From: a virus
Taxonomy: Duplodnaviria > Heunggongvirae > Uroviricota > Caudoviricetes
Direction: 5' to 3' (one strand)
IMG/VR virus record: IMGVR_UViG_2585427735_000009
Length of the DNA: 54,182 nucleotides
Shown here: positions 1 through 54,182 of the stretch, piece after piece
Position numbering within the stretch: the first letter of the stretch is position 1
Layout of the letters: each line of letters begins with the position of its first letter
Made by a program: the position numbers and the translations under genes
The notes under the pieces: model-generated
Told to the model about the DNA's origin: nothing
Databases searched by the model: none
What the model saw: only the letters and a program-made list of their open reading frames with translations

Positions 1-566
1 GCATTCGCCGCCCTGTTTACCGTTTCCCGTAAACCGACGTTATCGATAAAAGCCCCTTTATCCGGAATGTCTGCGCCGTTCTGCTCCCTGCGCAGGTAAC
101 GGTTATCACCTTCGCTTTTGCTGTAAACATCCAGATTATTACGGGCGGTTCCCTTATTCTCCAGGTCGGCGAGATTCTGATCCTTCGCCAGGGCATTAAC
201 GTCAGCGGGACCAAGACTGTTTTTTGTGGCAAGCGTCCCCAGACCAAGATAACCACGGGCCAGACGCTGGGCCTCCGCACCGGCATCAGCAATTTCTTTC
301 AGGTTATTTTTCCGGGAAAAGGCATTCGCAGCGATAATGGCTTTAATGGACAGCGTAAGCTGGTTTAACTGCGCCTTATCCGGCTGAATACTGGCTTCAG
401 CCAGAATATTCAGCAGTTCGGCCTGGAGAATATTCAGCCAGTCCTGACCAATCCAGCTGATACCTTTTTGTCCGTCACCTTCGGTAAACCAGGTGGTGGT
501 ATTACTCTGCGCCGGTGCCAGCGCAGGCATATTCGCCACGCCGGAATTATTATCAACATGAAACAT
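1..566 (-). CDS. Tail fibre protein, N-terminal part (CDS runs off window start)
   Basis: Hand translation from ATG at 566-564: MFHVDNNSGVANMPALAPAQSNTTTWFTEGDGQKGISWIGQDWLNILQAELLNIL..., the conserved N-terminus of Mu/P2-type tail fibres; start overlaps stop of upstream gene (TAATG). Not in ORF track because no stop in window. Confidence 0.6.
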   Translation of the reverse strand, partial: MFHVDNNSGVANMPALAPAQSNTTTWFTEGDGQKGISWIGQDWLNILQAELLNILAEASIQPDKAQLNQLTLSIKAIIAANAFSRKNNLKEIADAGAEAQRLARGYLGLGTLATKNSLGPADVNALAKDQNLADLENKGTARNNLDVYSKSEGDNRYLRREQNGADIPDKGAFIDNVGLRETVNRAAN

Positions 567-1126
567 TAAATAGTCTCCTCTTCATGGCTGTTTGCATAAA
601 CGTAAATAAACGTCTGCCATGCAGGCTTATAACGGTTCAGAATACATTCCAGCGCACCGCCTTCATAAATACGCAGCGGCGTGAGAATATCATCCAGCAC
701 ATTCATATTCCGGTAGCCGGTTTCACTGTTAATCGTGACAATACTGACCCACTGCGAATCCGGTGAGGGCTGAATGTCAATCTGATAACCAAACTCCGCC
801 GCAAACCGGATATAAAATTCACGGTTCAGCGAGGGCTTCATCCGGTATTTATTTCCGGCATAACGCTGTCGCTCCGTGAGGGTGGCTCCGGCCATATCAC
901 ACTCGGGAAGCCCGAGATAACGCTCCCAGTCTTCCAGCAGCAGGCGCGACGTGTCAGGGAAACGCTCGGCAAGCAGCTGTTTACCCGTCCAGGATACACG
1001 CGCTGTCGAATGACTGAGGCCCAGACATAATGATGCCAGTACGGATGACGGACGCTTGTCCCATGCCAGCCCGTCAGGCAGTAACTGCAACAGGGCGCGC
1101 TGATGCGGGGTCAGGGTTACAGCCAT
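566..1126 (-). CDS. Mu gp48-like baseplate/tail protein
   Basis: 186-aa ORF, position between baseplate J-like gene and tail fibre; translation resembles Mu gp48 family tail proteins; ATG at 1126. Confidence 0.65.
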   Translation of the reverse strand: MAVTLTPHQRALLQLLPDGLAWDKRPSSVLASLCLGLSHSTARVSWTGKQLLAERFPDTSRLLLEDWERYLGLPECDMAGATLTERQRYAGNKYRMKPSLNREFYIRFAAEFGYQIDIQPSPDSQWVSIVTINSETGYRNMNVLDDILTPLRIYEGGALECILNRYKPAWQTFIYVYANSHEEETI

Positions 1127-2199
1127 GTGATTTCTCCTACCGTCAGCAGCTCACTGTCTCCCGCCTGAACTGACGTCAGCGGACTGCGCACTTCAAAATC
1201 CTCCAGATTTTTCACCCCTGCCACCGCCCGCCAGAAAGACGACGGCAGAACCAGACCGCCGGGCCGGGATTCGTTATACAACAGGTCGGTCAGCGCCTGT
1301 TTTACGGCCGCCTGATTCTCCGGTGTTTTCGGGATGATCCTGATGCTGAAGGGCACCGGCTTATTGGTCAGTTTAAACACGGTCACCGTCGGCCCCAGAG
1401 GCTGTCCGACAGGCTGGCCGGTCGCCGGATCATCATGACTGCGGATATAATCCGCCACCCGCTGAACATCACCGTCACCGGGGAAAATATCCGGGTTATT
1501 ATCCTGAACAAACGTTACCCCCACGCTGCCCGCCTGCGGCCATTCCGGGCGGCACCATGCCCGCGTCACGCCCGGCACTTCACGCGCCCAGCGTTCAAAA
1601 TCATACTGCGTGCCGCCGGACGGTGGATTCTGCACCCGGAAAACCAGACGGGAAAGCAGCTCCGGCACGGTTTCCACATCCGCACCACCGGTGATCCCCG
1701 TTCCGGTCACCGTGGCCGTCTGGTTGATCCCCGCCTGCGGTGTGATAAATGTCAGTTTTGTCCCTGCCGGGGCATTCCCCGCACGACCGGCACTTTCGGC
1801 TTCCACACTGACATTCAGCGTACCGGCCTTACCGGTCAGGGAGGTGGTGATACGGTAAACCACGCCATCACTTCGCTGGAGAAGCACACCTTCCTTGATC
1901 CCCGCATCCGTGGTCAGCATCAGCTGAACCGGCCCGTCCCCCCGAGAGGCAGGCTTACGCATGACGCCCCAGAATGCACAGTGTTTCAGCAGTTCGGCTT
2001 CATCGGCTTCGGTCGGGATGATCTGACGCGCAATCCAGGCCAGATGCTCATGCTCCTGAGCAGATAACCCTGCCTGAGCGTAAGCAATGGCATTCAGGGT
2101 GGTTTCATTCACACCCGGCTGCGAGCCGGGCAGGCGCTGGCTGATATCCTGCTGTGTCTGCGTGATTAACTGTGCCAGCGGTAAAGGCTGATAAGGCAT
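1117..2199 (-). CDS. Baseplate J-like protein (Mu gp47-like)
   Basis: 360-aa ORF in baseplate block; 8-nt overlap with downstream gene typical of phage morphogenesis operons. Confidence 0.75.
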   Translation of the reverse strand: MPYQPLPLAQLITQTQQDISQRLPGSQPGVNETTLNAIAYAQAGLSAQEHEHLAWIARQIIPTEADEAELLKHCAFWGVMRKPASRGDGPVQLMLTTDAGIKEGVLLQRSDGVVYRITTSLTGKAGTLNVSVEAESAGRAGNAPAGTKLTFITPQAGINQTATVTGTGITGGADVETVPELLSRLVFRVQNPPSGGTQYDFERWAREVPGVTRAWCRPEWPQAGSVGVTFVQDNNPDIFPGDGDVQRVADYIRSHDDPATGQPVGQPLGPTVTVFKLTNKPVPFSIRIIPKTPENQAAVKQALTDLLYNESRPGGLVLPSSFWRAVAGVKNLEDFEVRSPLTSVQAGDSELLTVGEITWL

Positions 2200-2636
2200 T
2201 ACTCCCCCTTAAGATCAGCATAAAAAATCATGGGCCTCACTGAACCATCAGGCAGGGTTATGCGCACCGAAAGCGCCAGCCGCGCGTGTCCCACACGTTC
2301 TGCATGACAGACCACGGATGACGCCACGCCATCCTGACTGAGCCAGCCCAGCGCCTCATCCGCGTAAGCACGGGCACGGCTTATCACCGAGGCCAGCGTT
2401 TTTTCCCGGCTGAGAAGCCACAGACGGGAGCCAATGGGGCGCGGGCGAAAACTGTCTCCCCACCATCCCCGGCGGTCGCGCGTACCGTCAGGGATTTCAT
2501 CCGATGCCAGCGCCCGGCGGTCAGTAAACAGCGAAATCAGAACGGCCGTCAGCAGACTGTCATCCGTCAGCAGGTCGGCACCGTTCAGTTGCAGCGAACC
2601 GCATCCCTGATCCCACACAATTGCAATATCAGCCAT
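2199..2636 (-). CDS. Mu gp46-like baseplate protein
   Basis: ORF track 2199..2780; likely true start is ATG at 2636 (MADIAIVWDQGCG...), overlapping stop of upstream gene by 8 nt. Confidence 0.6.
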   Translation of the reverse strand: MADIAIVWDQGCGSLQLNGADLLTDDSLLTAVLISLFTDRRALASDEIPDGTRDRRGWWGDSFRPRPIGSRLWLLSREKTLASVISRARAYADEALGWLSQDGVASSVVCHAERVGHARLALSVRITLPDGSVRPMIFYADLKGE

Positions 2637-3243
2637 TCTCCGGCACTCCTGTCTTACTGCCTTCGCCGTTATCATGATGCACATGGCCGGAATACCGTAT
2701 CCCTGCAATAACGGCATCCGACATTGTGAACAGTCCCTGAGATTTCCCCGTACCCTCAAGCGCGAAATTACCCTTAACATGCAGGTTCTTATCCACCGTC
2801 ACATTGCCCGTAAAGGTGGCTTCCGGCGTATCCACCCGCATCCCCTCGTCGGCGTAAATCTCCAGCATTTTGCATGTCACAATAATGCGGCCATCCTTTG
2901 TTAACCGTATCCGGTGCCCCTCATGGTGATACACCCCCGTATCTCCGGCTGTGAGTCCGGTCGGGCGGCTGCGCCGGTCTTCCACCACAAGCACCACAGT
3001 CTGATCCCGCTGTCCGCCCAGACAGGCAAAAAAGGTTTCCGCACCCGGCAGGGGAACGCTGATCTGCCCGTACTGCTGGGGACGCTCCACATCATCAAAG
3101 GTTTCGCCGTCCATGCCGGTGAGCTGCACATTCTGCATTTTCAGTTCGTCATGTGTGCCGGTCAGAACGCCCCGGCCAAACAACAGGCGAATACCGCGCG
3201 TTACCGGGGCAATCAGGCGGCTGAACACTTCATCATTCATCAA
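2629..3243 (-). CDS. Baseplate assembly protein V / spike (Mu gp45-like)
   Basis: 204-aa ORF in conserved position between gp44-like and gp46-like genes. Confidence 0.7.
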   Translation of the reverse strand: MMNDEVFSRLIAPVTRGIRLLFGRGVLTGTHDELKMQNVQLTGMDGETFDDVERPQQYGQISVPLPGAETFFACLGGQRDQTVVLVVEDRRSRPTGLTAGDTGVYHHEGHRIRLTKDGRIIVTCKMLEIYADEGMRVDTPEATFTGNVTVDKNLHVKGNFALEGTGKSQGLFTMSDAVIAGIRYSGHVHHDNGEGSKTGVPENG

Positions 3244-4357
3244 AGCTGATCCCCTGTTTTTTCATCTGCTGGCGAATAAAGGCATCAACATCGTCACCGG
3301 AACCACCCCGGCCCTTACTGTCCGGCTCTGCCGGAACGATAAAGCCGTCACGCGGTGCCAGTACCAGCCGGGTGACTTCCCCGTTATGCTCATCAAGTAA
3401 AAACTCCACCTGACAGACCAGCAGTTCAGTCTGTTCTATACCGAAACGCAGGGCTGAAACACCGGTCAGCAGATTGACATCCCATAACCGGCCATCATCC
3501 CGGAACCAGCCACGCACGGTGGCAGAAAACCGTTCTGAACGGGCAATCGCACGGCGCATTTCACGCAGGGCACGCTGCCGTGCACCGGTGATGCCTGTCT
3601 GTTGATCGGCGAGGATGATTTTCGGCCGGTAGCGGCCGATCTGCTCATCACTGATGACGCCCACAGGTGCTGCCAGACGGGCGGCGGATTCGCTGTCTCC
3701 CCGTTTGCCACCACCGCGCCCGTGTCCCCGGACACGGTATTCGCTGTATCGTCCTCGCCAGTCCGTGTTGTAATCGGCATCAAGCAGGTTATCTCCCAGC
3801 ACCAGTCTGTCCGTCTGCTGGCTTCCTGCCTGGGTGAACACCAGATCGCCGTCAGCATTACTGGTCACCAGCACCCCGCGATGCCGGGCAGCACGGGTCA
3901 GCGCATCCGCCACGGTTTCTGAGTTTTCCAGCGTAAAAGAGCTGAAGGGGCGTGCAGCCGTGTCGTCGTTAACCTGCCAGCGCACGGCTATCCCGAAGGG
4001 CGCACATAAATCTGCGGCAATCTGTGCCAGCGTCCGGTTGCGCCACTGGCTGCCGGGATGGATGGCGGCACAGTCCACCAGGTCGCCGGTTTTATCCCGA
4101 CCGCTGATGCTGATCTGATGACGGGTTGCACTGATCCGCTGACTGACCTGATCCAGCCAGCCACTGATGACCGTCTGCCCGTTAATTCTGAGCGTCAGGG
4201 ACTGACCGGTCCGCAGGGCTGAGGGGATGCGCTCACCGGGCAGCATCAGCCCCAGTTCAAACGACCCGGCCAGATGCTCCAGCGAGCGACGGACGCTGAC
4301 CGTCAGCCAGCCGGAAAAAATACTGCCGCCGATATACAGTTCAATCCTGCTGCTCAC
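3233..4357 (-). CDS. Tail protein, Mu gp44 (P) / P2 gpD-like
   Basis: 374-aa ORF downstream of circularization-protein gene; translation MSSRIELYIGGSIFSGWLTVSV... typical of this family. Confidence 0.65.
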   Translation of the reverse strand: MSSRIELYIGGSIFSGWLTVSVRRSLEHLAGSFELGLMLPGERIPSALRTGQSLTLRINGQTVISGWLDQVSQRISATRHQISISGRDKTGDLVDCAAIHPGSQWRNRTLAQIAADLCAPFGIAVRWQVNDDTAARPFSSFTLENSETVADALTRAARHRGVLVTSNADGDLVFTQAGSQQTDRLVLGDNLLDADYNTDWRGRYSEYRVRGHGRGGGKRGDSESAARLAAPVGVISDEQIGRYRPKIILADQQTGITGARQRALREMRRAIARSERFSATVRGWFRDDGRLWDVNLLTGVSALRFGIEQTELLVCQVEFLLDEHNGEVTRLVLAPRDGFIVPAEPDSKGRGGSGDDVDAFIRQQMKKQGISFDE

Positions 4358-5699
4358 TGATCACCTCCACGCGGCGGCCACCCGGAACAAAAACCGGATC
4401 GGGGATATTGTTTCTGCGGACAAAATACTGCCAGCGGCGGCTGTTACCGGTGGCACGGTACAGCGTGACCAGTGCCGGTTCGGTGGTTCGCACCATGACC
4501 TGAAAAGCACCGGGAAGATGCACGCTCCGCGTGGTTAAATCTTCTGTCAGCGCAAGCCCTGCATCACGTAATGCAAGGGCGGTGCCGGTATGGCCCTGTG
4601 CGGACAGATCCAGCACCTGTTGTTCCATGGCATCGCTCAAATCCCGGTTGATACGCTGCACATCAGCAGAACTTTCCAGCCAGGCCAGTCCGCCCGCACG
4701 GTCAGTATCCTGAACGTGCGTCGTATTCTGCCGGATGACCTGATCCAGCAGTTTTCCGACCGTCTGCGCCTGCGACACCAGGGCTGCACTCTGCATGACG
4801 CTCCGCAGCAGACGGATATTGTTCTGTGCCGCAGGCGTCAGACCAATCAGGCGCTGCGGATCATCCTGTTCGCTGAGGGTGTAACGCAGGGAAGAAAGTG
4901 TGCGGTACAGCTGCGGCATGGCCTGCTCTGTCGTGCTGTCACGGTTTGTGGTCAGGCTGCCGGACGGCGTTCCGGCTTTTCCGGTCAGCGACAGGGAAGG
5001 ATCGCCGGGCAGCCCCGCCAGCACGGCAAACATTCCGGCCAGCGATTCAGCCATGCGACGGGGCGCATTAATCAGGGCGGCGGCATTCCCTTTCAGGGCA
5101 GTAAAACTGGCCGTAAAGGCACTGATATCCTGCACAATCCCCATCCCTGAAACGGCATTCTCCAGCGCATCAATTTTATCGCTGATGGTGTCGGTCATGG
5201 CCTGTACATCATGCAGACCGTCTGAAATCACCGTCCAGCCGTCTGAAAGTGTGTTAAACAGCTGATTCATTGCTGAGCCGCTTTTCTGCTCCAGCGCAGC
5301 TGCCGTATCTTCTGCCACCGAAGGGGCGGTATCGTCACTGGCGGGGATCACGTTGATCGTGAACTCAACCGTTCCCTGCTCGCTGGCGTTATAACGGCTT
5401 TCAAAGCTGTTTATCAGCACGTTTAACGTGCCGTAATCCGGGTGCATCAGTTCACCGGCACCGGGTGCACGCAGCGCATCACGCAGGCGGCTTCGCTGTG
5501 TCTGAAGATCGTCTCCGGTCACTAGAACCGTGAATGTGAACTCCGGGAGTTTTGGCCCCAGATCATCCGCACCGCCGCTTTCACGCAGTGGGTATTCACG
5601 GCGCACAATGTTACGTCCGCCCCGTTCCCGCTGCTCCTGATAAACCAGGAACGGTACGCCACGAAAGGAGCCACGCCCCGGCGTGTCAGTAGAGGCCAT
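4341..5699 (-). CDS. DNA circularization protein N-like (Mu gp43-like)
   Basis: 452-aa ORF directly after tape measure; N-terminus ...SFRGVPFLV... resembles DNA circularization N-terminal domain. Confidence 0.7.
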   Translation of the reverse strand: MASTDTPGRGSFRGVPFLVYQEQRERGGRNIVRREYPLRESGGADDLGPKLPEFTFTVLVTGDDLQTQRSRLRDALRAPGAGELMHPDYGTLNVLINSFESRYNASEQGTVEFTINVIPASDDTAPSVAEDTAAALEQKSGSAMNQLFNTLSDGWTVISDGLHDVQAMTDTISDKIDALENAVSGMGIVQDISAFTASFTALKGNAAALINAPRRMAESLAGMFAVLAGLPGDPSLSLTGKAGTPSGSLTTNRDSTTEQAMPQLYRTLSSLRYTLSEQDDPQRLIGLTPAAQNNIRLLRSVMQSAALVSQAQTVGKLLDQVIRQNTTHVQDTDRAGGLAWLESSADVQRINRDLSDAMEQQVLDLSAQGHTGTALALRDAGLALTEDLTTRSVHLPGAFQVMVRTTEPALVTLYRATGNSRRWQYFVRRNNIPDPVFVPGGRRVEVISEQQD

Positions 5700-7743
5700 A
5701 GTTCCCTCCGTTCCAGACGTTCACATCCAGGCCATGCTGTGCGGTATCATCCACATCAATACTGCGCGCCCGCCAGCCTTCAGGGGCCACAAGCTCCACC
5801 CGTGCGGCGGTTTTCGCGGTGGCCTGTCCGCCGTTTTCGTCACTGCTGCCACGCAGTTTCTGCCAGGCCTGCGTCAGCCAGCCCCCCAGATAATCACCGA
5901 GATAGCTGCCCACCGTGGAACCAATGGCAACCCCGACCGGACCGGCAGCCGCCCCCAGCGCGCCACCGGCGATACTTCCGGCAAGAGAACCCACGGCACC
6001 GGCTTTATCGGCTGCACTGGCGCTGCTGTCCAGCAGTACAGGAGCCGCCATGGCACCGGCCCACAGGGCACCACCACCCAGCCGACCGGCACCACGGAAC
6101 AGCCCGGCAAAACGCCCCAGCCCCATGCGGTTTCCGGCCGCCGTTAGCAGACCACCGGCACGGCTCATCATACGACCGAAGAAGCCCTGTTTACCGGCAC
6201 TCTCCGCCAGTTGCTCACCGGCAGTCACGACGGTCGTGACACCCCGTCCACGTCCGGGGCCGCGTTTTTTACGGCCGCGCACGGTTTTGCCGTCACCGCT
6301 GACCACCACATCCCCGCCACCTGAGGCCAGGCCACCCGCAGGCCAGTTGGTGACCAGCACGGGCTGAACGGCAGCCGGATTTACCCCGGTAAGGAAATTC
6401 AGGAACCGGCCAGCGCGTCCGGGCTGCGTTCCCGGTACAGTGGTCTGCGGTTTGCGGAAGGGCGACGTCAGCACGGAGGTCATCGCCATGCCATAGCGTA
6501 AGGGGGTTGCGCCGAGACGTAATGCCCCCGTCCCCGCAAACCTGAGCACCTTCAGCGCACGGGAGGCGAGATACATATACATCAGGTACTTTGCGGCGGT
6601 CTGCGCACCCTGACCAATACGATCCAGCGCATCGCCATAACCGGCGTCGCGCAGTGCCTGAAGCGTTTCCCTGACTTTCTGAATGACCCGGTAAAAGCCG
6701 GTCGCAGCATCTCTGGCATACTCAAATCCCTGATTCAGAGCTAAGGCCGTCTGTGTGGCCAGCTTATCCTGTAAGCCGCTTTTCTGTGCCGCATCGGCAT
6801 AATCCAGGAAGCCTTTCAGGCTCTTTTTCAGGCTATCAAACGGTCCCTTTGCCATCACCTCGCGGGCAAATCCGTCCCAGACATCGCCCATCATGGACGT
6901 CATTCCCGTCCAGGAATTCATGGCGTTTTTCTGGGCACCTTTTGCCTGTTCGGCCATCACCTGAAATAACAGGCGAATGCTGTCCGGCCCCAGTTTTCCT
7001 TTTTCGCCTTTCTCACGGATGATCTTCTGGTTTACGCCCAGCTTATCGGCCAGTAACTGGTAAACGTTAATCCCGTATCCGGTCAGAATATTGGCGTCCG
7101 CTGCCTGGATACTCTGGCGGGCAAACATCTGTTTGAGTTGCAGGGACGCACCCTGTGCATCTGACAGTGACCAGCCGTGATAGCCGCCCTGATCCTGAAG
7201 CATGGTAATAAAGCGACGGGCTTCCCTGTCACTCATGCCAAACCCGCGACTGGAGGCGTATTCCTGCATAACCCCCGCCAGCCCCCAGGTGGTGTCTTTG
7301 GCGTTCTGTACTGCCCAGGCTTTCACTGCTTCCGTTTTTGCCGTATCGCCATGATTAATGGCGTTGAGACGCAGAATATAGTTCTCCATCTCTGCGGCCG
7401 GGCGGATAAAGGCTTTATTAAAACCGTAGACCGCAGCCCCTCCCGCCAGCATCCCGTAAAGGTTGCTTATCCGCCCGATGGTGCCGGTAATGCTGCCCTG
7501 CAGGCGGTCAAAATCTGACGTTACCGTGCGGATGCTGCCACGAACACCGGCAAGCGTTCGCTGCATACGGGAGCCGACAAGTTCTGTTTCCTGACCGGCC
7601 CGGCGGGCTGCATTTCCAAGACCACCCAGGCCTGTCCTGCCGGAACGGGAGAACGCCCCCAGCTCCTGTGACCACTGGCGGGATTTGGCGGAAATATTGC
7701 CGAGTAAATCGACAATCAGGGAGGCTTTCAGGTTTTTTGCCAT
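5686..7743 (-). CDS. Tail tape measure protein
   Basis: 685-aa ORF, Gly/Ala-rich repetitive segments, located between tail assembly gene and baseplate genes. Confidence 0.85.
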   Translation of the reverse strand: MAKNLKASLIVDLLGNISAKSRQWSQELGAFSRSGRTGLGGLGNAARRAGQETELVGSRMQRTLAGVRGSIRTVTSDFDRLQGSITGTIGRISNLYGMLAGGAAVYGFNKAFIRPAAEMENYILRLNAINHGDTAKTEAVKAWAVQNAKDTTWGLAGVMQEYASSRGFGMSDREARRFITMLQDQGGYHGWSLSDAQGASLQLKQMFARQSIQAADANILTGYGINVYQLLADKLGVNQKIIREKGEKGKLGPDSIRLLFQVMAEQAKGAQKNAMNSWTGMTSMMGDVWDGFAREVMAKGPFDSLKKSLKGFLDYADAAQKSGLQDKLATQTALALNQGFEYARDAATGFYRVIQKVRETLQALRDAGYGDALDRIGQGAQTAAKYLMYMYLASRALKVLRFAGTGALRLGATPLRYGMAMTSVLTSPFRKPQTTVPGTQPGRAGRFLNFLTGVNPAAVQPVLVTNWPAGGLASGGGDVVVSGDGKTVRGRKKRGPGRGRGVTTVVTAGEQLAESAGKQGFFGRMMSRAGGLLTAAGNRMGLGRFAGLFRGAGRLGGGALWAGAMAAPVLLDSSASAADKAGAVGSLAGSIAGGALGAAAGPVGVAIGSTVGSYLGDYLGGWLTQAWQKLRGSSDENGGQATAKTAARVELVAPEGWRARSIDVDDTAQHGLDVNVWNGGNYGLY

Positions 7744-7870
7744 GGGTTACTGCTTCGTTCTGAGAATTTTTTCGGTCTGTCGGCAGTGCCGGTAAAGCTG
7801 CGATAAAGGGAGGTTAAGCGCCCACTCCGGGCCGCTTTTTGTCACCATCCCCAGCACAATTGCGGCTTCT

Positions 7871-8350
7871 TCAATCTGATCCCGGCACTGCATCTGGTCG
7901 CCCCCGTTCAGCGACCAGCTTTCCTGCCATCGCGGAATCAAGCAGGCTTACCGCCGCCATCAGACGGGAGAGATCGCGCTCGCTGAGCTGTCCGATCTGA
8001 CGCGGAGACAATGGCCCCTCAATCTGGCCAACAGCGGCAATCTGACGGCGCAGCAGTGCAATGCCGCGCAGTGCCGGCGAGGCTATCAGAACCGGGCCGC
8101 CATTTCGGGTTTCCATAAGACGCTCGGCCTCGGTTTCCGCGTCAATGCTGTCTTTCGCCGTCAGTTCGCGGAAGGTGACGCGGTATTCACGGGATTCCCC
8201 GAACGGCAGACCGTCGAGCAGATCCACATAGCCGTTCGCCAGCTGTTCAGCCAGCCCGGCGGTGCGGGGATCGCCGTCTTCAAGTACATCCCGGATAGCC
8301 TCCATCACGGCCTCGTCAGAAACCGCCGTTTTTTTCTTACGTGTGGTCAT
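7871..8350 (-). CDS. Tail assembly protein (Mu gp41-like)
   Basis: 159-aa ORF between tail tube and tape measure genes. Confidence 0.5.
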   Translation of the reverse strand: MTTRKKKTAVSDEAVMEAIRDVLEDGDPRTAGLAEQLANGYVDLLDGLPFGESREYRVTFRELTAKDSIDAETEAERLMETRNGGPVLIASPALRGIALLRRQIAAVGQIEGPLSPRQIGQLSERDLSRLMAAVSLLDSAMAGKLVAERGRPDAVPGSD

Positions 8351-8364
8351 TGCATTTTTCCTGA

Positions 8365-8730
8365 TTACTGGACACGGGTACTGGTGGCGCTGGCGAACTT
8401 CGCGGAGATATCACCGCCACCGTCAAGCGAGGCCGGTTCACTGCTCCAGGCCTTCGTCATCATATGGACTTCACCGGTATCGGCCACGAACTCAATCGTG
8501 ACCGCAGTCCAGGTGTTGATTTCATCGGCAGCCGGTGAACCTTCTCCGCCAGCCGGAAATTTACAGTCCAGCGTCGCCTCACGGGGTTTCTCACGATAGC
8601 CATAGACTTTCGCGCCTTTCACCACTTCACGCTCAAAGCCGGACGGGGAGAACGTGGCTCCCTCAAGGGTGGCGTACTCCTGTCCGTTCACACGGATGGT
8701 GGCCGTGCCCTGATGCTGTTTTCCGCTCAT
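8365..8730 (-). CDS. Tail tube protein
   Basis: 121-aa ORF immediately downstream of sheath gene; translation consistent with contractile-tail tube family. Confidence 0.75.
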   Translation of the reverse strand: MSGKQHQGTATIRVNGQEYATLEGATFSPSGFEREVVKGAKVYGYREKPREATLDCKFPAGGEGSPAADEINTWTAVTIEFVADTGEVHMMTKAWSSEPASLDGGGDISAKFASATSTRVQ

Positions 8731-8738
8731 GCCTTACC

Positions 8739-10241
8739 TCACAAAATGAAACGGATCTGCGCGGCCATGAAGCGGAACTGGTTAACCAGATCCGGTGTAC
8801 ACATCACATCCAGACGGTTACGGTCTTTTGTGTTGCGCTCCACGAGCAGATTCTTTTTAAAGGTGTCCAGATTTTCGACCAGCCCGAGTTCCACCCATTC
8901 TTCCCCCAGTGCAATCAGCTGGAGCGTCATAATCTCCGGCGTCACGATATTCTGACCGGGCCGGACGGGAGTACCGTTATCGGCCAGTTTGTGGCGCGGG
9001 AAACGCTGCGTGATAAAGGTGCGCAGGGAATAACGCAGATATGACAGGGTGTAGATGGTTTCTACATCCAGATAGCTGGGATCGCTTTCGCCGTATGCAT
9101 TCTGACGGTACATCGTCACCTGACGTTCAATCTGCACCACATCAGCGGCCGCAACGGTCACCGTGGACATGCCGGTATAAAGCAGGCTGTTTCGCTCTTC
9201 CCGCGTCAGACGAGCCGGTGCTTCAGGTGCCATACGGGCAGGCAGCGCCAGTGTCTGTAATGGTCGGGCCGGATCCGTTGACAGGGAGGGCGCACAGACC
9301 GCACAAATGGAGGCCGCCCAGACATAATCCGGCTCTGGTGCTTTAGGAATAGAAGTGCAGGTAAACAGGAAGTCATTACGGGATTCACCAAAACTGGTTG
9401 CCGTACCGAAGGTGCCGGTATGCGCCATCCAGACCATACCGTCCGACATTTTTACCGGTCCCCAGCGTTTCAGCAGTTCATCCGCCAGAATTTTGAGATT
9501 TGCCGCATCCTTATAGGGCATGACGATGTAGTTGTACTGACGATTCCCCATCCCTGAGACGCTACGGGTGATATCGGGGTTTGTTGCCTTCTGTGTTGGC
9601 GCGACGAGCTCCAGCGTAAGACCGGCCGGTGTAGTTTCACCGTCATAATAGTTCACCCGTAAATCATGAGCTGAGCATTCACCGATAAAGCGGGCGTTAA
9701 CCCCCATGCTCCCTTTAAGTCCTTCAGCATTATCACCACTGACTTCAGCTGCGATAGCAGTGAATGGCGCATCAGTGTCAGCGTTAATGACCTTAGCCAG
9801 CTCTTCCACAAGCTCTTTACCTTTTTTCCCCTTACTGACGGGCAGGAGGTAACGGCGACCGCCGATGTAAACACTTAACACCCCGTCTGCCAATGCTGTT
9901 CCAATGATATTCATCACGCATGCCCTGGACTGACCTGTTCCAGCCCCCTGTGCAATGGCATATAACTCTGTGTCAGGGTTAATGGCGATAAATTCCTCTA
10001 CCATCAGTGCAATCATGGAACCTCGCCCCCAGAGTTCTCTTGCTTGTGAAGCTCGGGTAATACGTACTGGTACATCAAGCTGACCGCGCCCCTGAATGGT
10101 GGTGTCTTTCATTGCAGCCTGACCAAACAACAGTACCGCCTGACGCTGTGGTGGAGTGCCGGTCACGGCCATTGAATTATTGATTTCAATCTGTACCAGC
10201 GGAATGCGATTGTTATCGCCGATATAATCAAAGTTAATCAT
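8739..10241 (-). CDS. Tail sheath protein
   Basis: 500-aa ORF; size, position and translation (MINFDYIGDNNRIPLVQIEINN...) match contractile tail sheath proteins. Confidence 0.88.
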   Translation of the reverse strand: MINFDYIGDNNRIPLVQIEINNSMAVTGTPPQRQAVLLFGQAAMKDTTIQGRGQLDVPVRITRASQARELWGRGSMIALMVEEFIAINPDTELYAIAQGAGTGQSRACVMNIIGTALADGVLSVYIGGRRYLLPVSKGKKGKELVEELAKVINADTDAPFTAIAAEVSGDNAEGLKGSMGVNARFIGECSAHDLRVNYYDGETTPAGLTLELVAPTQKATNPDITRSVSGMGNRQYNYIVMPYKDAANLKILADELLKRWGPVKMSDGMVWMAHTGTFGTATSFGESRNDFLFTCTSIPKAPEPDYVWAASICAVCAPSLSTDPARPLQTLALPARMAPEAPARLTREERNSLLYTGMSTVTVAAADVVQIERQVTMYRQNAYGESDPSYLDVETIYTLSYLRYSLRTFITQRFPRHKLADNGTPVRPGQNIVTPEIMTLQLIALGEEWVELGLVENLDTFKKNLLVERNTKDRNRLDVMCTPDLVNQFRFMAAQIRFIL

Positions 10242-10528
10242 CAGGACGTCCCCTTGTCTGATGCTGCGGGTTTTTCAGTCGCGGGTTTTTCAGTCGCAGG
10301 TTTTTCTGCTGCCGCTCCCGCGGGTTTTCCGGCGGCATCAGTCGTTGCAGACGCTGCTGCCGGTGCTGCTTCAGCCGCTTTTTCCACCACAATGACGTCC
10401 CCGTCATTAAGACGGCGGCACCAGAACGGGGTGAAGGGTTTTTCCTCTCCCTCCTGCGCCAGCGGTTTCATGGTGTCCGGATCGCGGATCAGGCATCCCG
10501 GCGCGGGTTTGATAAAAATGGTTGTCAT
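10241..10528 (-). CDS. Mu gp38-like small virion protein with C-terminal EKPAT repeats
   Basis: 95-aa ORF; C-terminus AAEKPATEKPATEKPAASDKGTS reflected in direct nucleotide repeats at ~10264-10300. Confidence 0.5.
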   Translation of the reverse strand: MTTIFIKPAPGCLIRDPDTMKPLAQEGEEKPFTPFWCRRLNDGDVIVVEKAAEAAPAAASATTDAAGKPAGAAAEKPATEKPATEKPAASDKGTS

Positions 10529-10531
10529 CTG

Positions 10532-11095
10532 TTATTCCTCTGACGGTCCGGCTTTTTCACCGGCGGCGGTTGCACCTGGCAGGCTGATGTGCGCCTTAAA
10601 TTCCGGTGTGCCTTCCGGTTCGGTGAAGGTTTCGTAATGGCGCAGGAAATCATCCAGCGAGCTGATATCCGTCAGCGGGTCGATCATTTCCTCGCATGAG
10701 AAATAAAGGGCGTACATCACGGCTCCGCTGTCGGCCTGCGTTTCGGTGTAACCGTTAACCGCCTTTTCAAAGTAAAGCGGTGAGGTTTTTTCGGTTCTGA
10801 AGCCGTTCAGTACGGCAATCAGGCGGGCCACAATCTGATAAAGTCCCGGACGGCTGACCTCACGGCCATTGAGCATGTCGCCGATGACGTAGAACACCCA
10901 GTGACTGACCAGACGCCCACGGGTACGCCCTTCACCGGCACCCAGCCAGGCAACATAGATAGCCGGGGCGTTAATCAGCATGGTGCGCAGCACGCTGTCG
11001 CTCCAGTCGCCGGGATGGGTGTCAACAGACACCAGTTCATTCCCGAAATACTCACGGATGCGGGCGATATATGCCTGTTCGGTTTCCGTAATCAT
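10532..11095 (-). CDS. Mu gp37-like head-tail joining/virion protein
   Basis: 187-aa ORF in conserved position between gp36-like and gp38-like genes. Confidence 0.55.
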   Translation of the reverse strand: MITETEQAYIARIREYFGNELVSVDTHPGDWSDSVLRTMLINAPAIYVAWLGAGEGRTRGRLVSHWVFYVIGDMLNGREVSRPGLYQIVARLIAVLNGFRTEKTSPLYFEKAVNGYTETQADSGAVMYALYFSCEEMIDPLTDISSLDDFLRHYETFTEPEGTPEFKAHISLPGATAAGEKAGPSEE

Positions 11096-11511
11096 ATAAA
11101 GCCCTTCTGGTTGCGCCCGAACACCGCCGCATCAGACTGCACCTGCGGTAAATCCCCGGATTCAGGGGCCGCACCGTCGGTATCCACGCCGACCGGCACA
11201 TTGCCGTTCATGACGTCTTTCAGCCAGGCCAGCGCCTCACGGTAACGGTCACGCGCCTGATCGGATGCCCGCTGATCGCACAGGTAATAAAAGGCAATCG
11301 TGCAGCAGTGCTGAACAAGAACCGCCGGAACCACCGCCAGCGGCAGCGTGTAACGGGAAGACAGATAGCTGTCGATAAGGGCAGACGCGTCCGTCAGTGC
11401 CCGGTTCAGCTTGCGCGTGTCCGGTTCATCCGAACGGGGCACGGCCAGTAATGGCCTGAGCAAATCCTCGCGGTAACGTGCCCGCATATCGGTTTCGGTG
11501 GCGTAATTCAT
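11092..11511 (-). CDS. Mu gp36-like head-tail connector protein
   Basis: 139-aa ORF, 4-nt overlaps with both neighbours. Confidence 0.55.
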   Translation of the reverse strand: MNYATETDMRARYREDLLRPLLAVPRSDEPDTRKLNRALTDASALIDSYLSSRYTLPLAVVPAVLVQHCCTIAFYYLCDQRASDQARDRYREALAWLKDVMNGNVPVGVDTDGAAPESGDLPQVQSDAAVFGRNQKGFI

Positions 11512-11867
11512 GCGCGCGCCTTTTTTGCCTGTCTGGCGTTATTGCCGGTCTTTTTCCGGGGAGCATCCTGTACGGTTTCGGCTTCGGCTAAATCTGCACC
11601 GGTCTCTGCATGAACCACCCCCGCCACGGCTCCCGCATCATCACCAGGCGTCTGTAGTATTCGTACAGTGAGGCATGGCTCCGCTTCCAGTCGGGCAAGC
11701 TGCTCCGGGGTGACGTCAACCTGCTGGCGTCCCCGCATGAACAGGAACCCCGCACGACGAAAATGCGTACGACTGCAACGCACTTCTGCCAGTACCGTGA
11801 CAGGACTGTCACCACTGACCTGAAGGCCTGAATCATCTGTTGCTGCCACAGTGTGATGTTCATTCAT
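11508..11867 (-). CDS. Hypothetical virion protein (Mu gp35 position)
   Basis: 119-aa ORF; ATG at 11867 preceded by GGAGGG RBS; preferred over the overlapping 91-aa frame. Confidence 0.45.
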   Translation of the reverse strand: MNEHHTVAATDDSGLQVSGDSPVTVLAEVRCSRTHFRRAGFLFMRGRQQVDVTPEQLARLEAEPCLTVRILQTPGDDAGAVAGVVHAETGADLAEAETVQDAPRKKTGNNARQAKKARA

Positions 11868-11910
11868 ATTTGCCCTCCGCAGGGGCCGGGCCGTAAGCCC
11901 GGCTCACCGT

Positions 11911-12858
11911 TTACAGATAATCCGCGACAACCAGCTCCAGCTTGCCCTTCATCTCGTTAGAGACTGTGGCGTTACCGTCCGCGAACAGCTCGCGCTCCAG
12001 CAGCTGCACCGCCTGTTTTTCCAGCGAAGTGGGGACAACAATATGGGTGGGTTTGATGCCGAGTTTGCGGCCACCGTCAGCCTTAAAGTCACGCATGGCT
12101 GACCAGCCGTGCCACAGCGCATCCAGCGTCAGCGGTGACTGCATCATGTAGGCCATCTGCCAGAAGCCGTAGCCCACATTGCGACGGGCGGAAGCACCGA
12201 ACACAAACTCGTTATCAGTAAACGCACGGCCTTCATCGACTTTTGTCTGGGCAACCAGTTCGGCCTTGCGGCGATCCTGGTAAATCAGCGGTTTTACCGC
12301 GCGGGAGCAGTCGAGCAGATACCAGGCCGGGCCACTGTAATCCGCCTGTGCACCGACAGAGCCGGTTTTTGCCACAAACATATTGCTGACCATCTGTGCA
12401 TCCCCGGAGCCATCCACTTTGGGGTAAACCGGGTGTTCGGTATCAAAGAAGTTCTGGCCGTCATAGCAGGCCGCACTGATCCCGTCACGCAGTGCAGCAA
12501 AGACCAGTTCATCCGGTTGTGCCGCCGCAGCGCGCCCCATCTCCTGGAACAATGGGGAGTAGATGCCAAGATTGTCGTCTTCGAAGTCATCGCGGCTAAT
12601 GGCGACGGTGCCTTCGAAGGTTTTGTTCACGATGGCGTAGCCATAGGCTTTCATCTTCTCGATGACGCGGGAGCCGATCCACTCACGGAACTGCGGGAAC
12701 TGCCCAAGCCAGCCGTAGGTGTTGGATTTCGACGTGGACGGTACGGTCATCGCAATTTTCTGGTACTGCGACGGAGCCATGGACATCCCGGCCTGAAAAT
12801 CAGAACGGTAGCCCGTCATCAGGGCGGTGATCATCGCCGGTGTAATCGGGGTAGGCAT
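11911..12858 (-). CDS. Major head subunit (Mu T-like)
   Basis: 315-aa ORF; translation matches Mu-type major capsid proteins; follows protease/scaffold gene. Confidence 0.85.
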   Translation of the reverse strand: MPTPITPAMITALMTGYRSDFQAGMSMAPSQYQKIAMTVPSTSKSNTYGWLGQFPQFREWIGSRVIEKMKAYGYAIVNKTFEGTVAISRDDFEDDNLGIYSPLFQEMGRAAAAQPDELVFAALRDGISAACYDGQNFFDTEHPVYPKVDGSGDAQMVSNMFVAKTGSVGAQADYSGPAWYLLDCSRAVKPLIYQDRRKAELVAQTKVDEGRAFTDNEFVFGASARRNVGYGFWQMAYMMQSPLTLDALWHGWSAMRDFKADGGRKLGIKPTHIVVPTSLEKQAVQLLERELFADGNATVSNEMKGKLELVVADYL

Positions 12859-13982
12859 TATTGCATTTCCTCTTTCATTTTCAGGAACTCGGCTTCGGTT
12901 TTACCCAGCAGATGGGCGGCGGCGATATCTTCAGCCGACAGCACAGCAGTGGCGGTCTTTTTATCCGGCACGGTCACGGTGTCGGTCTGAAGAGTGGTCA
13001 GAGCCGCAACCGGCTGGCGGGCGTCAAGCTGTGCAGAAAGTGCTGTAACGCCAATCTGTTGTCCGAGTCCTTCCATGTATCCGCGTTCGCTTTTGAAAAT
13101 GCGTCCTTCGGACTCAGCCTTATCCAGCAACTGCTCCAGCGTGGTGCTGCCGTGCTGTGCCGACAGCGCGACATATTCGGTACGCAGGGCGTTATACGTC
13201 TCAACGGGCACGTATTTCGTCAGATCAATAGTGCCGCCAGTTGGTGTGCCTTTTGCGGTTTCCAGCTCTGCCGACAGGCTGGCAACCTGCGTTTTCAGGG
13301 TGTCGTGCGCATCCGCACGGGTTTTGATCCCGGTAAGGGCAGACAGCGCCGCCGTGCCCAGTTCCGGTGTAAATTCGTCACCGTCGGCCACGGTCAGACC
13401 GAGCGCCGTCAGCAACTGGCGTAATTGCTCATTCATGGAGGTGTCCTTTAAAGGAGGGTTTAAGGCGTTATAAAGGTCATCCGCCGACAGTGCGGCGACA
13501 GGATTCATGCCAGTCAGACCGGGGTCACCGGTAATAGCCAGCATCCGAAGCTCAACAGGTTCACCGGTGATTTCGTCATAACCAATCACCGGGGAAAACC
13601 AGGGAAATTCGTTATTGCGCAGGTGTTCAATGGCCGGAGGGTTCCACTTCGGACGCACTTCAAAACCCCGCTCTTCACTGAAACGGAAGTTCTCCGGCGA
13701 GGCCATGACAAAACCGGCAGCCGGTGCCGCATGCCCCTCAATCAGTGACTGGTGGTTATAGTCAATCTTCACCGGCTGATTGAGTGCCACGACCCCGGAT
13801 ACCATACGCTCAACGGCCGCATGGTTAATCAGCCAGCCTTCCTCCGGTTTTTCCGGGCGACCGTCACGGGCCTTTACCCGACCGGCTGGCATGATCTGAC
13901 ACCAGTCACCGTCCCCGTCTGCGGACAGGCTGATGGCATTCAGAATGGCATAAGCAAGTTTGGGCGTGTTTTTCGTCTTCAT
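12858..13982 (-). CDS. Head maturation protease / scaffold (Mu I-like)
   Basis: 374-aa ORF with Mu I protease-like N-terminus; adjacent to major head gene. Confidence 0.8.
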   Translation of the reverse strand: MKTKNTPKLAYAILNAISLSADGDGDWCQIMPAGRVKARDGRPEKPEEGWLINHAAVERMVSGVVALNQPVKIDYNHQSLIEGHAAPAAGFVMASPENFRFSEERGFEVRPKWNPPAIEHLRNNEFPWFSPVIGYDEITGEPVELRMLAITGDPGLTGMNPVAALSADDLYNALNPPLKDTSMNEQLRQLLTALGLTVADGDEFTPELGTAALSALTGIKTRADAHDTLKTQVASLSAELETAKGTPTGGTIDLTKYVPVETYNALRTEYVALSAQHGSTTLEQLLDKAESEGRIFKSERGYMEGLGQQIGVTALSAQLDARQPVAALTTLQTDTVTVPDKKTATAVLSAEDIAAAHLLGKTEAEFLKMKEEMQ

Positions 13983-14159
13983 TCCGGCAGCATAAGCCGG
14001 TGTTTTTCGGGGCAGGTTTTGCGGGACTTCAGAAAGTGCTGACAGGGGAAAAATGAGAAAGGCGCTTCACGCAGATTTTAAAGCCCGTTAAATACAGGTT
14101 AGAAAATCACGACACGCGCCTGAAGAGGGTAAGGTAATGCGTTTGTATACCTTAAACCA

Positions 14160-14633
14160 TTACGGCGTTTCTGTGGCCTTTTTAAAGCGTTTTCTGATTT
14201 CGTCCATGATCTCCTGTTCTGCCACCTGATCAAAGCCCATATACGGACGTGCGCCAATGGCCGCCGGTCCCGGTGGCATACCAGGCAGGCCCCCCCACTG
14301 ATGAATGGCTGCATAAGGTTCATTTGATCCAATCAGCGCCCAGGTATCGCCATAATCCGTGGTCAGGCGGCGGGCCAGATCGCCGTTCAGCGTCAGGATT
14401 TTGCCGGGCGTGTATCCCTTACGGGTACGCCACTCACGGTAAGGATCTGACCAGTCATGCCAGCGTTCACCATCCGGCTCTTTTTCCTGCTCAAATGCCA
14501 TTTCTGACGATGACAGAAGACTCTCCGCCACACTGCGTGCCAGGTCTTTTCCGCTTCCCACAAACTGAAGCCGGGCAAAGACCCGCTGGAGACGCGCAAC
14601 GTCCACCACGACCGCCGCATCAATGGATGACAT
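14160..14633 (-). CDS. Virion morphogenesis protein (Mu G-like)
   Basis: 157-aa ORF; translation closely resembles Mu G family. Confidence 0.78.
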   Translation of the reverse strand: MSSIDAAVVVDVARLQRVFARLQFVGSGKDLARSVAESLLSSSEMAFEQEKEPDGERWHDWSDPYREWRTRKGYTPGKILTLNGDLARRLTTDYGDTWALIGSNEPYAAIHQWGGLPGMPPGPAAIGARPYMGFDQVAEQEIMDEIRKRFKKATETP

Positions 14634-14754
14634 ATTGCCTCCGCATAAAAGATGAATATAAAATAAACAGGCGGTCAGTGTACGCTTAACTGGTAAAGTC
14701 GGTGCCTGCCTCCGGGTGGATCATGTATGCGGGTTCGACCCCCGCCACTGACCG

Positions 14755-16086
14755 TTAATCAATTTGTCCTTCCAGCACCTCAAGCATTCCGCCCCGGATA
14801 TCCGATTTCAGCTTATCCATATTGATAACCCGGTAAGCATTCACAATCACATCCAGTTTGTCGGGCTGACGTTTCAGACTGTACGGTGCATTAACGGCAA
14901 TCTGCACACTGCCATCCTTATTTTCCACGATATACATCAGATTGTTGTGCCGTTTGTCCCACAGCACCGCTTTTGGCTTTGCCAGCATTGCCGGTAAGCG
15001 CCCGAAGTCCTCTGGCATCAGGGCGATGCCGTCATTCTGATGTTTCACACTGTCTGCATGGAGCACATTTTTACCGCTCATCGCCAGCAGGCGGGCCGGT
15101 GGCGTTCCCGTCCGGCTTTCCACTGCCTGCGCAATGCTTTCAGTCATAAAGCCCAGCGTGCGGATATCGTTACCACCTCGCCGGGTCTGCATGATGTTTT
15201 TTGCCCAGATGCGGAACGCCAGCTGCCGCTCCGGGCTGTTGTTCATCTCCTGAACCACCATTTCCCGTAACGCCGGGCTTTTCACCTCGATCAGTTTGCG
15301 GATCAGCGCCTGGTCTGTGCCGAACGCTGCCGAGCCGGGGTTATATGACCAGCCCACATCCGGTGTCATGGTTCTGGTGCCATCTGAATATGTGGTCACC
15401 GGCATTTCTCTGACTTCTCCGGTCTGTTTATCCACGCCAGCCTCAACATTGCGGGTGGAGAGATGATCCTCACCGGATGAAACGGATAACCCCATTGCAT
15501 CCAGACGGGCCTGAGACAATGGCCGCACACGGCAGCGACAGTTCCAGCCATTGGGCGGGTAGTGAGTATTCCAGAACGGATCATCATAGCGGAATACCAG
15601 CCCGTTAAGGGCGGAATGTGCCGGGCGGGTGCGGCTGTCCATCACCGCCACATACTGCCAGAACGGATGCGTGTCCGTGTTGTTCATCATCTGCGTGTAA
15701 CGCCCGGCATTGTAAGCCACACGGGTGTTCACGTTGTAAATCAGCGCCAGACGGCGGGGGCTGCCAAGCTGCACTTCTTCCGCGTTCCCTGCACTGTCCA
15801 CCACAATCTGCTTTCCCCACCATCCCAGCTTTTGCAGGCGGGGGGTCAGCGTGCGGATAAATGTTTTCTGTGAAATGCCCTCATCAACAGCACGCTGCAC
15901 TTCCGCCTGTAGTGTGGTCAGTACGTCCAGGCGTGCCACTTTTGCCGCCGTGAATGAACGGGCATGAACATCCGCGTCTGTTTCGAACCAGTTCCAGCTG
16001 ATATGCTCCCCTTTGGCGCGGAAGTATGCCACCGCCTCTTTTGAGGGAAGCGTGGCGGCATAACCTAAATCAATCCCCTGTGTCAT
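14755..16086 (-). CDS. Head morphogenesis protein (Mu F-like)
   Basis: 443-aa ORF directly after portal gene with 17-nt overlap; Mu F-like family. Confidence 0.82.
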   Translation of the reverse strand: MTQGIDLGYAATLPSKEAVAYFRAKGEHISWNWFETDADVHARSFTAAKVARLDVLTTLQAEVQRAVDEGISQKTFIRTLTPRLQKLGWWGKQIVVDSAGNAEEVQLGSPRRLALIYNVNTRVAYNAGRYTQMMNNTDTHPFWQYVAVMDSRTRPAHSALNGLVFRYDDPFWNTHYPPNGWNCRCRVRPLSQARLDAMGLSVSSGEDHLSTRNVEAGVDKQTGEVREMPVTTYSDGTRTMTPDVGWSYNPGSAAFGTDQALIRKLIEVKSPALREMVVQEMNNSPERQLAFRIWAKNIMQTRRGGNDIRTLGFMTESIAQAVESRTGTPPARLLAMSGKNVLHADSVKHQNDGIALMPEDFGRLPAMLAKPKAVLWDKRHNNLMYIVENKDGSVQIAVNAPYSLKRQPDKLDVIVNAYRVINMDKLKSDIRGGMLEVLEGQID

Positions 16087-17668
16087 CCAGCATCCCCTTC
16101 ATTTCCGCAGCGAACATGGCATCACTGAGCAGCGTCATCAGGCGGGAATCATCCATTTCACGATAAAGGGCAGGCAGGTCTGCCAGCGCATCCGCCAGCC
16201 CCCGCGTTCTGATGGCATCAATGACCGGCTCCAGTACCGGGTCGATGGCCTCCTGTAAGCGGCGGGCAGGCACCGCGTCCCCCATATCATCCAGTTCATC
16301 ACGCGGCGTGCTTTTCGCTTCCGGCAGTCTGGCTGACAGCGCCGTCTGCTCTGTTTTTTCCTGTTTTTCCGGTGGTGTTTCCCTGTCGGTCTGAGCCGGT
16401 TCATTGCCACTCTGACGGACACGGAATATGGCTTCACCGGGCGTGGGCTGCGGAATACCGGTCTGCTCCCGTATCCAGGGATCAGAAATATCCATCCCCG
16501 TACTGAGCTGCATCACCGCACTGGTGATTTTGGTGATATCACCTGGTTCTTTGGTCTGGAAGCAGATACGTGGCAGACGGCGGATATCAATAGTGTGCGT
16601 GGTGTTCAGGGCGTACAGCGGATACACCAGATCGCGGTTCAGGGTTGCAGCCAGCTGCCGTAAATCAGAATCCCTGATTTCCCGGCGCACCTCGTTATGC
16701 ACCTCACCCAGCGAGCGCGCGCCTTTGTCTCCGGCTTCCGTGGTCAGCGTGCCGCCGAGTATTGCTTTGGAGATGGAACGCTCCCCCCACGAAATCATGG
16801 TTTCAAATGGATCGGCCTGACCGTTTGCTGCCGCCTGAAATTCCAGCGACATCCCGGCCGGGATGATCCCGCCTGTACGTCGCCCGATATCCATCACCGC
16901 CCGCATCAGGGCGCTTTTCTGCTCCGGTGTTGCCCCGGACGGGTATTTCCCGACCTTCATCGGCAGTCCGTACACCTCCAGAAATTCGGCCAGATCGCGC
17001 ACGGAATAGTTTTTGAAAATGAACGGCCAGATAAGCGTCCTGACAAGCCCCGTTGCGCCACCGTAACCGGTCCGTGAACGTGACTGATGCACTATCCAGC
17101 CAAAAGGCTGAAACGCCACCCCGGCATGGCTGCCGTCACGCAGCCGCAGTTCGCTCAAATCATCCGGGTTAAGGCAGAAATGCCCGCTGTCACGCCAGCG
17201 GATGGCGCGGATGATGTGCATTTTACCGAGCATCCCGTGCTCAATTTCCATGCAGGAATAGCCCTTCAGGATGGCATCCGTGGCGTCAAACAGCATGGCA
17301 TCAAACCAGTCTGCGGAATGCAGATATTCGTCGAGCATTTCCGCGTCCTTTTTCTCATTCGCGCTGGCGTTCGGTGGCGGCTCAATACTCCATGGCACCC
17401 CCTGAATGGCAAGACGTCGCTTGCCCAGCTCCGCAAAAAGGTGGGTGTCCTTTTCTTCAATGTCAGCCGCCAGATCGGACTGGGCAATCAGGTCGCCACG
17501 TTCAGCCCCCCGAAGGCACTGCGCCGCCCGGTTCGGGGTGATACCCGAGGCGGGATGCTCAACATAACGGCTGGCAATCTGCGGAATATCCAGCGCGGTA
17601 CTCTGCATCTCCGGGTCAAAGGAGAGAGGTTTTCCGTCAAGATCAATTATGCGTCCCACTACCAGCAC
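16070..17668 (-). CDS. Portal protein (Mu H / gp29-like)
   Basis: 532-aa ORF between large terminase and F-like gene. Confidence 0.85.
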   Translation of the reverse strand: MLVVGRIIDLDGKPLSFDPEMQSTALDIPQIASRYVEHPASGITPNRAAQCLRGAERGDLIAQSDLAADIEEKDTHLFAELGKRRLAIQGVPWSIEPPPNASANEKKDAEMLDEYLHSADWFDAMLFDATDAILKGYSCMEIEHGMLGKMHIIRAIRWRDSGHFCLNPDDLSELRLRDGSHAGVAFQPFGWIVHQSRSRTGYGGATGLVRTLIWPFIFKNYSVRDLAEFLEVYGLPMKVGKYPSGATPEQKSALMRAVMDIGRRTGGIIPAGMSLEFQAAANGQADPFETMISWGERSISKAILGGTLTTEAGDKGARSLGEVHNEVRREIRDSDLRQLAATLNRDLVYPLYALNTTHTIDIRRLPRICFQTKEPGDITKITSAVMQLSTGMDISDPWIREQTGIPQPTPGEAIFRVRQSGNEPAQTDRETPPEKQEKTEQTALSARLPEAKSTPRDELDDMGDAVPARRLQEAIDPVLEPVIDAIRTRGLADALADLPALYREMDDSRLMTLLSDAMFAAEMKGMLDDTGD

Positions 17669-19323
17669 CCCCGTTCAAATTCATGATATGCCTCATCGTC
17701 ATCACGATAACCGCCCTCCATTGCCCGCGACCGCTCCGGCAGCGCCTGACAGGCTGATTCATCCAGGATGAATCCCTCCATGTATGACGCCCGGTTTGCC
17801 ATACAGAGTGCCACGGCAAAATCACCATGGCGGCGGGCGTTCGCAGCCGTTGCGTTCTGGTCCTTCGTGCGCCCCTTGTCGATTTGCGGGATACCATTCA
17901 CCACCTTCACATGGCGCAAATCATCAAGCGTGGTCTGATGGCGGGCGACGAGGATATTCTGATCTTCAAACTCGGCTTTCAGTTTTGGCATCCACTCGCC
18001 GTACCACTTCGGCGACAACATCACGCAGTCGATGATGTCCGGGCCAAAGGCCAGCAGTGCGGCTTCTGCCAGATAGCCGCCGTTACCGGTGGCGTCGAAC
18101 GCCGCACCGACCAGCGCCGGAACGCGGGTCAGGATGTACATCATCACCTGTTCCTGCTGGGCATACGGCAGGTTGCGCAGCTCCACGCGAAACACCTCGC
18201 GCTTTGCCAGGGATTCGGTGATTTCCAGCAGCACAAAGCAGGACAGGTCACCGGTGCGGGCAAAGTCTTCCCCGAAGCTGAAGCGGGAACGGGGATTTAA
18301 TTTCTCTAAAAGCGGTTTTAAATGTTCTTCACACCAGGTTAAAACTTCCGATTCACGCAGCCATGCGGCACGGCTGATGAAGTTGTCCGGGGCTTCAAAC
18401 GTCAGAATCGGGATGTCGCGGATCATCGCCATTTCAATAAGCGCGTGAGGAATATAGGCACCGCCGGATTTTTTCGGGATACAGCCGTATTCCTCGTCGG
18501 CATCCTCACGGGTCGGGGCGTTTTTGTAGAGATCATCACGCCATTTCTGCTCGCTTTCCGGTGACCATTCCTGATCGGTGACGTAACAGATACGACGGTA
18601 CAGCCCGTCCGCAATGGCATCATCCAGGGTTATGCGGTGGACGCTGTAATCCTTGCGCCCCTCGCGGGCTTCCTGAATGTACTGATTAAACAGATTATCG
18701 ACGCCGTTATGCGTGGAGATAATACGCACGCGCGCGCCCCACATAGTGAGCGCCATTGCCGCCTTGAGAAGCTCATCCAGTGACTCGTGGAACGCGGCTT
18801 CATCAATCACCACATCCCCCTGAAGGCCGCGCAGGTTTGACGGACGGGAAGACAGTGCCTGAATTTTGAATCCACTGTTCGGAAAGCGGATCATGTAGGT
18901 CAGAATTTCTTCTTTTTTATCCCGATCCCAGAAGGTCTGCTCATACACATCAGCATCCGCCAGCTGGTTAAAGGCGCGGGAGAACAGGGCGCAGGCAGAA
19001 ATATATTCCAGCGCCATCTCCTGCTTTGATCCCACATAAAACACATTGCGGCCACCACGACGCTTCGGTTTTGCAGCAGTAATGACGTTACGCCCGGCTT
19101 CCGCCCAGGTAAGACCGGTGCGGCGGGGTTTTTCCGCAATGCAGACCTGACTTTCATCCTCAAACCAGCGGGCCTGATAATCCAGAAACACCGGCATATC
19201 ACCGGGCAAATCAAGTCTGTCCGGCACATCCACGCCCAGCAGGGCTTTTTCACCGGACAGATCAATTTTGCGGGGAGGCGTCATTTGTATCAGTGAAGGA
19301 GACGTTTCTTTGGCTTTGTTCAT
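17659..19323 (-). CDS. Terminase large subunit (Mu gp28-like)
   Basis: 554-aa ORF; size and position upstream of portal. Confidence 0.88.
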   Translation of the reverse strand: MNKAKETSPSLIQMTPPRKIDLSGEKALLGVDVPDRLDLPGDMPVFLDYQARWFEDESQVCIAEKPRRTGLTWAEAGRNVITAAKPKRRGGRNVFYVGSKQEMALEYISACALFSRAFNQLADADVYEQTFWDRDKKEEILTYMIRFPNSGFKIQALSSRPSNLRGLQGDVVIDEAAFHESLDELLKAAMALTMWGARVRIISTHNGVDNLFNQYIQEAREGRKDYSVHRITLDDAIADGLYRRICYVTDQEWSPESEQKWRDDLYKNAPTREDADEEYGCIPKKSGGAYIPHALIEMAMIRDIPILTFEAPDNFISRAAWLRESEVLTWCEEHLKPLLEKLNPRSRFSFGEDFARTGDLSCFVLLEITESLAKREVFRVELRNLPYAQQEQVMMYILTRVPALVGAAFDATGNGGYLAEAALLAFGPDIIDCVMLSPKWYGEWMPKLKAEFEDQNILVARHQTTLDDLRHVKVVNGIPQIDKGRTKDQNATAANARRHGDFAVALCMANRASYMEGFILDESACQALPERSRAMEGGYRDDDEAYHEFERGCW

Positions 19324-19571
19324 CAGGCTTTACCTGTCAGAATGCTTTTGATTCGGAACTCAAGCTCTTCAGTCATCACGTCCACGCCACTCAACTCATC
19401 AGTGACAGCCTCTGCCAGCAGCGAATGCAGTTGTTCCAGGGATATTTCCCCGGCAATGCTGAGTTCAGTCAACTCACGACACGCTTTTATGGTTTCAGGA
19501 GGTAACTGTGTTGCAAGACTGAATGCCTTCTGATGAGCACTACTCATCAGTGAGCGGTTATCTGTTACCAC
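19323..19571 (-). CDS. Small protein paralogous to the C-terminus of the terminase small subunit
   Basis: 82-aa ORF; C-terminal ~30 aa (AEAVTDELSGVDVMTEELEFRIKSILTGKA) resemble the C-terminus of the adjacent 193-aa protein (ANAVTDELRGVDGMSEQIEFRIRQMLLGKA). Confidence 0.4.
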   Translation of the reverse strand: MVTDNRSLMSSAHQKAFSLATQLPPETIKACRELTELSIAGEISLEQLHSLLAEAVTDELSGVDVMTEELEFRIKSILTGKA

Positions 19572-19581
19572 GATTCACCTC

Positions 19582-20163
19582 CTACGCCTTACCAAGCAGC
19601 ATCTGCCTGATACGGAATTCTATCTGCTCGCTCATGCCATCCACGCCGCGCAACTCGTCGGTGACGGCGTTCGCCATCTCTTCAGCAAATGCGGCCCGGA
19701 TTTCTTTTTCACGCTTAATGCTGCGCTCGGCGGCACTTTCCGCACGCTGTGCCGACAGGAGGATGTCCTTAATAAGGCGCATATCCACATCGCTGTCGCT
19801 GTTCAGGGATTCGGTGGCAGCACGCAGACGGCGGTACATCAGGGCGCGGGACATTTCCAGAATCAGTGCCGTGGTTTCACCGGTCGGCTTGTCCCCCAGT
19901 TCGGCCATCATGGCTTTTGTCTGCTCGCGTAAATCACGCAGGTTACGGGCAATCAGCTCATTACGGGAGGCCTCCCGGCTGATGGCCGCCGGTGAAAGCT
20001 GCTGCTCTTCCGGCAGACCCGCCTCACGGATCAGGCGGTTGATTTCCTCGCGGATCTGGACCTGCGTCAGGCGTTTTTCACGCAGCATTTCCAGCAGCGG
20101 CTTACGGATGCTGTCGGGGAGCAAATCCACCTTGCGTACACGGCCACGCGTTGGCTTATCCAT
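19582..20163 (-). CDS. Terminase small subunit (Mu gp27-like)
   Basis: 193-aa ORF upstream of large terminase; basic N-terminus, Mu gp27 family. Confidence 0.7.
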   Translation of the reverse strand: MDKPTRGRVRKVDLLPDSIRKPLLEMLREKRLTQVQIREEINRLIREAGLPEEQQLSPAAISREASRNELIARNLRDLREQTKAMMAELGDKPTGETTALILEMSRALMYRRLRAATESLNSDSDVDMRLIKDILLSAQRAESAAERSIKREKEIRAAFAEEMANAVTDELRGVDGMSEQIEFRIRQMLLGKA

Positions 20164-20165
20164 CG

Positions 20166-20456
20166 TTACCCCCTTGCGCGTGGTTTCTTCACACCCGGAA
20201 CGGTGGCGCGGCCTTCCGCCACATCCTGACCCCGGCCGGTCAGTTCAACGATGAAATAACCGTTAACAAGCGTGCGCTTACGCACCAGTCCCTGCTCGGC
20301 AAGCCAGGCAATATGGGTATGCACGGTGTCGCGGGACACGCGGTGGCCGTAATCATCCAGGCAGTCCTGAAGCACGGATTCGCCCAGTTCGCCGTTGTAA
20401 TCCGCCAGCGACCGCAGAATGACAAGACGCTGATCTTCAGTAATGAAATCACTCAT
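20166..20456 (-). CDS. Mu gp26-like phage protein
   Basis: 96-aa ORF in conserved position upstream of small terminase. Confidence 0.45.
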   Translation of the reverse strand: MSDFITEDQRLVILRSLADYNGELGESVLQDCLDDYGHRVSRDTVHTHIAWLAEQGLVRKRTLVNGYFIVELTGRGQDVAEGRATVPGVKKPRARG

Positions 20457-20760
20457 TGTGTTTTTTCCTTACAGCCTGCTCCAGCAGCAGTTCGTTCTGG
20501 TGGGAGACGGATTTCAGGGTGGCATTGGTGGCCTTAAGCTCACCGCGCAGGGTGGTGATTTCGATATTGAGTCTGTTCACCTCCTGCTGCGTGGGCAGGC
20601 CGGAAATCCGGCTCTCCACCCGCTCAACCCGGTCGGAGAGTTTTTCAAAGGCCTCGCGGGGGACAAAGGTTTTGCGCATCAGCGCCATAAAGATCCCCCC
20701 GGCCGTGGCCGTTGCCGACAGGATCGGCACGACATAATCTTTAACGATGCTGATCCACAT
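20449..20760 (-). CDS. Mu gp25-like membrane-anchored coiled-coil protein
   Basis: 103-aa ORF; N-terminal hydrophobic segment then coiled-coil-like sequence. Confidence 0.45.
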   Translation of the reverse strand: MWISIVKDYVVPILSATATAGGIFMALMRKTFVPREAFEKLSDRVERVESRISGLPTQQEVNRLNIEITTLRGELKATNATLKSVSHQNELLLEQAVRKKHNE

Positions 20761-20968
20761 GACCGGCCTCCATGATGCTCTGGCAGTTCACACAACGGAT
20801 GGCATCCGGCACGGCAACCAGACGGGCGGCCGGAATGTCACCCCCGCAGTCTGCGCATACACGCCTGCCCGGAGTATCCTCCACCCGGCACTTACGTGTC
20901 AGCCGGTCACAAAGGGCGCGTTCTGTTGCCCGCTCCATGACTGCCTGAGCACAATCTGAATCATCCAT
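20741..20968 (-). CDS. TraR/DksA-family C4 zinc-finger protein
   Basis: ATG at 20968 (MDDSDCAQAVMER...) with AGGAAA RBS; motif CADCGGDIP...CVNC is the DksA/TraR zinc finger. Confidence 0.75.
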   Translation of the reverse strand: MDDSDCAQAVMERATERALCDRLTRKCRVEDTPGRRVCADCGGDIPAARLVAVPDAIRCVNCQSIMEAGHVDQHR

Positions 20969-20978
20969 ACCTTTTTCC

Positions 20979-21254
20979 TTACTTCGTCTTTCCTGCCGGA
21001 ACAGCAGACGTTCCGGCCATATCAGTAAATTCATGCTGTCGCCGTACCTCCAGACGGCGGATGCTGGCCTTGTCCACGTTGCAGTTCTTAATCACCGCCA
21101 GCAGTTGCAGGTTGTAAGTGACCGATGCGCCAAACGTGAACGGCTGCGGCACAGAAGGGACCAGACAGTCAGCCAGCCATTCAGCGGGGATCGGCACCGG
21201 CTTCACCGGCACGTATTTCACAGACGGCCCGCCGCACCCGGTCAGCCACATCAT
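20979..21254 (-). CDS. Rz1-like outer-membrane spanin lipoprotein
   Basis: ATG ATG at 21254 gives MMWLTGCGGPSVKYVPVKPVPIP...; lipobox LTGC, Pro-rich, overlaps 3' end of Rz-like gene in another frame. Confidence 0.6.
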   Translation of the reverse strand: MMWLTGCGGPSVKYVPVKPVPIPAEWLADCLVPSVPQPFTFGASVTYNLQLLAVIKNCNVDKASIRRLEVRRQHEFTDMAGTSAVPAGKTK

Positions 21255-21702
21255 CAGGCACAGGAACAGCGGCCGCAGGCACCGTTGCCAGCGACCGGCG
21301 GACAATGCTCTGCTGTTCCTCGCTGTGCTGCATGTTCTGCTGTTTTTCATTCGTGGCCGCCTTACTGATTTGTGAAATGAGTTGCAGGGTGCGTTGCTGG
21401 TTTGCCAGCACCAGACGGGCTTCGTCCCGTTCACGCACAAGCACATGATTATTGTCCTCAAGGCGCTGCGTCTTCTGGTGCATTCCCCATACCACGGCAG
21501 CCAGCACACTCATCACCCCCAGCGCCGCCATACAGCCTCCGGCAATCAGGGCTGGTAAGGGATTATTCACCGCAGCCACAGCACACCCCGCAGCACCACA
21601 ACAGCACACAGCAGCGCAATCATGAGCGGTCGCCAGAAACGGTTCAGACTTTCGGCAAGTCGTAACGACATAACCATTCATCCGCCGAACGGCGGGCCTC
21701 AA
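21181..21702 (-). CDS. Rz-like inner-membrane spanin (start uncertain)
   Basis: ORF-track frame starts at a non-ATG codon; hydrophobic N-terminal segment then coiled-coil region; true start probably an internal Met (about 21681 or 21531). Confidence 0.55.
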   Translation of the reverse strand: MRPAVRRMNGYVVTTCRKSEPFLATAHDCAAVCCCGAAGCAVAAVNNPLPALIAGGCMAALGVMSVLAAVVWGMHQKTQRLEDNNHVLVRERDEARLVLANQQRTLQLISQISKAATNEKQQNMQHSEEQQSIVRRSLATVPAAAVPVPDDVADRVRRAVCEIRAGEAGADPR

Positions 21703-22144
21703 GACCGGGGAGTTTCACCCCCTTTGAATAAATCCAGCGGATATACTGCTTACAGGACGCGGGCATCTGCCCGGCATTGATAAGGCGCAGGAGCGTGGAG
21801 TTGCGAAAGTTCGTTTCACCGGCCCAGAAAATCCAGGAGGCCAACGCCACCGTCTGACCACGGGTAAGCGGCACCTGAACATGACGATCGATAGCCGCAA
21901 AGGCCCATTTCATGTCCTTTTCCAGCAGCTCCAGACACTCTTCATCAGTTTTTGTCATCCCCGGTTTCACATCCGGGCCGGTATGGCCGTAACAGATGGT
22001 GGGGGTGCCGGTGGGATCAATGTACGTGGTGTTTTCTTTCCCTTCCCAGTAGCCGGTGTAGTGCGTGGCAATGGTGAACGTCCCGGCTCCGGCCAGAACA
22101 AGGGCAATCAGCTTTTTACGCAGGGGTGCGGGGAGTTTTGGCAT
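21644..22144 (-). CDS. SAR endolysin (T4-type lysozyme, GH24)
   Basis: 166 aa; N-terminal Gly/Ala-rich signal-anchor (LIALVLAGAGTFTIATHY) followed by lysozyme catalytic region (E...D...T spacing). Confidence 0.82.
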   Translation of the reverse strand: MPKLPAPLRKKLIALVLAGAGTFTIATHYTGYWEGKENTTYIDPTGTPTICYGHTGPDVKPGMTKTDEECLELLEKDMKWAFAAIDRHVQVPLTRGQTVALASWIFWAGETNFRNSTLLRLINAGQMPASCKQYIRWIYSKGVKLPGLEARRSADEWLCRYDLPKV

Positions 22145-22215
22145 TGTTACGCTGTCTCATGGTGTTCTCTGAGTCAGCGTAACCGTGGGAAAAAGTGGGC
22201 AGGATTTGCGGAATA

Positions 22216-22638
22216 TCAGAAAAGCCGGGGCTGCGTGCGTTCCTGATGCAGGCGGCGCTGGTTACGGATAACGGAGTAAATCTGCGTCTCTGACATCTGG
22301 TAGTGGCGGCGCAGGGGTTCAATTTTTTCGCCCTGGCTCCAGCGGGAAAAAATCTCATTATTGCGCAGTTCGGTGAAAAGGGATTCACCGACCGGGAGAT
22401 AATAACCACGCCCGCCCATGTACCCGGCCTGTGCGGCCGCAACTTTACGGGCAAGCATTCCCGCCTGAGCAGGTTCAATCCCCTGACGGTGCAGTTCAGC
22501 ACTGATCACATCAACCAGGTCCCGCAGCGTGCCGGGCCAGTTCTTTTTCAGCTCATCATCAGGAATATCATCCAGACGGTCAATCAGCGCGTGCAGCTGT
22601 TCGCTGTCACCAAACATGCTCATCTGTGTTTCAGCCAT
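22216..22638 (-). CDS. Mor/C-family transcriptional activator of middle/late genes
   Basis: 140-aa ORF between gemA-like gene and lysis genes; C-terminal HTH typical of Mu Mor/C family. Confidence 0.75.
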   Translation of the reverse strand: MAETQMSMFGDSEQLHALIDRLDDIPDDELKKNWPGTLRDLVDVISAELHRQGIEPAQAGMLARKVAAAQAGYMGGRGYYLPVGESLFTELRNNEIFSRWSQGEKIEPLRRHYQMSETQIYSVIRNQRRLHQERTQPRLF

Positions 22639-22708
22639 ACCCGCCTCCGGTCATCATTACACAGGGCAAGTTTAAAATAAAAATCCCGCGCTGTGGCGGG
22701 ATTTGGAG

Positions 22709-23221
22709 TTAACGGGGGAATGATTTTTCATACAGCCTGCAAACGCGCTCATAACTTATCACTGTACGCGCTGACATCCCCAGCACATCCAGCATTTTGC
22801 GGCGGTGCCAGCGTTTGAGACGCTCCAGCACATCAGAGGCCAGTGCGGGGTGTTGCTCCAGCCACTGCCAGTTAGCCACACCTTCACCGCCGTTCTGCGC
22901 GGCCGTCTGCGATTTCACCCAGCGGTTAATGGCGTTTTCCCCGCCATCAGCGATAAAGCCCTGCCGGTGCATCACTTTCCAGATGGCGCGAATTTTGGCG
23001 GTCACCGTCCCCGGTTTTAAGGCCCGGTTAACCGGCTTCTGACGCACTTTAAAACCGCGTTTTTTGAAAACATCCAGCACGCGGGATAACTCATCCGGTG
23101 ACATATCCCGGCAACTGGGTTTGCCGGTGGCTGCCAGTAGTACGGATGTGTAGGTCTCATGGTCAAGCTGTAGATCGCGTTTTGCGACATGTATTAAGGT
23201 AATCAGGGAAGCGCGATTCAT
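22709..23221 (-). CDS. gemA: GemA-like regulatory protein (Mu gp16-like)
   Basis: 170-aa ORF, position immediately upstream of mor/C; translation resembles Mu GemA family. Confidence 0.7.
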   Translation of the reverse strand: MNRASLITLIHVAKRDLQLDHETYTSVLLAATGKPSCRDMSPDELSRVLDVFKKRGFKVRQKPVNRALKPGTVTAKIRAIWKVMHRQGFIADGGENAINRWVKSQTAAQNGGEGVANWQWLEQHPALASDVLERLKRWHRRKMLDVLGMSARTVISYERVCRLYEKSFPR

Positions 23222-23285
23222 TATCGTGTCTCCGTAACAACAGGCGGCATGGCAACGCCGCCCGGATAAAACTAAAGGTATCGAT

Positions 23286-23696
23286 ATGAAAATAGATTAC
23301 GATGAAGTATTAAGTATTCTCACAACTTTTCAGGATGCTGAAACACCTTTCCTTACACTACAGGATCTGGGCATGGCTGAGGCAGAAGGAGAGGAAAAGG
23401 ATAAAAAAGTTTTTCATCTTATGCTTCTCGCTGATAATGGCTCAATTGTTAATGGTGATATGCAGTCAGAAACACCCAAATATATTGGTTTCTTTTTCCA
23501 TTCTCTGGGCGTTGGTTTCAGAAACACGCCCATTATGCTTACCCAGCAGGGGCATGATTTAGCTAACGCCCTGAGAAAAAAACCAATCCTTGAAAGAATC
23601 AAAAAGGAGTTTACAGACGCACCATTTGATCTAATTAAAGAAGTTACCAAATCAATGTTAACCAGGTTCGTCAAAGAACGTATTGGGATTGACTGA
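23286..23696 (+). CDS. Hypothetical protein, inverted AT-rich insert in early region
   Basis: 136-aa ORF on opposite strand to all flanking phage genes; visibly AT-rich; no recognisable motifs. Confidence 0.5.
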   Translation: MKIDYDEVLSILTTFQDAETPFLTLQDLGMAEAEGEEKDKKVFHLMLLADNGSIVNGDMQSETPKYIGFFFHSLGVGFRNTPIMLTQQGHDLANALRKKPILERIKKEFTDAPFDLIKEVTKSMLTRFVKERIGID

Positions 23697-23966
23697 ACAA
23701 CTTAATTCAGCCAGTAATCGCAGGGCGGCGACAGCCGCCTGCTTGTCACTTCTTTTAGCTATTTCCGCAAGAGTATGCACAATCCATAACGGACTTAACG
23801 CCACGGCTGAATCCAGAATCATGTCATCCATAATAATTTCTGGCATATCCCGCTTGTCACATTCTTTATCCATAAAAGAAACGAATTTCTCTGCATCTTC
23901 CGGTTTCATGCCTCCGGCGATAAGGATTTTGCGATATTCATAAGACGATCTTAATTCAATACTCAT
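23658..23966 (-). CDS. Hypothetical early-region protein
   Basis: 102-aa ORF; 3' end overlaps convergently with the plus-strand ORF. Confidence 0.4.
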   Translation of the reverse strand: MSIELRSSYEYRKILIAGGMKPEDAEKFVSFMDKECDKRDMPEIIMDDMILDSAVALSPLWIVHTLAEIAKRSDKQAAVAALRLLAELSCSVNPNTFFDEPG

Positions 23967-23981
23967 TATTCACCTGCCTGC

Positions 23982-24374
23982 TTAATCTGTTTCCAGTGCT
24001 TTGCTACGGGCTATAGCCTCACATTCAAAAAATACCGACTCCGGCACGCGCTCTTTTAATTCACGAACAAGGAAATCATTAACGCGTTCATGACGTCTTA
24101 TATTTCTTTCCTTTTCCTCCTGGCGCAATACAGCAAGGCGGTATTCAACAGCCCGGCGTTGTTTCTGAAAGACAGCCAGTGCTTTTCTGGCAGCATTACG
24201 CCATGCATCATCGCCACATGGTGCGTATTCAAGCTGAAATTTAATCTCTTCAATAGTTTCTTTGATTTTTGCCAGCAAGCTAAGACAGTCGCTTATTGTC
24301 TCCAGCTTTTCATTATCAATATAACTTCTCACGCATTCACCTCCCGTAATTCCGGTAAAGCCGAAATATGACAC
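23982..24374 (-). CDS. Hypothetical early-region protein
   Basis: 130-aa ORF in co-directional early gene block. Confidence 0.45.
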   Translation of the reverse strand: MSYFGFTGITGGECVRSYIDNEKLETISDCLSLLAKIKETIEEIKFQLEYAPCGDDAWRNAARKALAVFQKQRRAVEYRLAVLRQEEKERNIRRHERVNDFLVRELKERVPESVFFECEAIARSKALETD

Positions 24375-24658
24375 CAGTGCGTCACCTGTCCGTCTTCATC
24401 TTCAAGGCAGGCTCCGGTTTCTTCATCAACAAAAAAGCCTTCATACCCCATATGGCCGATGCGCAGCTCCTGACGGTGACCATACTGAACAATCAGCACG
24501 ACAGCCTCCATATCAGGTGGGAAAGCATCATTCAGTGAATGCCAGGGATAACCGCGTAAATCCCCGAAATAAACACCGGTCAGCGTTCCGCCACAGAGCG
24601 GCATTCCGGCGGCACACACAAGAGGTTCATCTGATTCAACAAATAAGGTCGTTATCAT
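24329..24658 (-). CDS. Hypothetical early-region protein
   Basis: 109-aa ORF; 4-nt overlap with upstream gene. Confidence 0.45.
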   Translation of the reverse strand: MITTLFVESDEPLVCAAGMPLCGGTLTGVYFGDLRGYPWHSLNDAFPPDMEAVVLIVQYGHRQELRIGHMGYEGFFVDEETGACLEDEDGQVTHWCHISALPELREVNA

Positions 24659-25206
24659 GGCGTTAACTCCCGTAATACAGCGTCCTCGGCAGTCCGGCGA
24701 CGGTAATAAACTGCGTGAGCAGAATGTTCAGATATTCCAAACTTTTCGCCAATTTCCCGGAATGACAGACGGCGTGGGTAATCGGAATCACGCAGCGCAC
24801 GTATAAGACGTACATCATCATCAGATATGCGCGTGCCGGGGCGTAACTCTCCGCACTTTGTTAATCCAGCACCAATCATTCCTGCCCGACATCTGACAGA
24901 ATCTTTATTACGTCCGAGATATTCTCCCATTTGCTGGCAGGTCATTGTTCTGGCATTTTTTCGAATAAACTTATCTTCATCAGGTGTAAATCTTGGGTGT
25001 TTATATTTCAGTAACTCCGGGTATGAACTGCGCAATACACCAGTCCGGTTATATACAGCCCAGACAGTTCTTTTTATTCTGGCAGCAATATCCTTAACCG
25101 GGGTGGATGAATAAAGCGCAATCAGTAGCGCATCTTCTTCAGGTGTCCACGCGCGGACATGAGCGGGTGTACGACCTTTTCGCCCCATGTGTTGTAAAAT
25201 CATCAT
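24655..25206 (-). CDS. Hypothetical protein with Myb/SANT-like helix-turn-helix repeats
   Basis: 183-aa ORF; repeated W/F-x-TP-(E/D)-ED motifs (RAWTPEEDALLIALY, RFTPDEDKFIRKN, ISDDDVRLIRAL) suggest tandem HTH repeats. Confidence 0.45.
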   Translation of the reverse strand: MMILQHMGRKGRTPAHVRAWTPEEDALLIALYSSTPVKDIAARIKRTVWAVYNRTGVLRSSYPELLKYKHPRFTPDEDKFIRKNARTMTCQQMGEYLGRNKDSVRCRAGMIGAGLTKCGELRPGTRISDDDVRLIRALRDSDYPRRLSFREIGEKFGISEHSAHAVYYRRRTAEDAVLRELTP

Positions 25207-25209
25207 ACA

Positions 25210-25725
25210 TCACCCCCTGACTCGCTTTTCGGCAGCATAAAACTCATCAGACAGAATTTCGGTCATTTTCCGTTTTGCGGAATCATCTTCGCACTGAAGA
25301 TAAATCACATTGTCAACGCAGAACCAGTTCACGGGACCATACAATATTGCTGAGAAGTCAATACCCAGCCAGAACAACAGGGCATCGGTTCTGGCATACG
25401 TGACGGGCGAATATTCACGCCACAGACTGTTCAGTTCATCAGAGGCAACACGCAGGGCTTTAGGGATACGTGATGTGCGCGGTGTGCAGCTCCAGCCATT
25501 CGACGCAGTCGGTTTTCGCCATAAGTCGCGATGAAAAGGATATTTGTCCTCCGTAAAACGCAGTCCCTTAAAACAAAAACCACTGATACTGAATTCAAAT
25601 ACCGACCGGCACGCAACATTCAGCACGGCCTCAAGGCGTTTCGCCTCATCTTTTACCGTCTGGCAGTCCTGCTGGTATTTTTGCCACGCAGCCAGCGCGG
25701 AAGGGTTTGATGTTTTAAAGAACAT
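25210..25725 (-). CDS. Hypothetical early-region protein
   Basis: 171-aa ORF in co-directional early block. Confidence 0.45.
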   Translation of the reverse strand: MFFKTSNPSALAAWQKYQQDCQTVKDEAKRLEAVLNVACRSVFEFSISGFCFKGLRFTEDKYPFHRDLWRKPTASNGWSCTPRTSRIPKALRVASDELNSLWREYSPVTYARTDALLFWLGIDFSAILYGPVNWFCVDNVIYLQCEDDSAKRKMTEILSDEFYAAEKRVRG

Positions 25726-26258
25726 TACGCCACCTCCGCAGATATCCCGGCAGGCGCTGCTGTCCGGTCAACAATCAGGTAGCGCAGAACACGCGCGGTG
25801 ATATTCCAGCCGCTTAAACCGCAGATGATGACACCCAGGCGAATGTCGATATACGCCATCACAAACTGGGGCACGCCTTCTTTCATGGCCTGCTCATCAA
25901 CTTCAGCCACCACATAAACGGTTTCACAGGTCAGAACGCCCTGAGCAAATTCCCACGCCATCGACGGAATATCATGCCCCTCAATCCATGGCAGGGATTT
26001 TCTGAAGCTGCACCACTGAACATCATCAGCCGCAGATTCCTGTCTGCATTTGCGACGAATCGGCTGCACCGGGCGGGGACGCGGAATATCATAAAAACCG
26101 TTACATTCCGTCAGCACCCCGGCATCAACCGCATCACGCAGAAAATAAACCATGGAGGATGGCGGCATATTCATTTTTTCAGCCAGTACGCCGCAGGTCA
26201 GACGCCCGTAAATACTCAGCCAGTTTTTAACCCCTTCAAGCACTTTTGCATCAATCAT
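25725..26258 (-). CDS. Hypothetical early-region protein
   Basis: 177-aa ORF, adjacent to next gene without gap. Confidence 0.45.
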   Translation of the reverse strand: MIDAKVLEGVKNWLSIYGRLTCGVLAEKMNMPPSSMVYFLRDAVDAGVLTECNGFYDIPRPRPVQPIRRKCRQESAADDVQWCSFRKSLPWIEGHDIPSMAWEFAQGVLTCETVYVVAEVDEQAMKEGVPQFVMAYIDIRLGVIICGLSGWNITARVLRYLIVDRTAAPAGISAEVA

Positions 26259-26261
26259 GAA

Positions 26262-26804
26262 TTATTCCTCCGTCAGCGCCACATATTCAGAATGTTTAAT
26301 TTCCTGGCATTCTTCAGGAATACATCCGTTTATTTCCCTGCCATAAGCGCCCACTTTAAACACCACGCACAGGGCATCACGGGAGAACGAAGGGGTCCAC
26401 CAGGAGTCCGTGTTAAACATGGAGGGGATTCTCATTACCCCCAGCTTTTCACAGAGCCAGACAAGGAAATCAGGACGCTTTCTTAACTCGCGTTCAGCGG
26501 CTTCAATCATTGCGGCAATCGCCGGTCCTTCAGGGCATGACTCATCAGGTCTGGCTATAAAGCACTGTCCGCCACCGATAAAAGCCACATCATCGCGCTT
26601 ACGCCAGCCCGCAGGCAGAGCACCGGCAAAATAAAACTCACTGATTCTGTCCATGGCGAACGGCTTTAAGCGCAATCCGGCAGCGCCTGTATTTTTCAGT
26701 AATGTCCGAAGAATACTGTTGCGTAGCGGTAAAACAGCCTGTTGATATTTGGTGAAATATTTATTTGTCTGCACACGGTCTAATTTGAAATAAAAATATG
26801 CCAT
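26262..26804 (-). CDS. Hypothetical early-region protein
   Basis: 180-aa ORF downstream of gam. Confidence 0.45.
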   Translation of the reverse strand: MAYFYFKLDRVQTNKYFTKYQQAVLPLRNSILRTLLKNTGAAGLRLKPFAMDRISEFYFAGALPAGWRKRDDVAFIGGGQCFIARPDESCPEGPAIAAMIEAAERELRKRPDFLVWLCEKLGVMRIPSMFNTDSWWTPSFSRDALCVVFKVGAYGREINGCIPEECQEIKHSEYVALTEE

Positions 26805-26901
26805 ATTTCCGATTCCTTATTTTCAGCTTTCAGGCGCAAGCAGTCCCCTGACGCGAGCGCCATAATTAAAATGAAGTGATATTTAAATAATTAATGCGGT
26901 G

Positions 26902-27432
26902 TTATTTATTCAGTCCGGCATCCTGTTCAAAAGGCTCGACATAAAAACTTTCAGCGCCTTTATTCACCTTTATACCGGCAATGCCTTTCACCGCATCCGG
27001 CTCCGCCAGGACGGCTTCCTTGTTCACTTCCTCTTTCGTGCGGATGAATCGCTCAAGCCCCATACGGCGCAGCGTGTCAATCACACCTTCCACATCACGG
27101 CTGACGCTGCATGATGGCGTTCCCAGCCGCCATGACACCGTTCCGGTGGTCAGATTGGCAGTTTTGGTTTTGCCGCCGTTCGTCAGCTCATCACGGTTGG
27201 TTTTACACCAGTCCTGAATCCCTTTAAAAAGCACTTTGATTTGCTTTTTAAGATTTTCAATCTGCGGCGTATAACGGGCGGTGATTTCTGCCACTTCATC
27301 ATTCATCGCCGTTTCCAGGCGCAGCGCCTCTCGCTGAATATCGCCCAGGGTGCGGATATCGCGGCTGACTTCTTCGCGGGTCTGCGGTGCGGCCTCGGCT
27401 ACAGCCTTTAATTTTGTAACGCGTTTTGCCAT
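26902..27432 (-). CDS. gam: Host-nuclease inhibitor protein Gam (Mu Gam-like)
   Basis: 176 aa; strong similarity to Mu Gam as recalled (..DIQREALRLETAMND.., WCKTNRDELTNGGKTKTANLTTGTVSWR, FIRTKEEVNKEA, PFEQDAG). Confidence 0.85.
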   Translation of the reverse strand: MAKRVTKLKAVAEAAPQTREEVSRDIRTLGDIQREALRLETAMNDEVAEITARYTPQIENLKKQIKVLFKGIQDWCKTNRDELTNGGKTKTANLTTGTVSWRLGTPSCSVSRDVEGVIDTLRRMGLERFIRTKEEVNKEAVLAEPDAVKGIAGIKVNKGAESFYVEPFEQDAGLNK

Positions 27433-27443
27433 TTTGTTTTTCC

Positions 27444-27737
27444 TTATTGCAATGTATCTGGTGCGTTCTGCAAGGAGCGGCGCTCAATGCTGCTTTTCAC
27501 CCCCAGAGCCTGCATGGAACCCTGAAGTTCATCTGTCAGAAACTGAATAATTGTGGGGCTGTGATATTTAAGAATTTGCGCATAAACATCACATGGGCCT
27601 GTCGGTCTGTTCTCCGTATCACGTTCGATTTTTACAGTGGCAGTAACCCCCTCCGTGATTTCCTGACTATCATTACCGGCTGGCTTTACTTCATGCATTA
27701 CGTGGTTAAATTCAAAAATAACGCGTACTTTGCTCAT
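27444..27737 (-). CDS. Hypothetical small early protein (paralog A)
   Basis: Internal start MSKVRVIFEFNHVMHEV...; N-terminus similar to the adjacent upstream gene. Confidence 0.4.
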   Translation of the reverse strand: MSKVRVIFEFNHVMHEVKPAGNDSQEITEGVTATVKIERDTENRPTGPCDVYAQILKYHSPTIIQFLTDELQGSMQALGVKSSIERRSLQNAPDTLQ

Positions 27738-27741
27738 GGAA

Positions 27742-28014
27742 TTACCCCTGCTGATTAAATTCATTACCGTTAATAACCCCGGAAGCCATGCCCCTGTCTT
27801 TCATGAATGCACTGGCTTTCATTGCCACAAGCTCTGCGAAGTTTCTGCTTTCCGCGAGCATAACCACCCCAAAAATCATGGCGGGTCCATCACCTTTCTG
27901 CTTTATCCCGGTTGAACGTATGTCCAGACTTACCCCCATGCGCACTGTTCCATCAGCGTTTTTATGGATAACGTGCTCCTTATATTCGAAAATAATGTGT
28001 ACGACTTTACTCAT
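27742..28014 (-). CDS. Hypothetical small early protein (paralog B)
   Basis: 90 aa, MSKVVHIIFEYKEHVIHK...; N-terminal similarity to neighbour. Confidence 0.4.
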   Translation of the reverse strand: MSKVVHIIFEYKEHVIHKNADGTVRMGVSLDIRSTGIKQKGDGPAMIFGVVMLAESRNFAELVAMKASAFMKDRGMASGVINGNEFNQQG

Positions 28015-28292
28015 CCTCTGGTCCTCGTTCTGTTTGGATAACTGACCCGGCGTCTGACCTCACGGCAGAACCGAATCATGGCATTAAAGGCTTCTTCCTC
28101 CGTCACCGCTTCCGGTATCCCCGGAACCAGTAACTGCTCCTGTTCATCACGTCCATGACGCGCCATAACCTCAATCACATGCCGTACCGTGGCAGGCTTT
28201 CCGGCAACTATCGGCAATGCACCTTCCGGCAGGACGTAACCAAACTCAATAAGACCACTCGACCACGCCCATGCAATGAGATTTTTTTTCAC
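28011..28292 (-). CDS. Hypothetical small early protein
   Basis: 93-aa ORF, 4-nt overlap with downstream gene. Confidence 0.4.
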   Translation of the reverse strand: MKKNLIAWAWSSGLIEFGYVLPEGALPIVAGKPATVRHVIEVMARHGRDEQEQLLVPGIPEAVTEEEAFNAMIRFCREVRRRVSYPNRTRTRG

Positions 28293-28293
28293 C

Positions 28294-28560
28294 TCACACC
28301 TCCCAGTAAACCGTGCAGCCGCTGATGCGGGTGGCCTTCACACGGCGGCGCAGGCCGTTGGTCTGTATGGTGATTTCAATTTCACCGGTTCCCTGCACGT
28401 TGCCTACCGGCGGCGTGGTTTTCAGTGCAAAACGTTGCGGATAGCGCTTACTGCGTTCCAGTACCGCACCGGCAAGTTCGGTCAGACGGCGCGCGCTGTT
28501 CAGGGAGTCGAATAAATTCATTTTGTTACCGCAGGATTGCATATTCATATAACACCTCAT
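28294..28560 (-). CDS. Hypothetical small early protein
   Basis: 88-aa ORF, tightly packed in operon. Confidence 0.4.
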   Translation of the reverse strand: MRCYMNMQSCGNKMNLFDSLNSARRLTELAGAVLERSKRYPQRFALKTTPPVGNVQGTGEIEITIQTNGLRRRVKATRISGCTVYWEV

Positions 28561-28788
28561 TTAGCTGACTTGTTTCGCACCAACAGAACGGCATATTCCG
28601 CTGTAAACTTCTGTCGCACCTTCGCGATCAAGTCCGGCAGATATCACCATTCGTGTGCGGTCATTAAATTCAAAAAGTAAATCGCCACATTCTTTATTTT
28701 CGGCCAGTGAAATCACCTTCACGTTATCGAAATTAACCAGGTAAAAGCGTCCGTAAATATCAGGAATATTAAATACCGCCATAATCAC
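28561..28788 (-). CDS. Hypothetical small early protein
   Basis: 75-aa ORF immediately downstream of B. Confidence 0.4.
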   Translation of the reverse strand: MIMAVFNIPDIYGRFYLVNFDNVKVISLAENKECGDLLFEFNDRTRMVISAGLDREGATEVYSGICRSVGAKQVS

Positions 28789-29726
28789 ACCTGTGAGAGT
28801 AATTCAGGGTTGGTATAAACCTCTTTAAAGGCCGCATTAATATGTTTTTCTGTCAGCGCCGCGCCTTCACCGCTGGCGGTGAGCCACGCCTGGTTAAGCG
28901 TATGTGTCAGAACGCGTAACGCTCCCGGCTTTTCAGCGATAGCCTGCATGACGGCCAGCTCGGCCTCACCACTGATCCCCCACGCCATGGCAATGGCCAG
29001 CACATCCGCCTTTTTGGCCTTGCGAAGTTGTTTTGTACGGGCAAGACGGCTGAACAGGCGCGATAAATCATCAAAGGCGCGGCGTCCACCTTTAAACAAT
29101 CCGCGCGGGTTACCAATAAGCACCATCCCGATCCCCGTGGCGTCCTGAATTGCCCGGAGTTGCTCCAGACCGTCAATACCAAGATGATCCGCCTCATCCA
29201 CAATCACCAGTCCACGCGTTCCCATCAGGCGACGGCGGATGGCGCGGGATAATGCCCCTTTGTTCGCGCGGGTGTAATCAATCCCCAGCGCATCGGCCAG
29301 CTCCAGCAGACACTCCGTGACGCTGGAGTGCGCGGGTGACAGGGTGATCATCCAGGTGTTTGGTTGCTCCTGGCAGTAATTACGGGCAGTGGCCGTTTTA
29401 CCCACACCCGGTACGCCCACAATAACGTTAATACAGCCCATCAGGCGAACCGCCTGAAACAGTGCGCGCAGCTCCTGGACTGTCTGAGTTTCCACAAACT
29501 GCGGCGGTTCCGGCAGTGCGCTTTGTTTATTCCAGTTCTCATACCAGGAGCGCAGGGAAGCAGCCACAGCAGCGTTATCGCCTTTATATTTTCCCTTACG
29601 GAAAGCCGATAATGTGCCGTCGGAAATTCCCGCCTCTCTGGCGATGGCATACTGCGTCAGTACGCCGCCATCAATAAGTTCATCAATGGTCTTGATTACA
29701 TCGTTAATATCGGTCATATTATTCAC
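28785..29726 (-). CDS. B: DNA transposition protein B (AAA+ ATPase, Mu B-like)
   Basis: 313 aa; N-terminal HTH, Walker A VGVPGVGKT, Walker B VIVDEADHL; colinear with Mu B. Confidence 0.9.
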   Translation of the reverse strand: MNNMTDINDVIKTIDELIDGGVLTQYAIAREAGISDGTLSAFRKGKYKGDNAAVAASLRSWYENWNKQSALPEPPQFVETQTVQELRALFQAVRLMGCINVIVGVPGVGKTATARNYCQEQPNTWMITLSPAHSSVTECLLELADALGIDYTRANKGALSRAIRRRLMGTRGLVIVDEADHLGIDGLEQLRAIQDATGIGMVLIGNPRGLFKGGRRAFDDLSRLFSRLARTKQLRKAKKADVLAIAMAWGISGEAELAVMQAIAEKPGALRVLTHTLNQAWLTASGEGAALTEKHINAAFKEVYTNPELLSQV

Positions 29727-29799
29727 CTCGCTTGAGACAGCATTCTCCGAGACTGAAACCTCAAATAACCTGAGTCACCCCTCGGGTTATTTTTTTATT

Positions 29800-31890
29800 T
29801 CAGGCCAGCGGATCACTTTCTTTTAATTTCGCTTCGAGCAACTGCAATCCCCGCTGGAAATTACGCTCGTATTCTTCATCAGGTTCATCGTCAGCGACCG
29901 GTTGCTGAACGGTCACCGTATTACCCACAGGGCGGTATATGTTTTCCAGCCAGGGCTCCTGCGGCTTGTGCTCCAGCACGTTGACAACCTCATCCTCGGC
30001 ATCACGGATTTTTTCCTCTGCGCGTTTACGCATGCCTTTAAGGCGCTGCTGCTGTTTGTAGTATTCCGCGCTGACAGGGAAGGCTTCGCGTTTATTGCCG
30101 TCCCATACCGCCTCGCAAATCACGCTGCCATCCGGGCGGCGCACGGTAATTCGTTCGGCATCATGAATGTCATAGCTGATAAGTACCTTACGGCCATGCT
30201 CGTCACGCAGCTCGGGCGCGTAGTAAATATTATTCAGCCAGCGTATTTCACAGCGTCTTACAGGGCGCTCCACCATCGGCCGGAACATATCCCGCAGTTC
30301 AACATCGGACAGCCATTCAATTTCCGTGTCCTCTTCCGCCAGGCGTTTTTTTCTGAACTCCGCCGGGCTGTAATGTTTACCGTTCGGCTTCATGGGTAAT
30401 TCATCGTGCGGCCGGTTGTTGTACCACTCAACACCGTCACGAATGGCATCAATCAGTTCAGACCAGGACGGTAAATCACGCATCGCTGACTGCTGCCGGG
30501 CGTTCAGCCGTTTGCCCTGTTGCAGGGCACTGAATGCCGAGCGTAAATCGCGGTTGGTTTTACGTAACGTCTCGCGATCTGCTCCTTTCCCGAAATAGGT
30601 GCGGTATTTACGGGCTATGCGCATCGGTAATGTGCGGTTAAGCCGTTCGATAATGCCCCGTCCCTGCGGATTACCGGCAATCCCTGTCGGGTGATTAATC
30701 CCCAGTCGTGGCAGTATCCCCACAATCTCCTTATCCAGGACGTCGGCGGTTTCCCCGGAGCCATTATCCGAGTAATACAGAAACGGTTTGCCATGATGGC
30801 GAATACCGTGCTGTATGGCACCGGCTACGGCGAAAACATTTTCAGCCAGGTCAAGGCTCCAGCCCACCACAAAGCGCGTGCCACCGTCGATAACAAAGGT
30901 CACTTCCGGTGCGAATGGCCGCCCGTGAACCGGGTGCGCGCATTTCAGCTTCATGCCGTGACCGTCACCAATCCAGACATAATTCACCGGCATTCTGGAC
31001 CAGTCGCGGCGCGTGAATCCCTCAAGCTGACGGTATTCACTGCCAGTTACCCGGCCTTTTTGTTTCACCACTTCCGGCAGTTTCTTCATTGCGCGGCGAA
31101 TGGTGTCATAAGAGGGCATGATATCGAGCATATAAGGCTCATCAGCGTGCCGGTGCTGCCATTCAGCAACAAAATCCTCGTAAGCCTCGGTCATTGGTCG
31201 GCCGTTTGACTGGCGATACTGCGCCAGAAATTCGGGCAGCCAGTTAATATCTTCGGCTTTTATTTCCTGGCGTTTACCCGGTGCCAGTAAAAGCAGGCGT
31301 TCAGCGGCGTTCTGTGCCTTGTTAAAGGCCGCAATCCAGCGTTTCAGCGTGATTTCACTCAACGCGCGGCTGTTTCCCTTTTTGGCGTTCGCCGTCTCAA
31401 CCATTGCCACAATGCGCTCGTCCAGTTGTGATCGTGCCAGGCTGTTAACGAGGAACCGGATAGCCTTAGCGCAACTAAAGCCGGGTTGTTGCGCGATTTT
31501 CAGCACCTCGCTGACGATCGCTATTCGTGCCTCTGCCACTTTACGTTGGTTTTCAGTCAGGGCATTGAGGCGTTCGACCATCAGTTGGGGTGATCCGCGA
31601 TATGCCTCCACCGCATCAACCACGGCAGGTGAGCGTCTGGCCTTTGTCACCACCGGAGCCGGTGATTCATCGGCTTTTTGCGTCATCAGTTGCAGGGCGT
31701 AGCGTTCACGTAATGCCTGCTGCGTCACTTCAGGTAAACAGTCGATGCTGTATTCAGTTGCTTTAGAGCCTGAGCGACGACGGGAACAACAGCTTTTCCC
31801 TTGTACGTAACGTTGTAATGCCTGGCGAATACCTTTTGTTGTAGCAGGCATTCCGGGCGCGCCAATCAGTTCTTTTGCAATGACATACAT
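29800..31890 (-). CDS. A: Mu-type DDE transposase A
   Basis: 696-aa ORF between ner and B; size and position of Mu A. Confidence 0.88.
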   Translation of the reverse strand: MYVIAKELIGAPGMPATTKGIRQALQRYVQGKSCCSRRRSGSKATEYSIDCLPEVTQQALRERYALQLMTQKADESPAPVVTKARRSPAVVDAVEAYRGSPQLMVERLNALTENQRKVAEARIAIVSEVLKIAQQPGFSCAKAIRFLVNSLARSQLDERIVAMVETANAKKGNSRALSEITLKRWIAAFNKAQNAAERLLLLAPGKRQEIKAEDINWLPEFLAQYRQSNGRPMTEAYEDFVAEWQHRHADEPYMLDIMPSYDTIRRAMKKLPEVVKQKGRVTGSEYRQLEGFTRRDWSRMPVNYVWIGDGHGMKLKCAHPVHGRPFAPEVTFVIDGGTRFVVGWSLDLAENVFAVAGAIQHGIRHHGKPFLYYSDNGSGETADVLDKEIVGILPRLGINHPTGIAGNPQGRGIIERLNRTLPMRIARKYRTYFGKGADRETLRKTNRDLRSAFSALQQGKRLNARQQSAMRDLPSWSELIDAIRDGVEWYNNRPHDELPMKPNGKHYSPAEFRKKRLAEEDTEIEWLSDVELRDMFRPMVERPVRRCEIRWLNNIYYAPELRDEHGRKVLISYDIHDAERITVRRPDGSVICEAVWDGNKREAFPVSAEYYKQQQRLKGMRKRAEEKIRDAEDEVVNVLEHKPQEPWLENIYRPVGNTVTVQQPVADDEPDEEYERNFQRGLQLLEAKLKESDPLA

Positions 31891-31891
31891 A

Positions 31892-32140
31892 TCATGACGC
31901 CTTTCTCATATAGCTCTTAACCTGGTATCGACTGGGCCAGATTTCTTCAGGTGATACCCCAAGAGCATCAGCAATTATTTGCTGATACGGTCGGCAAGGA
32001 GTACGTAATACGCTTTTCAGCGAATCCCTGCTGTAACCAGCCTTTAAAGATAAAGAGCGCAGTGATAAGCCAGCCATGTGTAAGCGCGCCTTGATGATTT
32101 CAGGCGGCCAATCGTGATCTGAAACTTCTCTTCTACTCAT
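31892..32140 (-). CDS. ner: Ner-like DNA-binding protein
   Basis: 82 aa; HTH ..HMAGLSLRSLSLKAGYSRDSLKSVL.. and C-terminal ..ADALGVSPEEIWPSRY match Ner/Nlp family. Confidence 0.85.
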   Translation of the reverse strand: MSRREVSDHDWPPEIIKARLHMAGLSLRSLSLKAGYSRDSLKSVLRTPCRPYQQIIADALGVSPEEIWPSRYQVKSYMRKAS

Positions 32141-32320
32141 ACTTCCTCTATTCTAAAAAGTTACCCGCGCGGATATTCGTGCGGATATCTGTACGGGTAA
32201 ATAATGCATCACCAAAAATACCAAATCAAGGTATTTTTGGTATTTTTGCTTTTATCCTTATTTTTCAATTGGATAAATAGAAAGAAACCTTTCCTTAGAA
32301 AAGCACCAAGAGGTATCTTT
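32141..32320. promoter_or_regulatory. Divergent early/repressor control region with operator-like repeats
   Basis: Perfect 11-bp inverted repeat CCAAAAATACC-N7-GGTATTTTTGG at 32212..32240, adjacent direct repeat GGTATTTTTG, and direct repeat GCGGATAT at ~32169 and ~32181, between divergent ner and c. Confidence 0.5.
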
Positions 32321-32851
32321 ATGTCGCAGGGAAAAGAACCTGTTATTGAACGTATTGGAATGCTTACAAAGCGCTACCCTTCAAGAAGTGCAGCTGCCAG
32401 AGCGTGGGGAATCAATATCAACACATTAAACAGCTATTTCAAGGGAGGACAAACACAACCAGCCCCCAGAGAAAGTATCCTTATACGAATTTCTGAAAGT
32501 GAAGGCGTTAGTCTTGAGTGGCTTAAAGAGGGCAAGGGTGAATTACCAAACGATATTGGTATTTATGGTAATTTTGGTTGTTCTGGTGATAAGGGAGATC
32601 AGCTTACACAGATGCTTTCATTCCTTACGAAAGACGAACGAGAACAGTTAACCAATCTCCTTGCTCGCAAAGGTGTAGAGACGGTTCTGACACTGCTGAA
32701 TAAAGAAAACCAGGATTTATTACAACTAGAAGGCAGGAAGCGCCTGGCTGCGTTGATGATTGTAGATATGCCAGACGATTGCGTCAGAGAGATTTTGGAA
32801 AAAACCGAGACAAGTAGGCAATCAAATCCGGTAGAATCTAAAGCGGGTTAG
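32321..32851 (+). CDS. c: Mu c-type repressor
   Basis: ATG at 32321 with AAGAGGT RBS (MSQGKEPVIERIGMLTKRY...); divergent from ner/A/B; the upstream extension in the ORF track is probably not translated. Confidence 0.75.
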   Translation: MSQGKEPVIERIGMLTKRYPSRSAAARAWGININTLNSYFKGGQTQPAPRESILIRISESEGVSLEWLKEGKGELPNDIGIYGNFGCSGDKGDQLTQMLSFLTKDEREQLTNLLARKGVETVLTLLNKENQDLLQLEGRKRLAALMIVDMPDDCVREILEKTETSRQSNPVESKAG

Positions 32852-33010
32852 TTTGGCGAGGCTGGCCCGTATGTTAGTTGCCATATAGATTTAATGAAGT
32901 TTTAAACGCTTTAAAAAGTTGAGATCGCAGTATCAAAAGTTTTGCCGATTTTAGAATAAACGATTAATTATTGCACAATCGATATCAAATAGACTTTAAG
33001 CGCTCATCCA

Positions 33011-33101
33011 GACATCACCTGTTTTATTTCAGTATCTTACAGGTGATTTCACCTCCTTTCACTAAAACCCTCGTTGGTATCAAATGATTCACCTGGTTAC
33101 A
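33011..33101. repeat. Prophage terminal region with repeated TCACCT(G)/CAGGTGA motifs (putative transposase binding sites, attL-like end)
   Basis: TCACCTG at 33015, CAGGTGA at 33040, TCACCT at 33049, TCACCTGG at 33089; element ends ...GGTTACA at 33101 (TG on minus strand) immediately before dbpA sequence. Confidence 0.5.
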
Positions 33102-33609
33102 CGGTAGCGCCCGTGTACTGGTTGCTACTGATGTTGCTGCGCGTGGTCTGGATATTAAATCGCTTGAGCTGGTGGTGAACTTTGAGCTGGCGTGGGACCC
33201 TGAAGTTCATGTACATCGCATCGGTCGTACAGCTCGTGCAGGAAATAGCGGTCTGGCGATCAGTTTCTGTGCTCCGGAAGAAGCACAGCGGGCCAATATC
33301 ATTTCTGACATGTTGCAGATAAAACTTAACTGGCAAACGCCGCCAGCTAATAGTTCCATTGTGCCGCTGGAAGCAGAAATGGCAACGTTGTGTATCGATG
33401 GCGGGAAAAAAGCCAAAATGCGCCCGGGTGATGTATTAGGTGCACTGACAGGAGATATCGGGCTTAATGGCGCAGATATTGGCAAAATCGCCGTGCATCC
33501 GGCGCATGTCTATGTCGCGGTCCGTCAGGCTGTTGCTCATAAAGCATGGAAACAGTTACAGGGCGGGAAGATTAAAGGAAAAACGTGCCGGGTGCGGTTA
33601 TTAAAATAA
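33102..33609 (+). pseudogene. dbpA: 3' fragment of ATP-dependent RNA helicase gene dbpA, truncated by prophage insertion
   Basis: In-frame translation from 33103: [47 protein letters not shown]... (DEAD-box motifs V and VI) to stop at 33609; no N-terminal helicase core upstream, phage DNA instead. Confidence 0.85.
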
Positions 33610-33737
33610 TGAAATGTTGAATTGCCGGGTGCAAGAGTAAACATCTTATTCGGGATTGCCGGATGCGACGCTGGCCGCGTCTTATCCGGCCTCCATAAGA
33701 GTAGCCCGATACGCTTGCGCATCGGGCGCTATCCTGG

Positions 33738-34673
33738 TTATTTCACTTCAACCACATTCAGTCGTAACTCATCCAACTGATTTTCATCTTCTTCTGGCTG
33801 CCAGCCCGCCGGTTGTAGTGGGATCTCTTCGCGATCAAACGCCAGATCACCCCCGTTAACCACTTCAGAACCGTGGGTAATGCCTTTAAAATCGAACAGG
33901 TTGGTATCGCACAGATGCGACGGCACCACATTCTGCATCGCGCTGAACATCGTCTCGATACGCCCTGGATAACGTTTATCCCAGTCACGCAACATGTCAG
34001 CAATCACCTGACGTTGCAGGTTAGGCTGTGAACCGCACAGGTTGCACGGAATAATCGGGAACGCTTTTGCATCGGCAAATCGCTGAATATCTTTCTCGCG
34101 GCAGTAGGCCAGCGGACGAATAACGATATGTTTGCCATCATCGCTCATCAGTTTCGGAGGCATACCTTTCATCTTGCCGCCGTAGAACATATTTAAGAAC
34201 AACGTTTGCAGGATATCGTCACGATGGTGACCCAACGCGATCTTCGTCGCCCCCAGTTCCGTTGCGGTACGATAAAGGATACCGCGACGAAGGCGAGAAC
34301 ACAGTGAGCAAGTGGTTTTGCCCTCTGGAATCTTCTCTTTCACGATACCGTAAGTATTCTCTTCAACAATCTTGTACTCAACGCCCAGCTTTTCAAGATA
34401 CTCGGGCAGAACGTGTTCCGGGAAGCCCGGTTGCTTTTGATCGAGGTTAACAGCCACCAGCGAAAAATTGATTGGCGCGCTTTGCTGCAAATTGCGCAGA
34501 ATCTCCAGCATGGTATAGCTGTCTTTACCCCCGGAGAGGCAAACCATGATGCGATCGCCTTCTTCAATCATATTGAAGTCAGCAATGGCTTCGCCCACGT
34601 TACGACGCAGACGTTTTTGTAATTTGTTCAGGTTGTATTGTTCTTTCTTTGTAATTTGTTGATTTTCTTGCAT
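33738..34673 (-). CDS. ttcA: tRNA 2-thiocytidine biosynthesis protein TtcA
   Basis: 311 aa; PP-loop motif SGGKDS and paired CxxC motifs; sits beside dbpA and intR as I recall the E. coli K-12 layout. Confidence 0.92.
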
Positions 34674-34724
34674 TATTTCAGTTCTCTGGTACTAAATGGG
34701 GCAAATTGGGGGCAAACTTTGCAA

Positions 34725-35960
34725 CTACGATAACCGCGCATTCAACATGGCTATCTGTTCGTCGTTCATGTCATCAATCCACATACCGTAAATTTCATAC
34801 ACCATCTGCGCAGTTTCATGCCCCATTTGGCTGGCTATAAATGCCGGGTTCGCTCCTGCCGTCAACAGCCAGCAGGCAAAAGTATGCCGCGTATGGTACG
34901 GATTACGGCGGCGAATACCAGCACGTTTTACTGCTGCATTCCACCTTGCCCCCAAACTGCTTACCGAGTAATAAGGTTTTTGTTTTCCGTTACACACCCT
35001 GGGCATGAAAACAAAATGCAGTTTTTGCTTTTCGGTTCTGCCGTACTCCCGATGATAAAAGGTGATTTCGCTTTTGCGATGATGCCCGGTCAGTTTGTAT
35101 TGCTCCTTCAGTGCTTCAAGAGCAGGCTGCAGTAGTGTTACTGTTCGGATCCCGGCATTTGTTTTTGGGGGACCGAACATATCAAGTATCGTCAGGTTTC
35201 TTCTGACATTCACTATTCCCTTTTCGAGATCCACATCCTCCCACGCCAGAGCTGCCAGTTCCCCGTGACGAAGTCCTGAGTAAACGGCAAATTTCCACAA
35301 GTTCTGGCTCTGTCCTTTTTCACTTTCCATTAATGCATTGAATTCTGTTTTAGATAACGGATCAGGCTTTATTCTGTTTCGCTGTAATTTTTTTACTCCT
35401 TCAAATGGTTTGGTTGATATAAATCCCGACTGATACGCAAAACGCAACAGCGAACAGAGCAGGGCGATATAGTTATCAACTGTGCGCACGGTTCTTCCTT
35501 TTTTGTTGGATCTTGGATTATCCAGGTAAAGCGTTTCTCCATGCAGCAGTTCATTCCGGTAGTTTAAGATATCGCTATAACGAATATGTGATATCGGGGT
35601 ACTTTCACAAATTATTATTCTGAGTGTTTTTAATTGTGATTTCGTTTTCTTCATTGTGTTTGTTGTTAACTCTGTCTCTTTAATTTTTGTCCAGATATCA
35701 CAAAGCTCTCCGAACGTTTTTATGACTCTCGTTGTCACCATTTTTGCCCCAGTGCTGGACTGGGGAAAACGTCTTAAATACTCAAATTCACCGGAGTTTA
35801 TTTCATGAACTATCAGCGCTCTTAAATTTCCGGCCTTTTTAATATTACTGTTTGTAATCTCCCAGCCTTTTAATGTTTCCCGACATCGTTTTCCTCGAAA
35901 CATGAACCAGATGCGAATGTATCTACCTCTAATCTCGACACCTGTTGGTAATTTAGACAT
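34725..35960 (-). CDS. intR: Tyrosine integrase (Rac IntR-like)
   Basis: 411 aa; C-terminal catalytic region with RHTFA...H..Y-type residues; adjacent to ttcA attachment site. Confidence 0.92.
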   Translation of the reverse strand: MSKLPTGVEIRGRYIRIWFMFRGKRCRETLKGWEITNSNIKKAGNLRALIVHEINSGEFEYLRRFPQSSTGAKMVTTRVIKTFGELCDIWTKIKETELTTNTMKKTKSQLKTLRIIICESTPISHIRYSDILNYRNELLHGETLYLDNPRSNKKGRTVRTVDNYIALLCSLLRFAYQSGFISTKPFEGVKKLQRNRIKPDPLSKTEFNALMESEKGQSQNLWKFAVYSGLRHGELAALAWEDVDLEKGIVNVRRNLTILDMFGPPKTNAGIRTVTLLQPALEALKEQYKLTGHHRKSEITFYHREYGRTEKQKLHFVFMPRVCNGKQKPYYSVSSLGARWNAAVKRAGIRRRNPYHTRHTFACWLLTAGANPAFIASQMGHETAQMVYEIYGMWIDDMNDEQIAMLNARLS

Positions 35961-35961
35961 A

Positions 35962-36177
35962 TCATGAGTCTTTGATAAACTGATTTATCTTTGGATAGTT
36001 GTACCAGATAATCCCTCGTTTGCTGTCTGGCTTACCTAAAGGAGATACTCGTTTGAAGTGGAAGCCCTCCACCCAACAGTTCTGGCGGTATGCTTCAATT
36101 TGTCTGGCCCCCAGACCAGTGCGAAGCATCAGGCCGTATTCAACCATCCACTCTTCATTAAAGATTACTTGTGCCAT
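35962..36177 (-). CDS. xisR: Excisionase-like protein
   Basis: ATG at 36177 ([15 protein letters not shown]...); small basic protein directly upstream of integrase. Confidence 0.7.
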
Positions 36178-36255
36178 CGCATCACCTCTGGCAGGCGCCA
36201 ATGTTAGACTGAAATTGACGCCCGATGTTGATTATTAATAATCAGCTATGAAGTT

Positions 36256-36465
36256 TTAATTTGAATACAATGCAATTCTCGAGGACTGAAGTTTCTCGCA
36301 ATTAAAATTTATCAGTTTTACTTTCTGCTCTCTGGAAACGCCTGCTTCTTTTTTACCTGAGAGCATTTTTTCGTATTCTGATTTCGTTAGTTTAGATTTT
36401 GAATATCTTGTCCAGTTAGTAGGAGTGCCACATTCCTTTTCAATAGTGGCGGTAATTTTATACAT
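36256..36465 (-). CDS. ydaC: Rac prophage small protein YdaC-like
   Basis: ATG at 36465 (MYKITATIEKECGTPTNW...), 8-nt overlap with ralR stop. Confidence 0.55.
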   Translation of the reverse strand: MYKITATIEKECGTPTNWTRYSKSKLTKSEYEKMLSGKKEAGVSREQKVKLINFNCEKLQSSRIALYSN

Positions 36466-36652
36466 GAACACCTCCATTATTATTTCCAGTGGTTCGTTTA
36501 TTCCATCTTTCGAGTGCTTCTTTTTCACTTCCACCATAACCGGTTCGGGATTCGCATCCGTTACACTTCGCTCGGTAATATCCTGAAATGGCTTTCACCG
36601 TTACTGATGGACAACCACAAAATGGACATGGTTTAACATTGTCATATCTCAT
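36458..36652 (-). CDS. ralR: Restriction alleviation protein (Lar/RalR family)
   Basis: ATG at 36652: MRYDNVKPCPFCGCPSVTVKAISGYYRAKCNGCESRTGYGGSEKEALERWNKR, Lar-type zinc ribbon. Confidence 0.8.
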   Translation of the reverse strand: MRYDNVKPCPFCGCPSVTVKAISGYYRAKCNGCESRTGYGGSEKEALERWNKRTTGNNNGGVHV

Positions 36653-36708
36653 AATTTTTCTCATAAAAAATATTTCAAGTTGGCGGTGCATTACACCGCC
36701 AGGCTGAA

Positions 36709-37518
36709 TTATTCCTCTGAATTATCGATTACACTGTATTCCCCGGTTAATACAGAGGAATCTGCAGGATCGATTGTCAGTGGTTCCTTTTCATCCATTG
36801 ATACTGCACGCTGGATCTCAATTGATACGGGCAGATATTTGAACAGGCGACGAATAGCCGTTTTCTTTGCCATTTCTTCCCAGTGAGTTACCCACGGCCC
36901 GTTATTACCAGCTTTACTCAGGCTGCGCACCAGCTCAATCTGTTTGCGCGTCATAACTTCAAACTGAGTACCTCCGTCTTTCAGTCTTGCGACAGCATAG
37001 ACGTGGGTAACCGGGGCATCTTCGTTTTCTCCCGGGCGGTGTATTAACTTTTCATCAAGGCCAAATTCGAAGCTAAACTCGTCACCTTCACGGACAACAC
37101 GGGCTGACAGGCTGGCGATTTGACCAGAACGGCGAGCCAGATCAATCATGCCGCGATAGCCAATGATTAGCTGAACGTTCTTTTTACCGCTCTTTTCGTT
37201 TTTATTACCAAAAGGCAGTAAATATGCATGACCGAGGGCGCTACCTGGCTCAAGTCCGAGCTGTGAACACTGTACGATCGCACTGACAAAACTCATAGTG
37301 TCACAGTTTCCTAACGCCGGAACTTTACGAATTTCTGTGGTGGCGATACGGATCATACGTTCAGCCGTCATATGGCGTGGAAGAGCTGCTGCCAGTTGCT
37401 CTTTCATTGATGGCTGGTTAATAAAACTAATCACGTCGCTATTTTTAACTGCTGCTGGTGCACGGTTTCCCTGAGTTTTTTGCAGATCGGCTTTTGCGAT
37501 TGGTGGTTGCTTAGTCAT
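36709..37518 (-). CDS. recT: Recombination protein RecT
   Basis: ATG at 37518 ([13 protein letters not shown]...), 269 aa; downstream of recE with 8-nt overlap. Confidence 0.92.
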
Positions 37519-40111
37519 TTGCATATTCCTTAGCCCAGCGGGGCAGTGATAATGTCTTAATAGCTGGCCATTCATCGGTATTCAGGCAGTCAGACAGGGT
37601 TCGCAGATTGCGGTGATATTCCTGTTGACCTGCCAGTTTTGCTTCTTCGCCCATCATGAAAATTTCAACCGGATAACGTCCGCATTCAATAGTTGTGCTG
37701 GCAACCAGAAAAACGAAAGTTGGCTGCACTCCAAACTGTGCTTCATAACCGTCACTGTAGAATGCATCCTGAACGTGATAGCGGTAGTCGTAATAAGCGG
37801 TTTTGAATCGTTGAATATCCGCCGTAGTTTTCACGTCCATGATCCAGTGAAATTCAGGGATAATTTTGTCCGGACGGCACCGACACAAAATTCCTGTTTC
37901 AGGATCTTCCCAGTAAATTGATGATTCAGCGTGTCCGGCGCTTTCAACAAGCCATTGCCCCAGCGGCAAAGCCATAACGCTTTGATACATGAGTTCAATT
38001 TTCCGGCCTTCTTCCGCAGTGATAACCGTTTTTCCTGTGCTTGCGCATTCCATCAGAAACGCTTTCTCTTCTTCTTTTCCGGCGTTTGTACGGCGGTTAA
38101 ATTCAGGTGCTACGATAAAGCGGTTACTGAATTCTTCCGGTTCAAGTACCCGGCAGTGGAAAGCAGTTCCTAAATCGAGCGTTTTTGTCTTTGTGGTGTC
38201 CACGGGGGCATTTTTACGCCACAAATATAGTGCCGGAGTATCAGCAATGTCATCGAGCTGAGACTTACTGATACCGGGACCCGCGTGGTAATTCTCATTC
38301 GAAATTCCGTAATAAATACCTGGCTCTATGTCTTCTACGATTACGGGATCTGCGACTTCGCCAGTTTCATCACTGCAATCGCGATGCGGATCGCTGCCAG
38401 CATTCTCATTGTGCGGATGTTCAGCGCCTTCCATTTCCTCCGGATCATTTTCCTTAGCTTCAACCTGACTCTCTTCAGCGAATGTTTCCTGGTATGTTGC
38501 GTCCCCCACCCCCGCCCCACAGTCAGGGCAGTTACCCCCGCCAGTCTGGCCGCAGGCATTGCAGGCTATTTCCGGTTCCTGTTGCACTACTGGCTCAGGT
38601 TGATTCATATCTGGGCTGGTTTTTTCCGTTTCTGGCTGGTTCTGGTACACACAATCGCGAGTCTGGATCCCCTTTACCCATTTCGGATCGTTCGGGTCGC
38701 TAATTCCGTCAACAAATTCACCACGTGATGCAGCAAGCAATTTATCGGCATCGACAGGATTTTTTGATGGAATGTTTTTCCGGGCTTCATGGAGTTCTGC
38801 CCGCAGTTCCTGATATTTCGCATCAACAGAATTTACCTGTGACTGAGCATCCAGCGGCTGCGTGTCCTGATGATGTTCAGTTGCGTCCGGTTCCATTGTT
38901 TCAGCCTCTCCCTGTTCAACTGCCGTTGTTCCAGATGGTTGCGGTTTTTCTTCATCATCCTGTTTTCCTTCTTCTGTTACTCGCTGCGGCATCGGGGCAG
39001 AGGAGCGACCGCAGGCAATATCCACGATTTCCGGATCAGGGTTGGCATGATCGGTTTCAGTCAGTACTTTGTTCAGATATTCAGTGACGTGCGCGGGGAT
39101 GACCTCGATCCCAATTGGTGCTTCTTTTACGGACGCAACCACGATGGCGCGGGAATAATCCAGCCCGCCAGGCATGGTGATGAATTTGTCGCGGAAAACA
39201 GAAAAGGGCGGTTTATTTTCAGCGATAATTTCCTCAATGCGTTTAGCGTGTGCCGGATGAAGGTTATAGATGTCCAGATCCATTGAACGGGCCAGTACGC
39301 CAGTGGCTACGTCGCGCGCCAGTGACGTCAGATCGTGTACGAAACTTTCGCCGCGATCGGTGAGGTTTCCGCCGCCAGCATTAGCACCGGAAGCCGTGCG
39401 AGTGATGTGTGAAACACGATTACCCTTCATCCACTCTTTTGTCAGCAGTCCTCGATCGGTGTAGTCAGCGTTCAGGTATGCTTCGAAAAAAGCAGTTATC
39501 AGTCCCAGGTTTGAATTACCAGGATTAGGGAAAACTTTGTCAGTGTCACGAACCAGTTTGTGGAGTTCGCGAATTTCCAGCGGGTCGAGCAGGCTGGTTT
39601 TGTGGGAAACAGCCAGGGCAGTAACAGCCGGTAGTTCTTCAGCCCGAGCAATGTGTAATGCCTGGAGTCCGTCGCGTGAAACGTGCGTTACCGGTTTTTC
39701 GCTGCCGTGTTGAGCAAGCCAACGAATGGGCAGTTCCTGGCCAGAAATTGGGAGTAGCATATTCTCCTCAATCTCAGTCATGTCTTCGCCGTTGACGTTG
39801 GTATTGCCTTGATAGTGAGCGTTGTCTGGTGCTGCTCCCGGTTTTAGTTCCCATGTCATGGAGTCTTTGCTGAGTTGATAGCGTTCACTCCAGGTAAAAT
39901 CGATCTCACCTTCAGCGGGCAGGTCATTAACGACAGGAAAATTCGTGGCAACAGCTTTAAAATAGCTGCTCAGTTTTTTACCTGACTTAACGATCAGGTA
40001 GTCCAGAGTGGCACAGGTCGATTCAAAATCGTTGCTTGCCCACAGGACGACGTCAGGTTCACCGGATGATTTTTTCGCTTTCCGTAACAGGAAGAGTGGT
40101 TTTGTGCTCAT
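37511..40111 (-). CDS. recE: Exodeoxyribonuclease VIII (RecE)
   Basis: 866-aa ORF; acidic central region and C-terminal nuclease domain; size as recalled for K-12 RecE. Confidence 0.92.
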
Positions 40112-40182
40112 TGTTTTTTAACCTCAACTCAGATTAAAATTCGTTTTGTTCAGTGAATGATCTTGCCGGATACACACTGTTC

Positions 40183-40207
40183 ATAGCCTGCGCCATACGC
40201 AGGCTAT
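40183..40207. other. Perfect 10-bp stem hairpin between racC and recE
   Basis: ATAGCCTGCG-CCATA-CGCAGGCTAT followed by TTTCTTTCAGATTT on plus strand. Confidence 0.4.
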
Positions 40208-40212
40208 TTCTT

Positions 40213-40488
40213 TCAGATTTCACCTTTTAATTTCATTGCAATTAGAGTTGCCAGAAATTCGGCTTTTTTTTCTGCGGGCAGATTCTTTCCGATATGCACC
40301 AGGCACATTTTTTTGACACCTTCATCAAGTGTTTTTACGTTGCCTGATGGACCATCGATATCAACCACAGTGAATGGGGTTTCTTTATTTTCTGTTTTAA
40401 TTACGTAGCCAATGCGCTTTCCTTCCAGATTCACCTCGTGAACAATGTCATCGGTAGTTACAACAGTGGCTTCATAATTGGTAATCAT
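40213..40488 (-). CDS. racC: RacC protein
   Basis: ATG at 40488 with AAGGAGAAAA RBS (MITNYEATVVTTDDIVHEV...), 91 aa. Confidence 0.75.
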   Translation of the reverse strand: MITNYEATVVTTDDIVHEVNLEGKRIGYVIKTENKETPFTVVDIDGPSGNVKTLDEGVKKMCLVHIGKNLPAEKKAEFLATLIAMKLKGEI

Positions 40489-40562
40489 GTTTTTCTCCTT
40501 AATTAAGGTTGAGCGAATACCTGCCATTTCTGGCATAAATTCAGTTTCGAATAGTCAATTAA

Positions 40563-40733
40563 TTAAAGTTCATGTGCCATCTGGTCTTTTTCGGCACAAG
40601 CTTCACTGCAATATTTTCTCGGTTCGTCTTTTGATAAAATCCCGTGCATGAAGTGAAGCATTCTTTCAATAGCTTTGCTTTCTTCAACGTCTTTTTTGCA
40701 AAGGTGGTAAGCACATTTTATTTTCTTAGTCAT
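40563..40733 (-). CDS. ydaE: Small Rac protein YdaE-like (below ORF-track size cutoff)
   Basis: Hand translation: [56 protein letters not shown] (56 aa); start ATG overlaps kilR stop (TGATG). Confidence 0.55.
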   Translation of the reverse strand: MTKKIKCAYHLCKKDVEESKAIERMLHFMHGILSKDEPRKYCSEACAEKDQMAHEL

Positions 40734-40954
40734 CACCATGACTCCGCCTTTACAGGTAAACCATCACGACCGAGGAAGACTTTAATCATGCGGTCAGTAA
40801 TGCATGTTTTTGTGGTCAGGTTACGAATATATAGTTTTCGCTTTTTAATATTGTTTGCCGAGGCAATATATGTCCGGCCTTCATGAAGAACATAATCGCC
40901 AGGAGTCACACACTGACGTGGTATTTCATCAGTTCCGAAGTGATGTGCAATCAT
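40733..40954 (-). CDS. kilR: Killing protein KilR
   Basis: ATG at 40954: [73 protein letters not shown] (73 aa). Confidence 0.8.
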
Positions 40955-41395
40955 AATTATCTCCATTTTTACAAATGAACTCTGTTGATGCGGTGCCTGG
41001 TGCCTCCAGGTGACTGCAACCAGTTAACAATTACAGTCGGCTTTCCCACCCAAACCAATAAGGACTAACATGACTTTTAACTGTGCCACGTGCGCTTAGC
41101 CGCATTCACCGCATCACAAAATTCACTTTAAAAAGGGCGGACATCAGCCGAACTTCAAGAAAAAAACTGATGCCGCCAGGACTACACACAGCAATGTCGT
41201 TATTTACAACCGGAGGCGCACTCCCACCATTTAAATTTAACAGACAAGACCGACTCTTTATGGATATCGGAAATGCGCCTTCGTGTTGTGCCCGGTTTTA
41301 TTTCACCACCTCCGGGCTTCGGTGGTCTCGGCTATACCCCTACAGCGAGAGCTTGTGTTAACATTTCAATACCCTTACAGTTGAGAGTTATTGAT

Positions 41396-41884
41396 ATGTT
41401 GGATGTATTTACTCCATTGTTGAAACTTTTTGCTAACGAGCCACTCGAAAGACTTATGTATACGATTATCATTTTTGGTCTCACTCTCTGGCTGATACCG
41501 AAAGAGTTTACTGTCGCATTCAATGCTTATACTGAAATACCTTGGCTCTTTCAGATTATCGTTTTTGCCTTTTCTTTCGTGGTCGCCATTTCCTTCTCAA
41601 GATTGCGAGCACATATTCAAAAGCATTATTCATTACTACCAGAGCAACGAGTATTGCTTCGTTTATCTGAGAAAGAAATCGCTGTATTTAAAGATTTCCT
41701 TAAAACAGGAAATCTTATTATCACTTCTCCTTGCCGTAACCCGGTTATGAAAAAATTAGAACGGAAGGGCATCATTCAACATCAGAGTGATAGCGCAAAC
41801 TGTTCTTATTATCTCGTCACCGAAAAATACTCCCATTTTATGAAGTTATTCTGGAACAGCAGGAGTAGACGTTTTAATCGTTAG
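41396..41884 (+). CDS. sieB: Superinfection exclusion protein B
   Basis: ATG at 41396 (MLDVFTPLLKLFANEPLERLMYTIIIFGLTLWLIPKEF...), two hydrophobic segments; 162 aa. Confidence 0.8.
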   Translation: MLDVFTPLLKLFANEPLERLMYTIIIFGLTLWLIPKEFTVAFNAYTEIPWLFQIIVFAFSFVVAISFSRLRAHIQKHYSLLPEQRVLLRLSEKEIAVFKDFLKTGNLIITSPCRNPVMKKLERKGIIQHQSDSANCSYYLVTEKYSHFMKLFWNSRSRRFNR

Positions 41885-42046
41885 CTTACTGTGTGCTTCT
41901 CCAACCATCGGCGCGCACCAGTTTCGGTTTTAAATGTTTTGCTTTTGGTATACGTCATGGCAGTGAACGTTCCATCCTGGTTGGGGAACACGCCGCACAC
42001 CAGGGATTCGTTGTTGCCGAGGTCGATTTTTTGCATTTTGCGAATC

Positions 42047-42181
42047 TCACATCTTGTAGCTACGTATAGCGACTTCTGCCTGCCAGAGATCCCAGTCGTT
42101 GCTGCGTAAAGCCTGCACAGCCTGGTTGTAAGTGATACCGCAACAATCCATCAAATACTGAACTACTTCGTAATGCACCAT
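42047..42181 (-). CDS. Small Rac protein (YdaF/YdaG-like, below ORF-track cutoff)
   Basis: Hand translation MVHYEVVQYLMDCCGITYNQAVQALRSNDWDLWQAEVAIRSYKM (44 aa), last gene of racR operon, convergent with sieB. Confidence 0.4.
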   Translation of the reverse strand: MVHYEVVQYLMDCCGITYNQAVQALRSNDWDLWQAEVAIRSYKM

Positions 42182-42213
42182 CTTATCTATCCCCTTAACG
42201 CCGGGTGGCGGAA

Positions 42214-42372
42214 CTAACTGCTGCACTGCAAAATTTGAATCCCGCCGTCATGTTCATACGCCTCGGGCTGGCTACTTAACCCCTGACCACTGCCTGGTAA
42301 CTCGAAGTATTGCCCGGCGTTCTGTGGGGCGGGGTGGATTGGTAGGTATATAATGTACTTTGTGTTCATCAT
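42214..42372 (-). CDS. Small Rac protein (YdaG/YdaF-like); start uncertain
   Basis: Frame of 72-aa ORF; plausible start MMNTKYIIYLPIHPAPQNAGQYFELPGSGQ...; weak RBS. Confidence 0.3.
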   Translation of the reverse strand: MMNTKYIIYLPIHPAPQNAGQYFELPGSGQGLSSQPEAYEHDGGIQILQCSS

Positions 42373-42468
42373 TGTAAAGTACTTTAAGTACATTTTATGT
42401 ATAAAAAAATGAGACGGGATAAAGTGAAGCACAAACCCGGAGGGGGACGCTACCGGATTTATGCTGGT

Positions 42469-42888
42469 TTAAGAGGCTTTTTGTTTTTTCTTTCGTGCTA
42501 ACTCTTCGTAAATTGCATTGTACTTCTGTTTTTTCTCCTCAAGAGTTTTTAAAAGTTCATCTGTCTCACTGTCAGGGAGCTCGTCCAGAAGGTCAATGAT
42601 GATTTTTTGTCTTGGATTTAACTCCTGATAGAAACGTATCTGTCCACTTTCTTCTGTATCCTCTCCCAAAAGATAGGTTGGTGTTGTTCCAATGAGTGTT
42701 GCTAATTCCCTTAATTTCTCTCGGCGAGGAATTGTTTCACCATTAAACCATTTGCTAACCGCTTTTGGTGTTAATTTCATTCGACGGGCAATTTCTGCCT
42801 GCCTTCCATGTTGTTCATAACCAGCGTTTTCACAGGCTAGCGCAAGCCTACTGGCGAACTCTTTACGCGCTTTATCTTCATGAACCAT
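42469..42888 (-). CDS. racR: XRE-family prophage repressor (RacR-like)
   Basis: 139 aa; HTH ..RQAEIARRMKLTPKAVSKWFNGETIPR..; divergent from ydaS-ydaT. Confidence 0.65.
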   Translation of the reverse strand: MVHEDKARKEFASRLALACENAGYEQHGRQAEIARRMKLTPKAVSKWFNGETIPRREKLRELATLIGTTPTYLLGEDTEESGQIRFYQELNPRQKIIIDLLDELPDSETDELLKTLEEKKQKYNAIYEELARKKKQKAS

Positions 42889-42967
42889 AAGTTCAATGAT
42901 ATTCGCTCTTGAATGTACTGTCAGTTCTGTTATAGCATGTACTCAAAGTTCACATTGTGAGGATGAT
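42889..42967. promoter_or_regulatory. Divergent racR / ydaS-ydaT promoter-operator region
   Basis: 79-bp intergenic region between divergently transcribed repressor and Cro-like gene. Confidence 0.45.
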
Positions 42968-43222
42968 ATGAACCAGAAAACACTTGAAGATGTAATCAAA
43001 ACTGTTCGCGTTTCTGTTGTGGCCGACGTTTGTGGTGTCAGCCAAAGAGCAATCTACAAATGGATGGATAACGGAAAATTGCCTCGCACAGAATATACCG
43101 GCGAAACAAATTACGCTGAAAAAATCGCTCATGCATCAAACGGATTATTTTCTGCCGATGCAATTTTAACTATTGGCAGAAATAAAACTACTACGAAAAA
43201 GCTGATGGGAGTTGATTCATGA
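42968..43222 (+). CDS. ydaS: Cro-like HTH protein YdaS
   Basis: ATG at 42968 (MNQKTLEDVIKTVRVSVVADVCGVSQRAIYKWMDNGKLP...). Confidence 0.7.
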   Translation: MNQKTLEDVIKTVRVSVVADVCGVSQRAIYKWMDNGKLPRTEYTGETNYAEKIAHASNGLFSADAILTIGRNKTTTKKLMGVDS

Positions 43223-43641
43223 AAATCAAGCATGAGCACATCGAATCAGTGTTGTTAGCCCTGGCAGCCGAAAAAGGGCAGGCGTGGGTCGCTAACGCAA
43301 TTACTGAAGAATATCTGCGCCAGGGGGGCGGCGAATTGCCCCTGGTACCAGGCAAGGACTGGAACAATCAGCAGAATATCTATCATCGTTGGTTGAAAGG
43401 TGAAACGAATGCGCAAAGGGAAAAAATTCAGAAACTGATCCCTGCGGTTCTGGCAATTCTTCCTCGCGAGCTGCGTCACCGACTCTGCATCTTCGATACC
43501 CTGGAACGCCGTGCATTACTGGCGGCACAGGATGCACTGAGTACGGCAATTGATGCGCATGATGATGCAGTCCAGGCCGTTTACCGTAAAGCACATTTCA
43601 GCGGCGGCGGTTCTCCTAGCGATTCTGTCGTAGTGCATTGA
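43219..43641 (+). CDS. ydaT: YdaT-like protein (cII-position regulator/toxin)
   Basis: 140-aa ORF overlapping ydaS stop by 4 nt. Confidence 0.7.
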   Translation: MKIKHEHIESVLLALAAEKGQAWVANAITEEYLRQGGGELPLVPGKDWNNQQNIYHRWLKGETNAQREKIQKLIPAVLAILPRELRHRLCIFDTLERRALLAAQDALSTAIDAHDDAVQAVYRKAHFSGGGSPSDSVVVH

Positions 43642-43686
43642 TTGAAATTAATCGTACCGAACTGTTTTGTTCGGTATCAGTTAAAT

Positions 43687-44104
43687 GTAACGCTGCGAGC
43701 GTTACAAGGTGAAAACAAATGGCTTCAAACTGGATAAAGCTCGAAGTTATTACGCCGGATAAGCCGGAAATATTCAGGCTTGCTGAGATTCTGAATATTG
43801 ATCCAGATGCCGCATTAGGGAAAGTCATTCGCTTCTGGGCATGGGCGGATCAACAAATGATAGACGGTAACGCAGAGTGTAACGCTCGAGGCGTTACAAA
43901 AAGTGCAATAGACCGTATCACTTTTATGGCTGGTTTTGCTGATGCGTTAATTCAGGTTGGATGGCTGGTCGAAAGTGATGGAGTGCTTTCACTACCAAAC
44001 TTTGAGCGTCATAACGGAAAAAGCTCGAAAAAACGGGCGGTTACAAACGAGAGAGTTACAAAAATACGCGAACTGAAGCGAAAAGGTAACGCTGCCAGCG
44101 TTAC
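43687..44104. repeat. Three perfect palindromes GTAACGC-N5-GCGTTAC plus GTTACAAA half-sites (putative iterons/origin)
   Basis: Palindromes at 43687..43705, 43879..43897, 44086..44104; extra half-sites near 43867, 44039 and 44054; one upstream of and two inside the ydaU reading frame. Confidence 0.55.
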
Positions 44105-44507
44105 ACAAACGGATCAAAAAGCGTTACCAGAGGAAGAGGAAGAGGAAGATATAAATACTGATCTCCCCCTAAATCCCCCTCGGCAAAAACGAGCGTCTAA
44201 ACAATTCGAGCCGGAGGCCATTGCTCTGCCCGACTGGTTGCCAGAAACACTCTGGAATGAGTGGGTCCAGTTCAGGCAGGCATTGCGAAAACCGATTCGA
44301 ACGGAGCAGGGCGCTAACGGGGCGATACGGGAACTGGAAAAATTCCGCCAGCAGGGTTTTACCCCTGAGCAGGTGATTCGACACAGCATCGCCAATGAAT
44401 ACCAGGGCTTGTTCGCGCCGAAAAGTGTTCGGCCTGAGACGTTGCTCCGACAGGTTAACACTGTCTCGTTTCCGGACAGTGCGATCCCGCCAGGCTTCAG
44501 GGGGTAA
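43719..44507 (+). CDS. ydaU: Replication initiation protein (lambda O-position, YdaU-like)
   Basis: 262-aa ORF directly upstream of DnaC-like gene; acidic linker (EEEEEEDINTD); contains iteron-like palindromes. Confidence 0.7.
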   Translation: MASNWIKLEVITPDKPEIFRLAEILNIDPDAALGKVIRFWAWADQQMIDGNAECNARGVTKSAIDRITFMAGFADALIQVGWLVESDGVLSLPNFERHNGKSSKKRAVTNERVTKIRELKRKGNAASVTQTDQKALPEEEEEEDINTDLPLNPPRQKRASKQFEPEAIALPDWLPETLWNEWVQFRQALRKPIRTEQGANGAIRELEKFRQQGFTPEQVIRHSIANEYQGLFAPKSVRPETLLRQVNTVSFPDSAIPPGFRG

Positions 44508-44513
44508 CTGACC

Positions 44514-45260
44514 ATGAAAAATATTGCGACAGGCGGCGTTCTGGAACGTATCCGCAGACTGGCCCCGCCACATGTAACCGCGCCATTCAGGACGGTGGCG
44601 GAGTGGCGCGAGTGGCAACTTGCAGAAGGCCAGAAACGTTGCGAGGAGATCAATCGCCAGAATCGTCAGTTGCGGGTGGAAAAAATTCTGAATCGCTCCG
44701 GCATCCAGCCGTTGCACCGCAAATGCTCGTTTTCGAATTACCAGGTGCAGAACGACGGCCAGCGATACGCGTTGAGCCAGGCGAAATCCATCGCCGATGA
44801 ACTGATGGTCGGGTGTACAAATTTTGCGTTTAGCGGAAAACCTGGTACCGGAAAAAACCATCTGGCGGCGGCTATCGGGAATCGCCTGCTGAAAAACGGT
44901 CAGACAGTGATTGTGGTTACCGTGGCTGATGTTATGAGTGCTCTACACGCCAGCTATGACGACGGGCAATCAGGCGAAAAATTTTTGCGGGAACTGTGCG
45001 AAGTGGATCTGCTGGTTCTTGATGAAATTGGCATTCAGCGCGAGACAAAAAACGAGCAGGTGGTACTGCACCAGATTGTTGATCGCCGGACAGCGTCGAT
45101 CCGCAGCGTGGGGATGCTGACAAACCTGAACTATGAGGCCATGAAAACATTGCTCGGCGAGAGGATTATGGATCGGATGACCATGAACGGCGGGCGATGG
45201 GTGAATTTTAACTGGGAGAGCTGGCGCCCGAATGTTGGTCAGCCAGGAATTGAGAAGTAA
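44514..45260 (+). CDS. ydaV: DnaC-like helicase loader (IstB-like AAA+ ATPase)
   Basis: 248 aa; Walker A GKPGTGKNHLAAAIG, Walker B LLVLDEIG. Confidence 0.85.
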   Translation: MKNIATGGVLERIRRLAPPHVTAPFRTVAEWREWQLAEGQKRCEEINRQNRQLRVEKILNRSGIQPLHRKCSFSNYQVQNDGQRYALSQAKSIADELMVGCTNFAFSGKPGTGKNHLAAAIGNRLLKNGQTVIVVTVADVMSALHASYDDGQSGEKFLRELCEVDLLVLDEIGIQRETKNEQVVLHQIVDRRTASIRSVGMLTNLNYEAMKTLLGERIMDRMTMNGGRWVNFNWESWRPNVGQPGIEK

Positions 45261-45282
45261 TTTTTACCGGGAGGAAATTTTA

Positions 45283-46008
45283 ATGGAGACCGTTTTTGAC
45301 GCACTGAAAGCAATGGGAAAAGCCTCTTCCCAGGAAGTGGCAGCACGTCTGGGAATGACCCGGGATGAGGCGATTAACGAGCTGTGGAAACTGAAGCGTC
45401 GTGGGGAAGCTGATAACAAGGGCCCGATGTGGTGGTTGACTCAAACCGACGAAAACGCATCTGTAGCACAGGCTTCTAAAGTGACAGCGCAAATGCTGAT
45501 CGAGGCGATTGAACAGCATGGCCCTAAAGCGGCTGATGAACTTGCACTGATATTCAGAATTACTTCCCGCAGGGTGAACTCATCGCTGGCTATGGCCATC
45601 AGCAAAGGTCGTCTGATTCGCGTAAATCAGAACGGTAAATTTCGTTACTGCCTGCCGGACGGTAATTTACCAGCAGAGCCGAAAGTTGTATCGGTAGTGA
45701 AAACACCTGGTAAAGGCTTTCCTCAGCCAGCCGGTGTTGCGTTACCAGTACAGGAAGCGGCAACACAGGAAGAAATTAAAACAGATACTGTGGGGGACAT
45801 TGTGCAGTCACTACCATCGTTCACTGAAACGCGAGCCAATGACCTGATTATACCATCGCTGCAAATGGCAAACCGCGAACTGCGCCGGGCGAAAAGTTAT
45901 GTCCAGAAGTGGGAGCGAGTCTGCGCCGCGCTGCGTGAGCTGAACAAGCACCAGGATATTGTCCGTCAGATTGTCGATTCCTCCAGTCGTATTGTGTCGG
46001 AAAAGTGA
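45283..46008 (+). CDS. Hypothetical winged-helix protein (YdaW position)
   Basis: ATG at 45283 with GGGAGGAAA RBS (METVFDALKAMGKASSQEVAARLGMTRDEAINELWKLKRRG...). Confidence 0.45.
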   Translation: METVFDALKAMGKASSQEVAARLGMTRDEAINELWKLKRRGEADNKGPMWWLTQTDENASVAQASKVTAQMLIEAIEQHGPKAADELALIFRITSRRVNSSLAMAISKGRLIRVNQNGKFRYCLPDGNLPAEPKVVSVVKTPGKGFPQPAGVALPVQEAATQEEIKTDTVGDIVQSLPSFTETRANDLIIPSLQMANRELRRAKSYVQKWERVCAALRELNKHQDIVRQIVDSSSRIVSEK

Positions 46009-46024
46009 TTCCTGGGGAGGGCTT

Positions 46025-46447
46025 ATGGCAAAAGTATTTACACAGGAAGAGCGAGAAAAAATTAAAGGGCAGATTGTTGATCTTGTACGCCAGAGCGGGC
46101 GAGAGACGTTACGACAACTGGAAGCTAAAACGGGGGCGACAAGATATCTGATAAGCGCTCTTGCTAGGGAGTTGGTTGCGAATGGTGATGTATACAACTC
46201 TGGCTATGGGTTATTTCCGTCTGAGCAGGCACGTCAAGACTGGCAAAACGCCCGCAAAAAACTATCGAGGGCAAAGGTGAAGAAACCAGTTGTGGTTGAT
46301 CTGGACCTTATTTGGTCATTACCAGACGGAGAAATACGTCGCTACGACAGGCGTCTGAACATAATTTGCCGTGAGTGCCGGAAGAGTGAAGTTATGCAGC
46401 GTGTATTAGCATTCTATCAGGGAAATGTTCGGTATTTATTGAAGTGA
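46025..46447 (+). CDS. Hypothetical protein with N-terminal wHTH-like region
   Basis: ATG at 46025 with GGGGAGGG RBS (MAKVFTQEEREKIKGQIVDLVRQSGRETLRQLEAKTGATRYL...). Confidence 0.45.
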   Translation: MAKVFTQEEREKIKGQIVDLVRQSGRETLRQLEAKTGATRYLISALARELVANGDVYNSGYGLFPSEQARQDWQNARKKLSRAKVKKPVVVDLDLIWSLPDGEIRRYDRRLNIICRECRKSEVMQRVLAFYQGNVRYLLK

Positions 46448-46656
46448 CGAGATTAAAGACCATTAATTCATATGTGAATTGACAGTTTCATGGCACAGGA
46501 TACGGCTAGCGTGGTTGTCTGTTTTGTGCCAGGGGCGGGCCTAACTAAGTTCACACAACATTGATTATTGAAGATTAGGTCAGAAATAAATAGGTTATTT
46601 TGATAATTTAGTTACGTTAGAATGCCGCAGTGTACAAAGTAAAAATGAGGAATAAT

Positions 46657-48018
46657 ATGACTCGGAGTGAAATAAACGTCTGGGATAAGAGACGAGGCAC
46701 CAATAGTCATCGTGTGGAGGAGATTCGATCTGAAGCTCAGCACGACCTTTCTCGACTGATTCACTCGTCTGCTTTCAGACGATTGCAATCCAAAACACAG
46801 GTTCTTGGTCTGGGTGAAAGTGATTTCTACCGCACACGACTGACTCATTCTATGGAAGTCGCACAAATCGGTTCAGGTCTTCTTGCTAAGCTGAAAATAA
46901 AATATAAAGGTAAAGAGCAAGAGCAATTTTTACCAGATAACGATCTTATGCAGGCAGTATGTCTCGCACATGATATTGGACATCCTCCATTTGGTCACGG
47001 CGGTGAGGTAGCTCTTAACTACTGTATGCAGGATTACGGTGGTTTTGAAGGAAACGGTCAGACACTTCGCATTCTCTCGAAACTAGATAAGTATACCGTT
47101 GAACACGGACTCGATCCTACACGCAGACTTCTGCTAGGCATACTGAAATATCCGGTTAAATACTCGGATCTAGTGGTTACAAAAGACAGAATCCCGGCCA
47201 CTATCGGATCGCCGAACTGGCTCTTTAAGTCATCTGATTTTAAACCTCCAAAATGCTATCTAGATTCAGAATGCGATGTTGTAGAATTTGCTCTTTCACC
47301 ATTTACTGAACAGGATCGGAGGCTTTTTACTTCCGTTGAAGATGGTCAAACTAAATCCGATCATAAAAAAGCTTCTTATAAAGCTCTCGATACAACCATC
47401 ATGGATCTTGCCGATGAAATTTCGTATTCGCTGCACGATTTGGAGGATGCTATTTCTCTCGGAATGGTGACACGAGAAATGTGGATGGAGCATTTCAGTG
47501 AATATGAAACCCTATTTACTAACTGCCATGGAGAAACATTTTCCGCAACATGTGAATCTGTCGCGGATAGCCTTTTTGGTGAAAGTTACAAGAGAAAAGA
47601 GTGCATCGGGATGCTGGTTCACCTGATGATTACAAGCGTTGAGCTTATTACAAAGAATCCAGCATTCGAATGTGGCATGCTCAAATATAATGCGGTCCTT
47701 CCGGAAGCGGTCGAAGCACTACGGTTTAAAATTTTCAAACTGGTCAAAAATAAAGTAATTAAGCATGAAAATGTACAGCAGCTTGAATTCAAGGGACAAA
47801 AGTTGATTGTTGAGCTTTTCGGTGTGCTGGCTAACGATCCGTGTCGGTTTCTACCGGCATCAACGAGGGAAATTTACGAGCGGCAGACTAGCTTGGACGA
47901 GAAGGCTGGTATGCGAGTCATTTGCGACTATGTTTCAGGGATGACTGATGACTATGCAACAAAGCTTTATGAGAAGATCCTTATTCCACGCAAAGGGTCT
48001 ATTTTTGACCATCTCTAA
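46657..48018 (+). CDS. dGTP triphosphohydrolase (Dgt-family HD-domain dGTPase); candidate anti-phage dNTP-depletion enzyme
   Basis: ATG at 46657 with GAGGA RBS; motifs AFRRLQSKTQV, RTRLTHSMEVAQIG, AHDIGHPPFGHGGE, LADEISYSLHDLEDA match Dgt HD-domain signatures as recalled; AT-rich relative to Rac core. Confidence 0.82.
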   Translation: MTRSEINVWDKRRGTNSHRVEEIRSEAQHDLSRLIHSSAFRRLQSKTQVLGLGESDFYRTRLTHSMEVAQIGSGLLAKLKIKYKGKEQEQFLPDNDLMQAVCLAHDIGHPPFGHGGEVALNYCMQDYGGFEGNGQTLRILSKLDKYTVEHGLDPTRRLLLGILKYPVKYSDLVVTKDRIPATIGSPNWLFKSSDFKPPKCYLDSECDVVEFALSPFTEQDRRLFTSVEDGQTKSDHKKASYKALDTTIMDLADEISYSLHDLEDAISLGMVTREMWMEHFSEYETLFTNCHGETFSATCESVADSLFGESYKRKECIGMLVHLMITSVELITKNPAFECGMLKYNAVLPEAVEALRFKIFKLVKNKVIKHENVQQLEFKGQKLIVELFGVLANDPCRFLPASTREIYERQTSLDEKAGMRVICDYVSGMTDDYATKLYEKILIPRKGSIFDHL

Positions 48019-48079
48019 TGCGGCAAGAATGATGCTCTGAGTTCAATTGACCTATAAACATTAACCAAGGCATCTACCA

Positions 48080-48099
48080 GGGGGATATCAAATCCCCCC
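48080..48099 (+). terminator. Hairpin GGGGGAT-ATCAA-ATCCCCC, candidate terminator after dGTPase gene
   Basis: 7-bp G/C-rich stem 62 nt after the dGTPase stop, followed by a weakly T-rich stretch (ATTCTGAATTTGTT). Confidence 0.4.
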
Positions 48100-48428
48100 A
48101 TTCTGAATTTGTTCGTGCAGAATCGGTGAACGTTCTCATCTGAGCGTTAAACGCCAATAATCGTTGATCTACATTGATCATTAATACACCTTAATACCAT
48201 TAGCGTCTTACTCCGTTATGAGAACAAACGCGAACTGACCTGCCCCCAGTATTAGTGACCTTCAGCTACGGTAACTTGTCCGCTTCGTGCCAGAAGCGGA
48301 CATCCATAGAGAAATAAGCGATCAGTTCTTAAATTTGTTGTGATTTTTTGATTTTTTTGTATTCGCAAAGGGATTTGTGTTGGTTGTATAATTACCTAAT
48401 ATTCATACAGTTGAATGGGAGATGTGGG

Positions 48429-49322
48429 ATGAAGTTCTCGTACAGACATGGTTTTGATCCTGAGTATAATAAAAAGCCGATACGGGAAGATGCTCCAGAG
48501 TGGCTTCGCTCTTTATTTTTTGTAACTGTCCTCGATAATTTTTTGTACATTGATGGTGATAGCCGCATTACGAATGATGAGAACAAGCCGTTGGGTATTA
48601 AGGCTTTGATCGAGCGACTTTGCGCAGAGAATGGTCAAGAAACAGATCATGAGGATTTCGATTCATGGTACTGCTATGATGCTTTGAAAGCGCGTTTGCA
48701 ACATATGCGTTGGTTTCAATTTTATGATGCTGTTGAGATTATCGGAGATCTATTAAGAAAAAGAGATGTAGAAAGAGGCCATACTTGGGGTAAGAAGGCA
48801 TTAGAAGACATTACTTTTACATCATATCGTCAGAAATTGAACGAGTTATTCGCATCTCGAAATATTGACTGGAAAATGAATTCTGCTGGTAGGTTAGAAA
48901 CACCACTACCAAATGAATTAGAACAAAAAATCGATGAAACTAACAACTTATTGCAAGACCAGTTTGAACCTGCAAGGAGGCACTATGTGAAAGCCCGGGC
49001 TTTTGCATTAGGTGCGCATAAGGATCCAGAAAATTCCATAAAAGAATCAATAAGTGCAATAGAAAGCATGTGTCGGACTTATTATCCTTCAGCCTCAACC
49101 TTGGGCGATGTATTAAAACTGATGAGAAAAGAAAACACTATCTCACCTATGCTTTTAACGGTGATAGAGAAATTTTACGCTTATACAAATGCAGAGCCAG
49201 CAGTAAGACATGGTAGCAACAAGGTTTCTTCTGTCTTGGAATACGATGCTGAATTCGTGTTGCATATATCAGCAGCATTTATTAGAACAATAATACAAAG
49301 AAAAGCTGTTTTGGATAACTAA
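48429..49322 (+). CDS. Hypothetical protein, possible Abi/HEPN-like abortive-infection candidate
   Basis: ATG at 48429 (MKFSYRHGFDPEYNKK...), about 297 aa, AT-rich; possible R-x6-H motif (RAFALGAH) in C-terminal half; upstream extended -10 TGTATAAT near 48386. Confidence 0.5.
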   Translation: MKFSYRHGFDPEYNKKPIREDAPEWLRSLFFVTVLDNFLYIDGDSRITNDENKPLGIKALIERLCAENGQETDHEDFDSWYCYDALKARLQHMRWFQFYDAVEIIGDLLRKRDVERGHTWGKKALEDITFTSYRQKLNELFASRNIDWKMNSAGRLETPLPNELEQKIDETNNLLQDQFEPARRHYVKARAFALGAHKDPENSIKESISAIESMCRTYYPSASTLGDVLKLMRKENTISPMLLTVIEKFYAYTNAEPAVRHGSNKVSSVLEYDAEFVLHISAAFIRTIIQRKAVLDN

Positions 49323-49562
49323 GTCAGACTTACAGCCAACTGACTGTCTCTTATTATTCAAAACATAATAATGTTAGGTCCGCTTATCGCACATCAGGGA
49401 CAACCATACTCAAATCTCCCACATTGCAGGAGATTTGAGTGTGAACACGTCACCGTGGAACAAAGACTGTATCATCGGTCAAAAAAGACCTGGTTATCTA
49501 GCAAAAACTTTTAACATACCAACAAACTTAATTTATTTAAATGCTATTAATACAACTAATGT

Positions 49563-50789
49563 TTAAAATATATATTTTATATCAACCCAATTTTTAGCAT
49601 TATTGTCAACTAAAGTAACGCTATGTCCATGACTTGAATTTATAGCATCGATTACTGATTGTGATGGGTGTCCATGTGAATGACCATCCGACTGAGCTAT
49701 AAACAAAACATTATCAAAATCCGCAATTATTTTTTGATTGAAATTTAATTCCGAACCATGATGAGGTAATGTCATCACCCTTACCGTTTTAATCACTTTT
49801 GAATAGAATTCAGCCCATTTATTATAATACAATGATGTATTAAGCTTTGAGTCACCTGTTAATAAAACAGATCTAATTCCTTTATCTCTATCAAAGAGAA
49901 AATGTCGCTCAACCCGACTATTTCTAAAACTAAACCACTCACGAGAAGGCTCATTAACAATTTTCATCTCAGCTTCTTGATTATTAATAATCAAGAGATT
50001 GATTGATATTACATTATGATCGCCAGCAAGTTTTAAATAACACTCGCGTAATTTCTTTCTTTCCCCCGTGCTAGTTAATATTTTAAGCATTTTTTTCTTA
50101 CTTAACTCAGTAAAACCATTTTCTATTAACTGCTGACTGAAAATTTCAATTTTCTTACGTGAACGGGGCGGTATCCAAGAAATAAATGACATTAGTGTAT
50201 CAGTTTTGTTTTCCCCAATCCTTTTAACCAACCAACGGTTACATTCAACATCTCCTTTGGAGTCAGATATTTTCATTGGTAAGCTTACAGCGCTATCCTT
50301 AATGTTTTCACTATTAAATATAGGAGGGTCAAAATTATCATCAATATCACAGGGGTAAAGCAAAGATATATCTACCTCAGGCAACCTTGATTTTATCCAT
50401 TTGACAGGATCAATGAGAAATTCCATAAAAAGACCTGACGTAGAATTAGAGCATAGCTCCGATGCAATTAAGTAATAGCTATCATGGATATCTAGGTATG
50501 GTAATACAACCTTGCGTATTTTGTTATCTACAAGCTGACATAAATGGTCAAATCCATTTATATGGTCTGAATCCAAATGAGAGATGTATACCACATCAAT
50601 ATATTTCTCATCAATATTAAAGAGAGATTTAGCCACATCCATCTCCCTACGCAACGCATTTAATTGGTCACTTCCGCAGTCATACACATAACTGTAAAGC
50701 AAACTACCATCCCTTCCCCTCAGTCCGCCTAAACTAAATCCACCCTGGCCAACGGGAAACAATCTTTTATGAAATACTTCTCCGCTCAT
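49563..50789 (-). CDS. Standalone metallo-beta-lactamase-fold hydrolase (ComEC-type motifs), candidate nuclease
   Basis: 408 aa, ATG at 50789 with AAGGA RBS; MBL motifs HLDSDH (HxHxDH), LTGDSKL and LPHHGS; very AT-rich. Confidence 0.7.
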   Translation of the reverse strand: MSGEVFHKRLFPVGQGGFSLGGLRGRDGSLLYSYVYDCGSDQLNALRREMDVAKSLFNIDEKYIDVVYISHLDSDHINGFDHLCQLVDNKIRKVVLPYLDIHDSYYLIASELCSNSTSGLFMEFLIDPVKWIKSRLPEVDISLLYPCDIDDNFDPPIFNSENIKDSAVSLPMKISDSKGDVECNRWLVKRIGENKTDTLMSFISWIPPRSRKKIEIFSQQLIENGFTELSKKKMLKILTSTGERKKLRECYLKLAGDHNVISINLLIINNQEAEMKIVNEPSREWFSFRNSRVERHFLFDRDKGIRSVLLTGDSKLNTSLYYNKWAEFYSKVIKTVRVMTLPHHGSELNFNQKIIADFDNVLFIAQSDGHSHGHPSQSVIDAINSSHGHSVTLVDNNAKNWVDIKYIF

Positions 50790-51503
50790 ATATCCTTCTT
50801 ACACCCTAACGTGATCATAAAATTGTCTTAAAGTTAAGTTTAAAGCTAAAAAGTCACAGCTCATTCCAACTCGTGAGCAATAGGAATGTATATTCAATCA
50901 GTTAGAGGATCAACCCGATTTTCTCTAATGAGATTTCGCAACGCAGTACGAACAGCAGCTACTTCTGCCATCTCATTAACAACCACACTGGACTACAATC
51001 CCCTAAGTTCTACAGACTGTAACCATATCCTCTTCACAGAAATAATCTGATTAATGCTGAAGGTCATCTTTCTCGACGCGAATGTATGACATAACAACCT
51101 CAGTTAATTATCTTTCGATAGAAAAATACCTTCACAAAAGGTTTAAGCAACCCATCACAAGACAACACGCTAAGCTTGCCTTGTAAGCGTCCTGCTTAAC
51201 CGAACAGTTCGCTTTCAGAGGATCTCCGGAGAACAGCTCCGATGCCTTATAAGGCCAATGCTCGCTCCTCGCTCACTGCGGACCTAAGGTTTGGTCAGCT
51301 TGTTCGCACTCTGCCAAAAGCGGGAGTTACTCCCATTCGGTGTTAATCAATGTAGAGCAGATCAATCAACGACAAAGAAAATGAGAGGCATATCACTACT
51401 CATATGAAAATTATTGTAGTAAAGTGAGCCGTAAGTTCATCATTTATAAATCATATAGCATATATGTTATATCAATTTTAATTTAAATGGCAGAATAATT
51501 ACC

Positions 51504-52208
51504 ATGGAAAAAATTAAAACTCCTTGTCCATATTGTAAAGGTGAAAAAAATTGCCACATAATAGGCCATAAAAAAAGAGAATGGAGTGAGGATGATGGGG
51601 GCAACTATTTTTGGGCTGAAAGTGAATACAAATTATTAGAGTGTATGGGGTGCGACGGAATATTTACATATATTAAATCCCGTCACAGTGAAGATTACGA
51701 CATTGAAAGAGATGAGTCAGGCTATGATTGTATGGTATATAACTATCATATATCAACATATCCCACTCAAGAGCAAGAAGAGATTAGACCAACTTGGTTT
51801 GGTGAGACATTAAACAAAGATCGTCAGCTGTATGTAATAATGAACGAAATGTACATCGCATTTCAAAATAAATCATTCATTTTAGCGGCGATTGGACTTA
51901 GAACTATTTTTGACAGAACAGTTGAGGTTCTAAATATTCATCCAGGATATACATTAGGCCAGAAGGTTGACATTCTTAAAGAGGAAGGTTTTATTGGGGA
52001 AACAGAAAGGAGCCAACTTAAAATTGTAACCGAAGCTGGCAACTCAGCTGCACACAGGACATGGGCACCGAACGAAACTGAATTTAAATCGCTTTTGGTA
52101 ATTATAGAAAATTTTGTAATGCGAACAATACTAAAAAATGAGGATATATTTAAGATTACAGAAAAATTACCTGCGAAATATCCAAGACCTCCCAAAAAGC
52201 AAGAATAA
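51504..52208 (+). CDS. Zinc-ribbon protein with DUF4145/HEPN-like C-terminal domain (candidate Abi-type effector)
   Basis: 234 aa; N-terminal CPYC-x-CH ... CMGCDG zinc ribbon; C-terminal AAIGLRTIFDR...GETERSQLKIVTEAGNSAAH resembling the DUF4145 GNxxxH signature as recalled; AT-rich. Confidence 0.55.
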   Translation: MEKIKTPCPYCKGEKNCHIIGHKKREWSEDDGGNYFWAESEYKLLECMGCDGIFTYIKSRHSEDYDIERDESGYDCMVYNYHISTYPTQEQEEIRPTWFGETLNKDRQLYVIMNEMYIAFQNKSFILAAIGLRTIFDRTVEVLNIHPGYTLGQKVDILKEEGFIGETERSQLKIVTEAGNSAAHRTWAPNETEFKSLLVIIENFVMRTILKNEDIFKITEKLPAKYPRPPKKQE

Positions 52209-52704
52209 TGTACGTAAGTGTAAATAGAGCTAAGAGATTATATATTGACTCTGGTTATCTCTATTAGCACATGCTTTTTGTAATGCCTTAACTGATTATT
52301 TAAACTCCTGTCAGCTTTTCGCTCAAAGCGGACTAAAGTGTTGGCTTGTGACTGACTTAGCGCATTTAAGGAAGTGGTGGTGGTGACGGGGTGTTGTGTC
52401 CCATTTCCACAGAATAAATCAGAGAAACTATAGCGGCTGTAATGGCAATCTATGGTCTTGCTATTGCTCTTATGGATCACCTTTCTGATTGATTTCATAT
52501 TGGCGAGGTAACGGGAGTTAAGTAGAATAGCTGCGGGTGCTTGAGGCTGTCTGCCTCGGGCATGAACACCAAAGGCAGATAGAGAAAAGCCCCAGTTAAC
52601 ATTACGCGTCCGGCAAGACGCTTAACATTAATCTGAGGCCACATCTATGCTTTGCATACGTAGATTAGCCTCTTACCGACCAAAAGGTCAAGGAGAAGCA
52701 GGCT

Positions 52705-52860
52705 ATGAAGCAGCAAAAGGCGATGTTAATCACCCTGATCGTCATCTGTTTAACCGTTATAGTGACGGTACTGGTAACGAGGAAAGACCTCTGCGAGGTA
52801 CGAATCCGAACCGACCAGACGGAGGTCGCTGTCTTCACAGCTTACGAACTTGGGGAGTAA
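52705..52860 (+). CDS. hokD: Hok-family membrane toxin (HokD/RelF-like)
   Basis: Hand translation MKQQKAMLITLIVICLTVIVTVLVTRKDLCEVRIRTDQTEVAVFTAYELGE (51 aa); below ORF-track cutoff. Confidence 0.8.
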   Translation: MKQQKAMLITLIVICLTVIVTVLVTRKDLCEVRIRTDQTEVAVFTAYELGE

Positions 52861-52882
52861 GAGGACCAGCGGGGAGAAATCC

Positions 52883-52905
52883 CATAAGCGCTAACTTAAG
52901 GGTTG
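52883..52905. repeat. IS186 terminal inverted repeat
   Basis: CATAAGCGCTAACTTAAGGGTTG, matching the IS186 terminal repeat as recalled, preceded by G-rich target-like sequence GGGGAGAAATCC. Confidence 0.6.
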
Positions 52906-53053
52906 AACCATCTGAAGAATGCGACGCCTCGGTGCCTCGTTAAGACGATGCCTCGCGTTCTTCAATTGCGTTTTGTAGGCTGTCAGGGATACTGTCCCAC
53001 GAATGGCCACCTGTAAGCTCCAGATGACCATTTTTGTTATTCTCCACAACGAG

Positions 53054-54166
53054 TTAGTTCTTCTTTTCGGATCCGGCACTTCTGGGGGGGAAATCCAGCG
53101 ATGGCTGGATTATGTCGTCAATTAAAAATGCGGCGAGTAGATTAGCAAATATCCACGCTTTCGCGAGTTCAGGTTCCTTTGCACGCAAAGCATCCAGGTG
53201 CAGCAAACTTTTGAGCCGCTTAAAAGCCAGTTCAATTTGCCATCGCAGACGGTAACAATCAGCCACTTGCTCTGCTGAATATTCATCTTCCGGTAATGAT
53301 GTTAGCAATAGCACATGGCCCGCTGCTTCCAGCGTTTCCGCCTGAACTACTCGTCCTTTTCGACGATTCTCGCTGAGCAGTCGGGTTTTACTGATTAATG
53401 CTTTTTCGGGAGGAAGTGATACGGCAATGAGACGTGCCGGAAAGGGAGCTCCGGCTTTTTTATTACCTGAATTGCCTATCATTACAGTGGTTTCACCGTT
53501 CTTACCGCAATCCAGCCCGCGCAGAAAACCCATCATGTCAAAGCGCATTCCTTCTGCAGTTAACCAGCGCAATCCTCGCCAGTGAACCCGGACGATATAA
53601 TCAGCTTCTCCAAAAGCAAGTGAGCGGATACATTCGGGACGCGAACCGAATCCCCGGTCAGCAATGCGTATCTCGTCTGCCGTTTGCGCAAATCGGTCCA
53701 GCCGTTCAGCGTCTCTGCTGTCGGTTAGCTCAAAATCAGTGAACTGACAGGTATGAGGATCATATCCCATATGTAGTCGCCATTCAGCGCTGCCGCCCCC
53801 GGGCGCACTGATTGCTGTTCCATCGACAAGACGCAATCTCTTTCCGCTTGTACAACCCGTAACTGCGGCGCGTACAGCAAGTGTTTGTGCGGCAAGTATG
53901 CCAAACCAGTCGGCGGCATTCCGCAGCCGCTTCAGGAGAGCCACGTCAGATAATGTTGCAACGTCATGGAGCTGAGCCCATGCAGTGACTTCACGTAATG
54001 ACATCCCCCCGGGGCCGTAAGCCAGCCCCAGACGTAGCAGAGTTGCAGCATCACGAATTTCGCGGCGGCGGGTTAGAGCCCCGGCATTACGTGCCGAAGT
54101 ATCCAGTTCTTCGGGCTTACCAATATGGGCCAGAATTGCTGACCAGTTATCGTGAGAGTAATTCAT
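53054..54166 (-). CDS. IS186 transposase (IS4 family, DDE)
   Basis: ATG at 54166 (MNYSHDNWSAILAHIGKPEELDTSARNAG...), 370 aa. Confidence 0.85.
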   Translation of the reverse strand: MNYSHDNWSAILAHIGKPEELDTSARNAGALTRRREIRDAATLLRLGLAYGPGGMSLREVTAWAQLHDVATLSDVALLKRLRNAADWFGILAAQTLAVRAAVTGCTSGKRLRLVDGTAISAPGGGSAEWRLHMGYDPHTCQFTDFELTDSRDAERLDRFAQTADEIRIADRGFGSRPECIRSLAFGEADYIVRVHWRGLRWLTAEGMRFDMMGFLRGLDCGKNGETTVMIGNSGNKKAGAPFPARLIAVSLPPEKALISKTRLLSENRRKGRVVQAETLEAAGHVLLLTSLPEDEYSAEQVADCYRLRWQIELAFKRLKSLLHLDALRAKEPELAKAWIFANLLAAFLIDDIIQPSLDFPPRSAGSEKKN

Positions 54167-54182
54167 CGGCACGTTAAATCAT

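Follow-up and report, generated by a model that had tools for sequence, protein, structure and literature searches.

A gene-free spacer between two accessory genes of a Rac-like prophage as a probable seam between mobile cassettes bordered by paired 24-nt hairpins

Background

Between a gene for an MBL-fold protein and a DUF4145 gene, the window (IMGVR_UViG_2585427735_000009, Caudoviricetes; the whole stretch of 54,182 nucleotides analysed here) holds a spacer of some 700 bases without any open reading frame (ORF) of 60 aa or more. What does such a spacer contain? The initial annotation suggested a structured non-coding RNA, small peptides, a recombination site or a decayed gene belonging to one of the two neighbouring effectors. 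We consider it probable that the spacer is a composite seam at which two accessory-gene cassettes, each mobile on its own, meet, together with a dead small gene, and that it is neither an RNA gene nor a peptide gene. Taken alone, such a combination of fossil gene and regulatory DNA is ordinary; its dissection exposes a strictly ordered pair of conserved 24-nt motifs, and these delimit accessory, mostly defence, cassettes across no fewer than three kinds of mobile element in enterobacteria.

Results and discussion

Extent, flanks and occurrence of the spacer

The lack of longer ORFs holds for all 714 bases from 50790 to 51503, where the six-frame maximum is 54 aa (50886-51050, plus strand). The start codon of the MBL-fold gene (49563-50789, minus strand) directly abuts position 50790, and the DUF4145 gene (51504-52208) lies on the plus strand; the two genes are divergent, an orientation that was absent from the initial annotation. 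The host element is a Rac-like lambdoid prophage of E. coli. A run of 714 bases at about 40% G+C without a 60-aa ORF is ordinary for non-coding DNA and unremarkable in itself, and it is the length of the spacer that stands out. The flanking genes had been described as tightly spaced, which is roughly true, but the other gaps in the gene string still measure about 180-500 bases (Table 1).

In E. coli S40, which carries the identical stretch, RefSeq annotates no feature in the spacer. All 714 bases are found at 99.7-100% identity in 8 of the 5426 complete E. coli genomes, and five more carry part of the spacer at the same identity; two of these five were inspected and end at IS3 or IS1 insertions. 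Partial E. coli matches had also pointed to mosaic breakpoints at query positions 343 and 434, a reading that was rejected, the inspected ones being IS1 and IS3 insertions.

Read on the minus strand from 51325 down to 50790, the spacer is composed of a degenerate T-class hairpin, an 18-nt spacer and a degenerate G-class hairpin, these three forming a standard cassette junction, followed by a conserved cassette-proximal block of about 80 nt, the ribosome-binding site and putative promoter of a small gene, the dead small gene itself and the leader of the MBL-fold gene. The other approximately 190 bases represent the upstream region of the divergent DUF4145 gene, moving along with that gene.

Table 1. 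Features of the spacer and of the surrounding accessory gene string (window coordinates)
Feature	Position	Strand	Remarks
Other gaps in the gene string	46447-46630, 48018-48429, 49322-49563, 52208-52705
T-class hairpin, degenerate	46517-46540	-	4 mismatches; left edge of the whole variable region
T-class hairpin, perfect	48278-48301	-	GTCCGCTTCTGGCACGAAGCGGAC, 0 mismatches; between dGTPase and AbiJ-like genes
Start codon of MBL-fold gene	50789-50787	-
5' leader and probable promoter region of MBL-fold gene	50790-50841	-	conserved in MBL-linked loci
Possible weak terminator-like hairpin	50842-50878	-	GCTCA..TGAGC, then TTTTTAGCTTT; just 3' of the dead small gene; read from the sequence
Pseudogene of 65-aa protein family	50894-51092	-	full-length alignment with intact genes
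Original stop of small gene, TGA	50896-50894	-
Second stop, TAG	50995-50993	-	at codon 33 position
Extra base (+1 frameshift)	near 51007	-
First stop, TAA	51053-51051	-	codon 14
Start of small gene, ATG	51092-51090	-
Ribosome-binding site and putative promoter of small gene, with conserved upstream block	51093-51180	-	conserved with intact-gene loci L004, L007, L008 and L009
Ribosome-binding site of small gene, GAGG	51101-51098	-
Putative promoter of small gene	-10 TATTTT 51128-51123; -35 TTGCTT 51150-51145	-	assigned by eye
Conserved non-coding block after G-class hairpin in one cassette class	51181-51259	-	..ATTGGCC..CTCTGAAAGCGAAC..TTAAGC..GCTTACAA
G-class boundary hairpin, degenerate	51260-51283	-	GTCCGCAGTGAGCGAGGAGCGAGC; 3 mismatches to GTCYGCTNNGAGCGAGRAGCGGAC
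18-nt inter-hairpin spacer	51284-51301	-	AAGCTGACCAAACCTTAG
T-class boundary hairpin, badly degenerate	51302-51325	-	TCCCGCTTTTGGCAGAGTGCGAAC; 5 mismatches to GTCYGCTYYTGGCACRRAGCGGAC
Upstream (promoter/leader) region of DUF4145 gene	51310-51503	+	travels with the gene
Whole DUF4145 cassette	about 51310-52333
G-class hairpin closing the DUF4145 cassette	52310-52333	-	GTCCGCTTTGAGCGAAAAGCTGAC, 2 mismatches; conserved in L006

A dead small gene

The decayed gene proposed earlier is present: a segment of the minus strand aligns over its full length with intact genes for a 65-aa protein, its reading frame being disabled by the changes listed in Table 1. Over the ORF, its DNA is 81% identical to the intact gene of locus L004 and 72% identical to that of L005, and a tblastn search with the small protein covers residues 1-26 and 29-65. 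It is not, as had been suggested, a part of a neighbouring effector; the small gene is independent and occurs elsewhere upstream of various nuclease-like genes. The intact family comprises 34 clusters at 90% identity and has 21 invariant columns in a 19-member alignment, and is therefore real and conserved. Its AlphaFold model (pLDDT 94.7) is composed of four strands and one helix. The protein has no match in Pfam, PADLOC or PHROG and the model no structural neighbour in the PDB at E<0.5, and a profile search of 1.8 billion representatives retrieved only 29 stand-alone relatives of about 65 aa.

Both premature stops are common to all MBL-linked copies, including those of Enterobacter cloacae (L161), Proteus (L162), L163/L164 and metagenome contigs, and hence the loss of the gene is old. 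Judging from these alignments, the small gene was put out of action long ago by two nonsense mutations, joined in this lineage by a frameshift. The remnant has since drifted about neutrally, under a constraint relaxed compared with intact members; identity of the dead ORF among MBL-linked loci is 0.73-0.88, against 0.67-0.82 at four-fold degenerate sites of the MBL-fold gene.

The position of the two stops at identical codons in all these copies, and a frame otherwise kept in L162 and L164, could be taken to mean that the broken gene still makes protein, either through readthrough or frameshifting or as two peptides. We find this barely credible: the start codon has gone in L161 and L021 (ATG to AAG) and in L162 (ATT), the indels differ between the window, L161 and L163, amino acid identity to intact members has fallen to 53-78% with changes at family-invariant columns, and the divergence is close to neutral. 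For the small peptides suggested by the initial annotation we found no evidence, the two open pieces of 30 and 34 aa being remains of the broken small gene.

Leader of the MBL-fold gene

The stretch next to the MBL start codon is conserved in L161, L162, L163/L164 and L021 (TAACTTTAAG..ATCAC.TTA.GGTGTAAGAAGGATAT) and may well serve as a promoter, and a consensus scan of the minus strand gave no sigma-70 site. Upstream of it, the terminator-like hairpin of Table 1 is assigned with low confidence; it was missed by a terminator scan and is poorly conserved in L161-L164. The MBL-fold gene would now be transcribed from the old promoter of the small gene, from a promoter just upstream of it, or from both, the dead ORF being a passive leader.

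Alternatively, the dead ORF may have been co-opted as a long 5' leader with a regulatory role, which controls a potentially toxic MBL-fold effector through the old promoter or through leader structure. In every MBL-linked locus (Enterobacter, Proteus and metagenome) the MBL-fold gene is preceded by about 550-630 bases that lack genes and have the same composition of parts, with few indels, and the block from 51093 to 51180 has an identity of 0.80-0.87 among these loci, slightly above the neutral level given by the four-fold sites. We nevertheless regard such a takeover as unlikely. The dead ORF itself is only marginally more conserved than neutral, the terminator-like hairpin is situated between it and the MBL-fold gene, and the overall divergence among MBL-linked loci is modest, so that a simple lack of time explains the preservation.

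Upstream region of the small gene and the question of an RNA gene

The promoter hexamers of the small gene were assigned by eye, with 3/6 and 4/6 matches, and were missed by a consensus scan. Farther upstream, a pattern derived from the conserved block at 51181-51259 retrieves about 10 variants of it among contigs of viral and metagenomic origin, some with the small gene and others without it (Klebsiella phage-plasmids and L019). Across several contexts, two of them lacking the small gene, a segment of about 105 nt (51181-51288) remains approximately 70-88% identical, which shows that this segment is an entity of its own. It could be asked whether the spacer encodes a structured non-coding RNA serving a neighbouring effector, such as a retron msr/msd, a ToxI-like antitoxin RNA or a small RNA.

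We consider such an RNA gene very unlikely. A scan of 50300-52000 with Rfam 15 (4227 families, E up to 10), including retron, ToxI-like and small RNA models, gave only chance-level matches and none in 51100-51340; the best scores were 13-20 bits against thresholds of 37-279 (E>=1.3), and no match in the spacer fell below E=1. At gathering scores, six related loci had nothing at the element, and their five matches elsewhere were isrN, isrK and C4-type RNAs. The folding of the 105-nt segment shows no excess stability over shuffled sequences on either strand (z = -0.42 and -0.48), and the covariation term of RNAalifold on five variants, +3.7 and +3.4 kcal/mol for the two strands, counts against a conserved structure, with compensatory changes in only one or two pairs; these structure tests rested on 5-10 sequence variants. 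Moreover, the neighbourhood has neither a tandem repeat array nor a reverse transcriptase, and the divergence of the block among the MBL-linked loci is close to neutral. The structured RNA of the initial annotation thus finds no support; a transcript that has its own function may yet exist.

Three other readings of this region were dropped. The 105-nt segment is present as a single copy per genome in 114 of the 5426 E. coli genomes, and hence is not a multi-copy element of the MITE type. Similarities to a Tn3-family inverted repeat (ACGCTAAG at 51171-51178) and to ERIC were judged too short on inspection. Finally, an IS110-family element might have left the segment as a relic or as its bridge RNA. 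In L019, however, the end of the IS lies about 13 nt inside the motif, and removal of the IS restores the element, which is therefore the target and not the IS.

A family of hairpins with a fixed order

The junction in the spacer belongs to a widespread family of 24-nt hairpins with the stem GTCYGCT/AGCGGAC and a loop of either GAGCGAGR (G class) or TGGCAC (T class). The exact G motif occurs in 113 IMG/VR stretches, representing 90 distinct contexts, and the exact T motif in at least 120, with more than 230 stretches for both motifs together. The unit length is fixed at 24 nt (373 of 376 with a 12-nt interval). Across 279 loci the arrangement follows one grammar, in which a G-hairpin is followed by about 1.7 kb of cargo and a T-hairpin, and a T-hairpin, 18 nt and a G-hairpin stand between cassettes. 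Among pairs lying far apart, G precedes T in 86 cases (median distance 1681 nt) and T precedes G in 3, and the spacing of adjacent T-then-G pairs is exactly 18 nt in 23 of 28, as in the window; these loci were retrieved with the motifs themselves, so that the abundance of the motifs is given by construction, which does not apply to the order and spacing of the second copies.

The stem varies little; compensatory changes in it are few (T-A for C-G at stem position 4) and mismatches are equally many, and what is conserved in loop and stem is mainly the sequence. In a text search of the literature, the T-class and mixed motif strings had no match, and of the G-class strings only the shortest, GAGCGAGGAGCG, occurs, in three unrelated papers.

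Hairpins at the borders of cassettes

Within the accessory string of the window, four or five copies lie at intergenic borders (Table 1). At up to 3 mismatches there are 3 copies, where 0.00 are expected, and 100 shuffles of the window gave no match. The T-class hairpin of the spacer fails scans at 3 and 4 mismatches, and was identified by its position and by the intact homologous copy in L163/L164 (ATGTCCGCTCCTGGCACACAGTGGAC); these two loci carry the whole T+18+G arrangement in better condition than the window. With 3 and 5 mismatches in its hairpins, the junction of the spacer may no longer be active and may be only a relic.

Homology between the window and other loci starts or stops at these hairpins. 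Homology with L021 and L161 extends as far as the outer edge of the junction's G-class hairpin and no farther. On the other side, the upstream region of the DUF4145 gene is 89% identical to the corresponding stretch in E. coli EC11, in a different prophage context beside pinE, and homology with the DUF4145 cassette of L006 begins within the loop of the T-hairpin, at about 51310, and its far end coincides exactly with the outer limit of the G-hairpin, position 52333. At the left end of the variable region, the DUF977 flank has matches in 2783 E. coli genomes, most of the 40 sampled rows stopping at about 46531-46538 of the window, and L166-L168 have an intact hairpin at this stop point followed by unrelated DNA. 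This comparison with related loci favours the recombination site among the earlier suggestions, and places the candidate site at the T+18+G junction (51260-51325).

Proposed role of the hairpins in exchange

We suggest that the hairpins act as substrates of cassette exchange. The exchange would most likely proceed by recombination between short conserved sequences, through RecA or phage single-strand annealing proteins such as RecT of Rac. The breakpoints vary, lying in the loop of the T-hairpin, at the edge between spacer and G-hairpin, or at the outer edge of the G-hairpin. Such variation is better explained by a loose exchange, homologous or illegitimate, than by a precise recombinase; it would also fit a mere coincidence with the ends of transcription units.

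The latter would be expected if the hairpins were only 3'-end elements at the RNA level, such as terminators or mRNA stabilisers of a REP-like kind, found at cassette borders since cassettes are transcription units and having no part in exchange. By a crude ORF calling, 82 of 89 copies are intergenic (outside ORFs of at least 80 aa), mostly at gene 3' ends; the neighbouring gene points toward the motif in 45 of 69 cases upstream and 51 of 75 downstream, the commonest setting being between convergent genes, about 50-200 nt beyond their ends. In addition, the frequent variant GTCTGCT/AGCGGAC retains a G-U/G-T pair on one strand only. However, no U-tract follows the stems, loop and stem are conserved in sequence beyond mere pairing, the direction from G through cargo to T is independent of the orientation of the cargo, which lies beside the G-hairpin on either strand (51 versus 24), and homology between otherwise unrelated loci starts or stops at or inside the hairpins. 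We regard a purely 3'-end role as rather unlikely.

A more specific proposal is that one hairpin class forms the left end and the other the right end of a kind of mobile gene cassette not recognised before, with T+18+G as the recombination site, and that a dedicated system acting in trans, either site-specific or recognising single-stranded hairpins, moves defence cassettes among P2-like phages, lambdoid phages, phage-plasmids and plasmids. This would be an integron-like system without a linked integrase, and would account for the great speed with which prophage hotspots exchange their defence genes, but we hold it to be rather unlikely.

The suggested role of the hairpins as exchange substrates bears on the report that such hotspots replace their defence loci extremely rapidly and with no pseudogenisation, for which no mechanism was given (PMC13586616). 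A common border motif would provide a concrete and testable substrate for the exchange of defence genes, and may explain this swapping. It would also allow the limits of cassettes to be called from sequence alone, giving access to new defence genes and to minimal functional units.

Comparison with known systems

Among the closest known systems are the promoter-early stem-loops (PeSLs) of T4-type phages (Arbiol et al. 2010, PMC2839356; Comeau et al. 2014, PMC4122927). PeSLs too are short conserved intergenic stem-loop motifs repeated between the accessory genes of hyperplastic regions, placed at the points where related phages swap stretches that are otherwise unrelated, and the mechanism proposed for them is homologous recombination between motifs. 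The present hairpins differ in sequence and in their hosts, which are phage-plasmids and temperate phages, P2-like and lambdoid, of Enterobacterales instead of lytic T4-like phages, and for their two classes, fixed order and fixed 18-nt spacing no counterpart is stated for PeSLs. Measured against the promoter and terminator that define a PeSL, the 24-nt units possess the stem-loop but neither a U-tract nor recognisable promoter hexamers.

As in integron arrays, the cassettes have one or a few genes, are poor in promoters and are each bounded by an imperfect-palindrome site, and the composite junction is likewise built of two inverted-repeat units. However, the conserved feature is sequence here and structure in attC, neither the consensus GTCYGCT-N10-AGCGGAC nor its flanks contain the GTTRRRY core expected of attC sites with their R''/L''...L'/R' structure, the unit length is constant at 24 nt, and the breakpoints lie at no single fixed position. 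No integron integrase was seen next to the arrays, and none is annotated in the accessory string of the identical E. coli S40 locus.

REP elements and BIMEs resemble the hairpins as extragenic imperfect palindromes, mostly at gene 3' ends or between convergent genes, that occur singly or as ordered pairs. The hairpins have a different sequence without the 5' GTAG, and number 1-3 copies per flank class per genome instead of hundreds. They were seen only in prophage or plasmid accessory regions, and their paired units are co-oriented and have different loops.

In the variable Z/fun locus of P2, a hotspot of defence genes, the hairpins stand exactly at both edges and between cargo genes, the G-hairpin facing FI, the T-hairpin facing gene G, and a T+18+G junction separating two cargo genes; the class on P2 flanks occurs in 1-3 places per genome. 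The window, unlike P2, is a Rac-like lambdoid prophage. A paper by Nilsson et al. of 2004, whose title reportedly concerns site-specific recombination, may already describe the repeat of this locus. Two papers on P2 and P4 hotspots mention no border motif or hairpin (Rousset et al. 2022, PMC9122126; Moura de Sousa et al. 2026, PMC13586616).

A formal resemblance, to be taken as a lead only, is seen with insertion sequences. Elements of the IS200/IS605 type lack terminal inverted repeats and carry a sub-terminal hairpin near each end, the left one distinct from the right and both in one orientation. The present hairpins would similarly represent two different ends in one orientation, at a constant distance from a right end to the next left end.

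Insertion sequences of another family use the hairpins as targets. ISEsa2-like elements of the IS110 family are present inside hairpin loops at four unrelated places (L019, L022, L023 and L024), the left flank being GTCYGC-N3-GAGCGAGR (GTCCGCTTTGTGCCAGG in L024), directly followed by the IS. The insertions in L019, L022 and L023 share the G-class site, and L167 represents the uninterrupted version of the site in L024. REP elements are favoured targets of IS110-family elements, and attC sites are targeted by a subgroup of the IS110/IS1111 family. The hairpins are likewise a natural conserved target for a recombinase of the IS110 family, which is of the bridge-RNA type.

The spacer and its prophage setting

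The stretch between the MBL-fold and DUF4145 genes (50790-51503) is a divergent intergenic region, because it is flanked by the start codons of a minus-strand and a plus-strand gene (Table). As the initial annotation stated, it contains no ORF of 60 aa or more, the longest in any frame being 54 aa, a lack that has no significance on its own. Its length is conspicuous next to neighbouring gaps of about 180-500 bases, and its G+C content is 0.46 at 51050-51349 versus about 0.35-0.40 in the surroundings. E. coli S40 carries the identical sequence in a lambdoid, Rac-like prophage, where a string of five accessory genes is flanked by replication genes (ydaV, DUF1627, DUF977) and by the DUF1367/DUF1364/DUF1133 late-regulation region. 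Among 5426 complete E. coli genomes searched, only eight possess the entire spacer; five more have a partial copy (99.7-100% identity), which in the two inspected stops at an IS3 or IS1 insertion.

Table. Accessory genes, pseudogene and boundary hairpins of the window
Feature	Position	Strand	Remarks
String gene 1, anti-phage dGTPase			
String gene 2, AbiJ-like protein			PADLOC PDC-S32
String gene 3, MBL-fold protein	49563-50789	minus	start codon is left limit of spacer; C-terminal part resembles LmuA-type models (E 2.7e-12)
String gene 4, DUF4145 protein	51504-52208	plus	start codon is right limit of spacer
String gene 5, hok			
Pseudogene of 65-aa protein	50894-51092	minus	ATG at 51092, TGA at 50894; alignment to intact genes
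Lesion 1	51053-51051	minus	TAA, codon 14
Lesion 2	near 51007		one extra base
Lesion 3	50995-50993	minus	TAG, position of codon 33
T-hairpin	46517-46540		4 mismatches; left edge of variable region
T-hairpin	48278-48301		perfect; dGTPase / AbiJ-like border
Possible half-site	~49378		AbiJ-like / MBL 3' ends
G-hairpin	51260-51283		3 mismatches; MBL / DUF4145 border, in spacer
T-hairpin	51302-51325		5 mismatches; MBL / DUF4145 border, in spacer
G-hairpin	52310-52333		2 mismatches; DUF4145 / hok border

A decayed small gene in the spacer

A sensitive DNA search matched 50889-51187 to sites annotated as a 65-aa hypothetical protein; the identity is 81% for some E. coli prophages and 72% for Nissle 1917 and its relatives. 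The decayed gene suspected earlier is present as a pseudogene of this family; it derives from an independent small gene and does not belong to a neighbouring effector. The intact family comprises genuine, strongly conserved stand-alone proteins of about 65 aa in Enterobacterales: profile searching of 1.8 billion proteins recovered 29 representatives, the members fall into 34 clusters at 90% identity, and an alignment of 19 members has 21 columns without variation. The protein is confidently modelled as four strands plus a helix (pLDDT 94.7); the PDB yielded no structural neighbour, and Pfam, PADLOC and PHROG gave no match. Intact genes lie upstream of T5orf172/GIY-YIG-like genes in four related loci (L004, L007-L009), upstream of an Mrr-type nuclease in another (L010), and next after the 'ABC-three-component' operons of the CTD6-MC2-608-aa type found in E. 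coli and Xenorhabdus; in the latter system the protein may serve as a fourth component or simply hitch-hike. The gap from the third operon gene to the intact gene is 39-46 nt (L005, Nissle 1917, 6006-9646; related loci L032 and L037-L040, ~550-4200).

Every relative of the MBL protein at 82-91% identity (from Enterobacter cloacae, Proteus or metagenome contigs) is preceded by 550-630 bases that contain no gene. These bases align with the window spacer and possess the identical pair of stop codons, along with start-codon losses and indels that are each lineage-specific. Across these MBL-linked loci the identity of the dead ORF (0.73-0.88) is similar to that at the MBL gene's four-fold degenerate sites, which is only 0.67-0.82 between the window and L161 (E. 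cloacae), L162 (Proteus) and L163 (metagenome). The two stops common to all MBL-linked copies and this near-neutral identity argue that loss of the ORF predates the split of these lineages, with drift ever after; judged by these comparisons, the pseudogene is old. Identity of the promoter block (0.80-0.87) is slightly higher than that of the four-fold sites, and a regulatory role for the dead ORF, as a leader upstream of the MBL gene, is possible but not required. For the MBL-fold protein itself, amino-acid identity to the same three loci (0.78-0.91) is lower than nucleotide identity (0.85-0.92), which suggests a high rate of amino-acid change under relaxed or diversifying selection.

Upstream of the dead ORF, the spacer retains its ribosome-binding site, a weak, putative promoter-like hexamer pair that was assigned by eye and missed by the promoter scan, and a conserved block of ~105 nt (51181-51288). 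Only about ten sequence variants of this block were recovered by pattern scans of viral and metagenome collections. Two settings have the block but no small gene: in Klebsiella SSU5-like phage-plasmids it separates the 3' ends of two genes, and in contig L019 it is split by an IS110-family element. A structured non-coding RNA, another initial proposal for the spacer, found no support in Rfam, single-sequence folding or alignment folding. Related prophages do have Rfam matches, to C4 antisense RNA, its a1/b1 targets, isrK and isrN (L004 8768-8965; L009 2635-2721; L008 5506-5648), a few kb from the small-gene cassettes and outside the spacer. The spacer itself is explained and ordinary.

Boundary hairpins and their order

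Two classes of 24-nt hairpin with the stem GTCYGCT/AGCGGAC, the G-hairpin (loop GAGCGAGR) and the T-hairpin (loop TGGCAC), recur in the window at gene borders within the accessory string, against a chance expectation of 0.00-0.02. In the spacer they form an exact T+18+G junction (T-hairpin, 18 nt at 51284-51301, G-hairpin); both are decayed, and the homologous junction in metagenome contigs L163 and L164 is better preserved. Directly past the AbiJ-like gene, 49376-49402 (GTCCGCTTATCGCACATCAGGGAC) combines a perfect left hairpin arm with a loop and right arm that have decayed, and could be the relic of a border separating the AbiJ-like gene from the MBL gene. Homology of the hokD-type toxin locus (52428-52883) with thousands of E. 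coli genomes begins ~95 nt past the G-hairpin, and an IS4-family (IS421-like) transposase gene follows at the window end (53054-54172).

The exact G motif, GTCYGC-N3-GAGCGAGR-AGCGGAC, was found in 113 IMG/VR stretches representing 90 different contexts, one left flank being combined with many right flanks and conversely; the T class, in at least 120 stretches, is at least as common. Among the fetched loci, 373 of 376 cases have an interval of 12 nt from GTCYGC to GCGGAC, and no loop types other than these two recur. Crude ORF calling places 82 of 89 copies between genes, mostly shortly past a gene end. The stems show little variation and no clear covariation. A further alternative is that the hairpins act purely at the RNA level, as 3'-end hairpins.

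Hairpin order on one strand was scanned in 279 fetched loci (2.6 Mb; contexts dereplicated; up to two mismatches). A G-hairpin precedes a distant T-hairpin in 86 cases, at a median of 1681 nt and with an interquartile range of 1101-2598, and a T-hairpin precedes a distant G-hairpin in three; direct T-to-G succession occurs 28 times, with a spacing of exactly 18 nt in 23. This order and spacing are not built in, because the second hairpin of each pair was unused for retrieval. A cassette therefore consists of G-hairpin, cargo and T-hairpin, and T+18+G joins neighbours. To the right of many G-hairpins (L042, L055, L075, L093, L108, L129 and other fetched loci) lies a second recurrent block, ATTGCTAACAGC.TTCTGTGTGAATCAACAGGGAGCAGGTCA, which differs from the window block; the conserved left cassette end may exceed 24 nt and be of several types.

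Homology breakpoints and proposed cassette exchange

The recombination site envisaged for the spacer has support at the level of sequence comparison, in that homology breakpoints with related loci fall at the hairpins. For L021 and L161, the MBL module shares window sequence only as far as the outer edge of the G-hairpin. The DUF4145 module is found again adjoining pinE in another prophage, one of E. coli EC11 (L006), its homology beginning inside the T-hairpin loop (~51310) and stopping exactly at the G-hairpin outer edge, 52333. The DUF4145 gene, its 194-nt upstream region and the closing G-hairpin behave as a discrete ~1-kb cassette (window 51310-52333; L006 ~5990-7021). Matches to the DUF977 flank occur in 2783 E. 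coli genomes and stop at 46531-46538 in most of 40 rows sampled; in the three genomes checked at this breakpoint, unrelated cargo comes after a T-class hairpin that is intact. At the Z/fun variable locus of P2-like phages, a G-hairpin marks the FI (sheath) edge and a T-hairpin the G (tail-fibre assembly) edge, and T+18+G separates two cargo genes. Of 5426 E. coli genomes, 1351 have a match to the FI-side flank with its hairpin.

We rate the hairpins as a variant of a kind already known, boundary motifs mediating modular exchange. As conserved sequences at the borders, they would be the places where cassettes are exchanged by recombination between short shared sequences, through host RecA or phage annealing proteins. 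RecT of Rac and Beta of lambda are such annealing proteins. This route is favoured because breakpoints vary within or beside the units, and because sequence rather than pairing is conserved. Such recombination has no obvious need for the strict left/right grammar or for the constant 18-nt spacing, and these two features leave room for a dedicated mechanism, site-specific or single-strand, that moves cassettes. Short-sequence recombination resembles what accounts of the PeSLs of T4-type phages propose, namely exchange by recombination between shared motifs (PMC2839356, PMC4122927). Neither of two P2/P4 hotspot papers (PMC9122126, PMC13586616) describes the hairpin grammar, and a 2004 P2 paper whose title invokes site-specific recombination may already describe the repeat for P2. 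Literal motif strings gave nothing relevant in the literature; only the shortest, GAGCGAGGAGCG, was present, in three unrelated papers.

An IS110-family element at the hairpins

An ISEsa2-like IS110-family element occurs as four independent copies in unrelated places, one in contig L019 (3575-5094) and three on plasmids (L022, L023, L024). Their immediate left neighbour is GTCYGC-N3-GAGCGAGR or, once, GTCCGCTTTGTGCCAGG, the insertion point being the boundary-hairpin loop, after GAGCGAGR or GTGCCAGG. With the IS taken out of L019, the conserved block is whole again, and window 51283-51260 (minus strand), GTCCGCAGTGAGCGAGG-AGCGAGC, is an uninterrupted, slightly degenerate form of the IS target. 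These insertions suggest that the target is sequence-specific and presumably bridge-RNA-guided. The site occupied in plasmid L024 is found in uninterrupted form in a further locus, L167.

What the first reader, a model, noticed from the sequence alone, without database searches (positions are those of the whole stretch)
51504..52208. Zinc-ribbon protein with DUF4145/HEPN-like C-terminal domain
The N-terminus has two Cys pairs (CPYC...CH and CMGCDG) forming a probable zinc ribbon. The C-terminus (LAAIGLRTIFDR ... EAGNSAAHRTW) resembles the DUF4145 family, which is often fused to restriction or Abi proteins. As a solitary gene with its own start in the cargo block it is a candidate single-gene abortive-infection effector.
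Basis: partly seen in the sequence, partly recalled or inferred. Interest (0 to 1): 0.65.

Follow-up and report, generated by a model that had tools for sequence, protein, structure and literature searches.

The report
Solitary zinc-finger HEPN prophage defence candidate
This is a real, intact single gene carried by a prophage that fuses a four-cysteine zinc-binding domain to a HEPN-type (DUF4145) RNase-like domain, the same design as the recently characterised anti-phage protein RAZR, but it belongs to a separate, untested family that lacks RAZR's catalytic arginine.

Summary

The gene is solitary. It has no conserved neighbour in 63 non-redundant genome loci. The same ~1-kb low-GC cassette sits in three different E. 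coli prophage types. About half of 43 viral-contig homologues lie between gpS and gpV of P2-like prophages.

The design matches RAZR (PD-T7-4), a single-gene abortive-infection RNase. Family membership fails, however:
- The PADLOC PD-T7-4 model does not hit.
- Profile searches do not reach the RAZR chain 9y9c.
- The residue equivalent to catalytic R146 is T/V/I/A in all 166 relatives, whereas H184, R133 and usually R185 are conserved.

My best reading (confidence about 0.5) is a phage-triggered HEPN RNase defence gene with a different sensor domain and a non-canonical active site. RefSeq already labels it a DUF4145 protein. I rate it a new variant of a known kind, of moderate interest. No function has been tested.

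The parts
51504..52208 (+). Complete CDS, 234 aa plus stop: an N-terminal Cys4 beta-domain fused to a C-terminal DUF4145/HEPN domain.
   Evidence: ORF listing. Pfam DUF4145 E 3.2e-11. AF2 model with mean pLDDT 83.3. dN/dS 0.15-0.19. The exact protein is on 381 contigs and is named a DUF4145 domain-containing protein.
51504..51761 (+). N-terminal beta-rich domain (residues 1-86), the putative zinc-binding sensor. It carries C8xxC11 (51525-51536) and C47xxC50 (51642-51653).
51762..51821 (+). Linker (residues 87-106) with conserved P87, P96 and W98.
   Evidence: P87 162/166, P96 161/166, W98 156/166. Lower pLDDT (63-80) in both models.
51822..52133 (+). HEPN-fold DUF4145 domain (residues 107-210). 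Helices are 107-121, 125-142, 151-160, 166-183 and 191-210. Conserved residues include R133, D137, K154, G179, H184 (52053-52055), R185, W187, P189 and E202.
52029..52031 (+). Codon T176, eight residues before H184. This is where the DUF4145 consensus and RAZR (R146/H154) carry the catalytic arginine.
   Evidence: The position is T 69, V 51, I 35, A 9 and S 1 across the 166 aligned sequences, and never R or K. RAZR R146A abolishes defence (PMC13017515).
52134..52205 (+). Basic, proline-rich C-terminal tail (residues 211-234) with conserved P223.
   Evidence: pLDDT below 55. P223 is present in 162 of 166 sequences. This is the most variable segment between close copies.
51311..52335 (+). Mobile one-gene cassette: 193 nt of upstream non-coding DNA, the CDS, and about 125 nt downstream. 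GC content is 34.4% against 50.8% for the window.
   Evidence: The four-way DNA alignment shows that homology between the Rac-like, pin-adjacent and P2-like prophage contexts begins and ends at about these positions (contexts).
51311..51503 (+). Conserved upstream region, presumed to hold the gene's own promoter or operator. It includes an AT-rich palindrome at 51444-51481.
   Evidence: The region is conserved together with the gene in all three contexts. The palindrome is I1. The consensus promoter scan found no confident sigma-70 site here and no terminator-like site anywhere in 50750-52950, so the promoter is inferred, not shown.
51544..51550 (+). A7 homopolymer at codons 14-16. It is intact here and shortened to A6 (a frameshift) in other E. 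coli copies.
   Evidence: Alignment with RM9513 and ET490. In those genomes PGAP calls a 158-aa product. Six of the 12 near-identical genomic copies are 1 nt shorter, and one carries an IS1 insertion.
51264..51294 (+). Left copy of a 31-nt imperfect direct repeat (core GCTYYTCGCTCAnnGCGGAC), lying just outside the cassette.
   Evidence: Repeat D2, 74% identity, spacing 1050 nt. There are two matches in the window against 0 expected from shuffles.
52314..52344 (+). Right copy of the same repeat, at the right end of the cassette.
   Evidence: In EC11 (L003) the element occurs at the end of this cassette and again after the next gene.

Best explanation
The gene is a prophage-borne, single-gene anti-phage defence protein built like RAZR.

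Proposed mechanism, by analogy with RAZR:
1. The protein is made in the lysogen from its own upstream region and stays inactive.
2. Its variable N-terminal four-cysteine beta-domain recognises a protein of an infecting phage.
3. That binding switches on the C-terminal HEPN (DUF4145) domain, probably through a change in dimer or oligomer geometry.
4. The active domain cuts cellular and phage RNA, using the invariant H184.
5. Translation stops and the infection aborts.

The canonical HEPN arginine is missing. I propose that another conserved basic residue supplies the positive charge. The family-specific R185, next to H184, is the leading candidate. R133 in the second helix is an alternative.

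Shown here: the domain architecture, the HEPN fold prediction, the residue conservation, the absence of a partner gene, and the cassette-like spread among prophages and plasmids. Inferred and untested: defence activity, RNase activity, the sensor role of the N-terminal domain, and abortive infection.
For: - Conservation: H184 is invariant in 166 of 166 sequences and lies at the end of core helix 3, where the HEPN catalytic His sits. R133 (165/166), D137, K154, R185 (160/166), W187 and P189 are also conserved.
- Zinc site: four near-invariant Cys lie in two CxxC knuckles at predicted hairpin turns.
- Sensor-like variability: the N-terminal domain is more variable than the HEPN domain, as reported for the RAZR sensor domain.
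- Solitary gene: no neighbour family is shared beyond one 11-locus element among 73 loci. Neighbour orientation is random (32+/28- upstream, 33+/25- downstream).
- Mobility: the same ~1-kb, 34% GC cassette occurs in Rac-like, P2-like (between tail-fibre assembly and sheath genes) and pin-adjacent prophage positions.
- P2-like prophages: 21-24 of 43 IMG/VR loci place the gene between gpR-gpS and gpV-gpW-gpJ. Accessory and defence hotspots within P2 tail genes are documented (PMC13586616; PMC9122126).
- Local company: the window gene sits in a block with an anti-phage dGTPase, an AbiJ-like PADLOC candidate, SieB and hok/sok.
- Other neighbours include type I and type IIG restriction genes and DrmMI.
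- Precedent: RAZR/PD-T7-4, a zinc finger plus DUF4145 protein, is a validated single-gene abortive-infection RNase that is non-toxic until a phage ring protein binds its zinc-finger domain.
- Coding constraint: dN/dS is 0.15-0.19.
Against: - No experiment exists for this family.
- The arginine of the R-x7-H motif, which is essential in RAZR (R146A abolishes defence), is T/V/I/A in every relative examined. Catalysis may therefore differ or be absent.
- PADLOC has no model that hits the protein. Its PD-T7-4 model touches only 4 of 140 relatives, at E>=0.021. NCBIfam has no hit.
- Single-sequence and profile searches do not reach the RAZR chain 9y9c_OA at E<=10, although that chain is in the library.
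- The N-terminal domain is about 20 residues longer than the RAZR zinc-finger domain and has no convincing structural relative. The sensing mode cannot be transferred from RAZR.
- Roughly half of the near-identical E. coli copies are frameshifted or IS-disrupted, so the gene is often dispensable.
- tblastn finds no match in 50,697 deposited phage genomes.
Confidence: 0.5

Rival explanations
1. The HEPN domain is not a nuclease. Because the canonical arginine is lost, the protein acts by binding only. It could sequester a phage protein or RNA (superinfection exclusion or a decoy), or its HEPN-like domain could serve as a regulatory or ligand-binding module.
For: - The H-8 position is never basic in 166 relatives.
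- Anantharaman et al. list HEPN families that have lost part of the motif, and note that toxicity without the motif occurs.
Against: - Absolute conservation of H184, and near-absolute conservation of R133, D137, K154 and R185, is hard to explain without an active site.
- HEPN families with H but no motif arginine are predicted to use other basic residues.
Confidence: 0.15
2. It is a toxin-type addiction or stabilisation gene for the mobile element. It would be a HEPN toxin held in check by its own N-terminal domain, or by an unrecognised antitoxin or small RNA in the conserved 193-nt upstream region, with no role in sensing phages.
For: - HEPN toxins of toxin-antitoxin systems are the closest solved folds (5yep, 7ae2, 8xdj).
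- The cassette keeps 193 nt of conserved upstream DNA with a palindrome.
- It sits next to hok/sok and occurs on 68 plasmid records.
- Frequent frameshift inactivation could reflect a cost to the host.
Against: - No MNT-type or other conserved neighbour exists in 63 non-redundant loci.
- Rfam finds no RNA family in the upstream region.
- The RAZR precedent shows that this architecture is non-toxic on its own.
Confidence: 0.1
3. It serves the phage rather than the host. For example, it could be a counter-defence or RNA-processing factor expressed during lytic growth of P2-like and lambdoid phages.
For: It is embedded among late tail genes in P2-like prophages, between gpS and gpV and between G and FI.
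Against: - It is absent from most relatives of those phages and from all 50,697 deposited phage genomes.
- It also occurs in chromosomal and plasmid contexts next to restriction-modification genes.
- It has low GC and its own upstream region, which is typical of morons expressed from the prophage.
Confidence: 0.1
4. It is one component of a multi-gene system together with the neighbouring MBL-fold hydrolase (49563-50789, minus strand) and the AbiJ-like protein (48429-49319).
For: The three genes are adjacent, all have low GC, and they co-occur in the Rac-like prophages of several E. coli strains.
Against: - The DUF4145 cassette occurs without either neighbour in the P2-like and pin-adjacent prophages, and in ET490, where an IS1 lies upstream.
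- The MBL gene is on the opposite strand, 714 nt away.
- No MBL or AbiJ family recurs next to homologues elsewhere.
Confidence: 0.05

Closest known systems
RAZR (ring-activated zinc-finger RNase) = PD-T7-4. E. coli UMB1727, RRL46918.1, 219 aa, PDB 9Y9C/9Y6U. Sources: Vassallo et al. 2022 (PMC9519451) and Zhang et al. 2026 (PMC13017515).
   Same: - A single polypeptide of about 220-235 aa with an N-terminal Cys4 zinc domain, a linker and a C-terminal Pfam DUF4145 HEPN-like domain.
- A stand-alone gene on mobile elements.
- The histidine of the GN-x-A-A-H type motif is conserved.
- The N-terminal domain is the more variable part.
- The expected output is RNA cleavage and abortive infection (inferred for this gene).
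   Different: - There is no detectable sequence relationship. The PADLOC PD-T7-4 model misses the protein. Single-sequence and profile searches miss chain 9y9c_OA at E<=10.
- The catalytic R146 equivalent is T176 here and never basic in the family. A family-specific R185 follows the His.
- The N-terminal domain is larger (about 86 vs 65 residues), seven-stranded, and has no Rpb9-like match.
- Trigger, oligomeric state and phenotype are unknown here.
Pfam DUF4145 (PF13643) within the HEPN superfamily, DUF4145-like clade of Anantharaman et al. 2013 (PMC3710099).
   Same: - It scores above the gathering threshold and has a HEPN fold.
- A zinc-ribbon fusion is one of the architectures listed for DUF4145.
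- The R-x3-(D/E) pair in helix 2 (R133/D137) fits the conserved acidic/basic helix-2 feature described for HEPN domains.
   Different: The motif is reported as conserved in only about 80% of DUF4145 proteins. This family falls in the minority without the arginine. In that respect it resembles the sister 'c2405' group ('conserved H but lacks R'), which has a different N-terminal domain, AbiTii.
DS-38 (DefensePredictor system; WP_001313577.1, 366 aa; PMC13092281).
   Same: It is a validated single-gene E. coli defence protein that combines HEPN and zinc-finger modules.
   Different: - The domain order is opposite: an N-terminal HEPN domain with a canonical R-x4-H (RNRVVH), followed by several C-terminal Cys clusters.
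- There is no sequence similarity (BLASTP E 0.067 over 17 residues; hhalign probability 0.2%).
HEPN toxins of HEPN/MNT toxin-antitoxin systems (HepT, PDB 5yep, 7ae2, 8xdj).
   Different: Those toxins have an adjacent MNT antitoxin and a canonical R-x4-H. This gene has no conserved neighbour, lacks the motif arginine, and carries an N-terminal Cys4 domain.

Membership tests
Pfam DUF4145 (PF13643) | Profile HMM score above the curated gathering threshold. | tested here: met
   43.6 bits against a cutoff of 23.1, E 3.2e-11. Residues 115-201 align to profile positions 2-87 of 88. All 16 first-round homologues carry a precomputed PF13643 hit.
HEPN superfamily | A four-helix up-and-down core with an insert between helices 2 and 3. 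| tested here: met
HEPN superfamily | Catalytic histidine of the R-x(4-6)-H motif (R-x7-H in DUF4145/RAZR) at the end of helix 3. | tested here: met
   H184 is present in 166 of 166 sequences and lies directly after helix 166-183.
HEPN superfamily | Arginine of the same motif, 4-8 residues upstream of the histidine. | tested here: not met
   Positions 176-180 are T/V/I/A, D/E/N, A, G and S/N. No position between 170 and 183 has a conserved R or K.
RAZR / PD-T7-4 | An N-terminal Cys4 zinc-finger domain, a linker and a C-terminal DUF4145 domain in one protein of about 220 aa. | tested here: met
   C8, C11, C47 and C50 are conserved. DUF4145 covers residues 115-201. The protein is 234 aa.
RAZR / PD-T7-4 | Recognised by the family profile (PADLOC PDLC04109 PD-T7-4). 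| tested here: not met
   No PADLOC hit at E<=1 for the window protein. Only 4 of 140 relatives touch the model, with a best E of 0.021. The DefenseFinder model could not be run.
RAZR / PD-T7-4 | Detectable sequence similarity to RAZR(Ec), PDB chain 9y9c_OA. | tested here: not met
   phmmer and two family profiles give no match to that chain at E<=10. The chain is in the library. The RAZR sequence itself could not be retrieved for a pairwise or profile-profile alignment.
RAZR / PD-T7-4 | Both catalytic residues R146 and H154, each essential for defence. | tested here: not met
   The H154 equivalent (H184) is present. The R146 equivalent (T176) is absent. The mapping uses the collinear Pfam hit. 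It also uses a gapless match of a DUF4145-consensus bait to RAZR residues 90-167, which places the bait's R and H on residues 146 and 154.
RAZR / PD-T7-4 | A single-gene system with no partner gene. | tested here: met
   No conserved neighbour in 63 non-redundant genome loci. The gene stands alone in three E. coli prophage contexts.
RAZR / PD-T7-4 | Activation by ring-forming phage proteins (Erf-like Gp77, portal) through assembly of a 24-mer, non-specific ssRNA cleavage, and abortive infection. | not testable with these tools
   This needs phage assays, escaper mapping, biochemistry and cryo-EM.
Zinc ribbon | Two CxxC knuckles at the turns of two beta-hairpins that coordinate one zinc ion. 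| tested here: inconclusive
HEPN/MNT type II toxin-antitoxin | An adjacent minimal nucleotidyltransferase antitoxin gene. | tested here: not met
   No nucleotidyltransferase family appears among the most frequent Pfam families (top 25 of 121 listed) matched by the 118 immediate neighbours. Neighbours are heterogeneous.
DS-38 (DefensePredictor) | An N-terminal HEPN domain followed by C-terminal zinc fingers, with sequence similarity to WP_001313577.1. | tested here: not met
   The domain order is reversed. There is no significant similarity.

The most novel reading that the evidence does not exclude
This is a second, independent lineage of zinc-domain plus HEPN immune sensors. It is a widespread family (about 280 clusters at 50% identity with E<=1e-30) spread across several groups: Proteobacteria, Bacteroidota, Acidobacteriota, Cyanobacteria and Chloroflexi. 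In this reading:
- The catalytic arginine has moved from the classical position to the residue after the histidine (an H-R dyad in the AAAHRGWxP signature).
- A new seven-stranded Cys4 domain recognises a class of phage trigger different from RAZR's ring proteins.
- P2-like phages carry the gene in the gpS/gpV slot to exclude competitors.
Probability: 0.3. Interest if true: 0.6.

Novelty: new variant of a known kind. Interest (0 to 1): 0.4.

Why it matters
If the gene is active, the zinc-domain-plus-HEPN design behind RAZR would not be a single family. It would be a recurring solution that current defence-finder models miss, at least PADLOC v2. That would add a common moron of P2-like and lambdoid prophages to the catalogue of defence genes.

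The arginine-less active site would test how much of the HEPN motif is needed for RNA cleavage. The different sensor domain would test whether activation by the geometry of phage assemblies is general or specific to RAZR.

If the gene is inactive, it is simply one more annotated DUF4145 protein.

Tried and rejected
1. Retrieving the RAZR sequence for a direct alignment.
- The PDB sequence library does hold 9y6u/9y9c. This was shown by matching SECphi27 Gp77 and by a weak bait hit to 9y9c_OA.
- Five artificial DUF4145-consensus baits never ranked RAZR in the five printed alignments.
- The baits were written from memory and served only as fishing tools.

2. Structure searches.
- Foldseek against the PDB with the full model gave only weak hits (best E 0.026) and no RAZR chain.
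- The afdb50 library was unavailable.

3. Identity with DS-38. Rejected on length, domain order and sequence.

4. A search of the DefensePredictor supplements for this protein or its accessions found nothing, but the large tables were truncated when stored.

5. A multi-gene system with the MBL and AbiJ-like neighbours. Rejected because the cassette occurs without them.

6. Promoter and terminator scans.
- No terminator-like site anywhere in the scanned span (50750-52950), so none downstream of the gene.
- No promoter-like match lies in the conserved upstream region.
- The number of promoter-like matches (7) is no higher than in shuffles (5.9 +/- 3.0).

7. Rfam over 46000-54182 found only sok.

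8. tblastn against 50,697 deposited phage genomes gave no match.

9. Domain-wise dN/dS among the close E. coli copies showed no sign of diversifying selection in the N-terminal domain.

Full report
**1. Observation**

Window 51504-52208 (+) is an intact ORF of 234 codons starting at the first in-frame ATG.

The gene is real and under constraint:
- dN/dS against two diverged E. coli copies is 0.19 and 0.15.
- The exact protein is on record on 381 contigs as "DUF4145 domain-containing protein [Escherichia coli]".
- A profile of 14 homologues finds 2722 cluster representatives at E<=1e-3 and 279 at E<=1e-30. Nearly all are about 230 aa and match end to end.

**2. Domains**

*C-terminal domain.*
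- Pfam DUF4145 (PF13643) matches residues 115-201 with E 3.2e-11 and 43.6 bits, against a cutoff of 23.1.
- NCBIfam and PADLOC give no hit.
- An AlphaFold2 model built on the homologue alignment has mean pLDDT 83.3.
- Foldseek against the PDB was weak but pointed the same way.

*N-terminal domain.*
- Residues 1-86 are predicted as seven strands. C8xxC11 lies in the turn between strands 3-7 and 14-30. C47xxC50 lies between strands 35-47 and 53-61. That is the arrangement of a zinc ribbon.
- I therefore call the domain "Cys4, zinc-ribbon-like" rather than a proven zinc ribbon.

**3. Conservation**

I aligned 166 sequences: the window protein, 16 close homologues and 149 representatives.

| Residue | Count (of 166) |
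|---|---|
| C8 | 154 |
| C11 | 153 |
| C47 | 161 |
| C50 | 161 |
| P87 | 162 |
| P96 | 161 |
| W98 | 156 |
| Y117 | 158 |
| R133 | 165 |
| D137 | 160 |
| K154 | 164 |
| G179 | 162 |
| H184 | 166 |
| R185 | 160 |
| W187 | 165 |
| P189 | 164 |
| E202 | 159 |
| P223 | 162 |

Where the cysteines are not counted, the sequence is almost always gapped at that position.

H184 sits at the end of the third core helix. Anantharaman et al. place the HEPN R-x(4-6)-H motif exactly there.

The motif arginine is missing. The position eight residues before H184 is T (69), V (51), I (35), A (9) or S (1), and never basic. No conserved basic residue lies anywhere in positions 170-183.

The family signature is (D/E)-A-G-(S/N)-A-A-A-H-R-G-W-x-P. 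Its arginine directly follows the histidine. HEPN families with H but no motif arginine are known (PaREP1/8, and "c2405" in the DUF4145-like clade). They are thought to use other basic residues.

The N-terminal domain is more variable than the HEPN domain. Mean column entropy is 2.74 against 2.02 bits, and median identity to the query is 26% against 38.5%.

**4. Context in the window**

The window holds a Mu-like prophage at about 1-32000, then ttcA, then a Rac-like prophage. The Rac-like prophage includes an integrase (34728-35960), RecE (37511-40111), SieB (41273-41881) and replication genes.

Between the replication module and the late-gene region lies a low-GC cargo block:
- HD-domain dGTPase, 46630-48018. 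RefSeq calls it an "anti-phage deoxyguanosine triphosphatase".
- An AbiJ_NTD4 protein that matches PADLOC candidate PDC-S32 (E 1.6e-33).
- An orphan MBL-fold protein on the opposite strand.
- The DUF4145 gene.
- hok with its sok RNA.
- An IS186/IS421-type transposase.

Sources for the block are. The DUF4145 cassette is 34.4% GC against 50.8% for the window.

**5. The gene is solitary and mobile**

Fourteen of 5426 complete E. coli genomes carry the gene. A four-way DNA alignment shows that the same ~1-kb block, window ~51311-52335, sits in three unrelated prophage positions. The block comprises 193 nt upstream, the CDS and about 125 nt downstream. The three positions are:
- The Rac-like cargo block.
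- A P2-like prophage, alone between the tail-fibre assembly and tail-sheath genes (82% nt identity).
- A Mu/e14-like prophage, directly after a pin-type invertase (91% identity).

Across 73 loci from other species (63 non-redundant), no neighbouring gene family recurs beyond one 11-locus Sphingomonadales element and a 3-4-locus Pseudomonas prophage. Neighbour orientation is random.

Immediate neighbours are heterogeneous. They include P2 gpV and gpS, type I and type IIG restriction genes, DrmMI, transposases and T4SS genes.

In IMG/VR, 47 viral contigs encode a homologue. In 21-24 of 43 analysable loci the gene lies between gpR-gpS and gpV-gpW-gpJ of P2-like prophages. From my own knowledge, this is the slot occupied by the non-essential orf30 in phage P2. 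Accessory and defence hotspots within P2 tail genes are documented (PMC13586616; PMC9122126).

Homologues also occur on 68 plasmid records. Of these, 51 are from Yersinia, including ~100-kb Y. pestis plasmids at 42% identity. No deposited phage genome has a match.

**6. Comparison with what is known**

Searching the literature for DUF4145 led to RAZR, formerly PD-T7-4.
- It is a 219-aa E. coli protein with an N-terminal Cys4 zinc-finger domain and a C-terminal DUF4145 domain.
- It is a single-gene abortive-infection system and is non-toxic on its own.
- It is activated when its zinc-finger domain binds ring-shaped phage proteins: Gp77 (Erf-like) of SECphi27, or the portals of T3, T7 and SECphi18.
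- It then forms a 24-mer and cleaves ssRNA non-specifically.
- R146A and H154A each abolish defence.

The window protein shares this architecture and genomic lifestyle, but it fails the membership tests I could run:
- The PADLOC PD-T7-4 model does not hit it. That model touches only 4 of 140 relatives, at E>=0.021.
- Neither the single sequence nor two family profiles reach the RAZR chain 9y9c_OA at E<=10. That chain is in the library.
- The R146 equivalent is T176.
- The N-terminal domain is about 20 residues longer and shows no Rpb9-like match.

DS-38, another validated zinc-finger/HEPN protein, is unrelated. It has 366 aa, the reverse domain order, and no sequence similarity.

Anantharaman et al. 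listed zinc-ribbon fusions among DUF4145 architectures in 2013. RefSeq already names this protein a DUF4145 domain-containing protein.

**7. Mechanism**

*Best supported (confidence about 0.5).* The gene is a prophage-encoded defence gene. Its variable Cys4 domain senses a protein of an infecting phage. Its HEPN domain, using H184 and a relocated basic residue (R185, or R133), cleaves RNA to abort the infection.

*Shown here:* the architecture, the fold prediction, the conservation, the lack of a partner gene, and the moron-like mobility.

*Inferred from the RAZR precedent and general HEPN knowledge:* everything about activity, trigger and phenotype.

*Rivals:*
- A non-catalytic binding protein, because the arginine is lost (0.15).
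- An addiction-type toxin (0.10).
- A function that serves the phage (0.10).
- A component of a system with the neighbouring MBL and AbiJ-like genes (0.05). This is contradicted by the contexts where the cassette stands alone.

**8. Limits**

- Neighbour genes were called with a crude longest-ORF rule.
- The conservation analysis covers only the best 150 representatives of 2722.
- I could not obtain the RAZR sequence or superpose structures. The claim of no relationship beyond the shared Pfam domain rests on HMM searches.
- The mapping of R146 to T176 rests on the collinear Pfam hit and on a gapless bait alignment.

**9. Verdict**

This is a new, unvalidated variant of a known kind: a RAZR-like zinc-domain/HEPN single-gene defence candidate with a non-canonical active site and a different sensor domain. 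It is of moderate interest.

Noticed in passing
window 51544-51550: An A7 run at codons 14-16 is shortened to A6 in E. coli RM9513 and ET490. The gene is frameshifted right after the first CxxC, and PGAP then annotates a 158-aa product from Met77 (WP_157924236.1). Six of the 12 near-identical genomic copies are 1 nt shorter, and one carries an IS1 insertion. This could be phase variation or inherited inactivation.
   Followed up: partly
window 51264-51294 and 52314-52344; L003 11002-11021 and 12100-12119: A 20-31-nt element (GCTYYTCGCTCAnnGCGGAC) flanks the cassette as an imperfect direct repeat. There are 2 matches against 0 expected from shuffles. In EC11 it recurs after the next gene too, as if it marked the 3' ends of cassettes. 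A weaker copy lies on the minus strand at window 48278-48297, between the dGTPase and AbiJ-like genes.
   Followed up: partly
window 48429-49319 (+): This 297-aa protein has an AbiJ_NTD4 domain (E 3.8e-8) and a strong match to the PADLOC single-gene candidate PDC-S32 (E 1.6e-33). It may be a second HEPN-type abortive-infection candidate in the same cargo block. RefSeq calls it hypothetical.
   Followed up: partly
window 49563-50789 (-): An orphan 408-aa MBL-fold hydrolase with 34% GC. It has only weak matches to MBL components of defence systems (LmuA 2.7e-12, DRT-associated MBL, Avs1a, 6A-MBL) and no partner gene nearby.
   Followed up: no
window 46630-48018 (+): An HD plus HD_assoc protein that RefSeq annotates in the identical S40 locus as an anti-phage deoxyguanosine triphosphatase. 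It opens the low-GC defence block of the Rac-like prophage.
   Followed up: partly
window 52535-52860 and 53054-54172: A hok toxin gene (52705-52860) with its sok antisense RNA (Rfam RF01794, 105 bits, 52535-52710). An IS186/IS421-type transposase gene follows and runs to the end of the window. Strain S40 has no IS at the corresponding position, while ET490 has a frameshifted one.
   Followed up: partly
window 1-32000: A Mu-like prophage lies next to ttcA and the Rac-like prophage, so the window spans two adjacent prophages. Its genes include MuA transposase (29803-31890, minus strand), MuB (28788-29726, minus), Mu portal (16073-17668, minus), tail sheath and tape measure.
   Followed up: partly
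window 51444-51481: An AT-rich 22-nt-arm palindrome (82% complementary) lies 23 nt upstream of the start codon, inside the conserved upstream region. It could be an operator or promoter element. No confident sigma-70 promoter was found by the consensus scan.
   Followed up: no
plasmid hits H25-H39 (for example NC_017266.1 96710-97360): Full-length homologues (42% identity) are encoded on ~100-kb Yersinia pestis plasmids. Homologues at 47-48% identity are on 100-126-kb Y. enterocolitica plasmids. Yersinia accounts for 51 of the 68 plasmid records with a match.
   Followed up: no
L086 7507-7755 (-), L087 309-869 (-): In 6-7 of the P2-like viral contigs, a small divergently oriented ORF (83 or 187 aa, no Pfam hit) sits just upstream of the homologue. 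It is not conserved across the family.
   Followed up: no

Follow-up and report, generated by a model that had tools for sequence, protein, structure and literature searches.

The window (the whole stretch of 54,182 nucleotides analysed here) carries near its end a toxin gene of the hok family followed by an insertion sequence. The toxin gene is intact and occupies 52705..52860 on the plus strand, with its TAA stop codon at 52858-52860; its 51-aa translation, taken from the open reading frame list, is MKQQKAMLITLIVICLTVIVTVLVTRKDLCEVRIRTDQTEVAVFTAYELGE. This product matched the Pfam profile HOK_GEF (PF01848) over the full profile, positions 1-42 (E 5.3e-21, 74.4 bits against a cut-off of 22), and the NCBIfam Hok models matched it as well, all below their cut-offs. 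It shares 46 of 51 residues with HokD of K-12, and a protein identical to it is recorded as WP_021554378.1 with the annotation "Hok/Gef family protein". The profile match and the identity with HokD confirmed that the small ORF encodes a toxin of the Hok family, as the first-pass annotation had stated, and place it in the HokD type. The Shine-Dalgarno sequence of hok, AAGGAG, lies at 52690..52695 (+) and belongs to an invariant block of alignment A1. At Tyr47 the gene reads UACG (52843..52846, +), the context in which A-to-I editing by TadA has been reported for hokB-E (10.1101/2025.08.07.668861).

The region is 99.9-100% identical to the E. coli genomes Z1323PEC0011/13 and ET670, where it is part of a prophage of the Rac type whose integration site is ttcA. 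The order of the prophage genes is intR, xisR, ralR, recT, recE, racC, kilR, sieB, ydaT, and ydaV, followed by a cargo region with an anti-phage dGTPase, an MBL-fold hydrolase, a DUF4145 protein, hok, and IS186; after IS186 come the late-regulation genes of the DUF1367/DUF1364/DUF1133 types, the lysis genes, and trkG. The hok locus of the window thus belongs to the cargo region of an E. coli Rac-type prophage.

Upstream of the toxin gene, the Rfam model RF01794 ("sok") matched 52535-52710 on the plus strand with 105.2 bits (gathering score 59; E 3.8e-24) and over its entire length (1-157/157). Since the model aligns to the sense strand and stops at the hok AUG, what it reports here is the leader of the hok mRNA, which is complete from tac to the hok AUG (52535..52710, +). 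The first position of the match gives the 5′ end of the mRNA and its tac element, GGGUGCUUGAGG (52535..52546, +); the tac motif GGGTGCTTGAGG that begins at 52535 is kept in about 40 loci, 143 to 170 nt upstream of the hok ATG. A hok promoter is predicted, by consensus match alone, at 52500..52528 (+), with a -35 box TTGGCG (52500-52505), a 17-nt spacer, and a -10 box TAGAAT (52523-52528), and it lies 7 nt before the conserved 5′ end of the mRNA.

By homology to K-12 sokC and by its fold, a Sok antisense RNA is predicted on the minus strand at 52582..52655, with its 5′ end at about 52655 and a hairpin plus U-run ending at about 52582. In alignment A1 the annotated ends of K-12 sokC map to 52655 and 52579 of the window, minus strand. 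The fold of this segment has an unpaired 5′ tail, then a long hairpin, and UUUUCUCU; its z score is -5.0, compared with -4.9 for K-12 SokC. The sok promoter, expected in the earlier reading on the minus strand around 52600-52700, can be placed by sequence and by homology with the K-12 sokC start at 52662..52691 (-), where the putative -35 box TTGACC (52691-52686) and -10 box TAATCT (52667-52662) are separated by 18 nt. The consensus promoter scan did not report this putative promoter because its -10 box matches the consensus at only 3 of 6 positions.

The mok frame overlaps hok in the -1 frame and runs from ATG 52647 to 52943 (+). Its start aligns with two others, the annotated start of K-12 mokC and the ATG of mok in an R1-type plasmid locus, which bears out the position of mok that had been given to this upstream ORF. 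By its architecture the locus is a HokD-type hok/mok/sok type I toxin-antitoxin module. In the alignment with K-12 hokC/mokC/sokC, the R1-type plasmid locus, and the IS-free relatives, the predicted hok promoter, tac, the predicted Sok gene, the mok start, and hok are all upstream of the insertion sequence.

The insertion sequence is IS186 (IS421). Its 23-bp terminal repeat, CATAAGCGCTAACTTAAGGGTTG, occupies 52883-52905, and the element starts 22 nt after the hok stop, close to the 20 bp or so first estimated. The window holds the first 1300 of its 1339 bp (52883..54182, -), which are identical to K-12 IS186A at 1300/1300 positions, and the remainder is cut by the window end. The transposase gene, of 370 aa, lies at 53054..54166 (-) and is convergent with hok; its product matched Pfam DDE_Tnp_1 (E 1.6e-26) and the NCBIfam IS4-family transposase (133 bits), and it is annotated as WP_001300563.1 in the identical genomes. 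As the window ends 39 bp short of the far end of the element, the far junction and what lies beyond it were read in the genomes named above, which share 99.9-100% identity with the window in this part. The second terminal repeat is present in these genomes, and the whole element measures 1339 bp in ET670 as well as in PCP06101.

Strain S40 has the same prophage segment without the insertion sequence, 99.9% identical over the shared 10.9 kb, and after the hok stop it reads GAGGACCAGCGGGGAGAAATCCCCGCAACCTCTGATGTATTATGCATCCTCAACGCAGCC. Its empty site is a hairpin, GCGGGGAGAAATCCCCGC (GCGGGGA-GAAA-TCCCCGC), of which the window keeps the left half, GCGGGGAGAAATCC, at 52869..52882 (+). The 10 bp next to the element in the window, GGAGAAATCC (52873-52882, +), are repeated after its far end in ET670 and PCP06101; in ET670 the far end is followed by GGAGAAATCCCCGCAACCTCTGATG. 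Taking together the empty site in S40 and this duplication, IS186 inserted into the hairpin GCGGGGAGAAATCCCCGC and duplicated GGAGAAATCC. The core of the hairpin, GGGG-AGAAAT-CCCC (GGGGAGAAATCCCC in S40), is an exact match to the target of IS186, a consensus for which SaiSree et al. 2001 is said to be the primary source. Both the preferred target, 5′-GGGG(N6/N7)CCCC (PMC6925257), and a duplication in the usual range of about 10-12 bp are found at the insertion in the window. PCP06101 has the same 3′ allele with IS186 at the same base and with the same 10-bp duplication, in the opposite orientation, which indicates an independent insertion event; the hok gene of this strain is truncated. Strain 2024CK-00188 is another example of the opposite orientation.

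For the comparison of the 3′ regions, 49 related loci were fetched, with one genome per species. A common architecture could be seen: the hok stop is followed by a GC hairpin and, about 20 nt further on, by a block such as CCTCAACGCACCC, behind which a terminator hairpin is often present. Blocks of this type are complementary to the 5′ end of the hok mRNA (tac), and this corresponds to the tac/fbi helix described for the R1 hok model (PMC9841398). In per-locus RNAduplex calculations, more than 30 loci had a tac-fbi duplex with an energy between -18 and -27 kcal/mol, and in those loci fbi always begins 45-56 nt after the hok stop. Compensatory changes were found in Kluyvera, where GAGG/CCUC becomes GAGA/UCUC (G12-C to A-U), in Photorhabdus, where GGGUGC/GCACCC becomes GGGCGC/GCGCCC (U4-A to C-G), and in a Citrobacter locus (L050), where GAGG becomes GAAG with CUUC opposite (G11-C to A-U). 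These changes across genera lend support, at the level of sequence, to a pairing between tac and fbi.

In the alignment with the K-12 and R1-type loci, fbi maps downstream of the insertion, so that the outcome named in the earlier reading as a refutation, every regulatory element intact ahead of the insertion sequence, did not occur. The insertion point is located between the hok stop and fbi, and in the identical genomes fbi lies 1.34 kb away. A contiguous 3′ fbi is therefore the family-defining feature without a match in the window, IS186 being present at 22 nt after the stop. The earlier reading, that the fold-back inhibition region had been replaced by IS sequence, was right in that fbi is separated from hok; it has to be amended in that the element was displaced by 1339 bp and survives beyond the insertion sequence in the identical genomes. 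The reading that we favour, with a probability of about 0.85, is that IS186 entered the GC-rich hairpin after hok of a HokD-type hok/mok/sok locus, driven by its target, and moved fbi, together with the old terminator, 1.34 kb further downstream. In an annotation the locus would best be described as a Rac-prophage hok/mok/sok module of the HokD type that has had its 3′ control region split off by IS186, and not as an intact toxin-antitoxin system.

The insertion also changed the mok frame. In the IS-free S40 allele mok encodes 82 aa and ends in ...GRNPRNL*, while in the window ...GRNP is followed by 19 residues encoded by the insertion sequence, giving a chimeric frame of 98 aa (79 native and 19 IS186-read codons). 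The statement that the mok frame reads into the insertion sequence was thus correct, with one circumstance to be added. In the S40 allele the usual mok stop (CC-TGA-GG, within the codons for ...EPEE*) is changed to CTTGGG (...ELGE*), and owing to this loss mok extends 40 nt beyond the hok stop in S40. Mok enters the insertion sequence only because the allele had already lost its usual stop.

Other parts of the 3′ region of S40 were altered as well. Its fbi reads GCAGCC, and GC(A/G)CCC is found at all other intact loci in which fbi could be identified; the change produces a G.G mismatch and a duplex of -17.4 instead of -21.5 kcal/mol. Its terminator is degraded, reading CCTGATTGGCGGGTTTAC in place of CCCGCTTCGGCGGGTTTTT, and a terminator-like site was not found within about 300 nt after hok in this strain. 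The IS-free allele thus already shows 3′ decay, and the locus may have been losing its 3′ control before the insertion. Taking this into account, IS186 may have struck a decaying locus with neutral effect by landing in a preferred target, to which we assign a chance somewhat below even. Besides the weakened fbi, the degraded terminator, and the lost mok stop, this would agree with the report that chromosomal hok loci free of insertion sequences are inactive in post-segregational killing (10.1101/2025.08.07.668861). However, the hok ORF is preserved together with its leader and the predicted Sok gene, and a single mismatch in fbi need not end its function. Moreover, the predicted fold of the S40 RNA is closed and retains about 10 of the 12 pairs between tac and fbi (10.3 expected pairs).

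The predicted folds of the other RNAs were compared with that of S40. In a canonical HokD-type full-length RNA (L008) the 5′ and 3′ ends are closed by 12 tac-fbi pairs, with 11.9 expected pairs. The chimeric RNA, taken as 52535-53060, is not predicted to close, and in its minimum free energy fold nucleotides 1-8 pair with nucleotides 53-59, so that AAGCCCC at 52587..52593 (+) is a predicted ucb-like local partner of tac in the IS-disrupted transcript. The minimum free energy folds of an RNA of 526 nt are rough, and the 3′ end at 53060 was assumed; the consensus scan for terminators reported none in the chimeric region. The hairpin after hok is reduced from 7 to 4 pairs in the predicted fold of the chimeric RNA.

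On the model of R1 hok/sok, the following sequence of events may be proposed. The transcript would now continue into IS186 and run there antisense to the last part of the transposase gene; the closing tac-fbi helix would not be able to form and the 7-bp 3′ hairpin would be lost. The 5′ end would then fold locally into an "open" form, accessible at once to Sok and to ribosomes; in the R1 model, local 5′ pairing corresponds to the processed "open" form that binds both. A pool of stable inert hok mRNA would not build up, and post-segregational killing would be lost, leaving a toxin gene that is merely repressed by Sok or silent. This functional consequence, which is likely, is extrapolated from plasmid R1 and from K-12 gef. 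Natural pairs of IS-free and IS-bearing alleles, for example S40 and Z1323PEC0011, would be handy material for the study of chromosomal fbi function.

The closest parallel is hokC (gef)/mokC/sokC of K-12, which carries IS186A. There, the element interrupts the homologous nucleotide of the hairpin after hok (GCGGGGAGTGATCC|CATAAGC...) in the same orientation as in the window, with the transposase convergent on hok; the insertion sequences are 100% identical, and leader and Sok are intact in both. The K-12 locus differs in being a HokC-type paralogue at another chromosomal site outside a prophage, with a leader 20 nt shorter than that of the window and with mokC annotated in frame with hokC. It has been described that IS186 just downstream of hokC/gef disrupts fbi, and that the gef/hokC::IS186 transcript ends about 200 nt into the insertion sequence and is still regulated by the antisense RNA (PMC3562002). 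The first-pass annotation regarded the locus of the window as another chromosomal hok inactivated by an insertion sequence. As to the disruption this holds, since it is the same as in K-12 hokC::IS186. The word "inactivated" goes beyond this and may be too strong, given that gef::IS186 is reported to be still transcribed.

It is possible, but on the whole unlikely, that the locus is still a working toxin-antitoxin pair, with an mRNA that would be constitutively open, repressed by Sok, and translated into Hok when Sok falls. The gef gene, which has IS186 at this same position and turned the same way, is reportedly transcribed and regulated by sof (PMC3562002). The predicted promoter, the leader, the predicted Sok gene, the mok start, the ribosome-binding site, and the hok ORF are all intact in the window, and nearly all Hok ORFs that have been assayed were toxic (10.1101/2025.08.07.668861). 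On the other hand, the chimeric RNA keeps no more than 4 bp of the 7-bp hairpin at the 3′ side and is thus expected to be short-lived, and the 19 extra Mok residues together with readthrough into the insertion sequence may change translational coupling.

Three further known systems were compared with the locus. In K-12 hokE/sokE, it is again the equivalent hairpin that carries the element, here IS186B, at the same position (GCGGGGAGTAATCC|CATAAGC...) but with the opposite orientation, and the toxin of this locus has diverged further. K-12 hokD (relF), in the Qin prophage, encodes the closest toxin (the 46/51 identity given above), and like the locus of the window it is prophage-borne and lies just upstream of DUF1367/Q-like late-regulation genes. 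Its 3′ region has the hairpin, fbi, and the terminator, with no insertion sequence, whereas everything upstream of the hok ribosome-binding site is missing and homology begins at position 52691 of the window. The two loci are thus the reverse of each other: in the window the 5′ half is intact and the 3′ half is disrupted. With hok/sok (parB) of plasmid R1 the architecture is shared, with tac at the 5′ end of the mRNA, mok in the -1 frame, and Sok, predicted in the window, across the mok start; at the 3′ side hok is followed by the GC hairpin, by an fbi that can pair with tac, and by the terminator (PMC9841398). In sequence identity R1 is distant; the R1-type hairpin, GGCGGGCGCAGGCCCGCC, does not contain the GGGG-N6-CCCC target, and the R1 mok stops just before the hok stop, unlike that of the window. 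The function of R1 hok/sok has been shown experimentally. The arrangement of hok with IS186 after its stop is in itself already known, well known in fact, and very common; Pedersen and Gerdes 1999 is reportedly the primary description of chromosomal hok loci disrupted by insertion sequences.

A 206-nt probe of the junction in the window, at 80% coverage or more, was found in at least 819 of 5426 complete E. coli genomes, and a synthetic probe with the element inverted in at least 940 of the same 5426. Among the junctions in the orientation of the window are those of mokC/hokC and of HokD-type loci, the latter both in the chromosome and on plasmids about 95 kb in size. Among 40 distinct hok 3′ flanks, 29 contain GGGG-N6/7-CCCC. 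The hairpin after hok is a target-driven hot spot of IS186, struck repeatedly and in either orientation in many paralogues of hok. An orientation bias, as a sign of selection, was not seen between the two sets of genomes (819 versus 940). Considering the exact target match and the absence of this bias, target preference is sufficient to explain the recurrence and selection is not needed.

It is notwithstanding conceivable that insertions beside hok were selected, beyond target preference, for neutralising a costly toxin. In a survey of mobile-element insertions, homologues of hok/sok lay near several hot spots, for which adaptive disruption was suggested (10.1101/527788), and the hok-IS186 junctions are very frequent (819 and 940 of 5426 genomes in the two orientations). 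We consider this improbable, since the site is an exact match to the target consensus, the two orientations are about equally common, and the toxin ORF was never interrupted in the cases examined. The general point to be drawn is a modest one: the recurrent link between hok and IS186, suggested elsewhere to be possibly adaptive (10.1101/527788), is explained by the match to the target. Improbable too, with about one chance in ten, is a reading in which the conserved GC hairpin after hok is a dedicated landing pad of IS186 and hok loci, abundant on plasmids and prophages, are harmless and mobile safe harbours for the element, each insertion turning an addiction module into a simple Sok-repressed toxin gene.

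A speculative variant of the landing-pad reading is that, in the orientation of the window, the end of the insertion sequence at 52925-52938 partly substitutes for fbi. If this stretch, CGCCUCGGUGCCUC (52925..52938, +), paired with tac and kept the mRNA closed, it would be a substitute fbi, which we hold to be very improbable. Its 14-nt complementarity to tac gave -17.9 kcal/mol in RNAduplex, near the -18.3 of the natural hokC fbi, it is located 65 nt after the stop, and the gef mRNA, as reported, would contain it (PMC3562002). Nevertheless, 2.4% of background 60-nt windows pair with tac as well as this stretch does, 4 of the 12 pairs of the helix are G-U, the predicted ensemble contains 0.0 expected pairs for it, and the junctions show no orientation bias. 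The complementarity is probably coincidental, and the stretch was rejected as a surrogate fbi on account of its chance-level background of 2.4%, its lack of use in the ensemble, and the unbiased orientation.

Returning to the target-driven hot spot, its weight for IS186 can be roughly estimated. At least 1,800 records have a hok-IS186 junction, compared with about 21,000 places that match an IS-dominated probe. As a rough lower bound, about 10% of the E. coli copies of IS186 adjoin hok, many of them being shared by descent.

The hok 3' region free of IS186 was found in strain S40 (L002 3431-3520), and it corresponds to the sequence that lies beyond the IS in the genome of the window. In this allele the fold-back-inhibition element (fbi), which is located 3' of hok and pairs with tac at the 5' end of the hok mRNA, reads GCAGCC, a point change with respect to the otherwise invariant GC(A/G)CCC; in addition, the terminator hairpin is degraded and the usual stop codon of mok, the frame overlapping hok, is missing. 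Taken together, these three changes suggest that the 3' control region of the hok locus was already decaying before the arrival of IS186.

The possibility that the IS end itself supplies a substitute for fbi was considered. Within this end, 14 nt at 52925-52938 are complementary to tac (-17.9 kcal/mol), at a distance roughly equal to that of the natural fbi. Given that an equal complementarity has a background frequency of 2.4%, that the pairing is not used in the predicted folds, and that the orientation of the IS shows no bias, the match is probably due to chance. Upstream of the IS, the Tyr47 codon of hok lies in a UACG motif (52843-52846), located 37 nt before IS186; this is the motif of the TadA A-to-I editing (Tyr to Cys) reported in hokB/C/D/E mRNAs (10.1101/2025.08.07.668861).

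The hok 3' allele of the window is also present in strain PCP06101 (L058 2380-3950), where Sll1717-type P-loop ATPase genes replace the hok N-terminus and the entire leader. There IS186 occupies the same base and has produced the same duplication, but it is oriented the opposite way. The hok position is a point of cargo exchange in Rac-type prophages, and it is at the same time a hot spot for IS insertion. In the prophage of the window, the genes annotated directly upstream of hok (about 46000-52210, coordinates transferred from L056 8421-13972, a stretch of a related genome) encode an anti-phage dGTPase, a hypothetical protein, an MBL-fold hydrolase and a DUF4145 protein, the last one at 51504-52208. 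With these neighbours, hok lies within an island of defence or cargo genes, flanked by the replication module on one side and by the late-regulation module on the other. The Rac integrase gene intR carries a frameshift by annotation in the best-matching genome, and therefore the prophage is probably defective. Two copies of IS1A, near ycjY/pgrR and abgA/abgR, are also found in this genome (L059), within the part of the chromosome that corresponds to the window; assuming collinearity of window 1-41999, their equivalent places would be about 14300-15000 and 26600-27300.

By comparison with K-12 (mokC/hokC, L004 1452-1661), where mokC is annotated as an N-terminal extension sharing frame and stop with hokC, mok lies in the -1 frame with respect to hok both in the window and in the R1-type locus. 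K-12 also differs in its HokC-type leader, which is shorter than that of the window by about 20 nt.

Among the matches of the junction-probe search of complete E. coli genomes, strain GD33 has an IS186 copy adjoining a type I toxin gene of the Ibs family; about 25 nt of the flank resemble the hok hairpin region, which hints that the same IS186 target is present at other small-toxin loci.
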